The notes below the pieces were generated by a model. The model made no database searches. It saw only the letters and a list, made by a program, of their open reading frames with translations, and was not told the DNA's origin. A stretch of 62,513 nt of DNA, filler included. It is 4 parts of 4 records of this genome, joined end to end, with 100 filler letters (N's around TTAATTAATTAA, not from the genome) between each part and the next. Parts side by side here need not be neighbours in the genome. Positions count along the whole stretch, not along the records: positions 39,792 to 57,810 come from SRR20825010_91; 3 more parts are not named here. The stretch is one strand, 5' to 3'. Both the position numbers and the translations under genes were made by a program. Of this stretch, positions 1-62,513 are shown in pieces (within the stretch, counting starts at the first letter, position 1; each line of letters begins with the position of its first letter).

Positions 1-501
1 AATAAAGGTGTTATCGAACAGCTTCTCCGCAACCAGGCCCGGCCATTGCCCATCGCCATAGCGAATGGCGAGGTCCGCCGTCACCCCATCCAGGGCCACG
101 GCTTCGTGTGAGGCGTGAATGCGCAGGTCAATGTCCGGATGGCTGTCCCGCAACATACACACCCAGGACAACAACCAGCGCACCGCCACAGCCGGCGTGG
201 TCGACAGGGTCACCGCCTGTCGCGACGGCACTGCCTTCAATCGCTCGATGGCATTGCCGATGTTGTCGAAGGCGGTTCCCAGCACTTCCTGTAAATCCCG
301 CCCCTTAGGCGTCAGCAACAGTTGCCGGGGTTTGCGAACGAACAGCTCCACCCCAAGCGCCTCTTCAAGCCCGCGAATCTGATGACTGATCGCCGTGGCG
401 GTCACCGAAAGTTCCTGGGCAGCCTGTTTGGCACTCTCATGGCGGGCGGCGGCCTCAAAGGCTCGCAGGGCGGACAGCGAAGGCAAGCGGCGGGGGTTCA
501 T
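1..501 (-). CDS. LysR-family transcriptional regulator (GcvA-like), 3' end truncated by the window edge
   Basis: Not in the ORF track. Manual translation from ATG at 501 gives MNPRRLPSLSALRAFEAAARHESAKQAAQELSVTATAISHQIRGLEEALGVELF, a typical LTTR HTH. Divergent from the azoreductase. Confidence 0.92.
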   Translation of the reverse strand, partial: MNPRRLPSLSALRAFEAAARHESAKQAAQELSVTATAISHQIRGLEEALGVELFVRKPRQLLLTPKGRDLQEVLGTAFDNIGNAIERLKAVPSRQAVTLSTTPAVAVRWLLSWVCMLRDSHPDIDLRIHASHEAVALDGVTADLAIRYGDGQWPGLVAEKLFDNTFI

Positions 502-503
502 GA

Positions 504-518
504 ATGAGATCACCTCAT
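504..518. promoter_or_regulatory. Putative LTTR recognition box
   Basis: ATGAG-ATCAC-CTCAT, an interrupted palindrome with T-N11-A, immediately upstream of the LysR start in the divergent intergenic region. Confidence 0.6.
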
Positions 519-622
519 CTATAGGCGAAAGAAATCATCGTTTGTGGCCCTCTAAGTATGACTTTAGGCTTAATTCACCGTCAACAACAGATGAATTTTC
601 CTACAACCGAATGGAGCTCCAC

Positions 623-1345
623 ATGACTCATATCCTGCAACTCGACGCCTCTGCCCGCCCTGGCCGCGCCGGCATCCACGAACACGGTTCCCACAGCCGC
701 AGCCTGACACACCGGTTTGTTTCCCGGTGGCAGGCCCAACGCCCTGGCGATACCGTGACCTACCGCGATATCGGCGGCACGCCCCCATCCTTCATTGATC
801 AGCAATGGATACAGGCGGCCTTTGCTCCGCCCGAAAAGCACGAGCCCTGGATGAACGACACACTGGCAGAAAGTGACCAACTGATCGATGAACTGGTCGC
901 CTCGGACATCCTGGTCATTGGTGCGCCACTCTATAATTTTGGTATGCCAGCGGCTCTGAAGGCATGGGTGGACCTGGTTGTTCGCATGGGCAGGACCGTG
1001 GAGTATGACCCATCCACCCCAGAAGCCCCCTTCACAGCACTGCTAGCAGACCGCCCCCGCCACGCGGTTATCCTGTCTTCCCGCGGCGGAGTTGGATTCG
1101 AGCCTGGAGGGGAGCTGGCACATATGAATCACCTTGAGCCAGGCCTGACCACGGTGCTTGAGTTTATCGGCATCACCAATGTACATAGCATTGCCATTGA
1201 AAATCAGGAGGAAGGCGGTGATGTGTTGGCGCAATCCGTTGCTGAGGCGGAACGGCGGGTGGATGAACTGGTGCTGGCGTTGCAGGAAACACTCACCAAG
1301 GCGACACCTGCGATGACGTCGTCATCACTGGTAGGCTCGGTGTAA
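623..1345 (+). CDS. azoR: FMN-dependent NADH-azoreductase (AzoR/AcpD family)
   Basis: ILQLDASAR N-terminus, VTYRDI, PLYNFGMPAALKAWVD and SSRGG motifs. GGAG precedes ATG 623. Confidence 0.88.
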   Translation: MTHILQLDASARPGRAGIHEHGSHSRSLTHRFVSRWQAQRPGDTVTYRDIGGTPPSFIDQQWIQAAFAPPEKHEPWMNDTLAESDQLIDELVASDILVIGAPLYNFGMPAALKAWVDLVVRMGRTVEYDPSTPEAPFTALLADRPRHAVILSSRGGVGFEPGGELAHMNHLEPGLTTVLEFIGITNVHSIAIENQEEGGDVLAQSVAEAERRVDELVLALQETLTKATPAMTSSSLVGSV

Positions 1346-1364
1346 TCGCCAACAAGGACATTGC

Positions 1365-1859
1365 ATGCTCTGCTTCAGCTATGGCTCCAACATGTCGCAA
1401 CGACGACTCCAGGCCCGGGTTCCATCAGCCCGATTCATAGCTGTCGCAGAGCTTACAGCCCATCGGCTCCGCTTTCACAAATCCGCCAGCGACGGCTCCG
1501 CCAAATGCGACGCGGAAGAGACCGGCAACCCGGAGGACTGGGTGACCGGCGTGGTTTACGAGATTGATGATTCAGAGAAACCAGACCTGGACCGACATGA
1601 AGCTCTGGGGTTTGGCTACGATGAGAAGCAGGTTGAGCTGAAAACCGAACAAGGCACCCTGCACGCCTGGATGTATTATGCCACCCGCATCAACAACTCA
1701 CTTAAACCCTTCCACTGGTACAAGGACCACGTGCTCATCGGCGCCCGGGAAAACGGCTTGCCGGCGGACTACATTGCGCAGATTGAAGCCGTGGAGTCCA
1801 TTGATGACCCCAAACCAGAGCGGCACGCCCGGGAGCTGTCGATTTACAGCAACACATAG
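1365..1859 (+). CDS. Gamma-glutamylcyclotransferase family protein
   Basis: FSYGSNM N-terminal motif, VTGVVYEI, LDRHE catalytic-Glu region. AAGGA RBS. Confidence 0.85.
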   Translation: MLCFSYGSNMSQRRLQARVPSARFIAVAELTAHRLRFHKSASDGSAKCDAEETGNPEDWVTGVVYEIDDSEKPDLDRHEALGFGYDEKQVELKTEQGTLHAWMYYATRINNSLKPFHWYKDHVLIGARENGLPADYIAQIEAVESIDDPKPERHARELSIYSNT

Positions 1860-1872
1860 GCTGCCGGCTTCC

Positions 1873-3156
1873 TTACACCCCCAACCGATCCCGCAACGCG
1901 TAATACCAAGCCCCTATTGCCGTCAAAGGTATCCGAAACGCCCGCCCACCCGGAAACGGGTAATGCGGCAGGCTGGCGAAGGCGTCGAAACGCTCGGCCT
2001 GGCCCTGGATGGCCATTGCCAACGCCTTGCCCGCAACATGGGTAAAGGTTACGCCATGGCCGGAGCAGCCCTGGGAATAAAACACGTTGTTCTGCAGCCG
2101 GCCCATTTGCGGCAGGCGTGACAGGGTGAGCAGGAAGTTGCCGGTCCAGGCGTAGTCGATCTTCACATCGGCCAGCTGCGGGAACGTTTTCAGCATGTTG
2201 GGGCGAATCAGCCGTTCGATGTTGGCCGGGTCTCGGGCGCCGTAGACCACACCACCGCCGTAGATCAGCCGCTTGTCGCCGGACAGGCGGAAGTAATCCA
2301 GCAGGTAGTTGCAGTCTTCCACGCAGTTGTCCTGCGGCAACAGGCGTTTAGCGACCTCATCGTCAAGCGGCTCGGTAGCGACGATCTGAGAGCCGCAGGG
2401 CATGGACTTGGCGCCCAGTTCCGGCACCAGTCCGCCGAGATAGGCATTGCCCGCCAGCACCACAAACGCTGCCCGCACTTCGCCTTGATCGCTTTTCACC
2501 GTGGCAGGTTGGCCATGAACAATGTCAGTAACGGCTGAATGTTCGTGGATCACGCCACCGAGAGATTCCAGAGCAGCCGCCTCGCCCAGGGCCAGGTTCA
2601 GGGGATGGATATGCCCCCCGGTGTGATCAATCGCACCGCCGACATAGCGCTCGGTGCCAACCCGGGCACGAATACCTTCCCGGTCCAGCAGTTCCAGATT
2701 CCCGTATCCGAACCGCCGCCAGAGTGCCTGTTGAGCCTCCAGATGGCCGAACTGCCGTGCGTTCAGGGCCGCGAAAACCCCGCCCTCTTTAAGGTCGCAC
2801 TGGATGCCGTAGTCCCGCACCCGTTGACGGATGATCTGGCTGCCCTCAAACGCCATGGACGCCAAGTGGGTCAGGTGATCCGCCGTGGTCTGGCGTTCGA
2901 TTGCGTCGAGGTCACGGCTGAAGCTGTTGACGATCTGCCCGCCATTGCGACCGGAGGCACCCCAGCCCACGGTAACGGCTTCGAGCACCACCACCCTGAA
3001 ACCGGCTTCGGCCAGGAACAATGCGGTCGACAACCCGGTGTAACCAGCACCGACCACGCACACATCAGCCTCGCAAACGCCCTGAAGCGCCGGCCGTGTA
3101 GGGGCCGGATTGGCCGATGCCGCGTAATAGGATGGAACCGGGGAATACTGGGTCAT
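1873..3156 (-). CDS. puuB: Gamma-glutamylputrescine oxidase (FAD-dependent)
   Basis: SYYAASAN, GAGYTG FAD motif, GASGRNGGQ, QGCSGHGV. Clustered with puuC and puuA. Confidence 0.88.
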   Translation of the reverse strand: MTQYSPVPSYYAASANPAPTRPALQGVCEADVCVVGAGYTGLSTALFLAEAGFRVVVLEAVTVGWGASGRNGGQIVNSFSRDLDAIERQTTADHLTHLASMAFEGSQIIRQRVRDYGIQCDLKEGGVFAALNARQFGHLEAQQALWRRFGYGNLELLDREGIRARVGTERYVGGAIDHTGGHIHPLNLALGEAAALESLGGVIHEHSAVTDIVHGQPATVKSDQGEVRAAFVVLAGNAYLGGLVPELGAKSMPCGSQIVATEPLDDEVAKRLLPQDNCVEDCNYLLDYFRLSGDKRLIYGGGVVYGARDPANIERLIRPNMLKTFPQLADVKIDYAWTGNFLLTLSRLPQMGRLQNNVFYSQGCSGHGVTFTHVAGKALAMAIQGQAERFDAFASLPHYPFPGGRAFRIPLTAIGAWYYALRDRLGV

Positions 3157-3350
3157 GGAGTTGTGCCAAATGGGTTATCAAAAAGGGTTCTTTGGCAGGC
3201 AATGAAAAGGGCAATCCTGTTGCCCGCCGAACTCAGTCTATGCCGGCTTTCAGCCCACGGGAAGACACGTTCTTGTACCTATATGGAAGGCCGTCGACGC
3301 GGCTCAAACACCTGCTATGATGACGCCATTCCTTTGCCTTCGAGGCCGCC

Positions 3351-4880
3351 ATGTCTGACCCTGTATCCACCAATGCCATTTCCGGAACACCCACTAGCCA
3401 GCCCGAGTGGCAGGCAATGGCCGACACCCTCGCCATAGAGGGCCGCGCCTATGTAAAGGGCAGTTATCGCTGGGCGGTAAACGGTGAAACCTTTCCGTCG
3501 ATCAGCCCGGTAAACGGCCGCGAACTGGCCCAGGTGGCCAGTTGCGACAAGGCCGATGCGGACAAAGCCGTAGCCATCGCCCGGAAAGTCTTTGAGCGCG
3601 GCGACTGGCGTGAGCTGGCCCCGGCCAAACGCAAAGCTGTGCTGATTCGCTTTGCGGACTTGATCGAAGCCCACGGCGACGAACTGGCCCTGCTGGATAC
3701 CCTGGATATGGGCAAACCCATCAGCCATGCCCGTACGGTGGACGTACCGGCCACCGCCCGCGCCATACGCTGGACCGCCGAAGCCATCGACAAGGTGTAT
3801 GGGGAACTCGCCCCCACGCCCCATAACCAGATCGGCATGATTTCCCGGGAGCCCATGGGTGTGGTGGCCGCCATCGTGCCCTGGAACTTCCCCATGATCA
3901 TGGCGGCCTGGAAAATCGCACCGGCACTGGCCACCGGAAATTCAGTGATCCTCAAACCCTCGGAGAAATCGCCGCTCACAGCCATTCGCCTGGCCGCACT
4001 GGCCACCGAAGCCGGCATACCCGACGGCGTGTTCAACGTACTCCCCGGTTTCGGCCATACCGTGGGTAAGGCCCTGGCCTTGCACATGGACGTGGACTGC
4101 CTGGTGTTCACCGGTTCCACCAACGTGGCCAAGCAACTGATGGTTTACGCCGGCCAGTCCAACATGAAACGGGTTTGGCTGGAGGCCGGCGGCAAGAGCC
4201 CCAACATCGTGTTTGCGGATGCCCCGGACCTAAAAAAAGCCGCCGCCGAAGCCGCCAGCGCCATTGCCTTCAACCAGGGCGAAGTCTGCACCGCCGGTAG
4301 CCGTTTGCTGGTGGCGGAAAGCATCCGCACCGAATTCGTTGGGCTGATCCGCGAGGCCCTGAAAACCTGGCGCCCCGGCCATCCGCTGGACCCAGCCACC
4401 ACCTGCGGCGCCATCGTCGACCAGGCTCAGCTTGATCGCATCATCGACTACATCGGCATTGGCCAGTCGGAAGGGGCAACCCTGGTGGAAGGCGGGCAAC
4501 GGGTGATGGAAGAGTCCGGCGGTCTGTTCGTGCAGCCCACGGTGTTCGATGGCGTGAACAACCGCATGCGCATTGCCTCGGAGGAAATCTTCGGCCCGGT
4601 GCTATCGGTGATCGGGTTCAACACCCCCGAAGAGGCCATAAAAATCGCCAACGAGTCCATCTATGGCCTGGCCGCGGCGGTGTGGACCTCCAACATCAAC
4701 ACCGCCCACAAAGTGGCCAAGGCACTGCGGGCCGGCAGCGTGTGGATCAACCACTACGACGGCGGCGACATGACCGCGCCCTTCGGCGGTTTCAAGCAGT
4801 CCGGCAACGGGCGCGACAAGTCTCTGCATGCATTCGACAAGTACACGGAACTGAAGGCCACCTGGCTGGTGCTGGACTAA
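3351..4880 (+). CDS. puuC: Aldehyde dehydrogenase (gamma-glutamyl-gamma-aminobutyraldehyde dehydrogenase)
   Basis: PWNFP, FTGST, SNMKRVWLEAGGKSPNIV, FNQGEVCTAG, EEIFGP, PFGGFKQSGNGRDKSLHA. Confidence 0.88.
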   Translation: MSDPVSTNAISGTPTSQPEWQAMADTLAIEGRAYVKGSYRWAVNGETFPSISPVNGRELAQVASCDKADADKAVAIARKVFERGDWRELAPAKRKAVLIRFADLIEAHGDELALLDTLDMGKPISHARTVDVPATARAIRWTAEAIDKVYGELAPTPHNQIGMISREPMGVVAAIVPWNFPMIMAAWKIAPALATGNSVILKPSEKSPLTAIRLAALATEAGIPDGVFNVLPGFGHTVGKALALHMDVDCLVFTGSTNVAKQLMVYAGQSNMKRVWLEAGGKSPNIVFADAPDLKKAAAEAASAIAFNQGEVCTAGSRLLVAESIRTEFVGLIREALKTWRPGHPLDPATTCGAIVDQAQLDRIIDYIGIGQSEGATLVEGGQRVMEESGGLFVQPTVFDGVNNRMRIASEEIFGPVLSVIGFNTPEEAIKIANESIYGLAAAVWTSNINTAHKVAKALRAGSVWINHYDGGDMTAPFGGFKQSGNGRDKSLHAFDKYTELKATWLVLD

Positions 4881-4891
4881 CCCACGCTACG

Positions 4892-4915
4892 AAAAACGGC
4901 GCCCATGGCGCCGTT
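4892..4915. terminator. Intrinsic terminator between convergent puuC and puuA
   Basis: AACGGCGCC-CAT-GGCGCCGTT stem with a T-run on the minus strand. Confidence 0.6.
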
Positions 4916-4935
4916 GCTCCAATTCCTGAAAACCA

Positions 4936-6300
4936 TTAAACCGTATGCAGGTACCAGAGATATTCGAGATCTGAGATGGTCATCTCGAACTCGTTCAGTT
5001 CGTGCTCCTTGCAGGCGACGAACACATCCAGAAATTCCCTTCCCAGATAGTCCGCCATCACCGGCGACTGACCGAGCTCCCGCAGCGCATCCCGCAGGTT
5101 ATTCACCAGACTGGCTTCGTGCTGTTCGTGGGCGTTGCCCACGGTCACCGGCGGTGGCTCGATGCGGTTGGAAATACCGTAGTGAATGCCCGCCAACACC
5201 GCCGCCATCAGCAGGTACGGGTTGGCATCAGCACCCGCAACGCGGTGCTCAATCCTCAGAGCATCGGGATCCCCACCCGGTAGGCGCAGGCTGGCCGTGC
5301 GGTTATCCACACCCCAGGTCGCCGCACTGGGCACGTAGTATTCCGGGCTGAACCGGCGGTAGGAGTTGATGTTCGGACAGAACAGCGCCATGGCGTCGTT
5401 CATGGTGGCCACCAGCCCACCAACGGCCCAGCGCAGCATGTCGTTGGGTTCCTCGGCGTCGCCGGCAAATACATTGCGCCCTTCCCCATCAATCAGGCTG
5501 ACGTGCAGGTGCATGCCGCTACCCGCCTGGTTGTGATACGGCTTGGCCATGAAGGTGGTGTCCATCTCATGGTCGTAGGCCATGTTCTTGATCAGGCGTT
5601 TGAGCAGGGTGGCGTGGTCGCAGGCCTGCACGGCGTCATCCACGTAATGCAGGTTCACCTCAAACTGGCCAGGGGCGGATTCCGCCACCAGGGCATCCGC
5701 CGGCAATTCCTGCTCATGGGCCGCATCAAGCACATCCGCCAGGAATTCCGCGTATTCATCCAGGTCGTCGATGGAATAGGCCTGGGTGCCCGCCGGGCGC
5801 TTGCCGGAAATGGGCGACTTGGGAGGCTGGGGTCGGCCGGCGAGGTTTTCCTGGTCGATCAGGTAGAACTCCAGCTCATAGGCCGCCACCGGCGTCAGGC
5901 CCAGTTCTTCAAACCGCTTGACGATGTTCTGCAGCACCACGCGCGGGTCCGCAAAAAAGGGCGTCTCACGATCCAGCTCATACATGGTCAGCAGCAGTTG
6001 GCCAGTGGGCCGCTTCTGCCAGGGTTCCATGGTGAGCGTACCGTCGATGGGCAGGCACACACGGTCCGCCTCGCCGATATCCAGGCCCAGACCGGTCTCT
6101 TCCACGGTAGTGCCCTGGATATTCAGGGCAAAGATGGACGCCGGCATCGCGATGCCCCGCTCAAACACCTTGGGCAGGGTTGAAGGGTCCACGCGTTTAC
6201 CGCGGACAATGCCGTTCATATCCGGGATCAGCAGGTCAATAAACTGCAGTTCGGGGTGTGCCTGAAGGAATGCGTCAGCGCTCGCAAAACCAGAACCCAT
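4936..6300 (-). CDS. puuA: Gamma-glutamylputrescine synthetase (glutamine synthetase family)
   Basis: DMNGIVRGKR, ELEFYL, ESAPGQFEVNL, TFMAKP, GSGMHLHVS, WGVDNRT, RIEHRVAGADANPYL. Confidence 0.88.
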   Translation of the reverse strand: MGSGFASADAFLQAHPELQFIDLLIPDMNGIVRGKRVDPSTLPKVFERGIAMPASIFALNIQGTTVEETGLGLDIGEADRVCLPIDGTLTMEPWQKRPTGQLLLTMYELDRETPFFADPRVVLQNIVKRFEELGLTPVAAYELEFYLIDQENLAGRPQPPKSPISGKRPAGTQAYSIDDLDEYAEFLADVLDAAHEQELPADALVAESAPGQFEVNLHYVDDAVQACDHATLLKRLIKNMAYDHEMDTTFMAKPYHNQAGSGMHLHVSLIDGEGRNVFAGDAEEPNDMLRWAVGGLVATMNDAMALFCPNINSYRRFSPEYYVPSAATWGVDNRTASLRLPGGDPDALRIEHRVAGADANPYLLMAAVLAGIHYGISNRIEPPPVTVGNAHEQHEASLVNNLRDALRELGQSPVMADYLGREFLDVFVACKEHELNEFEMTISDLEYLWYLHTV

Positions 6301-6420
6301 AAGGTCAGCCTTTCAAAACTCAAACAGGCCTGTGGCGAGGGGCCGGCACAGGAGATTTTCAAGGCTCCTTTATCCTGCTTTCCGGGGCAATTTGCAAGAT
6401 AGGGACATACCACAGCGCGC

Positions 6421-7485
6421 CTAGTCATCCTGATCCCGAATCTTGCCTTCGCGAATGTTCTCACGGGCTTCCTGGTGCTCGTCGCGGTCCGCTTCCGGAG
6501 CTTCGTGCTCATCCGCTCTTGAAGGGCGGAAGCACAGCGTGGTCAGTATCGGGAAGTGGTCGGAACCAAAGGGGGCGAGCCGTTCAATTCTGCCCAGCGT
6601 AAAATGCTCGGTGGTGAAGACGTGGTCCAGCGGCCAGCGCAGGTACCAGCGTTCGGCGTGAAAGCTGTTGAACATGCCCCGCCCCCGACGCGGGTCCAGC
6701 ATGCCGCTGACGCGGCAAAACAGCCGCGTGGTGCGGGACCAGGCCACATCGTTCAGGTCACCGGCGACAATGGCGGGGTAACCATCTTTATGAATCTGTT
6801 GGCCGATCAGTAACAGTTCAGCATCCCGCCACAGGGACTCCTCACTTTCACTGGGTGCCGGTGGGCGCGGATGCACGGCGTGCAGTTTCACACGATCACC
6901 CGAGGGTAACCTCAACCAGCCGTGGATCGAAGGGATATCGTCCTGAATCAGGTAGCTCACCTCGGCCTCTTCCAACGGCAGCCTCGAATACAGATGCATG
7001 CCATAGAGGTTGTCCAGCGGCACGCGGATAATGGTCGGCCAGTCACCAAAAGCCGCATCCAGCTGATCGCCCCACCACTGATCCGATTCCAGAGTCAGCA
7101 ACACATCTGGCCGGTGTTCCTGGACCTGGCGAATCAGACCCTCGCTGTTGCGGTTGGGCGTCAGTACGTTGGCAATCATCAATGTGACACAGCGGTCTTC
7201 CTGGCCGGACTCCGCTGATTGCACCTGCAGGGGCCATAAGCGTGTCCACGGCAAAATGCGATACAGCTGCAACGCAAGCACCACCACCAATATCGCAAGC
7301 ACCCACTTTTGCAGGCCATCGTTCTCCAGCCATAGCGCTGCGAACGCCACCAATACCGCCAGGCTGACAATCTGAACACGGGGGAACTCACAGGCACGGA
7401 TCCACCAGTCATGAAGGCGCACTTTGCCGAGGACGGTCACCGCGAGCAGGGCGATGGCCAATGTCAGCAGGGTATAGTCGATCAA
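6421..7485 (-). CDS. Membrane-anchored endonuclease/exonuclease/phosphatase family protein
   Basis: N-terminal TM helices, then ANVL, LTLE, GDLND, PLDHVF and GSDHFPI EEP motifs. Confidence 0.85.
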   Translation of the reverse strand: MIDYTLLTLAIALLAVTVLGKVRLHDWWIRACEFPRVQIVSLAVLVAFAALWLENDGLQKWVLAILVVVLALQLYRILPWTRLWPLQVQSAESGQEDRCVTLMIANVLTPNRNSEGLIRQVQEHRPDVLLTLESDQWWGDQLDAAFGDWPTIIRVPLDNLYGMHLYSRLPLEEAEVSYLIQDDIPSIHGWLRLPSGDRVKLHAVHPRPPAPSESEESLWRDAELLLIGQQIHKDGYPAIVAGDLNDVAWSRTTRLFCRVSGMLDPRRGRGMFNSFHAERWYLRWPLDHVFTTEHFTLGRIERLAPFGSDHFPILTTLCFRPSRADEHEAPEADRDEHQEARENIREGKIRDQDD

Positions 7486-7548
7486 ACAGGCCTCCGAGAC
7501 AGAGTCGTATATCTGTACCTACACCATAAACGATTGACACAACTTCTG

Positions 7549-7644
7549 CTGGACGACCTGATCATCGCCAGCTTTGTCTCTGGCCCGGGGCCGACTACAC
7601 TGCCAGTGACGGAGCGAGGAAAAACGAAAAAAGGAGTTAACCCT
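7549..7644 (+). pseudogene. Remnant of a polyamine ABC permease (PotI/PotC C-terminal part)
   Basis: Translates LDDLIIASFVSGPGPTTLP-x9-GVNP, matching the PotI segment as I recall it (LDDLVIASFVSGPGATTLP-x9-GVNP). No start and no upstream TM segments. Confidence 0.7.
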
Positions 7645-9596
7645 TGGATCTTGCCCAGGCTTCATTGCAATTCGATGCCGCTCTGGCAGACTTTGCCCGC
7701 GCCCGCAGCGCGTCACCACAAGCCTCCAGCCTGGGGCTGCTGGAGCGTGCGCGCCTTCTAATGACGCTGCCGGGAGGTTTCGATGTCCTGTACCGTCGGG
7801 TTCGCGCTCTGGAATCCGCCGGTATATTCGGCACCAGTGACTGGTCTAAACCTGCCACCCTGCAACCTGCCCTGGCCAAGCACTCACTGCGAGAAGCCGG
7901 TGCGGTTACCACCGTTGTCGAGGCGATCAGCGAAATACGGCTGCTGGCGGTGGTGCGCGGTGACTATTTTCACCCTGGCATTTCCTCCGAGCAGGCCCGG
8001 CATTTCCTCACCCAGGTGATGGCCCTGAACCTGGACCTGCTGTCTGGCACTCTCACCGAAGCCGACCGCGAACGGCCCAAGCAACTCGGCCCCTTGGTGC
8101 TGGGGCTTTACCAATACCTGATATCCCACCTTGGCTACGAGAACCTGCTGGACAGCCTGGTGGCTGAGGTGTGGCGGCTACTGGAACAAGGCCCTGTGCA
8201 GGTGGACAGCATCTGCGACATGATTGGCCAGATCGCCAAATGCCTGTACGACCCGGAACTGAAAACCACCGGCACGGCCGACGCCACCCGGCTGGTACGG
8301 GCCCTTTTCGCACCAACACCCGGCAGCCGCGAAGACCCCGGATTGGACGTTTACCAGCTACGCCTGACCCAGATGGACGACGTTGAACTGTCCGCGGAAG
8401 CCAGCGAGTTCGCCCGCAACATGCACGACACCGGGCTTGCGTCCCCTTATCATGCCGTGTTCTTACGTTTCCTTCGTACCAGCGACGAGGACGAACTTAT
8501 CCCCACGGCCCTGGGCCTGACAATGACCGGGCTGGATGACCTCTACTGCTACAACCAGCTTGTGGATGCCTTGATCGATGAAGCCATCCATCCGGAAACC
8601 TGTCAGGCGGTCTACGGGCTGACCATGATGTTGGAGCGGGGTTCGCTGTTCACCCCACCGGTCGCCCAGGCACTGTGGCGGCAGATCAAGCTTAAATTAT
8701 CGGCGGAAACCGAGCAGGCTCTGTCAGAAGCGTTCGGCGATGAGGTTCCACCAAGAGTGTTCCTGCTGGCCGGCGTGCTCAACCTTCTGGGCCAGCCACT
8801 GGGCGTGGGCCAGGGCAACAACCCCAGTTGCCAGTCTGCCATCGGATTGTCCATGTGGGCGGCCAACGAGGCTGATTACCTGCTGCAGGTACTCACCTGG
8901 GCAGCCCGCGACAACGAGGTACTGAGTCGGTTTGAAGGTTGGGAAGTGTCATCCAAGAACCTGGAGCCGGGCCTGGTCAAAGATACTCCGGTGGATGTGG
9001 ATCCGGTTTCACTGATCCTGATTCCCCATCTGGACCGGATATACGGTGAGATGTGGCGGCGCTGCGAAGACCGTAACGACGACGCCCACCGCTGGATCAA
9101 CCCGGAGTTCTATGGCTGGTGGGTCAGCCACGGCTTCAAGGTAGTGGCCGATATCCACACTGGGGAAGTCACCGACTACGACGATTTCATCCGGCACTTC
9201 TACGCCAGCTATCACCCCTACTACAACGGCAACATTCCGGTGATTCACCACCAGCCTGCCGGTATCGCCGTTACCGACAGCGCCGCCCGCTTCGTCGGCC
9301 GACATGCCATTACTATCCTGAGAGTGGCCCTGAGCCCCAGAAACGAAATGCGGGTGTACTTCTTCAACCCCAATAACGACAGCGGCCAGGACTGGGGCCA
9401 GGGCATCACCTGCTCAACCCGGGGAAACGGAGAGATTCGGGGTGAGGCGTCCCTGCCCGTGGCGGAATTCACGTCCCGCCTCTATGTGTTTCACTACGAC
9501 ACCCTGGAACTGGGCGACCTGACAGCCATACCCGAGGCCGAAGTGGCCCGGGTCATGGCGTTGGGGTATGGCAGTTGGGCGGCCAGCGACGATTAA
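7644..9596 (+). CDS. 650-aa hypothetical protein with a probable papain/calpain-like catalytic domain
   Basis: Long ORF, AAGGAG 7 nt before the TTG start. Motifs QGNNPSC, HAITILRV, VYFFNPN. Confidence 0.8.
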   Translation: MDLAQASLQFDAALADFARARSASPQASSLGLLERARLLMTLPGGFDVLYRRVRALESAGIFGTSDWSKPATLQPALAKHSLREAGAVTTVVEAISEIRLLAVVRGDYFHPGISSEQARHFLTQVMALNLDLLSGTLTEADRERPKQLGPLVLGLYQYLISHLGYENLLDSLVAEVWRLLEQGPVQVDSICDMIGQIAKCLYDPELKTTGTADATRLVRALFAPTPGSREDPGLDVYQLRLTQMDDVELSAEASEFARNMHDTGLASPYHAVFLRFLRTSDEDELIPTALGLTMTGLDDLYCYNQLVDALIDEAIHPETCQAVYGLTMMLERGSLFTPPVAQALWRQIKLKLSAETEQALSEAFGDEVPPRVFLLAGVLNLLGQPLGVGQGNNPSCQSAIGLSMWAANEADYLLQVLTWAARDNEVLSRFEGWEVSSKNLEPGLVKDTPVDVDPVSLILIPHLDRIYGEMWRRCEDRNDDAHRWINPEFYGWWVSHGFKVVADIHTGEVTDYDDFIRHFYASYHPYYNGNIPVIHHQPAGIAVTDSAARFVGRHAITILRVALSPRNEMRVYFFNPNNDSGQDWGQGITCSTRGNGEIRGEASLPVAEFTSRLYVFHYDTLELGDLTAIPEAEVARVMALGYGSWAASDD

Positions 9597-10588
9597 CTCA
9601 TGTTCTTGCGCATGAAGTTCTGGATCTCACCCACAATACCCGAGCGGAAGGCCATCACCGTCAGCACGAAGATACCGCCAAGAATGGGATCTACCCAGTC
9701 ACCCAGCGGCCCCTGGGCCAGCTGATATTCCAGGTTCACCACGAAAGTGGCACCGACCACCGGGCCCAGCAACGTGCCGGTACCACCCAACAGAGTCATC
9801 AGGATGACTTCGCCGGACATGTGCCAATGAGCGTCGTTGAGAGACGCAAGCTGGAACACCACGGTTTTCACCGATCCGGCCAGGCCGGCCAGGCCTGCAG
9901 AGATCACGAATGCGAGGAGCTTGTAGCGATCCACGTTGTAGCCAAGGGACACCGCCCTGGGCTCGTTCTGCTTGATCGCCTTGAGCACCTGCCCGAAGGG
10001 CGAGCCGACAATGCGCTGCACCGCCAGATAGCCTCCGAGGAAGACCGCCAGCACGAAATAGTACATGGCGTAGTTGTTACTCAGGTCAACAAAGCCGAAC
10101 AGGTGGCCGCGGGGTACGCCGTGCATACCGTCCTCACCACCGGTAAACGGGGCCTGTACGAAGAAGAAGTAGACCAGTTGCGCCAACGCCAGGGTGATCA
10201 TCGCGAAATAGATTCCCTGGCGGCGAATGGCCACAACCCCGAAGCCGAGCCCCAACACCGTTGCCGCCGCTGTGCCCACCAGAATCCCCATTTCAGTCGT
10301 CAGACCGGAGAAATTCGAGAGCAGGTAACCGGTGGTGTATGAGCCCGCCGCCAGGAACGCAGCGTGCCCGAAAGACAGCAGGCCGGTGTAACCCAGCAGG
10401 AGGTTGAACGCCACTGCGAACAGGGCGAAGCACAGGATTTTCATCAGGAACACGGGGTACATCACCGCCGGTGCCAATAGGAGCAGCGCCAGCAGCACAA
10501 GATTCAAAATCTGCTTCTTGCGTTGCTCGGATTTCTGCTGCTGAATAATGCTTTGCTGGATATCCGTCTGCGTGGTTGCGTTCGCCAT
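9593..10588 (-). CDS. livM: Branched-chain amino acid-type ABC transporter permease (LivM-like)
   Basis: NLLLGYTGLLSFGHAAF, GIYFAMITLA, TGGEDG, SPFGQVLKAIKQNE. Confidence 0.85.
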   Translation of the reverse strand: MANATTQTDIQQSIIQQQKSEQRKKQILNLVLLALLLLAPAVMYPVFLMKILCFALFAVAFNLLLGYTGLLSFGHAAFLAAGSYTTGYLLSNFSGLTTEMGILVGTAAATVLGLGFGVVAIRRQGIYFAMITLALAQLVYFFFVQAPFTGGEDGMHGVPRGHLFGFVDLSNNYAMYYFVLAVFLGGYLAVQRIVGSPFGQVLKAIKQNEPRAVSLGYNVDRYKLLAFVISAGLAGLAGSVKTVVFQLASLNDAHWHMSGEVILMTLLGGTGTLLGPVVGATFVVNLEYQLAQGPLGDWVDPILGGIFVLTVMAFRSGIVGEIQNFMRKNMS

Positions 10589-10590
10589 GA

Positions 10591-11478
10591 CTATGCCTCC
10601 TTACCAAACAGGCCCGACGGGCGAATCAACAGGACAACCACCATCACCAGGAAGATCACGGCTGCCGACCCTTCCGGGTAGAACACTTTGGTGAACCCTT
10701 CTACTACCCCCATCATCAGGCCGGTAACGACGGCCCCGGCGATAGAACCCATGCCGCCGATGACGACCACAGCAAACACCACGATGAGTATGTTGGAGCC
10801 CATTACCGGCGATACCGAATATATGGGTGCGGCAAGCGCACCGGCGAAGGCGGCGAGCATGACACCAAAACCGTAAGTGAGGCTGATCAGCAGTGGCACA
10901 TTGATGCCAAACCCCTGCATCAGCTGGGAATCTTCCGTGCCGGCCCGCAGGTAGGAGCCAAGCCGGGTTTTCTCAATCATGAACCAGGTTGCGAAGCACA
11001 CCAGCAAGGCAGCCACGATCACCCAGGCTCGATAGTAGGGAAGGAACATGAACCCGAGGTTCATACCACCTCTGAACACCTCCGGCATGGAATAACGCAG
11101 GCCGGAAACGCCGTAAATATTGGTCAGAACACCTTGAAGGATCAGTGCAATCCCGAAGGTCAACAACAGGCTGTAGATGTGATCCTGGCCCGCGATGCGG
11201 CGCAACAGGAAGTACTCCAGCAGAATGCCGAAACAGCCAACAATCACGGGTGCGACGAAGAGCGCTACCCAGTAGTTGACTCCGAAGGCATCAAAAATCA
11301 GTACGGTACACATCGCACCGAGCATGTACATGGCACCGTGGGCGAAGTTGATGATTTTCAGCAGGCCAAATATTACCGCCAGGCCGAGGCTCAGCAGAGC
11401 GTAAAAGGCGCCATTGATCACCCCGAGCATCAACTGGCCAGACAGCACGGCCACGGGGACTCCCAGAATCTCGGTCAT
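10591..11478 (-). CDS. livH: Branched-chain amino acid-type ABC transporter permease (LivH-like)
   Basis: GLAVIFGLLKIINFAHGA, FAVVVIGGMGSI, IRPSGLFG. GGAG precedes ATG 11478. Confidence 0.85.
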   Translation of the reverse strand: MTEILGVPVAVLSGQLMLGVINGAFYALLSLGLAVIFGLLKIINFAHGAMYMLGAMCTVLIFDAFGVNYWVALFVAPVIVGCFGILLEYFLLRRIAGQDHIYSLLLTFGIALILQGVLTNIYGVSGLRYSMPEVFRGGMNLGFMFLPYYRAWVIVAALLVCFATWFMIEKTRLGSYLRAGTEDSQLMQGFGINVPLLISLTYGFGVMLAAFAGALAAPIYSVSPVMGSNILIVVFAVVVIGGMGSIAGAVVTGLMMGVVEGFTKVFYPEGSAAVIFLVMVVVLLIRPSGLFGKEA

Positions 11479-11592
11479 GTTACAAACTCCAAAAGCAGCG
11501 CAACTGATCATTCGCAAGTTGCGTGTCTGCAGGTCAGTGGCCGCCCCGCCAGCACTGCTGGATAGCGCGGGACGGCCCAGTCGGTCAGAACA

Positions 11593-12807
11593 TCAGTTTT
11601 TGGTTACGAGCTTGCACTTGCTCTCAGACAGCGGGCGATAGGCCTCGTCCCCTGGGATGGTGCGTACGATGTCGTACAGGTCCCACTCGCTCTTGGACTC
11701 CTCGGGCGTTTTCACTTCCGCCAGGTACATGTCATGAACCATACGGCCGTCCTCACGAATGATGCCGTTCTTGGCAAACATGTCGTTGATCGGCGTATCC
11801 ATCATCTGCTTGCGTACCGTTTGGGCGGCATCCGAACCGGTGGCCTTCACGGCGTTCAGGTATTGCATGGTGCTGGAGTAGATACCGGCGTGAACCATGG
11901 TGGGACGAACGCCGGTTTTTTCCATGAAACGGTCAGACCAGGCACGGGTTTCGTCGTTCATGTCCCAGTACCAGCCGGTGGTGAGCTGGATACCCTGGGC
12001 AGACTGAGCACCCAGTGCGTGAACGTCGGTCAGGAACAACAACAGCGCCGCCAGGGTCTGGCCGGACTGGGTCAGGCCGAATTCACCGGCGGTAGTGATG
12101 GCATTGGTGGTGTCTGCACCGGCGTTTGCCAGGGCCACCACGTCAGCGCCTGAGGACTGCGCCTGCAGGATAAAGGACGAGAAGTCAGAGGTCGGGAAGG
12201 GATGACGCACTGCCTGCATCACTTCGCCGCCATTCTCTTCCACCACACGGGTTACGTCGCCTTCCAGGGCGTGACCGAAGGCATAGTCAGCGGTCAGGAT
12301 AAACCAGCTCTTGCCACCTTCTTTAACCACCGCGCTTGCCGTACCGTTGGCCAGCGGATAGGTGTCATACACGTAGTGGATGTGGTTCGGCGTGCAGTGC
12401 TCGTTGGTAATACTGGACGCGGCAGAACCGGAGACGATACCGAGTTTGTCGTTTTCTTCCAGGATGTTGCTGACGGCAATGGTGACCGAGGAAGCAACCA
12501 GGCCGGCGATCAAATCAACGTTCTCGTTCTCCACCCAGCGCCGGGCAGTACTGGAGGCGGAATCCGGGCTGTTACGATCATCCGCGCTGACCACTTCGAT
12601 CTTGGCGCCATTGACCGTGCCACCGAAGTCCGCGATGGCCATTTCCAGGGCTGTCTGGCCATTGGGGCCGGCCAGGTCACGATAGGTGCCGGACATGTCG
12701 GCCAGGTAACCGATTTTAACGGTGTTGTCGGATATCTCAGCCTGGGCAGCACCCACAAACATGGCTGATGCAATCGCTGATGTCAGAAGCTTTTTGGTGA
12801 TTGTCAT
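11593..12807 (-). CDS. ABC transporter substrate-binding protein (periplasmic binding protein type 1)
   Basis: Signal peptide (AQA), VKIGYLADMSG, ADYAFGH, DFSSFILQAQ, REDGRMVHDMYL. Confidence 0.88.
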   Translation of the reverse strand: MTITKKLLTSAIASAMFVGAAQAEISDNTVKIGYLADMSGTYRDLAGPNGQTALEMAIADFGGTVNGAKIEVVSADDRNSPDSASSTARRWVENENVDLIAGLVASSVTIAVSNILEENDKLGIVSGSAASSITNEHCTPNHIHYVYDTYPLANGTASAVVKEGGKSWFILTADYAFGHALEGDVTRVVEENGGEVMQAVRHPFPTSDFSSFILQAQSSGADVVALANAGADTTNAITTAGEFGLTQSGQTLAALLLFLTDVHALGAQSAQGIQLTTGWYWDMNDETRAWSDRFMEKTGVRPTMVHAGIYSSTMQYLNAVKATGSDAAQTVRKQMMDTPINDMFAKNGIIREDGRMVHDMYLAEVKTPEESKSEWDLYDIVRTIPGDEAYRPLSESKCKLVTKN

Positions 12808-12899
12808 TGTTGTTTCTCCGCTACTGTCTTTGCGTTGGTTTTCGGGTTTCGTTCTTATTGCTCTTGTTGCACTCTTTATTTCACTCTCATCCCCAGGCC

Positions 12900-13622
12900 T
12901 TACACACCCAGGTACTTGTCCAGCATCGACTGCTTGGCCTCAAGCTCGTCGGCGCTGATCTCCTCCACAATCTGGCCGTGTTCCATCACATAGTGACGGT
13001 CCGCCAGGGGTGCGGCGAAATGGAAATTTTGCTCAACCAGGACAATGGTCAGGCCTTTTTCCTTCAGCTTGACCAACACCTCGCCCAGTGTTTCAACGAT
13101 GACCGGAGCCAGGCCTTCGGTGATTTCATCCAGCAACAGCATGTTGGCGCCCGTTCTCAGAATCCGGGCCATGGCCAGCATCTGCTGCTCACCACCCGAT
13201 AGTTTGGTGCCAGGGCTGGTACGGCGCTCGTACAGGTTGGGGAACATGGAGAAAATTTCCTCCAACCCCATGCCACCACTTCGGACGACCGGCGGAAGCG
13301 TCAGGTTTTCCATGACATTGAGTCCGGAAAAAATGCCCCGGTGTTCGGGGCAATACCCTACTCCCAACCTTGCAATGTGGTGAGGCGCACACGTCATGGT
13401 CTCCTCACCGTTAATCATGATCGAGCCGGTGCGGCGGCCCACCATATTCATAATCGCTTTCAGGGTTGTGCTACGCCCGGCCCCGTTGCGGCCCAGAAGG
13501 GTGACCAGTTCCCCGCGCTGAACCTCCAGATCAATGCCATGAAGAATGTGGGACTCGCCATAGAACGCGTGAAGCCCGGAGATTCGTAGCTGTTCGTAGT
13601 CTTTCGAGTGGGCCTGGGTCAT
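12900..13622 (-). CDS. livF: ABC transporter ATP-binding protein (LivF-like)
   Basis: GRNGAGRST Walker A variant, LSGGEQQML, LLLDE, VEQN. Confidence 0.88.
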   Translation of the reverse strand: MTQAHSKDYEQLRISGLHAFYGESHILHGIDLEVQRGELVTLLGRNGAGRSTTLKAIMNMVGRRTGSIMINGEETMTCAPHHIARLGVGYCPEHRGIFSGLNVMENLTLPPVVRSGGMGLEEIFSMFPNLYERRTSPGTKLSGGEQQMLAMARILRTGANMLLLDEITEGLAPVIVETLGEVLVKLKEKGLTIVLVEQNFHFAAPLADRHYVMEHGQIVEEISADELEAKQSMLDKYLGV

Positions 13623-14395
13623 TCTGCCGCCTCCTGCTTCTTGGTGGCCGTGCCACCCATATACACCTCACGCACACGGGGGTCATCGGACACCTGTTGG
13701 TAGTCGCCTTCGGTGAGCACGGCCCCCTGTGCCAGCACGGTGACCCGGTCGCACAGTTTGCTGACCACACCCAGGTTGTGTTCCACCATCAGCACCGTGC
13801 GGCCTTGAGCGGCCTTGCGCACCAGTTCAACGACCCGCTCCACGTCTTCACTGCCCATTCCCTGTGTGGGCTCATCCAGCAACAGCAGCTCCGGCTCCAT
13901 GGCCAGAGTGGTGGCCAGTTCCAGGGCGCGTTTACGACCGTAGGCGAGTTCGACGGTGGTGGTATTGGCGAATTCAGTCAGCCCCACACTGTCCAGCAGT
14001 TCCATGCAACGCTCATTGAGCTTGTTCAGGGACTCGCCGGATTTCCAGAAGCGGAAGGAGTTTCCTTCAAAGCTCTGCAGAGCGACGCGAATGTTCTCAA
14101 GCGCCGTCATATGGGGGAAAACCGCAGAAATCTGAAAGGAACGGACCACCCCTTTGCGGGCAATGGCCGCCGATTTCATTGAAGTGATGTCCTCACCCTT
14201 GAACAGGATTTTGCCTCGGGTAGGAATCAGGAATTTGGTGAGCAGGTTGAATACCGTGGTCTTGCCCGCGCCATTAGGGCCGATCAGGGCATGTATGTGG
14301 CCACGCTGCACCTTCAGGTTAACGTCATCGACCGCCACAAAGCCCTTGAACTCTTTGACGAGGCTTTGGGTCTCCAGAACGAACGGGTCACTCAT
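13619..14395 (-). CDS. livG: ABC transporter ATP-binding protein (LivG-like)
   Basis: GPNGAGKTT, LAYGRKRALE, LLLDEP, VEHN, DPRVREVYMG. Confidence 0.88.
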   Translation of the reverse strand: MSDPFVLETQSLVKEFKGFVAVDDVNLKVQRGHIHALIGPNGAGKTTVFNLLTKFLIPTRGKILFKGEDITSMKSAAIARKGVVRSFQISAVFPHMTALENIRVALQSFEGNSFRFWKSGESLNKLNERCMELLDSVGLTEFANTTTVELAYGRKRALELATTLAMEPELLLLDEPTQGMGSEDVERVVELVRKAAQGRTVLMVEHNLGVVSKLCDRVTVLAQGAVLTEGDYQQVSDDPRVREVYMGGTATKKQEAAE

Positions 14396-14446
14396 GAGCC
14401 ATTCTACCTTTGTTATTGTTGTGCGTTTATACTGTGTACAGAGTAG

Positions 14447-14470
14447 ATTGACGTCTACGTAAACGTCAAC
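14447..14470. promoter_or_regulatory. LiuR-type operator (possibly two overlapping boxes) upstream of the ABC operon
   Basis: GTCTACGTAAACGTCAAC (14453-14470) fits the 18-bp sTTTACGTwwACGTAAAs-like palindrome. A second register, ATTGACGTCTACGTAAAC, lies at 14447-14464. Confidence 0.72.
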
Positions 14471-15275
14471 CGAAAATCGTACTTTTTTGGCCAATCGCCA
14501 TTCGCAAAAAATCACTGACCAACGTCAGCGCCTGGGCAGGCTGCTGCAAGTGGGGCGAATGCCCCGTGCCAGCCATGAACACCGGTTCAGCCCAATGCCC
14601 GATACCCTCCACAATCCGGGTCACCTGCTCTGGAACGCCATATTCATCATCGTCCCCTTGAATGATCATAGCCGGGCAACGAATGGCGTCCAGCCAAGGG
14701 CCAAAGTCCATGGACTCTTGAAATCCCTCATCCAGCCAGACGTCCTGCCAGGCGTAGAACAACGCATCAGTGCGTTCGCCGTGATGGCGCAGTAACTTCT
14801 CGCGAATACCTTCTTCCAGGTAGCGACGGCGCATGTCGCGGATACCAGCCAGGGTGAGGTGATCGGCCCAGGTATGGGCGGCCATGGTGACCAACCCTTT
14901 TACCCGCCCTTCCAACGCTGCTGCGGCAATCAGGGCAATGGAGCCGCCATCGCTGTGGCCCACCAGAATCACCTCATCAATCGCCAGTGCATCCAGCAGC
15001 CGGGGCAACCACACGGTGCCTTCCTGCTCCAGATAATCGTAGGGACGGGGCAACGGCTCGTCACTGGAGGCACCGTAACCACGGCGTTCATAAATCAGCG
15101 CATCGAGGCCCGTGGCCTCCGCCAACTGGCGCGGAAACTGCTTCCACAAGGCAATGTTGCCCAGGGATTCATGCAGGAACACCAACACAGGCCCGGTACG
15201 GTCACCGTGGCTCAGGCGCTGGGCCTGAACCCTGACGCCCTCACCCAGGGAAACCGAAAGATTGCTGACGTTCAT
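14466..15275 (-). CDS. Alpha/beta fold hydrolase
   Basis: FLHESLG, YERRGYGAS, GHSDGG nucleophile elbow, QGDDDEYG, GHSPH. Confidence 0.88.
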   Translation of the reverse strand: MNVSNLSVSLGEGVRVQAQRLSHGDRTGPVLVFLHESLGNIALWKQFPRQLAEATGLDALIYERRGYGASSDEPLPRPYDYLEQEGTVWLPRLLDALAIDEVILVGHSDGGSIALIAAAALEGRVKGLVTMAAHTWADHLTLAGIRDMRRRYLEEGIREKLLRHHGERTDALFYAWQDVWLDEGFQESMDFGPWLDAIRCPAMIIQGDDDEYGVPEQVTRIVEGIGHWAEPVFMAGTGHSPHLQQPAQALTLVSDFLRMAIGQKSTIFG

Positions 15276-15279
15276 GCCG

Positions 15280-15696
15280 TCACCGCTGCGCCGGAATCGC
15301 GTAGGTGATGGTGGCATGGGCAACCGGGTCTTCCAGGCCGTCGGAGAGAATGTAGACCTCACCCACTCCGCTGGTCTTGCCGACTCTCAGCATGCTGGCC
15401 CGCGCCCGGATCGGGCTGTGGGCCACGGGCTTGCGCAGGAAGTTGATGTTGAGGTTACTGGTCACCGCCAGCGGCACCAGGCCGATTTTTCCCAGCAGTG
15501 CGGCATACAGGGCCACGTCCGCCAACGCCATCATGGCGGGGCCGGACACCGTGCCGCCGGGGCGCAGATGCTCTTCAGCAACCTCCAGCTTCATTTCGGC
15601 CCAACCGTCGCCCAGTTCCTGCAGGGTGCCGTAGCGGGCACCCTGGGGAAACTGTTCGGCGAGGAAGGCCTGCAACTCCTCGAAGGTGACAATCAT
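15280..15696 (-). CDS. PaaI-family thioesterase
   Basis: HLRPGGTVSGPAMMALAD hotdog motif, AVTSNLNINFLRKP. Confidence 0.88.
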   Translation of the reverse strand: MIVTFEELQAFLAEQFPQGARYGTLQELGDGWAEMKLEVAEEHLRPGGTVSGPAMMALADVALYAALLGKIGLVPLAVTSNLNINFLRKPVAHSPIRARASMLRVGKTSGVGEVYILSDGLEDPVAHATITYAIPAQR

Positions 15697-17342
15697 CCCT
15701 GTTTCTCTTCCTTCGCCTGGTTACGCAGAACAAAGCGCTGGATCTTGCCACTGGGGGTTTTCGGCAGCTCATCCACGAATTCAATTTCACGGGGATAGGC
15801 GTGAGCGGAAAGGCGATGGCGAACCAGCTCCTGCAGCTCGTCCTTCAGGGCCTCTTCGCTTTCAGGCTCCTGGTCACCCTTGATAACCACATAAGCCTTG
15901 ATAATAGAGCCCCGCTTTTCGTCGGGCTTCGCCACCACACCAGACTCGGCCACCGCCTTGTGCTCCAGCAGGGTGCTTTCCACATCGGCCGGGCCCACAC
16001 GGTAACCAGCAGTGGTGATAATGTCATCGTCACGGCCGCTGAATGAGAAGCAGCCACCGCCGTGATTCACCACCATATCGCCGGTGAGGTAGTAGCCATT
16101 CACGAACGGGTCTTTTTCGCCCCAGGTGTAGCCGTCGAAATGGAACAATGGCGAGGCCTTCACATCCACTGCCAACTGGCCGATCTCACCTTCGCCCACA
16201 ACTTCATTCTTTTCATTAAGGGCAACGACTTTGTGGCCAGGAGAGGAATAGCCCATGGAGCCCTGGCGTACCGGGTGATCAAGGCCATGGAAGTTACAGC
16301 AGGTCATACCCGTTTCGGTCTGGCCATAGTGGTCCTTGACCGGGCAGAAATGACGCCGCTCAATCCAGTTCACCACTTCCGGGTTCAGCGGCTCGCCGGC
16401 ACTGCTCGCCACCCGCAGACCAAGGTTCTCACCTTCCGGAAGAACGTGGTCATTGGCTTTCAGCAACCGATAGGCAGTCGGGGCCGCCGCCAGGTTGGTG
16501 ATCTTGTACTTGCGGATCATGTCGTAGGTGGTTTCCGGGGTAAACGCGCCCGGGTTGAAATGGGTGGCATGCCCCATCAGCAACGGGCCCACCACGGCGT
16601 AGTAAAGACCGTAGGCCCAGCCCGGATCAGCCACGTTCCAGAACACATCATCGTCCCGCAGGTCGATGGCATATTTCATGTACACGTAAAACGCCAGCAA
16701 CGCCTTGGCAGGAACCGCAACACCCTTGGACTTACCAACCGTACCCGAGGTAAACATCTGCAGGAACGGATCACCACCCTTGATCAGTACCGGTTCAAAC
16801 TGGCCAGACTGCTCTGCCAGTGTCTTTTCAAAGTCCGGGATATCGCCACTGACTTCGGCCGCGCTCACGCACACCACAGGTGCGCAGTCCTTAACCTCGG
16901 TAAGTTTCGGGTAGTTGACGGGGTCAGTGACCACCAGCTTGGTGCTGGCGCGCTCGAAACGATACTCGATGGCACCAGGGCCAAAGGCGGTGAACAGCGG
17001 CTGGTAAACGGCACCGGCGCGCAGGGCACCGGCAATCACAATCAACAGTTCCGGGCTGCGGGGCAGCAGGGCGGCCACTCGGTCGCCCTTGCCGATCCCG
17101 CGGGAGGCTAGGTAGTTCGCAAAACGGGCGGACTTCTCTTTCAGCTCGGCAAAGGTCAGTTTGCCGGAACCGCCGTCGGCTTTCTCGTAATACAACGCGA
17201 CCCGCTGGGGGTCGTCGGCCCACTTGTCGCAGATTTCCGTACAGACGTTCAGGCCGTCACTCAGGCTGCCCTCCAGGATCTCGGCTTCGAGGCTGGCGGG
17301 ATCGAAATTGTCATAGACCGATTGGTACTCCGGGAGGCTCAT
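15693..17342 (-). CDS. Short/branched-chain acyl-CoA synthetase (AMP-binding)
   Basis: FTSGTVGKSKG, ADPGWAYG, SAGEPLNP, HYGQTETG, YLTGD, GRDDD, PKTPSGKIQR. Confidence 0.9.
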   Translation of the reverse strand: MSLPEYQSVYDNFDPASLEAEILEGSLSDGLNVCTEICDKWADDPQRVALYYEKADGGSGKLTFAELKEKSARFANYLASRGIGKGDRVAALLPRSPELLIVIAGALRAGAVYQPLFTAFGPGAIEYRFERASTKLVVTDPVNYPKLTEVKDCAPVVCVSAAEVSGDIPDFEKTLAEQSGQFEPVLIKGGDPFLQMFTSGTVGKSKGVAVPAKALLAFYVYMKYAIDLRDDDVFWNVADPGWAYGLYYAVVGPLLMGHATHFNPGAFTPETTYDMIRKYKITNLAAAPTAYRLLKANDHVLPEGENLGLRVASSAGEPLNPEVVNWIERRHFCPVKDHYGQTETGMTCCNFHGLDHPVRQGSMGYSSPGHKVVALNEKNEVVGEGEIGQLAVDVKASPLFHFDGYTWGEKDPFVNGYYLTGDMVVNHGGGCFSFSGRDDDIITTAGYRVGPADVESTLLEHKAVAESGVVAKPDEKRGSIIKAYVVIKGDQEPESEEALKDELQELVRHRLSAHAYPREIEFVDELPKTPSGKIQRFVLRNQAKEEKQG

Positions 17343-17400
17343 AATCCAGTCCTTTTGTTGTTGTAGCGAATTCTGATCTCAATGTGTAGCACAGGCTATA

Positions 17401-17418
17401 GTTTACGTAAAGGTAAAC
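17401..17418. promoter_or_regulatory. LiuR-type operator upstream of the acyl-CoA synthetase
   Basis: GTTTACGTAAAGGTAAAC, a near-perfect match to the LiuR palindrome, about 60 bp upstream of ATG 17342. Confidence 0.78.
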
Positions 17419-17501
17419 TTTAAGCTAAAAATAAACGCCTCCAAAACTCAAAGATATGAGCGTAAAGCCCCAGCCCTGACCGTTCTGGAGGCGCTGCCTG
17501 C

Positions 17502-18395
17502 TCAGCTCTGCTCGCGGTAATAGAACTTCTGGATACTGGAGAAATCCAGCCCGCCGTTACCCTCGTTGGCATGGAGTGCAAACAGGTTCCGGGCCAGTGA
17601 CCCCATGGGAATGGGGGCCTGATTCTTGACGGCGTTATCGAAGGCCAGGCCCAGGTCCTTGTTCATCAGGTTTACCAGAAAGCCACCTTCGTAGTTGCGG
17701 GACGCCGGCACACCTTCCATCACACCCGGCCAGGGGTTGTAGACATTCAGCGCCCAGTTGCCGCCAGAACTCTGCTTCATGATTTCCGACAGTACCGCAG
17801 GGTCCAGGCCGTTCTTCACACCCAGGGCCAGGGCTTCGCTGGTGCCGCTCATGAGAATGGCCAGCAGCATGTTGTTGCAGATCTTGGCAATCTGCCCGGC
17901 ACCGTGAGGGCCAGCGTGGAAGATGTTCTTGCCCATACCTTCAAGAATGGGTTTGGCGCGCTCGAACGCGTCCGCCTCACCACCACAGATAAAGGTCAGC
18001 GTGCCCGCCTTGGCGCCACCAACACCGCCGGAGACCGGCGCATCCATAAAGGTGATACCGGCCGCCACAGCTGCTTCGGCCACACCTTTCGCGGTTTCCG
18101 GTGCGATGGTGGAGGAGTCGATCACCAATGTGGTGGACGGCAGGTTTTTCAGCAGGCCGTTGTCGCCCAGATAAACCGCTTCCACGTGCTGGCCCGCAGG
18201 CAGCATGGAAATCACCACCTCGGCACCCTCCACTGCTTCCTGAATCGTCGCTGCAGATTTCGCACCTTCGCTGGTGAGCGCCTTGACCGCCTCGGAAGAC
18301 AGATCAAACACCGTCAGGTCGTGTCCCGCCTTAACGAGGTTGGCGGCCATAGGGCCACCCATGTTGCCAAGACCGATAAATGTGATAGTCGCCAT
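17502..18395 (-). CDS. mmsB: 3-hydroxyisobutyrate dehydrogenase
   Basis: FIGLGNMGGPMA, DAPVSGG, AKICNNMLL, YNPWPGVM. Valine catabolic context. Confidence 0.92.
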   Translation of the reverse strand: MATITFIGLGNMGGPMAANLVKAGHDLTVFDLSSEAVKALTSEGAKSAATIQEAVEGAEVVISMLPAGQHVEAVYLGDNGLLKNLPSTTLVIDSSTIAPETAKGVAEAAVAAGITFMDAPVSGGVGGAKAGTLTFICGGEADAFERAKPILEGMGKNIFHAGPHGAGQIAKICNNMLLAILMSGTSEALALGVKNGLDPAVLSEIMKQSSGGNWALNVYNPWPGVMEGVPASRNYEGGFLVNLMNKDLGLAFDNAVKNQAPIPMGSLARNLFALHANEGNGGLDFSSIQKFYYREQS

Positions 18396-18441
18396 ATTGT
18401 TGTTCTCCATTTTTGATCAGTGTTGGTCTGTTCGGTTTTGT

Positions 18442-19536
18442 TCAGGGCTCGATAAAGAATCGGTCGATCCATTCCGGGTCCACGCTCTTCAGTGTCGGGA
18501 AATGCCAGCGTGGCTTCAGGTCCTTGTCGATCAACAGTGCCCGGACGCCCTCGGCAAACTCACCCATCTTCAGGCAGCGTTTCGATATTTGAAGCTCCTT
18601 GTCGAAAACCTGGGACAGGCTGTCGTGCAAGGTGTCGTGATAGTGTTGCCAGGTCAGAGTCAGGGACGCCGGCGACGCCGCCGCGACCGTCTTGACCGCC
18701 TTGATCAGCCAGGGATCTTCGCCGGCGTACTGGCTCAGGTTATCCACCACATCTACCAGCGAATCGCCGTCGGTAAGGGCCTGGATCACATCAAAGTGCT
18801 CGCGCACCACGGCCTGCGGCATTGCCTCGCGGGAGCCCTCCTCGAATCTGCGCAACACTTTGCTGACAGCGGCATGGGCGCCACCCTCAAGGCCGGCAAA
18901 GCCCGACTGCTGCAAGGCCTGCTTGACCTCCTCGCGCATGTCGTGGCGAATAAACCGATCGGCCAACCCGGTAAACAGCGCATCAGCGCCGTTCATCCGC
19001 GCCCCGGTCAGCCCCAGGAACAAACCGATCCGGCCCGGCATTTTGTTGAGGAACCAGCCAGCGCCGACATCCGGGTACAGGCCGATACTCACTTCCGGCA
19101 TCGCCACACGTGAATGCTCCGTCACCACGCGATGGGAGCCGCCAGACATCAGGCCGATGCCGCCGCCCATCACCACGCCATTGCCCCAGACAATAAAAGG
19201 CTTGGGATAGGTGTGAATCTGGTAGTCCAGTTCGTATTCGTCGGTGAAGAATCTATCCCCTTCACTGACGGCACGACTGTCAGAGCGCGGCTCTGTCATG
19301 TCGCGATACAGAGCCACAATGTCCCCGCCGGCGCACAGGGCCTTGTCGCCCTCGCCTTCCAGCCACACGGCGCCGATGGTGTCGTCCGCGGCCCACTGGT
19401 CCAGCTTTGCCTTCAACAGGTGGATCATCTCCAGCGACAATGCGTTCATGGCGCGCGGAGCGTTCAGCCGTGCCACACCAATGCGGCTACCGCCAGCGGC
19501 TTCCAGTTCCTCAAAAATGACTACTTGATCGCTCAT
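18442..19536 (-). CDS. 3-hydroxyisobutyryl-CoA hydrolase-like crotonase
   Basis: MNALS, CAGGDI, EYELDY, MGGGIG, AMPEVSIGLYPDVG, FAEGVRALLIDKD. Confidence 0.88.
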   Translation of the reverse strand: MSDQVVIFEELEAAGGSRIGVARLNAPRAMNALSLEMIHLLKAKLDQWAADDTIGAVWLEGEGDKALCAGGDIVALYRDMTEPRSDSRAVSEGDRFFTDEYELDYQIHTYPKPFIVWGNGVVMGGGIGLMSGGSHRVVTEHSRVAMPEVSIGLYPDVGAGWFLNKMPGRIGLFLGLTGARMNGADALFTGLADRFIRHDMREEVKQALQQSGFAGLEGGAHAAVSKVLRRFEEGSREAMPQAVVREHFDVIQALTDGDSLVDVVDNLSQYAGEDPWLIKAVKTVAAASPASLTLTWQHYHDTLHDSLSQVFDKELQISKRCLKMGEFAEGVRALLIDKDLKPRWHFPTLKSVDPEWIDRFFIEP

Positions 19537-19575
19537 ACCATTCACTCAGTAATCCGGCCCGATTTATCGATGCTT

Positions 19576-20355
19576 TTAACGGTTTTTCCATTCCGGCGTG
19601 CGCTTTTCAAGGAACGCATTCACGCCTTCGCGCTGGTCTTCGGTGCTGAACAGTTCGATAAACAGTTCCCGCTCCATTCTCCAGCCATCGTCGTGGCTGC
19701 GACCGTCACGGGCGCTCATCACCAGGGTCTTGCAGCGGGCAACAGACGACGGGCTCTGCTTGCCGGCCATCTCCGCCAGCTCCAGCGCCTTGTCGAGGGC
19801 TGCGCCCTGAGGCACCACTTCTTCCACCAGCCCGATGCTCAGGGCCTTGTCGGCCTTGATACGCTCACCACACAGAATCATGCGCTTGGCCCAGCCTTCG
19901 CCGACCAGCCATGGCAGGTTCTGGGTGCCACCGGCACAGGGCAACAGGCCAACGGTGGCCTCTGGCAATGCCATCTGGGCATGCTCCTCGGCAATGCGGA
20001 TGTCACAGGCCAGGGCACACTCCAGGCCACCACCCATGGCGTAGCCGTTCACGGCGGCGATGGACACGCCGCGGAAGCGAACCAGAGCATCGAATGCCTG
20101 ACCAAACGCCTGCGCCATGACACTGGCGTTACCAATGTCGCCATCGGCGAAGGCCTTGAGGTCGGCACCGGCAGAGAAAAACTTCTCGCCCTGGCCAGTG
20201 ACCACCAGCGCAAAGATATTGCGATCAGCGTTGAGCGCCTCAATCGTCTCTTCCAGCGCCTTCAAAGACGCCTTGGTCCAGGTATTGGCCGGGGGGTTGT
20301 TAATGGTGATGATCGCGGTGTGGCCGCGCTTTTCCAGCTGAATCAGTTCGCTCAT
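19576..20355 (-). CDS. Enoyl-CoA hydratase
   Basis: FFSAGADLK, AMGGGLE, ALPEATVGLLP, DQREGVNAFLEKR. Confidence 0.92.
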   Translation of the reverse strand: MSELIQLEKRGHTAIITINNPPANTWTKASLKALEETIEALNADRNIFALVVTGQGEKFFSAGADLKAFADGDIGNASVMAQAFGQAFDALVRFRGVSIAAVNGYAMGGGLECALACDIRIAEEHAQMALPEATVGLLPCAGGTQNLPWLVGEGWAKRMILCGERIKADKALSIGLVEEVVPQGAALDKALELAEMAGKQSPSSVARCKTLVMSARDGRSHDDGWRMERELFIELFSTEDQREGVNAFLEKRTPEWKNR

Positions 20356-20390
20356 GTGAATTCTCGCCTTTTGTTAGTTGGCAGAAGCGT

Positions 20391-21557
20391 TTATTGGATA
20401 GCTTCAGCGACACCAGGCTCCAGTAGCCGGCGGGCTACGATCAGCCGCATGATTTCGTTGGTGCCTTCCAGAATCTGATGCACCCGCAGGTCGCGTACGT
20501 AGCGCTCCAGCGGATACTCGCGGATATAGCCGTAACCACCGTGGAGCTGAAGTGCTTCGTTGCACACCTCGAAACACGCATCGGTGGCGAAGCGTTTGGC
20601 CATGGCGCAATGCAGCGTGGCTTCGGTATCGCCCTGATCCAACCGATAGGCTGCCAGGCGAACCATCTGCCGTGCGGCTACCAGGTTGGTTGCCATGTCC
20701 GCCAGCTTGAACTGCAATGCCTGGAAGCCCGCCAGGGCCTGGCCGAACTGCTCGCGTTCGTGCATGTAATTGCGCGCGCGCAGCAGCGCCGCCTGGGCAC
20801 CACCTATGGAGCAGGTGGCAATGTTAAGGCGCCCACCGTCCAGGCCTTTCATGGCGATCATGAAGCCCTGACCTTCTTCGCCCAGCCGGTTATTCGCCGG
20901 CACGCGCACGTTCTCGAAGGTAATCTGGCGGGTGGGCTGGCTGTTCCAACCCATTTTTTCCTCGGCCTTGCCGTAGTGGATACCGTCGCTGTCAGCGGGC
21001 ACCACAAAGGCACTGATCCCTTTTGGGCCACTGCCGGGTTCGCCGGTACGAGCCATCACCACCAGCATCTGGGTGGCGCCGGCGCCGGAAATAAACACCT
21101 TGCTGCCATTCAGTACATAGCTGTCGCCGTCCCGTGTGGCCTTGGTGCGCAGGTTACCGGCGTCAGAGCCGGCACCCGGTTCCGTCAGGCAGTAGGAACC
21201 CAACCATTCACCACTGGCCATTTTCGGGGCGATCTGTTTCTGGATATCGGCATTGCCAAACTGCGCCACCATCCAGGTCGCCATGTTGTGGATGGTGATG
21301 TAGGCGGCCGTGGAAGGACAGGCAGCCGCCAGTTCTTCCACGATCACGCTGGTATCCAGCCGCGACAGCCCCATGCCGCCCTGGGCTTCCGGCGTGTAAA
21401 TACCGCAAAAGCCCATCTCACCGGCCTCGCGAATCACTTCCACCGGGAACACATGCTCGGCATCCCATTTGGCAGCGTGAGGCGCCATGGCCTTTTCCGC
21501 GAAGGCCCTGGCGGCCTCGCGGAAGGCCAGCTGATCTTCAGTCAGATCAAAGTTCAT
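20391..21557 (-). CDS. Acyl-CoA dehydrogenase (isobutyryl-CoA DH-like)
   Basis: SYCLTEPGAGSD, GSKVFISG, KMGWNSQPT, GLDGGRLNIA, LQLHGGYGY, QILEGTNEIMR. Confidence 0.92.
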   Translation of the reverse strand: MNFDLTEDQLAFREAARAFAEKAMAPHAAKWDAEHVFPVEVIREAGEMGFCGIYTPEAQGGMGLSRLDTSVIVEELAAACPSTAAYITIHNMATWMVAQFGNADIQKQIAPKMASGEWLGSYCLTEPGAGSDAGNLRTKATRDGDSYVLNGSKVFISGAGATQMLVVMARTGEPGSGPKGISAFVVPADSDGIHYGKAEEKMGWNSQPTRQITFENVRVPANNRLGEEGQGFMIAMKGLDGGRLNIATCSIGGAQAALLRARNYMHEREQFGQALAGFQALQFKLADMATNLVAARQMVRLAAYRLDQGDTEATLHCAMAKRFATDACFEVCNEALQLHGGYGYIREYPLERYVRDLRVHQILEGTNEIMRLIVARRLLEPGVAEAIQ

Positions 21558-21566
21558 GGGCTCCCC

Positions 21567-22620
21567 TTACCGCATGCGGATGGAGAAGTTGGTTTCAGCC
21601 ACCGCATCGCTGCTGAACCAGCGACAGGTAATGGTCTTGGTCTCGGTGTAGAACTTCACCGCCTGCTTGCCGTAGGCGTGCTGGTCACCGTAGAAGGAGC
21701 CTTTCCAGCCAGTGAAGGAGAAGAACGGCAGGGGCACCGGAATGGGCACGTTGATACCCACCTGACCCACTTCGATCTCATGCTGGTAGCGACGTGCTGC
21801 TCCACCGGAGCTGGTGAAGATGGAAGTACCGTTACCGTAAGGGCTGTCGTTGACCAGGTTGATGGCATCTTCCAGGGTGTCCACTTCCATGCAGGCCAGA
21901 ACCGGGCCAAAGATCTCTTCCTTGTAAACATCCATCTCCGGCTTGACCCCGGCGAACAGCGTCGGCCCTACCCAGTTGCCGTCAGGCAGACCATCAACGG
22001 TGCAGTTGCGGCCATCCAGCAGCAGCTTGGCGCCTTCTTCCTCACCGCGGGTAATCAGCGATTCCACGCGCTGCTTCGCCTGCTTGCTGATAATCGGCCC
22101 ATAGTTGGCTCCCTTGTCGTTCCAGGCACCGGGTCTGACCGCAGCCAGGGCTTCCTTCACTTCCGGAATCCACTCCTGGGCCTCGCCCACGAACACGGCC
22201 ACGGAAATCGCCATGCAACGCTGGCCGGCAGCACCAACCGATGCGCCTACCAGAGCTTTGACCACCTGATTCTTGTCCGCGTCCGGCAAGATCACCATGT
22301 GGTTCTTGGCGCCGGCGAAACTCTGTACACGCTTCATGTTACGGGTGCCGGTTTCGTAGATGTAACGGCCCACCGGTACGGAGCCAACGAAGGACACAGC
22401 CTTGATGGCCGGATCGGTCAGCAGCACGTCTACCTGTTCTTTACCGCCGTGGACAACCTGCAACACACCCTTGGGGGCGCCTGCTTCTTCAAACAGCTCC
22501 GCCAGACGCATCGGGGTCAGCGGGTCCTGCTCGGACGGCTTGAGAATGAAGGTGTTACCGGAGGCAATGGCCATCGGGAACATCCACAGCGGGATCATGG
22601 CCGGGAAGTTGAACGGCGTG
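21567..22620 (-). CDS. mmsA: CoA-acylating methylmalonate-semialdehyde dehydrogenase, 5' end truncated at the contig end
   Basis: [43 protein letters not shown]. Confidence 0.92.
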
Positions 22621-22720
22621 NNNNNNNNNNNNNNNNNNNNNNNNNNNNNNNNNNNNNNNNNNNNTTAATTAATTAANNNNNNNNNNNNNNNNNNNNNNNN
22701 NNNNNNNNNNNNNNNNNNNN
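22621..22720. other. Artificial contig linker
   Basis: N44-TTAATTAATTAA-N44, with stops in all six frames. Confidence 0.98.
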
Positions 22721-22769
22721 TAGGTCGTGTTCACCCAAGGGCACAGAGAGGCGTAGCCGTAACCCGACA
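22721..22769 (+). repeat. REP-like repeat at the contig start
   Basis: TAGGTCG...CCCAAGGGCACAGAGAG...CGTAACCCGACA, an inverted near-copy of 39642-39691. Confidence 0.75.
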
Positions 22770-22775
22770 AAGCAC

Positions 22776-23708
22776 CTACAACGAAGGCACGCTTAGCTGC
22801 ATTTCGTTTTGCATGATTTCCAGTTGCGCCAGCACCCGTTGGCGCAACCAACTATGGGCCGGGTCCGCACTCTGGTCTCGGTGCCAGTACAAGTGCATTT
22901 CCAGACCGGGCAATTCACCGGGGAACGGCTTCAACACCAAGCCCTGACGGCTCAGTTGCCCAGCCAGACTGGCGGGCATGGTGAGCAGCAAGTCTGTTTG
23001 CTGCACGGTGCTCAGCGCCGCCTGATGATGCTGACAGCGCAAACGGATATGCCGGCGATAGCCCTGGCGTGCCAGGCCAAAATCCTCCAGGCCCGGCCCT
23101 TCGCGACGGGACGACACCAACACATGCTGGGCCGCCAGATAGTCAGGCAGATCCATGCCTTCGGCCAACGGGTGCGATTCGCGCATCATCACCGCCAGCG
23201 GGCCTTTCAATACCGCCTGATGTTCGATGGTTTCCGGCAGTGCCAGCATCACATCGCAGGCCAGATCCAGCCGACCGCTGGCCAGCTCGGTGGCCATTTG
23301 CCGGCGGCTCACGGTGAGTGACTGCAACTTCACCCCCGGCGCTTCATCCATGAACTGGCTCATCAGCGCCGGCAGCAGCCGCCCTTCCAGCCCGTCACGC
23401 AGGCCCAGCACGAAGGTGCGCTCCGCCTCGCTGGCATCAAAACCGCCTTCTTCGCTCAGGCAACGCTGAAACCCGCCCAGCGCGTGACGCACCGGGCTGA
23501 CCATGGCGCGCGCTCTGGCGGTGGGCACCATGCGGCTGCCCTGACGGACAAACAACGGATCACCCAGGCGATCACGCAGGCGCCCCAGCGCGTGGCTGAC
23601 CGCTGGCTGGGTAAGGTTGAGCACCTTGGCCGCGCGAGTCAGCGAGCCCTCGGTGTAAATGGCATCGAAGACCACAAAGAGGTTCAGATCGAATCGCGAA
23701 ACATGCAT
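22776..23708 (-). CDS. LysR-family transcriptional regulator
   Basis: DLNLFVVFDAIYTEGSLTRAAKVLNLTQPAVSHALGRLR HTH. Divergent from the SDR operon. Confidence 0.92.
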   Translation of the reverse strand: MHVSRFDLNLFVVFDAIYTEGSLTRAAKVLNLTQPAVSHALGRLRDRLGDPLFVRQGSRMVPTARARAMVSPVRHALGGFQRCLSEEGGFDASEAERTFVLGLRDGLEGRLLPALMSQFMDEAPGVKLQSLTVSRRQMATELASGRLDLACDVMLALPETIEHQAVLKGPLAVMMRESHPLAEGMDLPDYLAAQHVLVSSRREGPGLEDFGLARQGYRRHIRLRCQHHQAALSTVQQTDLLLTMPASLAGQLSRQGLVLKPFPGELPGLEMHLYWHRDQSADPAHSWLRQRVLAQLEIMQNEMQLSVPSL

Positions 23709-23814
23709 CAGATTTATCCAGAATTATTGCAATGATTCATTGGATTTATTGAAACGTGGTCTCTAGCATCGGTCAATGGGCATCTATCATTCATTTTTGT
23801 AATACAGACAAACT

Positions 23815-24678
23815 ATGAGCACATCGGCAAACACCACCACTTCTTCCCACGCGCAGCGGGTACTGATTACCGGCGGCGCCTCCGGGCTGGGCCGCGCCAT
23901 GGCTGAAGCCTGGCTTCGCGAAGGCGCCCGGGTGCTGATCGGCGACGTAAACCAGGAGCGCGCGGCGGAAACCCTGGCGGCCCTGAAGGATCTGCCCGGG
24001 GAATTGCAATATCAGTATCTGGATGTGCGCGATGCCGCCAGCTTCAACAATTCACGGGAATGGCTGGAACAGAACTGGGGCGGGCTGGATGTGCTGGTCA
24101 ACAACGCCGGGGTGGCTGGCGCCGCCCGCATCGACCGCGGCGACATGGCCGACTGGGACTGGATTTTCGATATCAACGTGAAAGGCGTGGTGCGTGGCTG
24201 CAAGGTATTCGTGCCGATGATGAAGCGCCAGGGACATGGCCACATCGTCAACATTGCCTCCCTGGCCGGGCTGCTGAATGCGCCGGTAATGGGCAGCTAT
24301 AACGTGACCAAGGCCGGGGTCATTTCCCTGTCGGAGACCCTGCGCTCCGAACTGGCGCCCTATGGCATTCATACCACCGTGGTCTGCCCCGGCTTTTTCC
24401 GCACCAATCTGCACGAGTCCATGCGCACCCCGGAACCGGGCATGATCGAAACCGTGGACAAACTGCTGTCCAGCGACGAGCTCAACGCCCAGCAGATTGC
24501 CGAGATGATCAAGCAGGCGGTGGCCAGGCAGCAGTTTTTCCTGCTGCCTCACAAGAGCGGCCGTCGCGCTTACTGGATGAAACGGTTCATGCCGTTCGTG
24601 TTCAACCGGATCATGCTGAAAGGCGCAGTACGCCTGCAGCGCAAACTGGAAAAAACCGAACAAAGAAAAGAGCACTGA
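23815..24678 (+). CDS. Short-chain dehydrogenase/reductase
   Basis: TGGASGLG, NNAG, YNVTK. Confidence 0.92.
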   Translation: MSTSANTTTSSHAQRVLITGGASGLGRAMAEAWLREGARVLIGDVNQERAAETLAALKDLPGELQYQYLDVRDAASFNNSREWLEQNWGGLDVLVNNAGVAGAARIDRGDMADWDWIFDINVKGVVRGCKVFVPMMKRQGHGHIVNIASLAGLLNAPVMGSYNVTKAGVISLSETLRSELAPYGIHTTVVCPGFFRTNLHESMRTPEPGMIETVDKLLSSDELNAQQIAEMIKQAVARQQFFLLPHKSGRRAYWMKRFMPFVFNRIMLKGAVRLQRKLEKTEQRKEH

Positions 24679-24681
24679 TTT

Positions 24682-25359
24682 ATGCCGGTGATTTACCTTA
24701 TTCGCCACGGACAGGCCAGCTTCGGCAAGGAAGATTACGACCAGCTTTCCGAGCCAGGCTGGGAACAGAGCCGTATTCTTGGCCGCGCCTTGCAGAACCA
24801 GTCACTGGGCTTTCCCCGGGCCATCTGCGGCACCATGCGCCGCCACCGGGAAACCGCGGAAGCCACGCTGGGCGAGCTGGGCCTGCCCAAAGAATGGCAC
24901 ACTGACACCGGCTTTAATGAGTACAACCACGAAGAGCTGCTCGCCGTGGACTGGCCCCTGGCCACCGACCGCCCCGCGCTCACCGCCTGGTTAGCGGAAC
25001 AGGAACAACCCCGCAAGGTGTTCCAGGCGCGCTTTGAGCAGGCCCTGCGCCGCTGGCAGCGCGGCGAAGGCGACTACAGCGAAAGCTGGCCTGCCTTTCG
25101 TGAACGGGTGCTGGCCAGCACCTACAGCCTGGGCAACAGCCTGAGCAGCGGCGACAGCGCCCTGGTATTCACCTCCGGCGGCGCCATCAGTGTCATCATC
25201 CAACAGTTAATGGCTCTGGATGCGGAAGCGTTGATCACCTATAACCGCAACCTGATCAACACCAGTGTGACCCGCGTGCTTGTGAACGCTGGCAAGTTGC
25301 GGCTAGTGTCAGTGAACGAACACCTGCACCTGCCCAGCGAACAGGTCACTTACCGATAA
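24682..25359 (+). CDS. Histidine phosphatase (phosphoglycerate mutase-like) family protein
   Basis: LIRHGQASF, GFNEY, FTSGG. Confidence 0.9.
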   Translation: MPVIYLIRHGQASFGKEDYDQLSEPGWEQSRILGRALQNQSLGFPRAICGTMRRHRETAEATLGELGLPKEWHTDTGFNEYNHEELLAVDWPLATDRPALTAWLAEQEQPRKVFQARFEQALRRWQRGEGDYSESWPAFRERVLASTYSLGNSLSSGDSALVFTSGGAISVIIQQLMALDAEALITYNRNLINTSVTRVLVNAGKLRLVSVNEHLHLPSEQVTYR

Positions 25360-25510
25360 GTTGAAAGTGAAAAGTTTAAAGTTCAAAAGCGCGGGACGGG
25401 TCCTGCAAAACGGCACGGCCCCACCCGCGATTCTGATCTTCGAGTCGCGGCGACAGGGCTTATAGTTGGCTACGCGAGGGAGTCGCGTTTCAACTTTGAA
25501 CTTTAAACTT
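25358..25510. repeat. Heptamer-armed inverted intergenic element, family A copy 1
   Basis: (AAGTnnA)x4-AAAGCGCG ... CGCGTT-(TnAACTT)x3, with an internal CCGCGA/TCGCGG hairpin. Confidence 0.8.
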
Positions 25511-25549
25511 ACCCCCATGCGAACAACACAACCTTCAGCGGAGACAACA

Positions 25550-26302
25550 ATGCCGACACGCAAGAATATTCTAATCACCGGCGCCAGCTCCGGCCTTGGC
25601 GAAGGCATGGCGCGTCTGTTTGCCGCCATGGGTCGCAACCTGGCGCTGTGTGCCCGGCGCATGGATCGGCTGGAAACGTTGAAAGCCGAGCTGGAAGAAA
25701 AACATCCCGGCATCAAGGTGCTGATCAAGCCACTGGACGTGAACGACTACGATCAGGTGTTTGCGGTATTCGATGCCTTCCGCACGGAACTGGCTGGCAT
25801 CGACCGGATTATCATCAACGCCGGCATGGGCAAGGGCCAACCCCTGGGCACCGGGTATTTCTACGCCAACCGCCAGACCGCCGAAACCAACTTCGTGGCT
25901 GCGCTGGCACAAACCGAAGCCGCCATGGAAATTTTCCGCGCCCAGAACAGCGGCCATTTGGTAATGATTTCTTCCATCAGCGCCATGCGCGGTATGAAGA
26001 AAAACCTGACCACCTATGCGGCCACCAAGGCCGGCGTGGCCATGCTGGCAGAAGGCTTGCAGGTGGAACTGCAGAATTCACCGATCAAGGTTTCCACGAT
26101 TTTCCCGGGTTTCATTCGCTCCGAGATTAACGAAAAAGTGAAGAACACCCCGTTTCTGGTGGACACCGAAACCGGCTGCAAGGCACTGGTGAAAGCCATT
26201 GAGAAAGAAGGCAAAAACGCCTCCGTTCCCGGCTGGCCCTGGGGGCCGCTCGGCTTCGCCATGCGGAATTTACCGTTGGGGATGGTCGGTAAGATAATGT
26301 AA
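25550..26302 (+). CDS. Short-chain dehydrogenase/reductase
   Basis: TGASSGLG, INAG, YAATK. GGAG precedes ATG 25550. Confidence 0.92.
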   Translation: MPTRKNILITGASSGLGEGMARLFAAMGRNLALCARRMDRLETLKAELEEKHPGIKVLIKPLDVNDYDQVFAVFDAFRTELAGIDRIIINAGMGKGQPLGTGYFYANRQTAETNFVAALAQTEAAMEIFRAQNSGHLVMISSISAMRGMKKNLTTYAATKAGVAMLAEGLQVELQNSPIKVSTIFPGFIRSEINEKVKNTPFLVDTETGCKALVKAIEKEGKNASVPGWPWGPLGFAMRNLPLGMVGKIM

Positions 26303-26308
26303 GAAGAG

Positions 26309-26464
26309 ACGCTGCACGCGACACGCTTCACGCAACAACGCGATGCCGCCCTGACCGATGATTAACGCAAGAGGCCGCGTTCCATTTCTGGGCGCGGCCT
26401 CTTGCGTTTCAAACGCTTAAAACCCTGTTCCGTGTTGCCACCTGAAGCGTGTTGCGTTCAGCGG
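26309..26464. repeat. Heptamer-armed inverted intergenic element, family B copy 1
   Basis: ACGCTGC ACGCGAC ACGCTTC ACGCAAC AACGCG left arm, 16-bp central stem (26364-26408), complementary right arm. Confidence 0.8.
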
Positions 26465-27307
26465 TCATTTCCATTTCATGATCGGCGCCCATTCGCGCCA
26501 GTCGTCTTCCGGTTGTTTGTACAGATCAAACCGCTCCCCCGCTTTCGCCAGCGGACCCGCTTCGGGCGGGGTGGCAAAGCTGATACCGCCACGGAGTAAA
26601 TTTTCCAGGGAGCTGGCCTGCACTTCCGCGCCCTTGAACAAGCCGATGTCCACGGTCAGTCCGGAGCTGTTCCAGAAGCGGGTGTTGCTGCGCACCAGTC
26701 TCGCGTATTTCGGCTCGATAATGGCCTGAATTTCCACAAAACGGCCATCCTGACTGAGTTCACTTTCGCCAATGGTGCCCACCTGCAAGTCGCGGTAATA
26801 AATCTTGCGTCCTTTTTTCAGTGACCCCAGATGGTCTGCCACCAGCGTCACTTTCAGCCCCAGATTCGGCTGTTGCTCCGGGGGCGTTTCCAGCCCTTCA
26901 AATTCCTTTTCGGGCTCGCCTTCGCCCGGCTCCACGGCAATATATTTGCCTGACACCAGGGTATCCAGATTCCGCGCACCGGCGATGCCCAGTTCCGGTT
27001 CCACAATCCAGAACCGGCTTTTCTCCCGGGCCAGTTTTTCCGCATCCCGGTTCAGGCTGGCATGAACACTTACCTGCTTGAGATCATCGCTCAGGACAAT
27101 TTCATCCACGCTGCCCACGGGCACGCCCCGGTAGCGCAGATCCACCCCCGGCTTGATGCCTGAGCCATTTTCAAAGGTGATTTCGATCTGCACGTCACGC
27201 TGCAGTAACTGGTCGTACAACAACCAGCCCGCCACCAGAAGGCTGACCAGAGGCACCAGCCAGATAGGGGAAGGCCAGCGGGAATGTTTCACTTCAGGCG
27301 TGTCCAT
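26465..27307 (-). CDS. MCE/MlaD-domain protein (short PqiB-like, two MCE domains)
   Basis: PIWLVPLV anchor, LRYRGVPVGSV, SRFWIVEP, IYYRDLQVG, TRFWNSSG, GGISFATP. Confidence 0.88.
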   Translation of the reverse strand: MDTPEVKHSRWPSPIWLVPLVSLLVAGWLLYDQLLQRDVQIEITFENGSGIKPGVDLRYRGVPVGSVDEIVLSDDLKQVSVHASLNRDAEKLAREKSRFWIVEPELGIAGARNLDTLVSGKYIAVEPGEGEPEKEFEGLETPPEQQPNLGLKVTLVADHLGSLKKGRKIYYRDLQVGTIGESELSQDGRFVEIQAIIEPKYARLVRSNTRFWNSSGLTVDIGLFKGAEVQASSLENLLRGGISFATPPEAGPLAKAGERFDLYKQPEDDWREWAPIMKWK

Positions 27308-27818
27308 GGTCCGCTCCGTCAGGGTCTTGAATCCATAATTGTTGGGGGGAGAAAGCGTGGGCCGACAACATGGTCAGCACCACCGCCAGGGCGAAAGCGA
27401 GAATACCCGGCCCCGGTTCCACCCGGGCCAGATTGCCGAATTCCACCACCGCCGCCAGCAGCGCCACTACAAAGACATCCAGCATGGACCAGCGACCAAT
27501 CCAGTACACCAGCCGATAGGCACGGGTACTGATCCGTGGATTATTTTCGTGGGGAACCCGCCAGTAGATCACCGCCAGCACCAGCACCTTGAAGAACGGC
27601 ACCAGCAGGCTGGCAATAAAAACAATAATGGCGATGCCGGGCATGCCGGCTTCGAACAGTTGCCAGATACCATCGGCAATGGTGCTGGCTTTGCCACGTC
27701 CGGTTTCAGTGACCGCCATGATCGGTAGCAGATTGGCTGGCACCAGCCAGACGACGGCGGCAATCAGCAACGACCAGGCCAGCGCTCGCTGCTGCCCCGG
27801 GGACACATCAGTCGCCAT
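27294..27818 (-). CDS. pqiA: Paraquat-inducible protein A family (C-terminal half)
   Basis: PANLLPIM, FIASLLVPFFK, IGRWSMLDVFVV. Confidence 0.88.
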   Translation of the reverse strand: MATDVSPGQQRALAWSLLIAAVVWLVPANLLPIMAVTETGRGKASTIADGIWQLFEAGMPGIAIIVFIASLLVPFFKVLVLAVIYWRVPHENNPRISTRAYRLVYWIGRWSMLDVFVVALLAAVVEFGNLARVEPGPGILAFALAVVLTMLSAHAFSPQQLWIQDPDGADHGHA

Positions 27819-28452
27819 TGCGCGCCTCCAGTAACCGTTGCAGCTGATCAGGCTGTGCCAGGGTTTCCACAATCAACCGCAACAACACCGCTACCACCAG
27901 ACAAAATAGCCCCGGCCCCGGGGTCACCGTGGCCATGTCACCCAGCTTGGTCATGGCGATAAGAATGCCGAGCAGAAAGATATCCGTCATGGCCCATTCC
28001 CGACTGTGCCGGTAAACCTTCATCCAGAAAGGGTCGGGCTGCCCTGTCGACGACGTATGATCGCGGGCAGCCCACAACAGGCGCCCTGCTGACAGCAGAT
28101 TCAGCAACGGCATGATCACCAGGGTAAACAACAGCAGCACCCCGACAGGAAAGTAAACGCCCTCCATAAGCCGCAAGACGCAATCCAGCAAGCTGGCCTC
28201 ACGGTCCAGGCCGAGGTTTTCCAGGCGCATCAGCGGCAAGATCAGCGCCGGCAGCCACAACACGGCGGTGGCCACGGTCAGCGCAAGCAGGGAGTCGGGC
28301 CGCAACGCCCAGGCACCACTCAGCTGGGAGTCACAACGGGGGCAACGCCAGGCGCCACGGGCACGGCGAGCAGGCACAGCAAGCTGCGTGCCGCAATCCG
28401 GGCACTGCAGTGCATCAGCAGACATCGGCTCCACTCCCCTGTGTTCCGGCAC
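27808..28452 (-). CDS. pqiA: Paraquat-inducible protein A family (N-terminal half)
   Basis: CPDC...CPRC zinc ribbon, EWAMTDIFLLGILIAMTKL. AAGGAGG precedes GTG 28452 (alternative ATG 28425). Confidence 0.85.
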   Translation of the reverse strand: MPEHRGVEPMSADALQCPDCGTQLAVPARRARGAWRCPRCDSQLSGAWALRPDSLLALTVATAVLWLPALILPLMRLENLGLDREASLLDCVLRLMEGVYFPVGVLLLFTLVIMPLLNLLSAGRLLWAARDHTSSTGQPDPFWMKVYRHSREWAMTDIFLLGILIAMTKLGDMATVTPGPGLFCLVVAVLLRLIVETLAQPDQLQRLLEARNGD

Positions 28453-28542
28453 AGCCACCTCCTTGGAATAACCGTACCAGAATGACGGCAAAAGCGCCGA
28501 AAGAACGTGAAAGGGGCGGGAATTTTACGGAGTTTTAAAGAA

Positions 28543-28699
28543 ACGCATCATGCTGCACGCTGCACGCAACAACGCGATCAAGGTTTGTCGTTTTATAAAC
28601 GTAAGAGGCCGCGCCCGGAATAAGGGCGCGGCCTCTCACCTATCGAAACCTGTACGGCTCCGCTTCGTGTTGTTGCGTGAAGCGTGTTGCCTGCAGCGT
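28543..28699. repeat. Heptamer-armed inverted intergenic element, family B copy 2
   Basis: ACGCATC ATGCTGC ACGCTGC ACGCAAC AACGCG ... AGAGGCCGCGCCC/GGGCGCGGCCTCT ... GTTGCGT GAAGCGT GTTGCCT GCAGCGT. Confidence 0.8.
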
Positions 28700-28702
28700 C
28701 CC

Positions 28703-30055
28703 TTAATCCAAAGGCCCGGGGGTCTTTTTCCGTTTCACTGTGGCGAAGCCACCCTTGGTGTCCTGGGTGGGCGGCTTGGCATTGCGTTTGGGTCTGGCGG
28801 TTTTTTTCTTGGCTCCGGATTTCTTGATGCCTTTTTTGGCATCTTCTTTCTTCTTCATTTTTTTCTTTTTATTGCCGGCGGCCTTGCCGTTGGACTTCAG
28901 GTTTTTCGGCCCCAGGAAGTTGCCACGCAGGGCTTCCACCAGACGGTATTCAAAGTTCTGGCGCAGGTAGCGTTGAATGCCGGCCATCAGGTTCCATTCG
29001 TGGGCGGCGATCAGGGAAATCGCGGTGCCTTCACCCCCCACCCGACCGGTGCGCCCAATACGATGCACGTACTCGTCGCCACTGCGGGGCATGTCAAAGT
29101 TGATCACCAGATCCAGGTTATCCACGTGAATGCCACGGGCAGCCACGTCGGTGGCGACCAGCACTTTCACGGCACCGGCCTTGAGGCGATCCATGGCCAG
29201 CTTGCGGTCTTTCTGGTCTTTCTCGCCGTGCAGCACAAACACTTTCAGGTTGGAGGCCACCAGCACGCCGCCAAGCCGATCCGCCTGCTCGCGGGTGTTG
29301 GTGAACACCACAGCCTTCTCGTAGGTCTCGTTGGCCAGCAGCCATTGCACCAGCCGCTCTTTGTGCTTCACGTCATCGGCGGTAATGATTTGCTGGCTGA
29401 CGGACTCGTTCAGGTCGCGCACGGAATCGAGCACCAGCGATTTGGGGTCACGGAGTACGCTGCTAATCATGTTTTCCATGGCGTTACCGCCAGTGGTGGC
29501 GGAAAACAGCAGAGTCTGCCGCTCGGCGCGGCATTCCGCAGCCAGACGCAGCACGTCGTCGTTGAAGCCCATATCGAGCATGCGATCGGACTCATCCAGC
29601 ACCAGCATTTCCAGGTCCTGCAGGAGCAGGTTGCCCGCGTCCAGGTGCTCGATAAGGCGCCCCGGCGTGCCAATCAGGATTTCCGGGTTCTTGCGCATTT
29701 TCGCGGCCTGCACCTTGAAGTCTTCACCGCCGGTCAACAGCTCTGCCTTGATAAAGGTGTAACGGCCCAGTGCCTCTACCTGCTTGAGGGTTTGCTGAGC
29801 CAGCTCGCGGGTGGGCAGCAGAATCAGGGCACGGGTGTCGGTGCGCGGGCGGGAATACTGGAGCAGCTGATGCAGCATGGGCAGCAGGAACGCCGCCGTT
29901 TTACCGCTGCCGGTGCGGGCCACCACCCGTAAATCACGGCCTTCAAGCGCTGCCGGAATTGCTGCCGTCTGAACAGGGGTCGGGGTGGTAATTTCCAGCT
30001 CGCCAAGCGCCTTGATCAAGCGCTCGTGCAGGTTCAGGTCGGCAAACGAAGACAT
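28703..30055 (-). CDS. DEAD-box RNA helicase (SrmB-like)
   Basis: PTPVQ, TGSGKT, PTRELA, TPGRL, DESD, SAT, ARGIH, HRIGRTGR. Lys-rich tail. Confidence 0.92.
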   Translation of the reverse strand: MSSFADLNLHERLIKALGELEITTPTPVQTAAIPAALEGRDLRVVARTGSGKTAAFLLPMLHQLLQYSRPRTDTRALILLPTRELAQQTLKQVEALGRYTFIKAELLTGGEDFKVQAAKMRKNPEILIGTPGRLIEHLDAGNLLLQDLEMLVLDESDRMLDMGFNDDVLRLAAECRAERQTLLFSATTGGNAMENMISSVLRDPKSLVLDSVRDLNESVSQQIITADDVKHKERLVQWLLANETYEKAVVFTNTREQADRLGGVLVASNLKVFVLHGEKDQKDRKLAMDRLKAGAVKVLVATDVAARGIHVDNLDLVINFDMPRSGDEYVHRIGRTGRVGGEGTAISLIAAHEWNLMAGIQRYLRQNFEYRLVEALRGNFLGPKNLKSNGKAAGNKKKKMKKKEDAKKGIKKSGAKKKTARPKRNAKPPTQDTKGGFATVKRKKTPGPLD

Positions 30056-30107
30056 AACGGGCTAACTCCATGAATAAGGCGGCTATTGTAGCATCCGAGG
30101 GAGATTA

Positions 30108-30264
30108 AAGTGGAAAGTTAAAAGTTGAAACGCGGTGATCCGCACCTCTCAGCCGGAGGGGGTATCGCTTCGCGCTGGCAACATAGCTTGAACGCGCCCT
30201 CCGCCAACCAACCCACCAACAGCCCAGCTCGCGCCTTTCAACTTTTAACTTTGAACTTTCAACT
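30108..30264. repeat. Heptamer-armed inverted intergenic element, family A copy 2
   Basis: AAGTGGA AAGTTAA AAGTTGA AACGCG ... CGCG-CCTT-TCAACTT TTAACTT TGAACTT TCAACT. Confidence 0.8.
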
Positions 30265-30479
30265 CAGTCGCCTATCCGCGCAAAACGGGGTTGCACCTTG
30301 CCGTCCCGGTCCACGGTTTCGGTGAACATGGCCAGCGGGCGCACCCACAGGGCCTGATCACCGTAGAGCGGATGATAGACCACCACGGTTTCGCCGGTTT
30401 CGGAATGGGTGGCCAGGCCGATCACCTGGTATTCGTTACCCTTGAAGTGCCGATAGCGGCCAGGCTGTAGTGCGCTCAT
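30264..30479 (-). CDS. DUF1653 family protein
   Basis: GRYRHFKGNEYQV, HSETGE, VVYHPLYG, LWVRPLAMF, PRF. Confidence 0.9.
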   Translation of the reverse strand: MSALQPGRYRHFKGNEYQVIGLATHSETGETVVVYHPLYGDQALWVRPLAMFTETVDRDGKVQPRFARIGD

Positions 30480-31189
30480 GGCAGATCTCCCGGTAATGGG
30501 CTTCGCGCCAGGCGCTCGGCAATGGCTGCCAGCACCTGCGGGTTCCAGGGCAGGCCCACGTGGGTGCCCTGCACTTCCACATTTTCAGTCAGCGGACCCT
30601 CTTCTTCCTGGCTGCATTGCCAGGCCACGATACCGTCTTGCCGGGTGAAAATGGCGGTGCAGGGTACCGGCGGCGCCGCGATGCGCTGGTTAAAGGCCTC
30701 CCGGTCCGCCGGCGGGCGGTTCGGGTTAAACAGGTTGAAGATCGTGGAGACGTTGTTGGCTTCCGGGTCGCCATTGATGGGGCTGCCCAGGGTAAACACC
30801 TGACTCACTTGATCGGGAAAGGCCCGCGCCAGCTCCCGGGCAAACACGCCGCCCAGGCTCCAGCCCACCAGCGCCACCGGTTGCCCGTGGCGCGCACTGA
30901 TCGCCTGCAGGTGAGTAACTAACAGGTTTTTACGTTTGCTGTTGATGCCCGTATTGGTGCCCTGGGCCCAACCGTAGACGTTATAGCCCAGCTTGCTTAA
31001 CGCCCGGCGCAGTGGCCGCGTACTCACGTCACTGGCGCCAAAACCGGGCAACACAAGCACCGGCTGGCCCTTGCCCAGCGGCAGCTGCCGATGGCCCAGC
31101 CCCCGCAGAAGATAACGGCCATAGGCCCACGCGGCGCGGCTTTCACCCAGCAGCAACTTGATGGATGGTGGTGCGATCGTTGTTGTCAT
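30476..31189 (-). CDS. Alpha/beta hydrolase (lipase/esterase-like)
   Basis: VLVLPGF, GWSLGG, TLGSP, DGIV, THVGL. Confidence 0.88.
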   Translation of the reverse strand: MTTTIAPPSIKLLLGESRAAWAYGRYLLRGLGHRQLPLGKGQPVLVLPGFGASDVSTRPLRRALSKLGYNVYGWAQGTNTGINSKRKNLLVTHLQAISARHGQPVALVGWSLGGVFARELARAFPDQVSQVFTLGSPINGDPEANNVSTIFNLFNPNRPPADREAFNQRIAAPPVPCTAIFTRQDGIVAWQCSQEEEGPLTENVEVQGTHVGLPWNPQVLAAIAERLARSPLPGDLP

Positions 31190-31436
31190 TACTGGCCCTC
31201 CGGCCTTTTTCCTGGCGCCTGCCGCAGGCCGGTTTATTAACCTGCCGGCAACGGCGCATTTGCAACAATGGTAACCTGTCAGGAAGGGGCGGGGATGGCT
31301 GACTGGCGACAGCCTGCAGCCAGAGAGTCAATGATTTGCCGGGGAACGGTCTGCGGCGAATACAGTCATACCCTGCCAACAAGGGTGCACACGGCACCCC
31401 GTTTACGAATACGGCTTTCACGATCAAGGAGCGCCC

Positions 31437-32003
31437 ATGAAAAAAGGACTCATCGCTTTTATTACCGCCTCACTGCTGAGCAGCACTGGCTTGGCCATGG
31501 CCAAATCTCCGGACAGCCCCAAAGTGTTTGGCTGGGTGGAAAAATCCACCCTGGTGCCCTGGGGGGTGGAATTGAAGACCAAGCTGGACAGCGGCGCGCT
31601 TACCTCTTCCCTGCATGCCACCGATGTGGAAGTGTTCGAAAAAGACGGTGAGGACTGGGTTCGCTTTACCGTGGATGTGGAAGACCAGGCCACCGGTACA
31701 AAAGTGGAAAAGACCTTCGAGAAGCCCCGCTATCGGAAAGTCACCATTCGTGGCGCCGGTGGCACGGAACGTCGCCCGGTAGTGCTGATGAAGGTGTGCA
31801 TGGGCAACACCGTGTATGAAGAGCAGTTCACCCTGAACGACCGTTCGGACATGATCTATCCAATCCTGCTGGGTCGTCGCACCATTTCCCATTTGGGCTA
31901 TCTGGACGTGACCCAGACCTTCCAGCATTCACCTCAGTGCGATGAAAACTCACCGGTGAAGATGGACAAGGACCAGCAGGACGATGAGGATATCAACGAC
32001 TAA
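31437..32003 (+). CDS. Secreted retropepsin-like (RimK-associated, 'ATP-dependent Zn protease' family) protein
   Basis: Signal peptide, FGWVE, KLDSGALTSSLHA, ERRPVV, FTLNDRSDMIYPILLGR. Confidence 0.85.
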   Translation: MKKGLIAFITASLLSSTGLAMAKSPDSPKVFGWVEKSTLVPWGVELKTKLDSGALTSSLHATDVEVFEKDGEDWVRFTVDVEDQATGTKVEKTFEKPRYRKVTIRGAGGTERRPVVLMKVCMGNTVYEEQFTLNDRSDMIYPILLGRRTISHLGYLDVTQTFQHSPQCDENSPVKMDKDQQDDEDIND

Positions 32004-32177
32004 CGCAAGATGCCTCACGCCTGACGCACCACGCAACAACGCGGGTTAACCCTCTTGAGGCTTGAAAGACTGTGCCCGCGCTGACACCTTCAGCGCGGGC
32101 ACAGCTTTACTGAAAAAGATAACACCCTTCGCATTTTTACGTGATGAGTGCTACGTGATGCATGCAGCGTGAAGCGT
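32003..32177. repeat. Heptamer-armed inverted intergenic element, family B copy 3
   Basis: Five ACGCnnn-type heptamers + AACGCG, 15-bp central stem CTGTGCCCGCGCTGA/TCAGCGCGGGCACAG, right arm ending GCAGCGT GAAGCGT. Confidence 0.78.
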
Positions 32178-32181
32178 CTCT

Positions 32182-33078
32182 TTAAACGTCAAAATAGCCG
32201 TACAGGCTGTCCAGCGCTTCGCGCAGCACTGTGCCTTGCAGGCTGATGCGCGCCTGCAACTCTGCTACCGCATCGTCCGCATCCAGCGCATCGATATTTT
32301 CCTGCAATAGATCCAGCGGTTTGATGCGCTTGATCTCCAGCTTTTCATTGATATCCAGTTCCAGCGAATCCTGCCACGCCAGATTGATGCGGGTAGCGAC
32401 CATGCCGGTTTCCAGGTGCGCAAGAATTTCTTCCTGACCCAGATCCACGGCGGTGAACTTCACCGCGGCGCCTTCGTCCTTGATGCCTTTCAGTTCGCAA
32501 CGGTCACCCAGGGTGAAACCTTCCGGCAACAGCTTGGTATCACGCAGCCAGTTACTGAAACTGGTGTAAGGAGCAGAATTCGGCGCGGGGTACGCCACGG
32601 GCAGGGAGCCGATGGCTTTACGCAGGCAGGCGATCACTTCTTCGCCGCGGCTGGCGGAGGAAGAATCCACCATCACCCGCTTGCGTTCAGTATCGATCAG
32701 CAGCGAGGTGCGGCGTGAGCGGGTAAATGCCCGCGGCATCAGCTCAAAGGTAATCTGCTCTTTCAGATCCGCCTTTTCCTTACGCCCCACCTTGCGGCCT
32801 TCTTCCTGCTGGATGTGCTCCACCTTCTCGTCCAGCAGCTCCTTGATCACCGGCCCGGGCAACAGGCGGGCGGTTTCCTGATAGGTACAGAAAATAAACC
32901 CGTCCACCGCGTAGGCCATGGGGTCCTGCCCCTTGAGCGGCGGCACAAAGCCTTCGGTGCGCTCGGTTTGCGAACCGCACGGCTGGCAGCGGTTCTGGTC
33001 CAGAATCTCATCCAGTTCGGCCACGGAACAGGGAAAGGCTTCTTCGCCCACAAAGACAGTCAGGTTCTTGATCCACAT
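32182..33078 (-). CDS. rdgC: Recombination-associated protein RdgC
   Basis: MWIKNL, GFVPP, LLPGPVIKE, EGRKVGRKEK, LMPRAFTRS, LRKAIGSLPV. Confidence 0.9.
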   Translation of the reverse strand: MWIKNLTVFVGEEAFPCSVAELDEILDQNRCQPCGSQTERTEGFVPPLKGQDPMAYAVDGFIFCTYQETARLLPGPVIKELLDEKVEHIQQEEGRKVGRKEKADLKEQITFELMPRAFTRSRRTSLLIDTERKRVMVDSSSASRGEEVIACLRKAIGSLPVAYPAPNSAPYTSFSNWLRDTKLLPEGFTLGDRCELKGIKDEGAAVKFTAVDLGQEEILAHLETGMVATRINLAWQDSLELDINEKLEIKRIKPLDLLQENIDALDADDAVAELQARISLQGTVLREALDSLYGYFDV

Positions 33079-33351
33079 AGAGTTTTCCAAAAGCAGGGGC
33101 AGTGAGAAAAGGCACTGCCGATAATGAGGGCGGCCAACGCCGGTCGGCCACAGTAGCGAAATGCCGGGGGCGGCTCAAGCAGGGAAACCGCTGGAGCCAA
33201 GAATCAGGAAACGTGCCCCTGCTGGAGAATCGAGCAAGGATTCGACAGGAACCCAACGGCGCCGGGGAAAGTCCCAGTAGTAGGATGGCAAATTGTTTCC
33301 CGTGTTGGCTTCCCCGCCAACGGGAATCCGCACGCTTTACAGGAGCAGACC

Positions 33352-34305
33352 ATGAAAACGCTGACGTTCGATAATGGCGACACCCTGCCCATGCTGGGCC
33401 TGGGCACCTGGAAATCCGAACCCGGCGAGGTGTACAAGGCGGTGAAGAGCGCCATTGAAACGGGCTTCCGCCACATCGACTGCGCCCATATTTACGGCAA
33501 CGAAGAGGAAATCGGCCAGGCCCTGAGCGATGTGTTCGCCGCCGGCACGGTAACCCGCGAAGAGCTGTGGATTACCTCCAAGCTGTGGAACAGTGACCAT
33601 GCCCCGGAAGATGTACAGCCCGCACTGGAAACCACCCTGCGCAACCTGCAGCTGGAATACCTGGACCTTTACCTGATGCACTGGCCAGTGGCCCTGAAGC
33701 CCGGCGTGCCCTTCCCGAAATCCGCAGACGACATGGTGTCCCTCAAGGAGCTGCCGGTGGAAACCACCTGGGCGGCCATGGAAGCGCTGGTGGACAACAA
33801 CCTGACCCGGCAAATCGGCGTGTCGAATTTCAGCGTGAAAAAGCTGCAGGACCTGATTGGCAAAGCCCGCTACAAACCGGCCATGAACCAGATTGAATTG
33901 CACCCCTACCTGCAACAGAAGGAGATGCTGGCGTTCTGCCAACAGCAAGGCATTCACCTCACCGACTATTCACCACTGGGATCATTTGACCGCCCTGCGG
34001 GCATGAAAGCCGATGACGAGCCGGTGCTGCTCGAAGACCCGGTGATCCTGGAAGTCGCCGACCGCCACGGCGCCTCCCCGGCACAGGTGCTGATCAGCTG
34101 GGCACTGCACCGTGACACCGTGGTGATCCCCAAATCCGTGAACCCGGAGCGCCTGAAGCAAAATCTGGCCGCAGCCGAGCTGTCACTCAGTGACGCGGAC
34201 ATGGATGCCATCCGCACCCTGGACAAGCACCGTCGCTACGTGGACGGCGGCTTCTGGGCCCAACCGGGCAGCGATTACACCCTGGCCAATCTTTGGGATG
34301 AGTAA
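33352..34305 (+). CDS. Aldo/keto reductase
   Basis: GLGTW, RHIDCAHIYGNE, ITSKLW, LDLYLMHWP, IGVSNF, NQIELHP, VIPKS. Confidence 0.93.
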   Translation: MKTLTFDNGDTLPMLGLGTWKSEPGEVYKAVKSAIETGFRHIDCAHIYGNEEEIGQALSDVFAAGTVTREELWITSKLWNSDHAPEDVQPALETTLRNLQLEYLDLYLMHWPVALKPGVPFPKSADDMVSLKELPVETTWAAMEALVDNNLTRQIGVSNFSVKKLQDLIGKARYKPAMNQIELHPYLQQKEMLAFCQQQGIHLTDYSPLGSFDRPAGMKADDEPVLLEDPVILEVADRHGASPAQVLISWALHRDTVVIPKSVNPERLKQNLAAAELSLSDADMDAIRTLDKHRRYVDGGFWAQPGSDYTLANLWDE

Positions 34306-34414
34306 GCGCGCCCCCTAAAGAAAAGCCAGACTGTCCTGTAACGACATGGCCGATCCTGTCATCTACTGGTATTCCTTATACACACGTTGCTATCAGTACT
34401 GACAAGGATCGACC

Positions 34415-35305
34415 ATGGATTACCTGCGCACCCCGGATTCCCGCTTCGAGCGACTGCTCGACTACCCCTTCGAACCGAACTACGTGGATGTGGGCGGGTT
34501 ACGCATGCACTACGTGGATGAGGGGCCGGCCGACGGCAAACCGGTGCTGATGCTGCATGGGGAGCCGTCCTGGTCGTACCTGTATCGGCACATGATTCCC
34601 ATCTGTGCCGCCGCCGGCCATCGCGTGATCGCCCCGGACCTGATCGGCTTCGGCAAATCAGACAAGCCTACCGATATCAATGCCTACAGTTACCAGAGCC
34701 ACATGGATTGGGTGAAATCGCTGCTTGATCAGCTGGATCTCACCGAGATCACGCTGGTCTGCCAGGATTGGGGGTCACTGATTGGCCTGCGCCTGGCTGC
34801 TGAAAACGAATCCCGCTTTCGCGCCATCGTCGTGGGCAACGGCATGCTGCCCACTGGCGATCAGCAGGCGCCAAAAGCGTTTCATCTGTGGAAGAACTTT
34901 GCGATCTACAGCCCTGTTCTGCCCATTTCCCGCATTCTGAATACCGCGACCTTCCGCAAACTGGGCCCGGACGAAATCCGCGCCTATGACGCACCGTTTC
35001 CCAACAGAAAATACAAGGCCGGGGCGCGGGCCTTTCCCAAGCTGGTACCGGTGACACCGAACGACCCGGCCAGCGATGCCAACCGGGCGGCCTGGACAAT
35101 TCTGGAGCAATGGAAAAAGCCCTTCCTGACCACCTTCAGCAACGGCGACCCGATTACCCGTGGCGGGGACAAGTACATGCAGGAACGGGTCCCCGGCGCG
35201 CAGGGGCAACCGCATCAAACATTGGTGGGCGGACATTTCTTACAAGAGGATTCCCCGGTGCAGTTTGCCCAGGCCGTGAATGGCTTGCTTGAAAAAATGG
35301 GCTAA
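34415..35305 (+). CDS. Haloalkane dehalogenase family hydrolase
   Basis: LRTPDSRF, HGEPSWSYLYR, PDLIGFGKSDKP, QDWG nucleophile Asp, GHFLQED. Confidence 0.9.
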   Translation: MDYLRTPDSRFERLLDYPFEPNYVDVGGLRMHYVDEGPADGKPVLMLHGEPSWSYLYRHMIPICAAAGHRVIAPDLIGFGKSDKPTDINAYSYQSHMDWVKSLLDQLDLTEITLVCQDWGSLIGLRLAAENESRFRAIVVGNGMLPTGDQQAPKAFHLWKNFAIYSPVLPISRILNTATFRKLGPDEIRAYDAPFPNRKYKAGARAFPKLVPVTPNDPASDANRAAWTILEQWKKPFLTTFSNGDPITRGGDKYMQERVPGAQGQPHQTLVGGHFLQEDSPVQFAQAVNGLLEKMG

Positions 35306-35327
35306 CCCGGGAACGCAAATCTGATTC

Positions 35328-35353
35328 GTGGGAGCCCGCAGGTGGGCTCCCAC
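35328..35353. terminator. Hairpin between convergent genes (terminator or REP remnant)
   Basis: GTGGGAGCCC...GGGCTCCCAC stem. No T-tract. Confidence 0.45.
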
Positions 35354-35365
35354 ACCTGACAACGG

Positions 35366-37162
35366 TCAGGCAGTTTGCAAACCGGGCTCGGCGCTGCTCA
35401 CCCGGGCCTTCACGTCCATATTCGACAAAAACTGCCCGAAATTCCGCTCACGCCCCAACTCATCGTCAAACCCCTGAACACGGTCATAGGCCACCCGGCC
35501 GTTAATGATGGTGGCCGTCACGGCGTCATCGTTGCGCTTCACCAGGCGGTTCAGCGAGGTGCCTTCCAGAGGCGCCCAGGTGACTTCATCCAATTCATCG
35601 GTCAAGCCTTGCGGATTCACGATAACCACATCCGCCCGGCTACCCTGACGCAAGCTGCCCGCCTGCAAACCAAACCAGTCCGCCAGATCCGCGGTTACCG
35701 CATTCACGCCTTCTGCCACACTCATGAAGGGCAACCCGGCTTCGTCCGCATCACGAACATATTTCAGCAATCGCAGCGGGAAGTTGTACTGGGCGATGGA
35801 TTCCAGATGCGCACCGGAATCGGCAAAGCCCACATGGGTATACGGGCTCGCCAGCAGCTTGTGCATGATCTCCGGCCGATGGTTGCCGTAATTGGTTTTC
35901 CAGCGCAGATCGCTGCGATATTGCACCGCCAAATCAAAGTAGGCGTCCACCGCATCCTTGCCTTCAACCGCACCGATTTCTTCAAAGTTTTTTCCGATCA
36001 GGGATGCATCCGGGCAATCCACCACCCAGCAATCACTGAAATCCCGGTGCCAGAGCCCTTTGGTGAACAAGGCATTAACGTGCTTTTTGAACAGTTTGCG
36101 AAAATCGGGATCATCCACCTTCGCGTACATGGCATCTTCATCCTTGTAATCACGCAGCAATTCACCGGATGAAAATTCCTCAAACGCATTCACATTCAGC
36201 CCACTGAGATGCAGGGTGAAGGGCGCCGGCAGTGTTTGCCAACGGAAATTGCCGCGCAGTACCCGGTTAGCCAGAAAGCCACTCAACCGGGTCACCACGT
36301 TCAACCAGGGGTTGGACTTGAGATCCAGCGCGGTGAGCATGGAGCACTTCATGGGGCGCCGGAAGAGCCCATGGGCCTGCCACAAAAAACGCAGCACATT
36401 CACTTTTTTCACCGCATCCGGCGCACCCTGCATCACCGCATTACGGCGCCGAAGAATGCGGAATAACCGTTTGAACTCCCCCCAGCGGGCATAGGTAGAG
36501 GGCAAGGGGCGGGACCAGGCGCGGTCGCCATCCACCTTGTCCAGCCGGGTGGTCATCAATGACAGTCCGATACAGCCTGCATCCAGAGCGTCTTCCAGCA
36601 AACACTCCATCTGTTGCAGCTCTTCTTCACTGGGTTTTTCCGGGGACGTCGCCCGCTCCAGGCCCATTACTGCCACACGGATATCGGAGTGCCCGACAAA
36701 GGAACCCACATTGGGACCCAGTGGCTGCCTGTCATAAAAGGCGCGATACCCGGCTGCATCGCGCCAGCTTTTTTTCTCTTCCAGAATCGGCAACACCGCT
36801 TCCCGGGGCACCGCTTCCACCCGGGTGAACAGGTCCGAACAATCTTCCGGTTGGGCATTGATCATGCTGATGGAACAGGAACCAATCAGCACCGAAGTGA
36901 CACCGTGCCGCACGGACTCTTTCAAGGACGGGGTGGCAATAACCTCGGCATCGTAATGGCTATGGGTTTCGATAAAGCCCGGCGTCACCCACTGCCCGGT
37001 GGCGTCATACACTCTGGGCGCAGCGTGTAACGGCAAGGGCACATCGCTGATAGTGACAACCCGCCCATCCCGGATTCCCAAATGACGAATCACGCCGTCC
37101 CGGCAACTGCCATCAAAGAACTGCCCATGGTTGATCACGATATCGTAGACGTATTGCTGCAT
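35366..37162 (-). CDS. N-acyl-D-amino-acid deacylase-like amidohydrolase
   Basis: PGFIETHSHYD, SVRHGVT, GSCS, ADSGAH, RADVVI, INGRV. GGAG precedes ATG 37162. Confidence 0.85.
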   Translation of the reverse strand: MQQYVYDIVINHGQFFDGSCRDGVIRHLGIRDGRVVTISDVPLPLHAAPRVYDATGQWVTPGFIETHSHYDAEVIATPSLKESVRHGVTSVLIGSCSISMINAQPEDCSDLFTRVEAVPREAVLPILEEKKSWRDAAGYRAFYDRQPLGPNVGSFVGHSDIRVAVMGLERATSPEKPSEEELQQMECLLEDALDAGCIGLSLMTTRLDKVDGDRAWSRPLPSTYARWGEFKRLFRILRRRNAVMQGAPDAVKKVNVLRFLWQAHGLFRRPMKCSMLTALDLKSNPWLNVVTRLSGFLANRVLRGNFRWQTLPAPFTLHLSGLNVNAFEEFSSGELLRDYKDEDAMYAKVDDPDFRKLFKKHVNALFTKGLWHRDFSDCWVVDCPDASLIGKNFEEIGAVEGKDAVDAYFDLAVQYRSDLRWKTNYGNHRPEIMHKLLASPYTHVGFADSGAHLESIAQYNFPLRLLKYVRDADEAGLPFMSVAEGVNAVTADLADWFGLQAGSLRQGSRADVVIVNPQGLTDELDEVTWAPLEGTSLNRLVKRNDDAVTATIINGRVAYDRVQGFDDELGRERNFGQFLSNMDVKARVSSAEPGLQTA

Positions 37163-37288
37163 GGTACTCCGCCGCGGTGTTGTTATTGGATAGAACGAAA
37201 TAGTGCGCGCACTGGCGCCAGCGTGAAGAGCAACAATAGGGAAGACGGCGCAAAGACACCCGGCCAATGCGCGACAGGAAATGGTTAA

Positions 37289-38506
37289 TCAGGGACAGGC
37301 TCGGGCCGTGGCGCTGGTGACTGCCGACCAGAATTCTACCCGGTTGCGGCCCTGCTGCTTGGCCTGGTACAGGGCTTCGTCCGCTCGGGACACCAGCTGG
37401 GATTCCGTTGTCTCCATGCCCGGAACAGCGACAACCACGCCAAAGCTGGCACTGACTGTCAGCGCAGTGCCATCGTCCAGAACGATGGGAGTGTCGTACA
37501 GTACCGCGCGACAGCGCTCCACCACATTCTTCGCACCCATCCGGCCGGTCGCGGGCAGCACCAACACAAACTCTTCGCCACCAATGCGGCCGATGCGATC
37601 GGTTTCCCGCAGGGTCTGGCGCAGCCGCTCCGCCACCCGCACCAGTACGGTATCCCCCGCAGCATGGCCATGGCGGTCATTGATCTGCTTGAAGTGATCC
37701 AGGTCCAGCACACACACCGACAGGTCTTCCCCGGCGCGCCGGGCCCGGGCAATTTCATGGGCAAACTGATCAAACAGGGCACGCCGGTTTGCCAGCCCGG
37801 TGAGCGGATCCTGCACCGCCATGGCCCGCACCTGGGCTTCACGGGATACCCAGCGGCGCAGCAGCAGGGACACCAGCGTCAGTACCGCCGTTACAAAAGG
37901 CACCGCAAAAGCAACGGTGCTGGCAATCCAGTAATAGGAAAGGGAATCCTTGGCTGTGGGGTCGGCACGGAAATACAACGCGTAAGTGTCATAACCGCTG
38001 GCAGACAGCCAGGCCAGCAACAACACCATCAGCGTGCCCACCGTGAAACCCCAGGCCACGGGCTGGAAGCCAAACAGGATGAATCCCACCAGGGGTGAGC
38101 CGAGCAGCACCATTCCCGTCATCGGGCTATACAGACCTAACATCAGGGCCAACAGCAGAAAGCTGAAGCCAAAAAACTGCACAAAGCAGTGCACAAAAAG
38201 CCGGGACTGGCGCCGTTTTTTACGCAACACGGCCGCCCAGGCAATCATCACCAGATAGCCGCTCACATTGAACAACAACACCCCGGTAAACTGCCGAGCC
38301 CCTGTGGGGGAAACATATTGCGCACCGAAGTCAGTGAAGAACGCGGTAACCAGGTGCCAGACCAGATAGAGAAGCATGTAGACAGACAGCAACACCGACA
38401 GCAACATGCATTTGTCGCTGTCACTCCAGTCGAGCAATCGGTAAATCTTCGGTGATCTCGAAGCGGCTTTTCGCATAAGCAACCGTGACCCAGTCCACAC
38501 ACCCAT
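37289..38506 (-). CDS. Membrane-bound diguanylate cyclase
   Basis: Multiple TM helices, DPLTGLANRR, DLDHFKQIND, RETD I-site, GGEEF, ADEALYQAK. Confidence 0.92.
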   Translation of the reverse strand: MGVWTGSRLLMRKAASRSPKIYRLLDWSDSDKCMLLSVLLSVYMLLYLVWHLVTAFFTDFGAQYVSPTGARQFTGVLLFNVSGYLVMIAWAAVLRKKRRQSRLFVHCFVQFFGFSFLLLALMLGLYSPMTGMVLLGSPLVGFILFGFQPVAWGFTVGTLMVLLLAWLSASGYDTYALYFRADPTAKDSLSYYWIASTVAFAVPFVTAVLTLVSLLLRRWVSREAQVRAMAVQDPLTGLANRRALFDQFAHEIARARRAGEDLSVCVLDLDHFKQINDRHGHAAGDTVLVRVAERLRQTLRETDRIGRIGGEEFVLVLPATGRMGAKNVVERCRAVLYDTPIVLDDGTALTVSASFGVVVAVPGMETTESQLVSRADEALYQAKQQGRNRVEFWSAVTSATARACP

Positions 38507-38715
38507 AACGGAATTATGTCACCCCGCGAGCCACCACGGGCCTCGCTGGTGCAGCCATTGCTACCAACGGTCGGAAACCGGCGATAATTTGATCAGGCTC
38601 ACGGCATACGAAGCGCTTTCGCGACAGCGCCGGATCAACATGCATTTTTCCCTTTACCTCAACCTGGGTTGAGGCCCTATTCTCCCTTTTCCTGCTGACG
38701 AACCTGGAGCCTGCC

Positions 38716-39531
38716 ATGCCCCTTGATATAGATGCCTATTGCCAACGTGTCGGTTATACCGGAGAACGCACACCCACCCTGGCTACGCTGCGCGCCCTGC
38801 AACAATGCCACCTGCTGCATATTGCTTTTGAAAACCTGAACCCTCTACTGGGCAAGCCTGTGCCACTGGATCTGGCCAGCCTGGAACGCAAGCTGGTGCA
38901 GCAAGGGCGGGGAGGCTACTGCTTTGAGAACAACCTGCTATTCATGGCTGTGCTCACGGAACTGGGTTTCACCGTGCGCGGGATTACCGCACGGGTCTAC
39001 TGGAACCAGCCCGAGGACGCGCAGCCACCACGCTCACATATGCTGTTGCTGGTGACCATCGACGATGAGGACCACCTGAGCGACGTGGGATTTGGCGGGA
39101 TGACTCCGACGGCCCCATTAAAACTGCACAACCCGGCAGCCCAGAGCACTCCGCTGGAGCATTTCCGTGTGCTTCCCGAGAACAATCATTACCGGATTGA
39201 GGTACAGCTGGGCAGCAGTTGGCGGCTGCTGTACCGGTTCGACCTGATGACGCAGTGGCCCATCGATTTCGACATGGCTAACTGGTATGTGGCCTGCCAC
39301 CCGGCGTCAAAATTCGTCAACAACCTGATTGCCGTACGCACCGACGTGGATCGCCGCCACACACTATTGAACGGGCTCTATACGATTCGCTACCCGGACG
39401 GACGCAGTGACAAGCAGGACATTACCGACCCGCAGGCGATGACTCGCCTGCTAGCCGATACCTTTCAGATCAATCTGCAAGGACTGGAGCAAGACCTGCA
39501 GACTACGCTGACCGATAAGACGCTGCTTTAA
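38716..39531 (+). CDS. Arylamine N-acetyltransferase
   Basis: AFENL, RGGYCFENN, SHMLL, DVGFG triad motifs. Confidence 0.92.
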   Translation: MPLDIDAYCQRVGYTGERTPTLATLRALQQCHLLHIAFENLNPLLGKPVPLDLASLERKLVQQGRGGYCFENNLLFMAVLTELGFTVRGITARVYWNQPEDAQPPRSHMLLLVTIDDEDHLSDVGFGGMTPTAPLKLHNPAAQSTPLEHFRVLPENNHYRIEVQLGSSWRLLYRFDLMTQWPIDFDMANWYVACHPASKFVNNLIAVRTDVDRRHTLLNGLYTIRYPDGRSDKQDITDPQAMTRLLADTFQINLQGLEQDLQTTLTDKTLL

Positions 39532-39578
39532 CCGGTGCCTTTCCCCCATGTTAGAACCGTACTGGTAAGGCGAATTTT

Positions 39579-39691
39579 GCAGGTCGGGTTAGCCGTAGCC
39601 GTAACCCGACATCTGCCCGAACCAATAGCGAAAACGGTTAATGTCGGATTACGCCAGTAGGCTCTCTGTGCCCTTGGGTAAATTCGACCTA
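39579..39691. repeat. Inverted pair of REP-like repeats (REPIN-like) at the contig end
   Basis: GCAGGTCGGGTTAGCCGTAGCCGTAACCCGACA (39579-39611) and an opposite-facing longer copy at 39642-39691. Confidence 0.78.
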
Positions 39692-39791
39692 NNNNNNNNN
39701 NNNNNNNNNNNNNNNNNNNNNNNNNNNNNNNNNNNTTAATTAATTAANNNNNNNNNNNNNNNNNNNNNNNNNNNNNNNNNNNNNNNNNNNN
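39692..39791. other. Artificial contig linker
   Basis: N44-TTAATTAATTAA-N44. Composition switches abruptly from GC-rich to AT-rich across it. Confidence 0.98.
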
Positions 39792-40113
39792 GTTTGGAGA
39801 TTTAATGGGAATGATGGGTAAATTAAAAGAAACCCAAGAAAAAGTAGCAGCCACAAAAAAAAGGTTAGACACTGTTTTAATTGATGAAGTTAGCAACGAC
39901 GGACTTTTAAAAGTTACACTTACTGCAAACCGAGAAATAAAAAGCATAGCAATTGATGACAGCCTATTAGAAGACAAAGAGCAATTGGAAGATTATTTGG
40001 TTTTAACACTAAATAAAGCCATTGAAAAAGCTTCAAAGATTCACGAAACTGAAGTTGCTGCTGTTGCAAAAGAAGGAATGCCCAACATTCCAGGAATGGA
40101 TATGTTTAAGTAA
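39792..40113 (+). CDS. YbaB/EbfC nucleoid-associated protein, start clipped
   Basis: (M)[41 protein letters not shown]. Confidence 0.88.
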
Positions 40114-40120
40114 ACCTACT

Positions 40121-40570
40121 TTATTTAAGAAATTTATTAATAAACTTAAAATGGTTTTGGGTATCGCGCAATGGGCTATACCCTTCCATTTCTCCCTTTT
40201 CCCTTCCTTTATGGTCTAAAAATAATAGTTTTGGGAAGACTTTTTTTGTATTGTATTTAGCAACCAACTCTTTGTTGTAAGCCATTTGTTCTTCAGAAAT
40301 AAGATCTATACGGCGTGGATAATCCACCAATACTAAAACCATATTGGCTGCCTTTTCAACAAACTCAGGGTTTTCAAAAAAATCTTCTTTTAGCATCTTG
40401 CATGGAGCACACCAATCACTTCCTGTGAAATACAGTAAAATTGGCTTATTTGAATCTTTAGCTATTTTTCGCGCTTCTTCTAAATTTGTTAACCAATTTA
40501 AATCACTCGTTTCCTGTGAAAAAGAAAAAAGTGAAAACATAAGAAAGAAACAAAAATGATAAAGTTTCAT
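40121..40570 (-). CDS. Exported thioredoxin-family protein
   Basis: Signal peptide, FTGSDWCAPCK, VDYPR. Confidence 0.88.
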   Translation of the reverse strand: MKLYHFCFFLMFSLFSFSQETSDLNWLTNLEEARKIAKDSNKPILLYFTGSDWCAPCKMLKEDFFENPEFVEKAANMVLVLVDYPRRIDLISEEQMAYNKELVAKYNTKKVFPKLLFLDHKGREKGEMEGYSPLRDTQNHFKFINKFLK

Positions 40571-40624
40571 AAGTATAAGATTGTATTTTTCTTGAATAGC
40601 ATAATTAATGCCAAAGGTGTTATT

Positions 40625-40656
40625 AAAAAACAAAATCCCCAAAAAGTATGGGGATT
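40625..40656 (-). terminator. Intrinsic terminator after the OmpA-domain gene
   Basis: AATCCCCA/TGGGGATT stem with a T-rich tail on the minus strand. Confidence 0.6.
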
Positions 40657-40680
40657 CTATTCAATTAACCTCAATATAAC

Positions 40681-41784
40681 CTAATTAATCAGCCTAAATT
40701 CAGTTCTTCTATTTACAGCGTGTTCGCGTTCCGTACATGAAACACCATCAGCACATCTATTTTTTAATCTATTCTCCCCGTAACCATTTGCTACAAGCAA
40801 ACTCGAGTTGATTCCATTTGATTGTAAATAAATTGCCACAGCCTGAGCTCTTCTTTCAGATAAATCTTGATTTGATGAGCTAGTACCTCTAGAATCTGTA
40901 TGCGAAGCTATTTCAAGTTTTACACCTGGATTTTGAGCAAGAACAGGCATTAAGCGAGTGTCAATCAAAGATTTTGCTTCTGCAGTTAGTGTTGCGCTTC
41001 CAAGATTCCAGTTTATTGGTAAGGCTTGATATTCTACCAAAGCACATTCTACTTCTCTCCAGCTTGTTAAACCGCCTTTGTCTTTTAACACCTCTTTTGA
41101 AACCGTTTTATATTCCGCAGCAATAAGCTCTTCAACTACTTGCGCGTCTTTCACCATAACCACTTTAGTTATTTCATCATAAACAGCAGGAATAATAACT
41201 TCTTCAACTCGAGCAGGCTCAATTACAACCTTTTTTGTATAAGAAGCATCTTTAGCCTCAATTGGGCTTTTATTTGTTGATGCATCATTTGCCAAACGGA
41301 TTACCGGCACCGTTGTGTACTCTGCTGGATATCCTTTATAACACCAGTAACGGCAATCGTCTGGATTAGAAGAGGCACAATCTGGTGCTGGTGAGCCAAG
41401 CTCCCATTGTGCAAAAGCAGGTTTTATTTCAATAGTTTCTGCATCGTTTGAAAAAGTTGCAGGATTCACGCTTAAAGTCGATGCACCTTGTTTTTTAACA
41501 TATGTTACTGTTTCTGTACCCCATTTTTCAGGAATTACAACAAGTTTTTTACCTTCTTCTTTCACCAAAACACGTTCCGTGACAGTCTCATATTGCGCAG
41601 GAATCGTCTTCAATTTTTTGTAGGCCGGCTTTGTCATAATCTGCACTGTTTCATTTACATAAACAGCTGGCGTTGTACAGCGCACATAGCACTTCCCAGG
41701 TTCTGGGTTTGCCGGTAAATCTTGTGCGTAAGTTAGGCTTGCAGTTGATATAAAAAACAAGCTAATACATAATTTTAATTTCAT
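40681..41784 (-). CDS. Secreted OmpA-domain protein with N-terminal 23-aa repeats
   Basis: Signal peptide, PAxY repeats, C-terminal SHTDSRG, NQDLSERRA, GYGE and NRRTEF motifs. Confidence 0.9.
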   Translation of the reverse strand: MKLKLCISLFFISTASLTYAQDLPANPEPGKCYVRCTTPAVYVNETVQIMTKPAYKKLKTIPAQYETVTERVLVKEEGKKLVVIPEKWGTETVTYVKKQGASTLSVNPATFSNDAETIEIKPAFAQWELGSPAPDCASSNPDDCRYWCYKGYPAEYTTVPVIRLANDASTNKSPIEAKDASYTKKVVIEPARVEEVIIPAVYDEITKVVMVKDAQVVEELIAAEYKTVSKEVLKDKGGLTSWREVECALVEYQALPINWNLGSATLTAEAKSLIDTRLMPVLAQNPGVKLEIASHTDSRGTSSSNQDLSERRAQAVAIYLQSNGINSSLLVANGYGENRLKNRCADGVSCTEREHAVNRRTEFRLIN

Positions 41785-41970
41785 ATAAATTGTGTTAAAT
41801 AATAATTAATAATGGCGTTATAACCACTTATTAGACCCCATAAATATCAACAAGTCACTCATTTAATTAATTATTTCTTATATTTAAAAAAATAGTTTCT
41901 AATCTTTTTTAATGAGAATCATTTTTCCGATATTTAAGCATTAATGATAAAAACCTAAAACAATAAACCT

Positions 41971-42291
41971 ATGTTTGAACTTAAAAAAAGCGGTGATAAG
42001 TTTCACTTTGTGTTAAAAGCTAGCAATGGTCAGGTAATCCTCTCAAGCCAGATGTATGCTTCAAAAGCCTCAGCAATGAATGGCATTGAGTCTGTTCAGA
42101 AAAACTGCGGAAAAGATGATAGTTTTGAATTAAAAACCGCAAAAAACGGAAAAATTCACTTCAATATTAAAGCTAGTAACGGACAAATTATTGGTAGTAG
42201 CCAAATGTATGCTGCTGAAAGTGGTGCTAAAAACGGTATAGAATCTGTTCGTAAAAATGCACCAGACGCTTCTGTAAAAGAAGTAGAATAA
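41971..42291 (+). CDS. YegP/DUF1508 family protein
   Basis: Tandem duplication FHFVLKASNGQVILSSQMY...NGIESV. Confidence 0.92.
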   Translation: MFELKKSGDKFHFVLKASNGQVILSSQMYASKASAMNGIESVQKNCGKDDSFELKTAKNGKIHFNIKASNGQIIGSSQMYAAESGAKNGIESVRKNAPDASVKEVE

Positions 42292-42313
42292 AACACAGAT
42301 TTTCTTTCCAATT

Positions 42314-42343
42314 AAAATCCTCGGAATTCCGGGGATTTTTTTT
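42314..42343 (+). terminator. Intrinsic terminator
   Basis: AAAATCCTCGG-AATT-CCGGGGATTTT followed by a T-run. Confidence 0.75.
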
Positions 42344-42381
42344 ATCTTATTTCCCTTTCAAAATTCAAATATTTTAATTCA

Positions 42382-42606
42382 ATGAGCATTTTAAACAATT
42401 GGCGTATTATAGTGCTACTCTGCCTTACATTAGGCCTAGCACCTTTCTTTCCTGAACCACATATCTTGGGAAAAATTAATTGGATAACTGGTGGAGCCAA
42501 TGGTATGAAAGCCGCAGATTGGTTTGATGTGTTGCTTCATGGCTTTCCATTTATTTTATTAGGTAGATTACTTATTATAAAATTGAACCTATTCAAAAAG
42601 AAATGA
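42382..42606 (+). CDS. Small hypothetical membrane protein
   Basis: Two hydrophobic segments, LGLAPFFPEPH and DWFDVLLHG motifs. Confidence 0.75.
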   Translation: MSILNNWRIIVLLCLTLGLAPFFPEPHILGKINWITGGANGMKAADWFDVLLHGFPFILLGRLLIIKLNLFKKK

Positions 42607-42691
42607 TTTCTAAAAAAAGGGTTTTGATAACAATTAAGCATTGTGAAACACGCCCGATTTCGCTATTTTTGTACCTCTAAAATTTAAACTA

Positions 42692-45106
42692 ATGCAAACA
42701 GACCCAAAGACCAACGGCGAAATTCACTTTGATGATTTTAAGGAAACTGTCCTAAATGATTATAAAATAGCTGTTACTAGCCGTGAATGTAGTTTGTTAG
42801 GTCGCCGTGAAGTACTTACCGGAAAAGCAAAATTTGGAATATTTGGTGATGGAAAAGAAGTGCCACAACTTGCTTGGGCCAAAGCTTTTAAGAATGGCGA
42901 TTGGAGAAGCGGTTACTACAGGGACCAAACATTTATGATGGCGATTGGCAAACTTACTATTGAACAGTTTTTTGCTGGCCTTTATGCACATACAGATATT
43001 AAGTCAGACCCAATGAGTGCTGGAAGGCAAATGGGTGGCCACTTTGCAACACACAGTCTAAACGAAGATGGTAGCTGGAAAAACCTTACTGCACAAAAAA
43101 ATAGTAGCGCAGATATATCACCTACCGCTGGGCAAATGCCTCGTTTATTGGGGTTGGCACAAGCTTCAAAAATATTTAGGAACGTAAAAGGGATTGAAAA
43201 TAAAACCAATTTCTCTATCAACGGAAATGAAGTTGCTTGGGGAACCATCGGTAATGCAAGTACCAGTGAAGGGCTTTTTTGGGAAACCATAAATGCCGCT
43301 GGAGTATTGCAAGTACCAATGGTTATGAGCGTTTGGGATGATGAATACGGAATTTCTGTTCACGCAAAATACCAAACTACTAAAGAAAATATCTCAGAAG
43401 TACTTAAAGGATTTCAACGTACTGAAGATGAAAATGGATATGAAATTATCCGTGTAAAAGGCTGGGATTATCCAGACCTTATTGAAGTTTATAGCCGTGC
43501 TTCACAAATAGCGCGAGAAGAACACGTACCTGTTTTAATTCACGTGCAACAACTAACACAACCGCAAGGTCACAGCACCAGTGGTTCGCACGAACGTTAT
43601 AAAAGCAAAGATCGTTTAGAGTGGGAAGCAAGTTACGACTGTAACGTAAAAATGCGTGAATGGATTATTGCAAGCGATATTGCTTCAGAAGAAACGCTTG
43701 CCGAAATAGAAAAAGCCATTAAAAAGCAAGTTCGTGATGGAAAAAAAGCAGCTTGGGAAGCCTTTCTTGCACCGCAAAAAAAGGAACAAGAAGAAGCTGT
43801 TCTTCTTTTAGGAAATCTAGCAGAAAATAGTTCAAATAAAAATTTCATTGAGAAATTAAAAAATGAACTTGCATCCGAAAAAGAACCTTTACGTAGAAAT
43901 ATTGCTGCCTCAGCACGAAAAGCCTTGCGTTATGTAGTAGGAGAAGATTCATCTGAAAAGAAACAATTGCAAGATTGGTTGACTAATTATTTCGATACTA
44001 TTCAACCAAAATATAGCTCACATCTTTATTCTGAAGCAAACGAAAATGCTAAAACCATACAAGAAGTTCTTCCTTCATACACTAACGATGCTGAAGAAGT
44101 TGATGGGCGTGTAATTATAAGAGATAACTTTGATGCTATTTTCAGCAAATATCCAGAAGCTTTAATTTTTGGAGAGGATGCAGGAGAAATTGGCGATGTA
44201 AACCAAGGTTTGGAAGGCATGCAGGAAAAATACGGAAAACTTAGAGTTGCCGATGCAGGAATTCGTGAAGCTACAATTTTAGGTCAAGGAATTGGGATGG
44301 CTATGCGTGGTTTACGCCCTATTGCAGAAATACAATACCTTGATTATATTTTATATTGCCTTCAAATAATGAGTGATGATTTGGTGACGGTACGCTACCG
44401 CACCAACGGCACACAGAAAGCGCCGTTGATTGTTAGAACGCGTGGCCACAGACTAGAAGGTATTTGGCATAGTGGCTCACAGATGGGTGGTTTAATTCAC
44501 CTTTTGCGAGGTATGTATTTACTCGTTCCAAGAAACATGACCAAAGCTGCAGGTTTTTACAATACTTTGCTTGAAACTGATGAACCAGCTCTCGTTGTTG
44601 AATGTTTAAATGGTTATCGTTTAAAGGAAAAAATGCCTAACAACTTAGGCGAGCTAAAAACTCCAATTGGTGTAGTAGAAACTATAAAAGAAGGAACAGA
44701 TATTACTTTGGTTTCCTACGGAAGTACGATTCGCATTGTTGAAGAAGCTGCAAAAGAGCTACTACAAGCTGGTATTAGTGCCGAAATTATTGATGTGCAG
44801 TCCCTGCTACCTTTAGATTTAAACCATGATATCGTTAAAAGTGTAGCAAAAACTAATAGACTTTTAGTTATTGATGAAGACGTTCCTGGTGGCGCTTCTG
44901 CATATATACTTCAAAATATCATAGATGTTCAAGGTGGTTACAAACATCTTGACAGCAAACCACAAACACTTGCAGCCAAAGAGCACCGACCTGCTTATGG
45001 CACAGATGGCGATTACTTTAGCAAGCCAAGTGTAGAAGACGTTTATGAAAAAGTATATGAAATTATGCACGAAGCAAATCCTTCGGGATTTCCAAAACTC
45101 AGATAA
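42692..45106 (+). CDS. 2-oxoacid (probably branched-chain) dehydrogenase E1, fused alpha+beta
   Basis: MSAGRQMGGHF, IGNASTSEG TPP motif, GHSTSG, FGED, GLRPIAEIQY, transketolase C-domain. Confidence 0.9.
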   Translation: MQTDPKTNGEIHFDDFKETVLNDYKIAVTSRECSLLGRREVLTGKAKFGIFGDGKEVPQLAWAKAFKNGDWRSGYYRDQTFMMAIGKLTIEQFFAGLYAHTDIKSDPMSAGRQMGGHFATHSLNEDGSWKNLTAQKNSSADISPTAGQMPRLLGLAQASKIFRNVKGIENKTNFSINGNEVAWGTIGNASTSEGLFWETINAAGVLQVPMVMSVWDDEYGISVHAKYQTTKENISEVLKGFQRTEDENGYEIIRVKGWDYPDLIEVYSRASQIAREEHVPVLIHVQQLTQPQGHSTSGSHERYKSKDRLEWEASYDCNVKMREWIIASDIASEETLAEIEKAIKKQVRDGKKAAWEAFLAPQKKEQEEAVLLLGNLAENSSNKNFIEKLKNELASEKEPLRRNIAASARKALRYVVGEDSSEKKQLQDWLTNYFDTIQPKYSSHLYSEANENAKTIQEVLPSYTNDAEEVDGRVIIRDNFDAIFSKYPEALIFGEDAGEIGDVNQGLEGMQEKYGKLRVADAGIREATILGQGIGMAMRGLRPIAEIQYLDYILYCLQIMSDDLVTVRYRTNGTQKAPLIVRTRGHRLEGIWHSGSQMGGLIHLLRGMYLLVPRNMTKAAGFYNTLLETDEPALVVECLNGYRLKEKMPNNLGELKTPIGVVETIKEGTDITLVSYGSTIRIVEEAAKELLQAGISAEIIDVQSLLPLDLNHDIVKSVAKTNRLLVIDEDVPGGASAYILQNIIDVQGGYKHLDSKPQTLAAKEHRPAYGTDGDYFSKPSVEDVYEKVYEIMHEANPSGFPKLR

Positions 45107-45157
45107 GTAGAATACATAATTCACACAACCTAAAATTATATATTATTTAAAAAATAC

Positions 45158-45189
45158 TTGGAAACCTTAATTTATTTATAGTAAATTAG
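45158..45189 (+). promoter_or_regulatory. Putative Bacteroidetes sigma70 promoter of the asnB leader
   Basis: TTG (45158-60), 21 nt spacer, TAAATTAG (45182-89), one mismatch to TAnnTTTG. Confidence 0.55.
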
Positions 45190-45215
45190 CAATTCAAATA
45201 AAAGAAAGCAAGTTT

Positions 45216-45257
45216 ATGTCATTTTTCAGCCTTAATAACAATAACCAGCTACCGTAA
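45216..45257 (+). CDS. Asn-rich leader peptide MSFFSLNNNNQLP
   Basis: ATG TCA TTT TTC AGC CTT AAT AAC AAT AAC CAG CTA CCG TAA, directly upstream of the attenuator and asnB. Confidence 0.82.
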   Translation: MSFFSLNNNNQLP

Positions 45258-45258
45258 C

Positions 45259-45312
45259 AAAAACTTGTCGCGATATATGGCCTGTCAAGTTTTTCTTGAC
45301 AGGCTTTTTTTT
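45259..45312 (+). terminator. Attenuator: antiterminator overlapping an intrinsic terminator
   Basis: Terminator GCCTGTCAAG-TTTTT-CTTGACAGGC-T8 (45280-45312). Antiterminator AAAAACTTG (45259-67) pairs with CAAGTTTTT (45286-94). Confidence 0.85.
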
Positions 45313-45380
45313 GGTTTCAACTTAACTGATAATTAAATGAAGCCTAAAGATTCTTAAAAAACAAACTTAAATTATAAAAT

Positions 45381-47048
45381 ATGTGTGGAATTGTATGTGC
45401 ATTCAAACTTAAAGAACCTGCGGAAGAACTCAGGGTTCAGGTATTAACAATGGCAAAAAACATCCGTCATCGCGGACCCGATTGGAGTGGAATTTTTAGT
45501 AATGAAAAAGCAATAATGGCACACGAACGGCTTGCTATTGTAGACCCTACATCTGGAAAACAACCCCTTATTAGCAGTGATGGCAACTTGGTTTTAGCCG
45601 CCAATGGTGAGATATACAACCATATGGAACTGCGGAAGAAATTAAAACATTACACCTTTCAAACAAAAAGTGATTGCGAAGTAATACTACCTTTATATAA
45701 AGAAAAAGGAGCTGATTTTTTAGATGAAATGAACGGCATCTTTGGTTTTGCGTTATATGATGTTGAAAACGACACATATTTTGTGGCGCGCGACCATATG
45801 GGAATCATCCCGCTTTATATTGGTTGGGACCAACACGGCACTTTTTATGTAGCTTCCGAATTAAAAGCGCTGGAAGGCATTTGCACCAAAATTGAGCTCT
45901 TCCCCCCTGGACATTATTTAGACAGCCGTGAAGGTGAATTGAAACGTTGGTACACACGCGATTGGATGGATTATAAAAATGTAAAAAACAATACTACTGA
46001 AATCGCTGAACTCCGCAAAGCATTAGAAGCCGCAGTGCATCGCCAACTCATGAGCGACGTGCCTTACGGCGTATTACTTTCTGGAGGACTTGATAGCAGT
46101 ATTACTTCTGCCATTGCAAAAAAATATGCCGAAAAACGTATTGAAAGTGAAGATACTGAAGGCGCTTGGTGGCCACAATTACACAGCTTTGCAATTGGAC
46201 TGGAAGGCAGTCCTGACCTTGTAGCTGCAAAAAAAGTAGCAACCCATTTAAAGACTATACATCATGAAATAAAATTCACTATACAGGAAGGCATAGATGC
46301 CATTCGTGATGTAATTTATCATTTAGAAACCTATGATATTACCACAATTCGTGCTAGCACTCCAATGTATTTAATGGCGCGTGCTATTAAAGCAATGGGA
46401 ATAAAAATGGTGCTTAGCGGCGAAGGTTCTGATGAAATTTTTGGTGGCTATCTTTACTTTCATAAAGCTCCAAATGCAGAAGAACTTCATAAAGAAACAG
46501 TACGTAAACTTGATAAATTACATATGTATGATTGCTTACGTGCCAACAAATCGCTTGCAAGTTGGGGTATTGAAGGACGCGTTCCCTTCTTAGACAAAGA
46601 ATTTATGGATGTTGCTATGCGCATCAACCCACAAGATAAAATGATTAATGGCGAGCGAATGGAAAAATGGATTTTACGAAAAGCTTTTGAAGATATGCTT
46701 CCCGAAAGCGTATGTTGGCGCCAAAAAGAGCAATTTAGTGACGGTGTGGGTTATAGCTGGATAGATACTTTAAAAGAAATGGTAAATGAAAAAGTAACTG
46801 ATGAGCAGTTAGCAAATGCAAAATATAAATTTCCATTGCAAACTCCTACCAGCAAGGAAGAGTTTTATTATCGAAGTATTTTCGCTGAACATTTTCCTAG
46901 CGATACTGCTGCGCTTTGTGTGCCTTCAGTTCCATCGGTGGCGTGTAGTAGCCCAATTGCATTAGAATGGGATGCAAGTTTTAAAAACATGAACGACCCG
47001 AGCGGACGAGCAGTACAACAGGTACATACAGATGCCTATGAGAAATGA
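45381..47048 (+). CDS. asnB: Asparagine synthase (glutamine-hydrolysing)
   Basis: MCGI Ntn start, RHRGPD, NGEIYNH, LLSGGLDSS, SGEGSDE, RVPFLD, WRQKEQFSDGVG. Confidence 0.96.
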   Translation: MCGIVCAFKLKEPAEELRVQVLTMAKNIRHRGPDWSGIFSNEKAIMAHERLAIVDPTSGKQPLISSDGNLVLAANGEIYNHMELRKKLKHYTFQTKSDCEVILPLYKEKGADFLDEMNGIFGFALYDVENDTYFVARDHMGIIPLYIGWDQHGTFYVASELKALEGICTKIELFPPGHYLDSREGELKRWYTRDWMDYKNVKNNTTEIAELRKALEAAVHRQLMSDVPYGVLLSGGLDSSITSAIAKKYAEKRIESEDTEGAWWPQLHSFAIGLEGSPDLVAAKKVATHLKTIHHEIKFTIQEGIDAIRDVIYHLETYDITTIRASTPMYLMARAIKAMGIKMVLSGEGSDEIFGGYLYFHKAPNAEELHKETVRKLDKLHMYDCLRANKSLASWGIEGRVPFLDKEFMDVAMRINPQDKMINGERMEKWILRKAFEDMLPESVCWRQKEQFSDGVGYSWIDTLKEMVNEKVTDEQLANAKYKFPLQTPTSKEEFYYRSIFAEHFPSDTAALCVPSVPSVACSSPIALEWDASFKNMNDPSGRAVQQVHTDAYEK

Positions 47049-47119
47049 GCGGTATTTTAAAGAATTATTAAAAAAATTAATTTCTTAGAAAAACCACTTT
47101 AAATCAATATTAATTTTTT

Positions 47120-47160
47120 CAGAAGACATCAAAAAAAACTAATTTCATTGATGTCTTCTG
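47120..47160. terminator. Hairpin between convergent asnB and menB
   Basis: 13-bp stem CAGAAGACATCAA/TTGATGTCTTCTG. Confidence 0.6.
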
Positions 47161-47204
47161 TATTAAAACTCAAAAAGAATACTAAAAGCAACTAAGTATT
47201 TATT

Positions 47205-48044
47205 TTATGGTAACCACTTTTTATCAAAATTAGGTTTTCTTTTTTCTAGAAAAGCATCGCGACCTTCTTTTGCTTCGTCCGTCATATAGGCAAGTCGTGT
47301 TGCTTCTCCTGCAAATACTTGTTGCCCCACCATACCGTCATCAGTAAGGTTCATTGCAAACTTCAACATTTTTATAGATGTAGGTGATTTTGCGAGAATC
47401 TCCTGAGCCCATTCGTAAGCCGTATCTTCAAGTTTATCATGAGGGATTACGGCGTTTACCATCCCCATTTCATAAGCTTCTTGTGCAGAATAATTTCTAC
47501 CAAGGAAAAAGATTTCGCGAGCTCGCTTCTGCCCTACCATTTTGGCTAGATATGCACTTCCGTAACCGCCATCAAAACTAGTAACATCGGCATCTGTTTG
47601 TTTAAAAATTGCGTGTTCCTTACTTGCTAAAGTCAAATCGCAAACCACATGCAAACTATGGCCGCCACCTACTGCCCATCCTGGAACCACACAAATAACG
47701 GCTTTCGGCATAAAACGTATTAATCGTTGCACATCTAAAATATTTAACCGGTGATAACCATCATCCCCCACATATCCTTGATGGCCTCGCGCTTTTTGAT
47801 CGCCACCACTACAAAAACTATAAATTCCATCTTTTGTGGAAGGCCCTTCAGCGGAAAGTAAAACCACGCCAACAGAGGTATCTTCTTGGGCATTATGAAA
47901 AGCATCTAGTAATTCGGCTGTAGTTTTAGGACGAAATGCATTACGCACATCAGGCCTGTTAAAAGCAATTCTAGCAACGCCATCGCATTTTTTGTATGTT
48001 ATATCTGTATATTCTTTGACAGTTTTCCAATTGATTGAAGACAT
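47205..48044 (-). CDS. menB: 1,4-dihydroxy-2-naphthoyl-CoA synthase
   Basis: VRNAFRP, FCSGGDQ, GGGHSLHVVCD, SFDGGYGS, EGRDAFLEKR. Confidence 0.95.
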   Translation of the reverse strand: MSSINWKTVKEYTDITYKKCDGVARIAFNRPDVRNAFRPKTTAELLDAFHNAQEDTSVGVVLLSAEGPSTKDGIYSFCSGGDQKARGHQGYVGDDGYHRLNILDVQRLIRFMPKAVICVVPGWAVGGGHSLHVVCDLTLASKEHAIFKQTDADVTSFDGGYGSAYLAKMVGQKRAREIFFLGRNYSAQEAYEMGMVNAVIPHDKLEDTAYEWAQEILAKSPTSIKMLKFAMNLTDDGMVGQQVFAGEATRLAYMTDEAKEGRDAFLEKRKPNFDKKWLP

Positions 48045-48147
48045 AATTGTTATTTTTGTTTTCAAAGATAGAAGATATTGTTTAGTATTATTTTCTATTT
48101 CTTTTGAAATAATACTTCAGATAAACAATAATATTAAAAAATAACCC

Positions 48148-49266
48148 ATGCGCAGACTTCTTTTTTTACTCGCAACACTTTTTACAATAACGATTTCCGC
48201 ACAGGAAGCATACAAATTTACAACTGTTACTGACCTTGAGGCAACGCCAGTAATTAGCCAAGGAATTACAGGCACTTGCTGGAGTTTTAGTAGCACTTCT
48301 TTTTTAGAAAGTGAAATTATCCGCCTTACTGGAAAGAAAATTGATCTAAGTGAAATGTACCAAGTGCGAAATACCTATCCTTTAAAAGCTGAAAATTTTA
48401 TTATGCGCCAAGGTAAATCACAGTTTAGTGAAGGTGGTTTAGCACATGATGTGATGAATTCTGTAGCTAAAAACGGATTGGTTCCAGAAGAAGCTTTTAG
48501 TGGTCTTTTCGCAGGGGAAACAGTATACAATCACGCCGAAATGGTTGCGGTTTTGGAGGCGATGCTAAAAACATATATTGATAATCCTGGAAGAAAATTG
48601 AGCCCGAAATGGAGAACTGCAATTGATGCTGTTTTAGATATTTATTTAGGTAAAAACGTGTCCAGTTTTACATATGAAGGTAAACAATATACGCCTGAAT
48701 CATTTCTAAAAATGACTAAAATTGAGCCAGCAGACTATGTAAATATTACAAGTTTTACTCATGTGCCATTTTATTCACAATTTATCTTGAACATTCCAGA
48801 CAATTGGAGTAATGGTAGTTTTTATAATGTTCCTTTAAACGAAATGATGGCTACGATAGACAATGCGCTTGAAAAAGGTTTTACTATAGAATTAGATTGT
48901 GATGTAAGTGAAAAAACATTTTCATCAAAAGATGGTGTTGCAGTTATTCCAGAAAACGCTGAGAATACTATAAAAGCATTGCAAGGTGTTTATCCAGAAA
49001 AAACAATTACCCAAGAGTATCGCCAAAAAGAGTTTGAAAATTACGACACTACAGATGACCATTTAATGCATATTACAGGGATGCTTCAAGACCAAAATGG
49101 CACAAAATACTATAAGGTAAAAAATAGTTGGGGTACAGATGAAACACGTGTTGCCAACGGTGGTTATGTATATTTTAGTGAAGCTTATATGCGTTTAAAA
49201 GCTATTAGTATTACGGTTCATAAAGATGCATTGCCAAAAAACACAGCTAATAAATTAAACTTATAA
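48148..49266 (+). CDS. Secreted C1B cysteine aminopeptidase (PepC/bleomycin hydrolase-like)
   Basis: QGITGTCWSFS, TDDHLMHI, VKNSWG. Confidence 0.92.
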   Translation: MRRLLFLLATLFTITISAQEAYKFTTVTDLEATPVISQGITGTCWSFSSTSFLESEIIRLTGKKIDLSEMYQVRNTYPLKAENFIMRQGKSQFSEGGLAHDVMNSVAKNGLVPEEAFSGLFAGETVYNHAEMVAVLEAMLKTYIDNPGRKLSPKWRTAIDAVLDIYLGKNVSSFTYEGKQYTPESFLKMTKIEPADYVNITSFTHVPFYSQFILNIPDNWSNGSFYNVPLNEMMATIDNALEKGFTIELDCDVSEKTFSSKDGVAVIPENAENTIKALQGVYPEKTITQEYRQKEFENYDTTDDHLMHITGMLQDQNGTKYYKVKNSWGTDETRVANGGYVYFSEAYMRLKAISITVHKDALPKNTANKLNL

Positions 49267-49331
49267 TAAACAACTTTCAACTACGCACTGGCTATAAAAA
49301 AGTTGGCGTAAATTTTGATATATTTGCAACA

Positions 49332-49814
49332 ATGAAAAAGTTGTTATTTCTTCTTTTATTTTTTCCACTGATAGCATCTGCGCAGTTTGATTTTGAGACC
49401 AATAAACTTAAATTGAATTTTGCTATTTTGCCTGAAGTTGAAAGTTTAATGAGTACATCGCTATCCTCAGATACAGGTTTTTTAGCAAATAATAAAAACA
49501 AACTACCTTCTTTTAAACTTAGTAAGGACAACTATCGGGAACCTGTAAGTATGTTTGATGCAATGGCAACTACTGAGAATTATGTAAAATCTGACATTGA
49601 AATCTCACTAGACCCTAAAGAATACGGTATTTTTGGAGGTAACAGTACATATTCTGCAGATGCCTCAACCTCAGTTAAAAATATTTCGTATAAAGAATCT
49701 AGAGGGTATTTAAGACCAGAGCTTATGCCTTATAACTATGGGTTTTATCCTCGAAATAACAGAAGAAGTGGTTTCTATGTTGGTTATGGTATGTACCAAA
49801 CACCATCACAGTAA
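49332..49814 (+). CDS. Secreted hypothetical protein
   Basis: Sec signal peptide (ASA-Q). TATATTTG promoter box 5 nt upstream. Confidence 0.75.
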   Translation: MKKLLFLLLFFPLIASAQFDFETNKLKLNFAILPEVESLMSTSLSSDTGFLANNKNKLPSFKLSKDNYREPVSMFDAMATTENYVKSDIEISLDPKEYGIFGGNSTYSADASTSVKNISYKESRGYLRPELMPYNYGFYPRNNRRSGFYVGYGMYQTPSQ

Positions 49815-50636
49815 TTCAATACCGTCTTCCTTAATTGTAATTTGCTTGTCTTTGTAAAGCGTGCCAATTGCTTTTTTAAAGCTTTTCTTACTCATCCCCA
49901 AAAGATTTTTTATTGAATCTGGATCAGATTTATCATGCAATGGTAAAAAACCTCCTGCAGCTTCCAATTCTTCACGAATAAAGTTAGCATTTGGCTCTAT
50001 ACTCTTGTAACCAGGAGTTTGAAGAACAATATCAATTTTATTATCAGGGCGAATATTTTTAATAAACGCCTTCATTCTGTCTCCAGTACGAATATCTTCA
50101 AATATATTTTCAATGTATATAAGCCCCTTGTGAACACCGTTTACAATTACGTTGGCTCCTTTTTCGGTAAGATGCGTTACTAAAATATCTACTTCTTCAA
50201 AAGGTTCAACTGTTAGTGTTTCATTTTGTAGGAAATGATTTGTTTTACTCGAACCAACAAGACGGTTTGTTTTATCATCTATATAAAGGTAAACTATATA
50301 CCAATTTCCTTTTTTCATAGGACGCGCCTGTTCTTTAAAAGGAACAAACAACTGTTTTTCCAATCCCCAATCCATAAATGCACCGTATTCAGTAACATCA
50401 CTACAATGGAGGTATCCGAAAGTATTTAATTGTAAGAAAGGATCTAAAGTTGTAGCAATAGGCCGTTCTTCATTATCAAGGTATATAAATACAGAAATTG
50501 AATCACCAATTTCATAAGCTTCTGGCTTGTATTTATGTGGTAAAAGCACCACATTTTCTTCATCATCACCTAAATATAAACCCGGTTCGGTTTCCCGAAG
50601 GATTTCTAATGTATTGTATTCGCCCAGTTTTATCAT
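49806..50636 (-). CDS. CvfB-family S1 RNA-binding protein
   Basis: GEYNTL, GAFMDWGLEKQLFVP, DKSDP, MSKKSFKKAIGTLYK. Confidence 0.9.
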   Translation of the reverse strand: MIKLGEYNTLEILRETEPGLYLGDDEENVVLLPHKYKPEAYEIGDSISVFIYLDNEERPIATTLDPFLQLNTFGYLHCSDVTEYGAFMDWGLEKQLFVPFKEQARPMKKGNWYIVYLYIDDKTNRLVGSSKTNHFLQNETLTVEPFEEVDILVTHLTEKGANVIVNGVHKGLIYIENIFEDIRTGDRMKAFIKNIRPDNKIDIVLQTPGYKSIEPNANFIREELEAAGGFLPLHDKSDPDSIKNLLGMSKKSFKKAIGTLYKDKQITIKEDGIELL

Positions 50637-50720
50637 AGTTGCAAAGGTACTGCATATTCCTTAAAAAAATGTGGAACTTGTGCATAGAGATGAAATATAA
50701 AATGTAAATTACACTTTATA

Positions 50721-51131
50721 ATGGTAAGTCAATTTCCGCATAATCTTCCACCAGAATTCCAATTAAAAAAGGTATTAGACACCGAAATTGGTAAGCTATA
50801 TTTTTATGGATACATTGTTGTATTTGAAGTAAATGAAGGAGTTATGCTCTCATATAAAACTGGATTTTCAATTTTAATAAAAAGCTTAAGTATTCTAAGA
50901 GCTCAACCCTGGGTGTATATCTCAAACAGGGTTAACTCCTACTCAGTCAATCCAATAGATTATAAATACTTTAATAAAGTGCCAACTTTAAAAGCAATGG
51001 GAATTGTTAATTACAATGAAGTGGGACATCAAAATGCTAACTTAGAAGCTAAATTTTGTGAAAAACCATTTAAAATTTTCAATGAACTTCCTGAAGCCAT
51101 AAACTGGGGGAAAGATTTCCTTATAAAATGA
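50721..51131 (+). CDS. Hypothetical protein (STAS/SEC14-like, Flavobacteriaceae)
   Basis: YISNRVNSYSVNP motif, C-terminal FNELPEAINW. Confidence 0.7.
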   Translation: MVSQFPHNLPPEFQLKKVLDTEIGKLYFYGYIVVFEVNEGVMLSYKTGFSILIKSLSILRAQPWVYISNRVNSYSVNPIDYKYFNKVPTLKAMGIVNYNEVGHQNANLEAKFCEKPFKIFNELPEAINWGKDFLIK

Positions 51132-52782
51132 ATTTGAAATAATCAAGCAATACTTTATCATTCACCGTCGCTGGGGTGAAGATTTCCAATAATTTTCTTC
51201 CACCGTTTCCATCAAAAAAACTTTTTAATGTTTTCTCCAAATCTTCAATTGTGTGGGAATTCATATATTCAAAACCATACATTTTAGCAATATGGGTGGC
51301 ACTTAAATTATGTTTCGTTTCAAAATAAGTATCAAATAGTTTGGAGTCTTTTTCACCGGGAAGAATTCTAAAAATACCCCCACCACCATTATTCACAACA
51401 ATTATTTTAAAATCATTCGGAATATAATTGTTCCAAAGTGCATTGCTATCATAGAAAAAGCTAAGATCACCCGTTAAAAAAACTGTAGAAAGCTTTGATG
51501 CATAACCTGCCCCAATTGCGGTACTCATGCTTCCATCAATTCCACTAGTTCCACGATTACAGAATACTTCAGCAGAAGAATGTATATTAAAAAGTTGTGC
51601 GTAGCGAATGGTAGCACTATTACTTAATTGTAACTGAATGTTTTGTGGAAGTTGCTGAAAAATTTCACAAAAAACCCTAAAGTCTGAATATGGAATTTCA
51701 TTTATATACGCCTCATGACGTTTTAATCGATGCTCTTTAACCTTGAGCCAAGTGTTTTGGTAGTCACTATTTAATGCTAGTGTTTTCGGAAGAAATTCAG
51801 TGAAAAAACTATTTATAGCTAATTTAAAATGTTGATTTAGTACAAAAAAAGTATCGTAAGCTTTTTTGAAATCTACATGCCAATGCTCCTTTGGAGGATA
51901 CGTTCGTAAAAAAGCTTTTATCTTTTTTGAAACCACCATTCCGCCAAAAGTGAGTAAAATTTCTGGTTGAAGTTTTTTAAATTCTTCAGCTGTTAATGGT
52001 GCAATCAACTGATCTATAGCTGAAATAAAATTATTATTATTAAGGTTTGAAGTTGTTTCGGTAAGCACCAAAATACTTTTATCTTCTGCAAGTTGTTTTA
52101 TAAAACGAGCCTCCAAACTATTGGGTGGAAGCGTGCCAACAAGTATCATTTTTTTAGTGCACTTGTTCCACTTTTCAATAAAAGGAATTAAATCTAGATT
52201 AAAAGTTTCAGCTATCCGTGGCGCTACATTTTGAGGCCAAACTAACTGCTCCTCAACTGTTTGGTATAGCGGTTCTGTAAAAGGAATATTAATATGCACT
52301 GGCCCCTTAAGTTCTATTGCAGTATTAAGCGCAACGTTTATTTCGGTTTCATTATGTATCTGAAACTCATTTCCTTCCTTACAATTGGCGTTATAAAGAA
52401 TATGGTTTTCAAAAACATTTTCTTGTCTAATTGTTTGTCCGTCACCAATATCAATAAAATTAGCTGGTCTATCTGCCGAAATAACCACTAGTGGAATATC
52501 GCTATAAAATGCTTCAGAAACAGCAGGATAATAATTTAACAATGCAGAGCCTGAAGTACAAACAACAGCAACTGGTTTGTTTAATTGTTGTGCCATTCTT
52601 AAGGCAAAAAAAGCAGCACAACGTTCATCAACGATGCTAAAACACTTAAAATCATTATGCGCGCCGAAACCAATAGTAAGCGGTGCATTTCGTGAACCAG
52701 GAGATATAACTATATGTTCTATATGCTTATCCAAACATAGTTGAACAAGCGTTTGTGAAAGAATTTTATTTGAAAATTTCAT
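51121..52782 (-). CDS. menD: SEPHCHC synthase
   Basis: ISPGSRNAPL, VDERCAAF, CTSGSALLN, SADRP, NRGTSGIDG, GDLSFFYD, NNGGGGIF. Confidence 0.95.
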   Translation of the reverse strand: MKFSNKILSQTLVQLCLDKHIEHIVISPGSRNAPLTIGFGAHNDFKCFSIVDERCAAFFALRMAQQLNKPVAVVCTSGSALLNYYPAVSEAFYSDIPLVVISADRPANFIDIGDGQTIRQENVFENHILYNANCKEGNEFQIHNETEINVALNTAIELKGPVHINIPFTEPLYQTVEEQLVWPQNVAPRIAETFNLDLIPFIEKWNKCTKKMILVGTLPPNSLEARFIKQLAEDKSILVLTETTSNLNNNNFISAIDQLIAPLTAEEFKKLQPEILLTFGGMVVSKKIKAFLRTYPPKEHWHVDFKKAYDTFFVLNQHFKLAINSFFTEFLPKTLALNSDYQNTWLKVKEHRLKRHEAYINEIPYSDFRVFCEIFQQLPQNIQLQLSNSATIRYAQLFNIHSSAEVFCNRGTSGIDGSMSTAIGAGYASKLSTVFLTGDLSFFYDSNALWNNYIPNDFKIIVVNNGGGGIFRILPGEKDSKLFDTYFETKHNLSATHIAKMYGFEYMNSHTIEDLEKTLKSFFDGNGGRKLLEIFTPATVNDKVLLDYFKFIL

Positions 52783-52813
52783 GCGGTGCAAAGGTACAAA
52801 GACGCTAAAAATA

Positions 52814-53881
52814 TTACAGCATAGGCTGAAGTACTTGTAGCATTGTTTGCATTTTATTTTGTGTTTCTTCCCATTCCTCGATGGATTGGGAATCGCGTGT
52901 TATACCACCTCCGGCAAAAACACGTGCTATTTTATCTTCAATCTTCATACAACGAAGGTTTACCATTAATAAAGTAGAGGCGCCGTCATTTTCTATTGGC
53001 CCAATAAAACCCGTGTAAAACTCTCTATTATAACCTTCATTTTCATTTAAAAACTCTTTTGCAAATTTTTTAGGTGTGCCACAAACAGCAGGAGTTGGAT
53101 GAAGTGCAGTTGTAATAGATGTTAAAGTAGCTTTATTGGTTTTTAGTATTCCAGTGATATCGGTTCGTAAATGCAGTAGTTGCCCAGCGCGATGTGTATA
53201 TGGATTTGAAACCTTTAAAACAGAAGTAACTTTCTGTAAGCTAGTTGTTATTGAATCGGTTACCAATTGCTGTTCATCTTGCTCTTTTTGCCCCCAAGCG
53301 GTGTATGATTTATTTTTAAAAATTTGCGTACCAGCCAATGCCATAGTTTTGAATGAATTATTATCAATTTCAACTAATGTTTCGGGCGTTGCACCACACC
53401 ACAGCCCAGTATTTGGATGATACCAAATATATTTAAAAGCTGATGGATAAACAGAGAATAATTGTTTTATAAGTTTTTCAAGCGAAAAATTTTCTACTTC
53501 AAAGTCTTTAAAGCGAGAGAGCACTATCTTTTCGGCATTCTTCTTTTTTATTGTTTCAATTGCTTTATCAAGAAGCTTAACATATTTATTACGCTCCTTA
53601 ATATCTTTTTGTATTTCAACGGAATTTACTTTTTTTTCTTCAATTGGTATTTGTGTAATAAGTAGTTCTGAGTTTTTTTCAGGAATGTAAAATGCTACAT
53701 CTTTATAATCAAAAGGTGCTAAAATAAAGCCATTTTCAGAAAGTTTTTCAACCGTATGTACTGTATTATCTTCTTGCAAAAAGAATTTAACATGCTCACT
53801 TTGAGGCATAGAAAAAATTACAAATGGCAATTTTTTAGCATAATGCTTCGAAACTTTTTCGATAACCAACTTATAATCCAT
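52814..53881 (-). CDS. menF: Isochorismate synthase
   Basis: KIVLSR, GATPETL, TMALAGT, LHPTPAVCG, VNLRCM, AGGGIT. Adjacent to menD. Confidence 0.88.
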   Translation of the reverse strand: MDYKLVIEKVSKHYAKKLPFVIFSMPQSEHVKFFLQEDNTVHTVEKLSENGFILAPFDYKDVAFYIPEKNSELLITQIPIEEKKVNSVEIQKDIKERNKYVKLLDKAIETIKKKNAEKIVLSRFKDFEVENFSLEKLIKQLFSVYPSAFKYIWYHPNTGLWCGATPETLVEIDNNSFKTMALAGTQIFKNKSYTAWGQKEQDEQQLVTDSITTSLQKVTSVLKVSNPYTHRAGQLLHLRTDITGILKTNKATLTSITTALHPTPAVCGTPKKFAKEFLNENEGYNREFYTGFIGPIENDGASTLLMVNLRCMKIEDKIARVFAGGGITRDSQSIEEWEETQNKMQTMLQVLQPML

Positions 53882-54306
53882 TAGTTCTTTCTAGGTAAAG
53901 AGAGTGTGGTAAGTTTTACAAGTGAAACTAATTCCCCTGCTTCATTTGTTATTTTTATTTGCCATAGCTGTGTTGTTCTTCCTTTATGAAGAATAGATGC
54001 ATGGGCGTATACATAACCTTCAGTAACACTTTTTACATGGTTTGCGGCAATTTCAATACCACGGATGCTAATTTCTTTTGAATTCAGAAAGAAGTAAGCT
54101 CCCGCACTTCCAACGCTTTCTGCAAGTGCTACAGAAGCACCGCCATGTAGCACACCGTCAGGCTGGTGAACTCTTGGAGTTACGGGCATTCGCGCAATTA
54201 AAAAATCATCACCCACTTCGGTAAATTCTATCTCTAGCGTTTCCATTAATGTGTTTTTACACATCTTTTTTGAAATGGCTAAAATTTCATCTTTGGTATA
54301 CTTCAT
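53881..54306 (-). CDS. Hotdog thioesterase (probable DHNA-CoA hydrolase, MenI-like)
   Basis: HQPDGVLHGGASVALAES, ANHVKS, GRTTQLW. Coupled to menF. Confidence 0.85.
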   Translation of the reverse strand: MKYTKDEILAISKKMCKNTLMETLEIEFTEVGDDFLIARMPVTPRVHQPDGVLHGGASVALAESVGSAGAYFFLNSKEISIRGIEIAANHVKSVTEGYVYAHASILHKGRTTQLWQIKITNEAGELVSLVKLTTLSLPRKN

Positions 54307-54351
54307 CGTATTAATTTACATTTGTAAAAATACAAAATTGAACCCAACAAA

Positions 54352-54999
54352 ATGAGCACTGAAAAAGAAGCTTCCTACAAAACAATTAACACCTATTCTA
54401 CACTTAATAATTTTACTGAAAAGACAAAAAATGTCTGGATGGTATTTCATGGTATGGGGTATTTAAGTAAATATTTTATCAGGTATTTTTCAGAATTAAA
54501 TCCAGATGAAAATTTTGTAATTGCCCCACAAGCACCTTCAAAATACTATCAAGACAAAGCATTTAAGCATGTTGGCGCATCTTGGCTAACTCGTGAAAAT
54601 ACAGGTGCTGAAACCCAAAATATTCTACGCTATATTGATGAAGTTTATAAAAATGAAGTTACTAAACCCATTCCAAAACTTATTGTTTTAGGGTATTCGC
54701 AAGGAGTTTCTATTGCTACTCGCTGGGTGGCAAATAGCAAAATACAGTGTGACAAATTAATTCTTCACTCTGGCGGAATCCCAAATGAATTAAAAGCTTC
54801 AGACTTTGAATTTTTAAAACAATCAACTTCTGTTATTTACATCTACGGAAATAAAGATCAGTACATTACCGAAGCTCGTAAAACCGAAGAACAATTAAAA
54901 GGAAGTAAACTCTTCAAAAATCGTTTAAATATTGAAGTATTTAACGGTGTTCATGAAGTTAACAAAAATTTTCTTTTAAGCATTTCACAAGAAAGTTAG
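54352..54999 (+). CDS. Alpha/beta hydrolase (esterase)
   Basis: FHGMG, IAPQ, GYSQG, GNKD, GVH. Confidence 0.85.
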   Translation: MSTEKEASYKTINTYSTLNNFTEKTKNVWMVFHGMGYLSKYFIRYFSELNPDENFVIAPQAPSKYYQDKAFKHVGASWLTRENTGAETQNILRYIDEVYKNEVTKPIPKLIVLGYSQGVSIATRWVANSKIQCDKLILHSGGIPNELKASDFEFLKQSTSVIYIYGNKDQYITEARKTEEQLKGSKLFKNRLNIEVFNGVHEVNKNFLLSISQES

Positions 55000-55097
55000 C
55001 GATTTTATTAACACACTGATAGTTTTCTTTTTAAGCTGAAGTAATTGTTTCGAACAGAGATTAGTTATACATTCTTTATCACTTTTTAACTACATTT

Positions 55098-56093
55098 ATG
55101 GCAATGGAATCACTCTCAACATTTTCAGCAGTAAAAATAGCAAGCTACACAGTACTACTATTTTTATTGATTGCTTGTAAAAACAATCCATCTTCTAATA
55201 CAAAAACTGTAGCGAAAACGAACCACTTAGGCACATCCCTTGTCCTTTTGGGAACCATTCAGGATGCTGGTTCACCACATATTGGATGCAATAAGAATTG
55301 TTGTAAAAATTTATTTGAACATCCCGATTCTAATAGGCGAGTAATTGCTTTAGGATTGTTTGACAGTTCAACTAAAAAAAAATATTTATTTGATGCCACA
55401 CCAGATATAACAACCCAAATGAAAGCATTAAAAGTATTTGGAGCTCAAAATGAAAATGAACTTGCGGATGGTATTTTTTTAACTCACGCGCACATTGGTC
55501 ACTATACTGGCTTGATGTATTTAGGAAAGGAAGCAACAAATGCTAAAGAAATACCAGTATATGCAATGCCTAAAATGAAGTTTTTTCTTGAGAATAATGG
55601 CCCATGGAACCAACTTGTTACACTCAATAATATTGCTATAAATTCATTAGAAAACGAAAAAACCGTACAACTTTCTAATGATTTGCAGGTAACTCCTTTT
55701 CTTGTGCCACATAGGGATGAATATTCCGAAACAGTTGGTTACCATATAAAAGGTCCGAATAAAAGTGCGTTATTTATTCCAGATATTGACAAGTGGGACA
55801 AATGGGGCAAAAACATTACTGAAGAAATAAAAAAAGTAGATTACGCTTTTTTAGATGCTACTTTTTATAGTGGTGAAGAAATAAACAATCGTGATATTTC
55901 ACAAATTCCTCATCCGTTTGTAATTGAAAGCTTGGAGCTTTTTAAAAATTTAGCTGCAAAAGAGAAAAGTAAAATAATTTTTATTCATTTTAATCATACC
56001 AATCCATTGATTAATATTAATAGTATTGAAGCAAAATCAGTTGTTGAAAAAGGATTTAAGGTTGGTCAAATTGGTGAAGTTTTTGAACTTTAA
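55098..56093 (+). CDS. Metallo-beta-lactamase fold protein (PqqB-like), probable lipoprotein
   Basis: LLIAC lipobox, QDAGSPH, THAHIGH, VPHRDE, PDID, HFNHTNP. Confidence 0.85.
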   Translation: MAMESLSTFSAVKIASYTVLLFLLIACKNNPSSNTKTVAKTNHLGTSLVLLGTIQDAGSPHIGCNKNCCKNLFEHPDSNRRVIALGLFDSSTKKKYLFDATPDITTQMKALKVFGAQNENELADGIFLTHAHIGHYTGLMYLGKEATNAKEIPVYAMPKMKFFLENNGPWNQLVTLNNIAINSLENEKTVQLSNDLQVTPFLVPHRDEYSETVGYHIKGPNKSALFIPDIDKWDKWGKNITEEIKKVDYAFLDATFYSGEEINNRDISQIPHPFVIESLELFKNLAAKEKSKIIFIHFNHTNPLININSIEAKSVVEKGFKVGQIGEVFEL

Positions 56094-56181
56094 GTAAAAT
56101 ATACTGCTATTATATGTTTAAGTAATTGAAAGCCCCTAAAAAGTTAAAGTTCATTTACAGAAGGGTATTCATTTTTGAAAT

Positions 56182-56219
56182 AAAAAAAAACCGCAATCCA
56201 TTAAGGTTGCGGTTTTTTT
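56182..56219. terminator. Bidirectional intrinsic terminator (dnaK)
   Basis: A9-CCGCAATC...GGTTGCGG-T7. Confidence 0.8.
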
Positions 56220-56240
56220 ACATTAAATATATTATAAAAC

Positions 56241-57810
56241 TTATTTCACTTCTTCGAAATCTACGTCTTCAACATCGCTGTTTTCTGCGCTGCCGCCTGT
56301 GCTTCCTTGCTCTGCTCCTGCTCCGGCATCACCAGTTGGGGCACCTTGCTGCTCTGCTTGGGCTTTGTACATTTCTTCAGAAGCCGTTTTCCAAGCTTCG
56401 TTTATTTTATCTAAAGCAGGTTGAATTGTTTCAACTTCTTTAGTTTCATACGCTTTTTTCAGTTCTTCCAAAGCTTCTTCAATTGGTTTCTTTTTATCAT
56501 CAGATAATTTTTCGCCAAATTCTTTAAGTTGCTTTTCAGTTTGGAAGATCATTCCATCAGCTTCATTTAGTTTGTCAACTTTTTCTTTCGCATTTTTATC
56601 AGTTTCAGCGTTTGCTTCAGCATCTGCTTTCATCTTTTTAATTTCTTCTTCAGTAAGCCCAGAAGAAGCTTCAATACGAATGTCCTGCGTTTTGTTTGTA
56701 GCCTTATCGGTAGCGCTTACTTTAATGATACCGTTGGCATCAATATCGAACGTTACTTCAATTTGTGGCGTACCACGCTGCGCTGGTGGAATTCCGTCTA
56801 AGTGGAAACGACCAATTGTTTTATTGTCGGTTGCCATTGGGCGTTCTCCTTGCAATACGTGAATTTCAACACTTGGTTGGTTATCTGCAGCAGTAGAGAA
56901 TACCTGACTTTTCTTAGTAGGAATGGTTGTGTTTGCCTCAATCAATTTGGTCATTACACCGCCCATCGTTTCAATACCAAGTGAAAGTGGTGTTACATCT
57001 AAAAGCAATACATCTTTTACATCACCAGTTAATACACCACCTTGAATTGCTGCACCTACTGCCACAACTTCATCAGGGTTTACACCTTTACTAGGTTTTT
57101 TTCCGAAGAAATTTTCCACAGCTTCCTGAACTGCAGGAATACGTGTAGAACCACCTACTAAAATTACTTCATCGATATCGCTTTTGCTTAATCCAGCAGC
57201 TTTCATTGCTTTTTCGCAAGGTGCGATTGTTCTTTTTACAAGGTCTTCAATCAATTGCTCAAACTTAGCGCGTGTTAACGTTTTTACCAAGTGTTTTGGC
57301 CCGCTAGCAGTAGCTGTAACGTATGGCAAGTTGATTTCGGTTTGTGTTGAAGAAGACAATTCAATTTTTGCTTTTTCAGCAGCTTCTTTCAAGCGTTGCA
57401 ATGCCATTGGATCTTTGCGAAGATCAAAATCTTCTGCCGCTTTAAATTCGTCTGCCAACCAGTTGATTATTTTCTGATCTACATCATCACCACCTAAGTG
57501 CGTATCTCCATCTGTTGAAAGTACTTCAAAAACACCATCACCTAGTTCAAGGATACTAACATCATGCGTACCACCACCAAAATCGAATACTACAATTTTC
57601 TGGTCGGTACCTTTTTTATCAAGTCCGTATGCAAGTGCTGCTGCAGTAGGCTCGTTTATAATTCTTTCTACTTTAAGACCTGCAATTTCACCAGCTTCTT
57701 TAGTTGCGTGACGTTGACTATCGTTAAAATATGCAGGAACGGTAATTACCGCACGGGTAACGTCTTGTCCTAGATAGTCTTCAGCAGTTTTCTTCATTTT
57801 TTGAAGAATC
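56241..57810 (-). CDS. dnaK: Chaperone DnaK, 5' end truncated
   Basis: [49 protein letters not shown]-terminal DVDFEEVK. Confidence 0.97.
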
Positions 57811-57910
57811 NNNNNNNNNNNNNNNNNNNNNNNNNNNNNNNNNNNNNNNNNNNNTTAATTAATTAANNNNNNNNNNNNNNNNNNNNNNNNNNNNNNNNNN
57901 NNNNNNNNNN
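57811..57910. other. Artificial contig linker
   Basis: N44-TTAATTAATTAA-N44. Confidence 0.98.
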
Positions 57911-58118
57911 CTTGACACAAAAACGAAACAAAAAAGTCAAAACTGATTTAAAAAATATTGAAAATCTACGGAAACAGCTTCAAATAAAAATTAAAATCAG
58001 TTAAAATAACCCTATTTTCTAACTCGTTTAAAATTCATAATTTACATTAAAATATTAGAAGTTGCTTTTGTTAATTTCGACTAACATAAAAAATACTTTA
58101 ATATCCCAATTGTAACGA

Positions 58119-61100
58119 ATGAATGCACTAGAGAACATAAAACAAAAATTAGAAGGTTTTTTACGTAAATATTATGTGAATGAACTGATAAAAGGGACTT
58201 TTTTGTTTATTGGAATTGGATTATTATATTTTATATTGACGGTTTTATTAGAATATTTTATTTGGTTTGGTACTGCTGGTCGTCTTATTTTATTTTGGCT
58301 TTTTATAACTATAGAAACCATATTATTTCTAAAATTTATTGTGAGTCCGTTATTATATCTTTTCAAAATTAGAAAAGGGATCGATTATAAAACAGCTTCT
58401 TCAATTATTGGAAATCATTTTCCAGAGGTTAACGACAAGCTTTTAAATGTTTTACAACTTTCGGAAAATGCGGAAAAATCTGATTTACTCCTTGCTAGTA
58501 TTGAACAGAAAAGTGGAACTCTTACTCCCATTCCCTTTCAAACTGCAATAAACTATAAAGCAAATTTAAAATATGTATGGTATGCATTAGCTCCAATATT
58601 TTTTATACTGATTGTTATAATTATTGGAAAAAGCAACTTGTTTACAGAGAGTTATAAAAGAGTTATAGATTATAAAACGGCATATACACCTCCAGCTCCT
58701 TTTCAGTTTTTTATTTTAAACGATTCTTTACAAGCTATTGAAGGACAGAGTTATACATTAAAAGTAAATACTGCAGGAAAATATATCCCTGAGAATGTAC
58801 AGATTAACGTTGATGGAAATTTATTTTTTATGCAACAAAAAACAATAGGAACATTTGAGTATGAATTTTCTCAACCTAAAAAAGACATTAAATTTAATCT
58901 TACGGCAAATAATGTTTCATCTCATCAATATAGTTTAGAGGTAATTTCAACGCCTTCATTAGTTTCTTTTGAAATGCTATTAGAATATCCAAAGTATACA
59001 GGAAAAAAATCTGACAACTTAAAAAGCACTGGAAATGCAACAATTCCCGAAGGAACGGCTATAAAATGGCTGCTTAAAACTACCAAAACAGATGCAGTTT
59101 CGCTACAACTTAAAGACACTGTTCTTAATTTCAACAAAAATGAAAATCAGTTTGAATTATCTAAAAATATATATTCAAATCTTAATTATACCATTTCTAC
59201 CAGTAATAAAAATTTAAAGAATTATGAAAACTTAGGCTATTCAATTTCTGTTATAAAAGATCAATACCCAGAGATTAAAGTAGAAGAAAAAGTAGATAGT
59301 ATACATAATGAAAGAAGAATTTATATAGGTCAGATTTCAGATGATTATGGCTTACAAAAATTAAATCTAGTCTATTATCCACAAGGAACAGATAGTATAA
59401 ATAAGCTAGCAATACCTACTAAAAAGGGAAGTTACGACAGATTTGCATACATATTTCCAGAAAATTTAAATTTAAATGCCGGAACTACCTACGAGTTTTA
59501 TTTTGAAGTAATAGATAATGACGCAATTAATGGTGGAAAGACTGCTAAAAGTAATGTTTATGGATATCGAAAGCTTACAAATTCAGAATTAAAAAACCAG
59601 CAGTTAAAAAAGCAACAAGAGAATATCCAGGAAATGGAGAATTCTTTAAACCAAATAGAATCTCAAGAAAAACAATTAGATAAAATTAGCGAAACAAATA
59701 AACAAAAAAACCAACTGAACTATAATGATAAAAAGAAAATAGCTAATTATTTAGAAAGACAACAGCAGCAAGATCAAATGATGAAGAGATACCATGAGGA
59801 GCTACAACAAAATTTAGAAGAATTTCAAAAGGGAAATAAAGAAAAATCTGAACTGAATAAATTGTTGCAAGAACGCTTAGAGCGACAGCAAAAAGAGATG
59901 GAAAAAAATGAAAAGCTGATGGAACAATTGAAGGAAATTTCTGATAAAATTAATAAAGAAGAGTTGTCTAAGCGATTGGAACAAATGGCTAAGCAGCAGA
60001 AAAAAGATAGGAGAAATTTAGAACAGTTATTAGAACTAACCAAAAGGTATTATACTACTGCTAAAGCTGAGAAAATTAAAAAAGATTTAGAAGATCTTGC
60101 TAAGAAACAACGTGATTTATCTAATGAAACAGAAGAAGAAAATAGTGTTGATAAACAAGAACAATTAAATACTGATTTTGAAAATATTCAGGAAGAAATA
60201 AAGGATTTAAAAGAGCAAAATGAAAAGCTTGAGAAACCCATGGAGCTTGGAACAGATACAAAAAAAGAGGAAGAAATTAAAGCTGCACAAAAAGAAGCAA
60301 CAGAAAAATTAGAAGAAAAATCTACTGATAATTCTGAAGACAATAAATCTGAAAATCAAGCTAAGCAAAAACAACAAAAGGCAGCCAAGAAAATTGAGGA
60401 ACTGGCAAAACAAATGGGAAGTATGATGCAAGCAGGGAGTGAGGAAGGAATGATTGAAGATATGGAATCATTACGTCAAATTTTAGATAATCTATTAGTG
60501 TTTTCTTTTGATCAGGAAGAGATTATGGAACGTATTCAAAACTACAATGAACAAAATTCAAACCTATCGGTATATTTAAGAAAGCAAAATGAATTACGTA
60601 CACTCTTTGAACATGTAGATGATAGTTTATTTGCCCTGTCTTTGAGGCAACCAAAAATATCAGAAAAAATAAATGAAAACATTGAGAGCATCTATTATAA
60701 CATTGATAGAACATTAGAGCAATTTGCCGAAAATCAATATTATCAAGGAATTTCTCATCAGCAATATACCTTAACTGCAACAAACGAATTAGCAGATTTT
60801 TTAAGTGATGTTTTGAATAATATGCAACAAAGTATGGCTTCTGGTCAATCTGGAGGTAGTGGTAAAAGTTTTCAATTACCAGATATTATTCAGTCGCAAG
60901 AAGAATTAAATAAACAAATGCAGCAAGGCTTGGAAAAGGGAAAAGAAGGACAAAAACCTTCTGAGGGAAATGAAGGAGAAGAACAAAATGGAGATAAAAA
61001 AGGAATGAAAAAAGGAGAAGGTATAGGAAATGAAAAGATGTCTGGAGAAGTTTTTGAAATTTATAAGCAGCAACAAGAATTAAGAAATGAATTAGAAAAA

Positions 61101-61454
61101 CAACTAGAAAATATAAACGGTGCTGGGGAGAAACAACATGCTAAAAAATTAGCAAACGAAATGGAGCAGATAGAAAACAATTTGTTAGAAAAAGGTTTTA
61201 ATGAAGCTACTCAACAAAAAATGTTACAATTACAGCATCAATTATTAAAGTTGGAAGATGCTACATTAAAACAAGGACAAAAACAAGAAAGGGAAAGCAA
61301 TACAAATACTAAGGAATTTAAAAATTCTTCTACAAATAATTTACCTGAAATACAACAATATTTTAATGAAGTTGAAATATTAAATAGACAAGCCTTACCT
61401 TTGCGGCAAAATTACAAGCAAAAAGTAAACGCTTATTTTAGAAAGGATGATTAG
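58119..61454 (+). CDS. Large membrane-anchored coiled-coil protein (DUF4175-like)
   Basis: Three N-terminal TM segments, beta-rich middle (DQYP, ISDDYG, FEVIDND), long Q/E/K coiled coil. Confidence 0.82.
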   Translation: MNALENIKQKLEGFLRKYYVNELIKGTFLFIGIGLLYFILTVLLEYFIWFGTAGRLILFWLFITIETILFLKFIVSPLLYLFKIRKGIDYKTASSIIGNHFPEVNDKLLNVLQLSENAEKSDLLLASIEQKSGTLTPIPFQTAINYKANLKYVWYALAPIFFILIVIIIGKSNLFTESYKRVIDYKTAYTPPAPFQFFILNDSLQAIEGQSYTLKVNTAGKYIPENVQINVDGNLFFMQQKTIGTFEYEFSQPKKDIKFNLTANNVSSHQYSLEVISTPSLVSFEMLLEYPKYTGKKSDNLKSTGNATIPEGTAIKWLLKTTKTDAVSLQLKDTVLNFNKNENQFELSKNIYSNLNYTISTSNKNLKNYENLGYSISVIKDQYPEIKVEEKVDSIHNERRIYIGQISDDYGLQKLNLVYYPQGTDSINKLAIPTKKGSYDRFAYIFPENLNLNAGTTYEFYFEVIDNDAINGGKTAKSNVYGYRKLTNSELKNQQLKKQQENIQEMENSLNQIESQEKQLDKISETNKQKNQLNYNDKKKIANYLERQQQQDQMMKRYHEELQQNLEEFQKGNKEKSELNKLLQERLERQQKEMEKNEKLMEQLKEISDKINKEELSKRLEQMAKQQKKDRRNLEQLLELTKRYYTTAKAEKIKKDLEDLAKKQRDLSNETEEENSVDKQEQLNTDFENIQEEIKDLKEQNEKLEKPMELGTDTKKEEEIKAAQKEATEKLEEKSTDNSEDNKSENQAKQKQQKAAKKIEELAKQMGSMMQAGSEEGMIEDMESLRQILDNLLVFSFDQEEIMERIQNYNEQNSNLSVYLRKQNELRTLFEHVDDSLFALSLRQPKISEKINENIESIYYNIDRTLEQFAENQYYQGISHQQYTLTATNELADFLSDVLNNMQQSMASGQSGGSGKSFQLPDIIQSQEELNKQMQQGLEKGKEGQKPSEGNEGEEQNGDKKGMKKGEGIGNEKMSGEVFEIYKQQQELRNELEKQLENINGAGEKQHAKKLANEMEQIENNLLEKGFNEATQQKMLQLQHQLLKLEDATLKQGQKQERESNTNTKEFKNSSTNNLPEIQQYFNEVEILNRQALPLRQNYKQKVNAYFRKDD

Positions 61455-61857
61455 TTTTAATTACGAGACCGAATTTAAGATTGAAAACGAGAAAAGTTTT
61501 GAGGATTGGATACTTAAAACTATCAAATCTGAAGACAAAGAATTAGGTGAAATAAACTATATATTTTGTGATGATGAATACTTGCATAAAATTAATGTTG
61601 ACTATTTGAATCACGATACGCTGACAGATATTATCAGTTTTGATTATTCGGATGCACATACAATAGCTGGAGATATTTTTATTTCTGTTGAAAGGGTTAA
61701 AGAAAATGCCGACGAATATAGCGTAAGTTTTGACACAGAATTAAAAAGGGTTATGGCACATGGTATTCTTCATTACTGTGGATATAAAGACAAAACCGAA
61801 GAAGATACAAAAATAATGCGTACAAAAGAAGAGGAAAAAATAGCATTATTTAAATAG
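61447..61857 (+). CDS. ybeY: rRNA maturation RNase YbeY
   Basis: TDIISF, GDIFIS, HGILHYCGY. Confidence 0.95.
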   Translation: MISFNYETEFKIENEKSFEDWILKTIKSEDKELGEINYIFCDDEYLHKINVDYLNHDTLTDIISFDYSDAHTIAGDIFISVERVKENADEYSVSFDTELKRVMAHGILHYCGYKDKTEEDTKIMRTKEEEKIALFK

Positions 61858-61898
61858 ACTACAAGAACAAACACTGAAATAGCGGGGGCTAACAAAGC

Positions 61899-61914
61899 TG
61901 TTTCACGTGGAACG
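61899..61914. promoter_or_regulatory. parS centromere-like site
   Basis: TGTTTCACGTGGAACG, close to the canonical TGTTTCACGTGAAACA. Intergenic, upstream of mnmG. Confidence 0.85.
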
Positions 61915-62018
61915 AATAAAAACCTCTTAGCAAGTAAAGAGGAATTCAAAATAACAATTTAGACGGAAGCGTCAATAAACCAACCCCATACGTGGGATTA
62001 ATTTAGAAATTCATTTTT

Positions 62019-62513
62019 ATGTTTGATAAAGAATATGATGTTATAGTTGTAGGTGGTGGACATGCAGGTTCTGAAGCAGCAGCTTCTGCGGCAAATATGG
62101 GTTCTTCTACCCTACTTATTACAATGAATTTACAAAACATTGCACAAATGTCTTGCAACCCAGCTATGGGAGGAATTGCAAAAGGACAAATAGTTAGAGA
62201 GATAGATGCAATGGGAGGTTATTCTGGAATTGTAAGTGATAAAACTGCAATACAATTTAAAATGCTTAATAAATCTAAAGGGCCAGCAATGTGGTCCCCA
62301 AGAGTTCAAAGTGATAGAATGCGTTTTGCAGAAGAATGGAGATTAATGCTGGAAAGAACCAAAAATTTAGATTTCTATCAGGAAATGGTTGCTGGTTTAA
62401 TTATAGAAAACGGAAAAATTAAAGGCGTACGAACTTCTCTAGGAATTGAAGTTAAATGTAAATCTGTTGTGCTAACTAATGGTACTTTTTTAAATGGATT
62501 AATTCATATTGGT
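62019..62513 (+). CDS. mnmG: tRNA uridine-5-carboxymethylaminomethyl synthesis enzyme, 3' end truncated
   Basis: Not in the ORF track. MFDKEYDVIVVGGGHAGSEAA, MSCNPAMGGIAKG, MLNKSKGPAM, TNGTFLNG. Confidence 0.95.
   Translation, partial: MFDKEYDVIVVGGGHAGSEAAASAANMGSSTLLITMNLQNIAQMSCNPAMGGIAKGQIVREIDAMGGYSGIVSDKTAIQFKMLNKSKGPAMWSPRVQSDRMRFAEEWRLMLERTKNLDFYQEMVAGLIIENGKIKGVRTSLGIEVKCKSVVLTNGTFLNGLIHIG

Follow-up and report, generated by a model that had tools for sequence, protein, structure and literature searches.

A predicted asparagine-responsive leader-peptide attenuator upstream of asnB in marine Flavobacteriaceae

Leader-peptide attenuation is the textbook case of coupled transcription and translation, with its classical examples in the trp, his, phe, thr, leu and ilv operons of E. 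coli and Salmonella (Proteobacteria). To our knowledge, the leader-peptide attenuators described so far cover only a handful of amino acids. Among the controls of asparagine synthesis, AsnC activates asnA in E. coli, and T-box leaders precede asn genes in the Firmicutes. In the Bacteroidetes, the phylum of the present host, translation initiates largely without Shine-Dalgarno pairing, and the promoter consensus is TTTG / TAnnTTTG. A study of Flavobacterium psychrophilum (PMC9723704) reports strong indications that operons for amino-acid biosynthesis are preceded by leader-peptide attenuators in that species; its main text contains neither "asparagine" nor "asnB", and the operon list in the supplementary files may include such a case. 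Term searches of PMC2965389 and PMC7366714 gave no asparagine leader-peptide attenuator, nor was one found in the openly available full-text literature, main texts only. Rfam 15 holds no such family, and across the window, by which we mean the whole stretch of 62,513 nucleotides that was analysed, every Rfam model stayed below its gathering score. A permissive Rfam scan of positions 44800-45700 returned no T-box; its best E-values were 0.02-0.04, and the best matches were to unrelated small RNA or L20-leader models, at 23-26 bits versus thresholds of 47-59. These searches agree with an earlier note on this DNA, which knew of no attenuator of this type.

The gene that the earlier note took for asnB is confirmed as such by a profile search: its product matches the NF006949 equivalog at 933.1 bits (cut-off 499) over residues 1-553 of 555, and shares 92% identity with a protein of Aequorivita aurantiaca. 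From the ORF map and profile search, asnB is monocistronic and faces a convergent menB (47205-48065), while the upstream neighbour is an E1 dehydrogenase gene (42692-45106, + strand). No regulator gene was found adjoining asnB. An asparaginyl-tRNA synthetase (AsnRS, TIGR00457) scored above cut-off in all five leader-bearing genomes tested, so that charging of tRNA-Asn depends on free asparagine in these organisms. Genome G001 and its genus lack both an AsnB equivalog and DNA matching 44000-48200, since the window is made up of four contigs and G001 resembles only those of high G+C content; relatives of the asnB locus were sought around genome G032 instead.

Upstream of asnB lies an element (Table 1) that is very probably a ribosome-mediated transcription attenuator coupling asnB to the charging of tRNA-Asn. 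Since an Asn-rich upstream ORF and a switchable terminator are conserved together before asnB, ribosome stalling most likely turns the gene on when asparagine is low. This reading, already put forward in the earlier note, gains support from a comparison of the ORF, the terminator and the antiterminator in 31 leaders.

Table 1. Coordinates of the asnB leader and its features in the window.
Feature	Position	Strand	Basis
Promoter-like pair, Bacteroidetes type: TTG 45158-45160, 21-nt spacer, TAAATTAG 45182-45189	45158-45189	+	sequence
Region 1, 5' strand of P1 (anti-antiterminator), pairs with 45257-45267	45209-45219	+	sequence, alignment
Leader ORF, 13 codons plus TAA, encodes MSFFSLNNNNQLP	45216-45257	+	sequence; ATG kept in all 31 leaders
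Control codons, a run of four Asn (AAT AAC AAT AAC), then CAG	45234-45245	+	sequence
Local hairpin over stop codon, 45253-45260 with 45265-45272	45253-45272	+	RNAalifold, alignment
Region 2, AAAAACTTG, antiterminator 5' strand	45259-45267	+	sequence; starts 2 nt past stop codon
Conserved 12-nt spacer, TCGCGATATATG in window	45268-45279	+	alignment columns 100-115
Intrinsic terminator: stem 45279/45280-45289 with 45295-45304/45305, loop 45290-45294, T8 45305-45312	45279-45312	+	sequence, scan
asnB, glutamine-hydrolysing asparagine synthase B	45381-47048	+	NF006949 match, ORF map

The short ORF with four Asn codons that the earlier note had described is present, with its ATG at 45216 and its TAA at 45255-45257, and asparagine accounts for 4 of its 13 codons. 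So is the terminator, for which a perfect 10-bp stem followed by eight T residues had been claimed: positions 45280-45289 pair without interruption with 45295-45304 around a TTTTT loop, and an independent terminator scan rediscovered the same hairpin as 11 pairs (45279-45305). Its stem is G+C-rich, with a computed energy of -17.5 kcal/mol, and the T tract ends 68 nt before the asnB start; the scanned region held six terminator-like sites versus 2.1 expected from shuffles. Region 3 (45286-45294, CAAGTTTTT) comprises the top of the left arm together with the loop, and region 4 is the right arm. The alternative 9-bp pairing in the note proved to be exact, region 2 (45259-45267) being fully complementary to region 3.

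That this arrangement exceeds chance follows from its conservation in 30 further loci and not from the single sequence. Alignment A1 brings together 31 distinct homologous leaders, the window included, all directly upstream of asnB; the earlier note had suggested looking for poly-Asn ORFs and covarying stems in orthologous leaders, and the additional loci share the architecture of the window. In these 31 leaders the terminator is paired in 98.2% of cells versus 17-54% in slid controls, with compensatory changes on both sides in 5 of its 11 pairs. The antiterminator is paired in 99.6% versus 27-67%. Its covariation consists of one column pair and one wobble column: columns 92-130 are A-U in 16 leaders, G-C in 12 and G-U in 3, with no mismatch, and they are free of terminator constraint because column 130 sits in the terminator loop. 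On the AsnB tree (30 leaders) each column pair shows one or two independent contrasts on well-supported branches, and columns 92-130 show six once unsupported branches are counted; with so few supported contrasts among the 30 leaders, significance was out of reach of a sign test.

The earlier note had also suggested that CAAGTTT might sequester the antiterminator strand. The segment (45209-45215) is conserved and, extended by the start-codon UG and the U after it, makes up the 5' strand of helix P1, which would span the entire leader ORF and hide its AUG. Columns 20-33 with 86-99 of alignment A1 are 81.5% paired versus 35-45% in slid controls, and P1 has a computed energy of -4.9 kcal/mol. To this extent the suggestion holds, but the covariation of P1 is weak (the observed count of cells with two-sided changes is reached by 23 of 500 shuffles, and the covariation score by 26), and a local hairpin over the stop codon is its rival. 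The core of this hairpin was predicted unprompted by RNAalifold and is 88.5% paired across the 31 leaders. Its columns 86-104 are G-C in 28 leaders and U-A in the other three (L039, L121 and L138), where a CCT codon is matched by an A. P1 and the stop-codon hairpin compete for region 2, and either or both may hold that strand; the hairpin is also a candidate pause hairpin. The spacer of Table 1 has two subtypes among the leaders, TCGCGATAT and TACCCTATA, and its one assigned part is the contribution it makes to the stop-codon hairpin.

A promoter-like motif had likewise been noted just upstream. As a Bacteroidetes-style pair it stands, but the sigma-70 scan gave no + strand promoter at the leader. 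The strict pair TTTG-N17-23-TAnnTTTG, with at most one mismatch, was found at the same place in 9 of the 31 leaders (shuffled mean 0.32, maximum 2); the window copy fails this strict test because it reads CTTG instead of TTTG. The pair would put the transcript start about 20 nt before the leader ATG.

Might the element instead be an RNA switch whose structure responds to a protein, a tRNA or a small molecule, its reading frame a mere by-product of an AAT-rich spacer? Three features would suit such a switch: the two-subtype non-coding spacer (columns 100-115), which the ribosome model does not explain; the compensatory pair carried by the stop-codon hairpin; and the final sense codon, which may be kept for RNA pairing rather than for the peptide (CCT with A at column 104). 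We nevertheless consider it unlikely. All 31 leaders of A1 keep the ATG, always in the reading frame of the Asn run and the stop. Their ORFs range from 12 to 19 codons with 4-10 Asn each, 216 of the 489 sense codons (44%) being Asn (155 AAT, 61 AAC). Within the runs, variation is restricted to AAT/AAC exchange, with T or C at the third position, and run lengths differ by whole codons only; the six Lys codons in the whole set all lie outside the runs. An Asn codon invariably stands at -4 from the stop, that is, three codons before it, and belongs to the main run in 30 of the 31 leaders (in L039 it is the last single Asn). The failure of any Rfam family, T-box included, to match also speaks against a switch, as does size: with the ORF set aside, the element measures only some 60 nt, scant space for a ligand pocket. 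Sensing of glutamine was rejected, since the CAG after the Asn run is unique to the window among the 31 leaders.

The leaders belong to an Aequorivita/Luteirhabdus/Ulvibacter/Patiriisocius-type cluster of marine Flavobacteriaceae, and a single 35-row cluster of the AsnB tree contains all 30 of the leader rows that were kept. A search pattern matched in 28 of 401 sampled Flavobacteriaceae genomes, and 26 of the matches directly follow an Asn-rich ORF, 78-185 nt before an asnB start encoding MCGIVCAF...; a reversed control pattern gave 21 matches versus the 28 real ones, so that specificity comes from the checked context. Among 80 asnB loci, a terminator-like hairpin lies within 200 nt upstream in eight, seven of which have an Asn-rich ORF (L075 is the exception). 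The remaining 72 loci, three of which have less than 200 nt upstream, have neither hairpin nor Asn-rich ORF. No Asn leader was seen in the 73 other asnB loci of this set, in 36 of the 37 class-level loci assessed, or in the Flavobacterium asnB loci examined. Covariance model R1, which gives the window 109.6 bits, yielded no convincing match in the 73 other loci (best matches 31.8 and 31.5 bits) and nothing in the 37 class-level loci (best 20.2 bits); the 31.5-bit match, in L048, was rejected as a divergent leader and is the terminator of the upstream gene. In leaderless Flavobacteriaceae the usual divergent neighbour of asnB is a DUF2911 gene (Pfam, 4 of 4 loci tested), and the idea that this ORF of about 179 amino acids encodes a transcription factor was dropped on that ground.

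Two genomes of another lineage (L139 and L140) carry a longer, unrelated Asn-rich ORF followed by a G+C-rich hairpin by the asnB start. No more copies were found beyond those two genomes in the family and order around G443, and none in 75 assessable metagenome asnB loci whose products are 74-79% identical to that AsnB; five of these 75 loci have weakly Asn-containing short ORFs and no hairpin.

This distribution also bears on whether the hairpin could simply be the terminator of the upstream gene, or an independent small RNA, with the Asn-rich ORF an AT-rich coincidence. The leader hairpin is the sole terminator-like site between the E1 dehydrogenase gene and asnB, and AAT-rich tracts are common in DNA of this composition (35% G+C here). 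Yet the leader loci do not share one upstream neighbour, either by identity or by strand (- in L029, + in others), while the leader always adjoins asnB, and the 72 loci with neither hairpin nor Asn-rich ORF are of similar composition. The exact complementarity of the antiterminator and its covarying pair would moreover lack a reason, and the region 2 motif occurs once per genome in five of five leader genomes, a partial test of occurrence elsewhere than at asnB. We therefore hold this explanation to be very improbable. The remaining alternative is more improbable still: AsnB homologues act as lasso-peptide cyclases, the literature found on asparagine synthetase together with leader peptides was mostly about lasso peptides and the N-terminal domain of the present AsnB has a weak match to NF033535, so that the short ORF might encode a functional peptide such as a precursor modified by an AsnB-like enzyme, but that match stops at 163 bits where the cut-off is 525 and the AsnB equivalog far exceeds its own cut-off, a strong terminator separates the ORF from asnB, the peptide residues outside the Asn run vary freely across the 31 leaders, and there is no protease or maturation gene nearby, the next gene being the convergent menB.

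For the attenuator, the sequence elements and their conservation, the codon pattern, the constant spacing and the pairing, with some covariation, are observed; we infer the footprint geometry, the translation of the leader, the kinetics of the helices and the response to asparagine. Transcription would start some 20 nt before the leader ORF. When asparagine is plentiful, the ribosome would pass the four Asn codons and reach the TAA; with the stop codon in its A site, its leading edge would lie about 12-13 nt downstream and cover region 2. Regions 3 and 4 would then pair, the terminator would form and transcription would end at the T8 tract. When Asn-tRNA is scarce, the ribosome is expected to stall on an Asn codon, and even at the last of these its leading edge would reach only about as far as the stop codon. 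Region 2, thus exposed, could pair with region 3 once that is transcribed; the antiterminator would use up the terminator loop together with the four uppermost stem pairs, and RNA polymerase would read into asnB. If the leader is not translated at all, region 2 would be held by P1 and/or the stop-codon hairpin, which would make termination the default state.

Ribosome footprint and toeprint sizes underlie this masking geometry. In the model, a ribosome at the stop codon masks region 2, and one on the Asn codons leaves it free. Folding of both conformers, as the earlier note had recommended, gave the predicted outcomes: RNA ending at 45295 adopts the antiterminator fold (-9.1 kcal/mol) when a ribosome on the last Asn codon is masked, but not when the masked ribosome is at the stop codon. 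The antiterminator, a short A-U-rich helix, has a computed energy of only -5.5 kcal/mol against that of the terminator, and takes only the top 4 nt of the terminator left arm plus the loop. Being much weaker than the terminator and overlapping it only in part, it can act only kinetically.

The stop-codon hairpin and the conserved ATAT spacer may together form a pause element that synchronises RNA polymerase with the ribosome, and leaders rich in Asn codons may have arisen more than once in the Bacteroidota (L139, L140). Tentatively, and with more doubt than belief, one could go on to see here the first Asn-specific attenuator, a lineage-specific invention in a phylum largely without Shine-Dalgarno pairing, complete with an AUG-burying 1:2 helix, a pause hairpin and a second origin. 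If this were true, the signal could be read only by a ribosome that loads during transcription, ahead of the synthesis of region 2, and the kinetic window would be tighter than in enterobacterial attenuators.

For leader-peptide attenuation, asparagine would be an added amino acid and asnB a new target. The leader offers a compact test case of about 115 nt in the Flavobacteriaceae, where initiation and transcription-translation coupling are poorly understood, and it could serve as a natural sensor of Asn-tRNA charging. The 31-member alignment, with its terminator, antiterminator and control codons, can be used as an RNA family and in reporter design. The short ORF is better annotated as a leader peptide than as a hypothetical protein.

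The proposed F. psychrophilum attenuators (PMC9723704) are found in the same family as the asnB leader, the Flavobacteriaceae. Like the AsnC and T-box controls, the asnB leader would give more asparagine synthesis when asparagine or charged tRNA-Asn is low; unlike them, its proposed sensor is a translating ribosome and not a protein or an RNA-bound uncharged tRNA. It differs from the classical attenuators in its use of asparagine and its single target gene, in showing no sequence or Rfam-model similarity to their families, and in the place of region 1, which is found where the ORF starts and takes in the start codon. The resulting 1:2 helix would span the entire ORF and leave the control codons unpaired; a further local hairpin sits over the stop codon, the antiterminator is a short A-U-rich helix, and the host phylum initiates translation largely without Shine-Dalgarno pairing. 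Termination by default when the leader is untranslated, a trait of the classical systems, may apply here too. With those systems the asnB leader shares a short ORF rich in codons for the amino acid that the controlled gene produces, only a few codons between these control codons and the stop, an intrinsic terminator between leader and structural gene, and an antiterminator that excludes the terminator and has its 5' strand just past the leader stop codon.

The window is made up of four contigs (1-22620, 22721-39691, 39792-57810 and 57911-62513), which are separated by N/TTAATTAATTAA linkers at 22621-22720, 39692-39791 and 57811-57910. The asnB leader sits in piece 3 (18,019 bp, G+C 35%). Two genomes of Aequorivita type, G032 and G362, share synteny with this piece, and their DNA identity to it is 72-87%; the AsnB of the window shows 92% identity to that of Aequorivita aurantiaca. 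Pieces 1 and 2 have a G+C content of about 59%. Piece 1 matches genome G001 at 97-98% identity over 1-1292 and 1364-22620, nearly its full length, and piece 2 lacks any long high-identity match to that genome. Pieces 3 and 4 (G+C 35% and 30%) resemble Flavobacteriaceae. Since the pieces differ in G+C content and in their match to G001, the assembly is, judged by composition and similarity, a mixture of at least two organisms, which accounts for the lack of asnB in G001.

All features which the earlier note had listed upstream of asnB were confirmed in the window at the positions it gave; a terminator scan re-found the stem and the downstream gene proved to be asnB. Since a single AT-rich intergenic region can mimic such an architecture by accident, the asnB loci of other genomes were compared. 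This search for poly-Asn uORFs and covarying stems, which the note had suggested, resulted in 31 distinct leaders once duplicates were removed. The uORF, the terminator and the antiterminator are conserved among them, which supports the note's reading, and we consider it very likely from this comparison that the asnB leader is a ribosome-mediated, asparagine-specific leader-peptide attenuator.

Elements of the asnB leader and its downstream gene in the window
Feature	Position	Basis
Leader ORF, 13 codons, MSFFSLNNNNQLP	45216-45257	Read from sequence
Asn codons AAT AAC AAT AAC	45234-45245	Read from sequence
Terminator: perfect 10-bp stem, then T8	45280-45289 with 45295-45304	Sequence; terminator scan gives 11 pairs
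Exact 9-nt complementarity (antiterminator)	45259-45267 with 45286-45294	Read from sequence
CAAGTTT	45209-45215	Read from sequence
asnB, asparagine synthase B	45381-47048	NF006949 equivalog, 933 bits (cut-off 499), full length

The 31 leader ORFs have an invariant ATG and a length of 12-19 codons. Asparagine accounts for 216 of their 489 sense codons (AAT 155, AAC 61), with 4-10 per leader in runs that differ in length by whole codons and vary within only at the third position (T/C). Lys codons number six in total, with none inside the runs, and the non-Asn residues vary freely. All 31 leaders have an Asn codon at -4 relative to the stop, which closes the main run in 30 of them and is a single Asn in the other (L039). 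The C-terminal residue of the peptide is Pro in 24 leaders and Thr in seven.

The terminator helix is 98.2% paired in the alignment (slid controls, 17-54%), with changes on both sides in 5 of 11 pairs, and RNAalifold predicts it unprompted. The first strand of the antiterminator, hereafter region 2, starts 2 nt past the stop codon, and its partner is the top of the terminator left arm plus the loop. Here 99.6% of cells are paired, versus 27-67% when slid. Alignment columns 92 and 130 form A-U in 16 leaders, G-C in 12 and G-U in three, with zero mismatches; since column 130 is a terminator-loop position, only the antiterminator accounts for the way it covaries with region 2. When the 30 AsnB proteins linked to leaders are placed on a tree, well-supported branches carry 1-2 independent contrasts per column pair; if unsupported branches are included, the counts are six (92-130), three (86-104) and five (120-146). 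In every case the partner column changed in the same direction or did not change; the contrasts are too few for significance, and the covariation could derive from few events.

The earlier note had further proposed that CAAGTTT could sequester the antiterminator strand when the leader is not translated. CAAGT and the start-codon region can pair with the stop codon and region 2, and this helix (P1) is 81.5% paired, versus 35-45% when slid, but its covariation is weak and it has a rival in a local hairpin across the stop codon. The latter is 88.5% paired, and at one of its pairs three leaders have a synonymous CCG to CCT change that is compensated by C to A on the opposite strand. Each is mutually exclusive with the antiterminator; they are two candidates for holding region 2 when no ribosome is stalled, and both may form. 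The promoter-like motif noted upstream is a putative promoter, a strict pattern of this kind being present in 9 of the 31 leaders. Between region 2 and the terminator lies a conserved spacer (45268-45279; columns 100-115) with two subtypes, one resembling TCGCGATAT and the other TACCCTATA, which track the A-U versus G-C state of pair 92-130. The stop-codon hairpin explains this spacer only in part; beyond that it may be a pause site.

With the front edge of a ribosome taken to lie some 12-13 nt past the A-site codon's first base, the leader spacing fits the classical attenuator model closely. A ribosome stalled at the last Asn codon would reach about the stop codon and leave region 2 free; one whose A site holds the stop codon would cover region 2 completely. 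Folding of both conformers, another check the note had suggested, gave what this model expects: nascent RNA to 45295 folds into the antiterminator (-9.1 kcal/mol) when masked to 45256, and has essentially no fold when masked to 45268. The full-length RNA always favours the terminator (-17.5 vs -5.5 kcal/mol for the antiterminator), and therefore the antiterminator must win kinetically; it would form before the terminator right arm is transcribed. AsnRS is present in all five leader genomes tested, so that charging of tRNA-Asn depends on free asparagine and not on tRNA-dependent transamidation. Low asparagine would then stall the ribosome, cause antitermination and yield more AsnB.

In 80 asnB loci from named genomes, a terminator-like hairpin was found within 200 nt upstream of the gene in eight. 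In seven of these (L029, L030, L031, L034, L036, L039 and L060) the hairpin is immediately preceded by a short, Asn-rich ORF that starts with ATG; the eighth, L075, combines a hairpin of 20 bp with the lack of any Asn frame. The remaining 72, three of them with less than 200 nt of upstream sequence, have neither hairpin nor Asn uORF. The stretch following the leader stop codon is nearly invariant, and a pattern derived from it matched once per genome in five of five leader genomes and was present in 28 of the 401 genomes sampled from this family. Twenty-six of these 28 matches lie directly after an Asn-rich short ORF, 78-185 nt before the asnB start; the other two were dismissed as chance. A reversed control pattern gave 21 matches, so the pattern alone is poorly specific and it is the context that discriminates. 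A covariance model built from the alignment scores the window at 109.6 bits, versus nothing above 31.8 bits in the 73 leaderless loci and nothing above 20.2 bits in 37 asnB upstream regions sampled class-wide. On inspection, the L048 match (31.5 bits) proved to be the upstream gene's terminator.

In an AsnB tree, all 30 retained leader rows (L126 was left out, its protein fragment being too short) fall in one cluster of 35. The other five rows form their own subclade with GTG start codons (support 98; L033, L035, L037 (Hymenobacteraceae), L048 and L076); the asnB match starts at GTG in all five, the upstream sequence having been read in L033 and L048. At L035 the contig ends 39 nt upstream; the leader is absent from the other four. 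This suggests that in these four asnB was transferred without its leader, or that the leader was lost; the pattern in the tree is consistent with a single gain and a single later loss or transfer. As sampled, the leader is restricted to one Flavobacteriaceae cluster (26 of 401 family genomes).

Other features were observed upstream of asnB. Two related genomes of another Bacteroidia lineage (loci L139 in G443 and L140 in G491) carry a different, longer Asn-rich ORF about 60-150 nt upstream. Its product has 27 aa, 7 of them Asn, in the first genome and 28 aa, 10 of them Asn, in the second, the peptides being otherwise unlike. A strong G+C-rich hairpin without a U tract follows, ending about 13-20 nt before the asnB ATG. 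These ORFs may represent a second, independent Asn leader class; a survey of 75 metagenome asnB loci did not recover this type. An inverted repeat, TAGTTTnAATATGAAACTA, is common to the leaderless, Flavobacterium-type L092 and L097; it lies about 80-100 nt before asnB and looks like a putative operator for a DNA-binding regulator. Many leaderless Flavobacteriaceae (L038, L043, L058, L072 and about 30 others of the 80 loci) have a divergent ORF of about 179 aa some 210-280 nt before asnB, which encodes a DUF2911 protein in four of four loci tested. L075, L146 and L147 (Flavobacterium) have a 20-bp hairpin and T run about 72-115 nt upstream with no Asn-rich ORF, perhaps another kind of leader element or else a repeat. 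Lastly, L163, from a very AT-rich 2.6-Mb genome (G214), has an asnB match with two internal stops (one TGA, one TAA) and, 30-81 nt upstream, a 16-codon ORF with 5 Asn and no terminator.

An Rfam 15 scan of the window gave no family at gathering score, a permissive scan gave sub-threshold matches to unrelated families only, and a T-box is absent from the leader. Full-text searches of the literature and Rfam 15 yielded no description of an asparagine leader-peptide attenuator. In Naville and Gautheret 2010 (PMC2965389), "asparagine" does not occur and one word begins with "asn". A transcriptome study of F. psychrophilum (PMC9723704) reports clues that leader-peptide attenuation precedes amino-acid operons; asparagine is absent from its main text, the operon list being in the supplements. 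The asnB leader is probably best filed as a new, asparagine-specific addition to the leader-peptide attenuator class. The principle itself is known; the leader would carry this textbook mechanism over to an amino acid and a phylum that are new to it, and its comparative support is enough for direct testing. It would work like the trp, his, phe, thr, leu and ilv attenuators, with which it shares the leader ORF rich in cognate codons, the terminator, the antiterminator and the spacing; P1 and the stop-codon hairpin are candidates for the anti-antiterminator. It differs from these classical systems in its amino acid (Asn), target gene (asnB) and host phylum, in the position of region 1, the upstream strand of P1, at the start codon, which leaves the ORF enclosed within P1, and in the extra hairpin over the stop codon.
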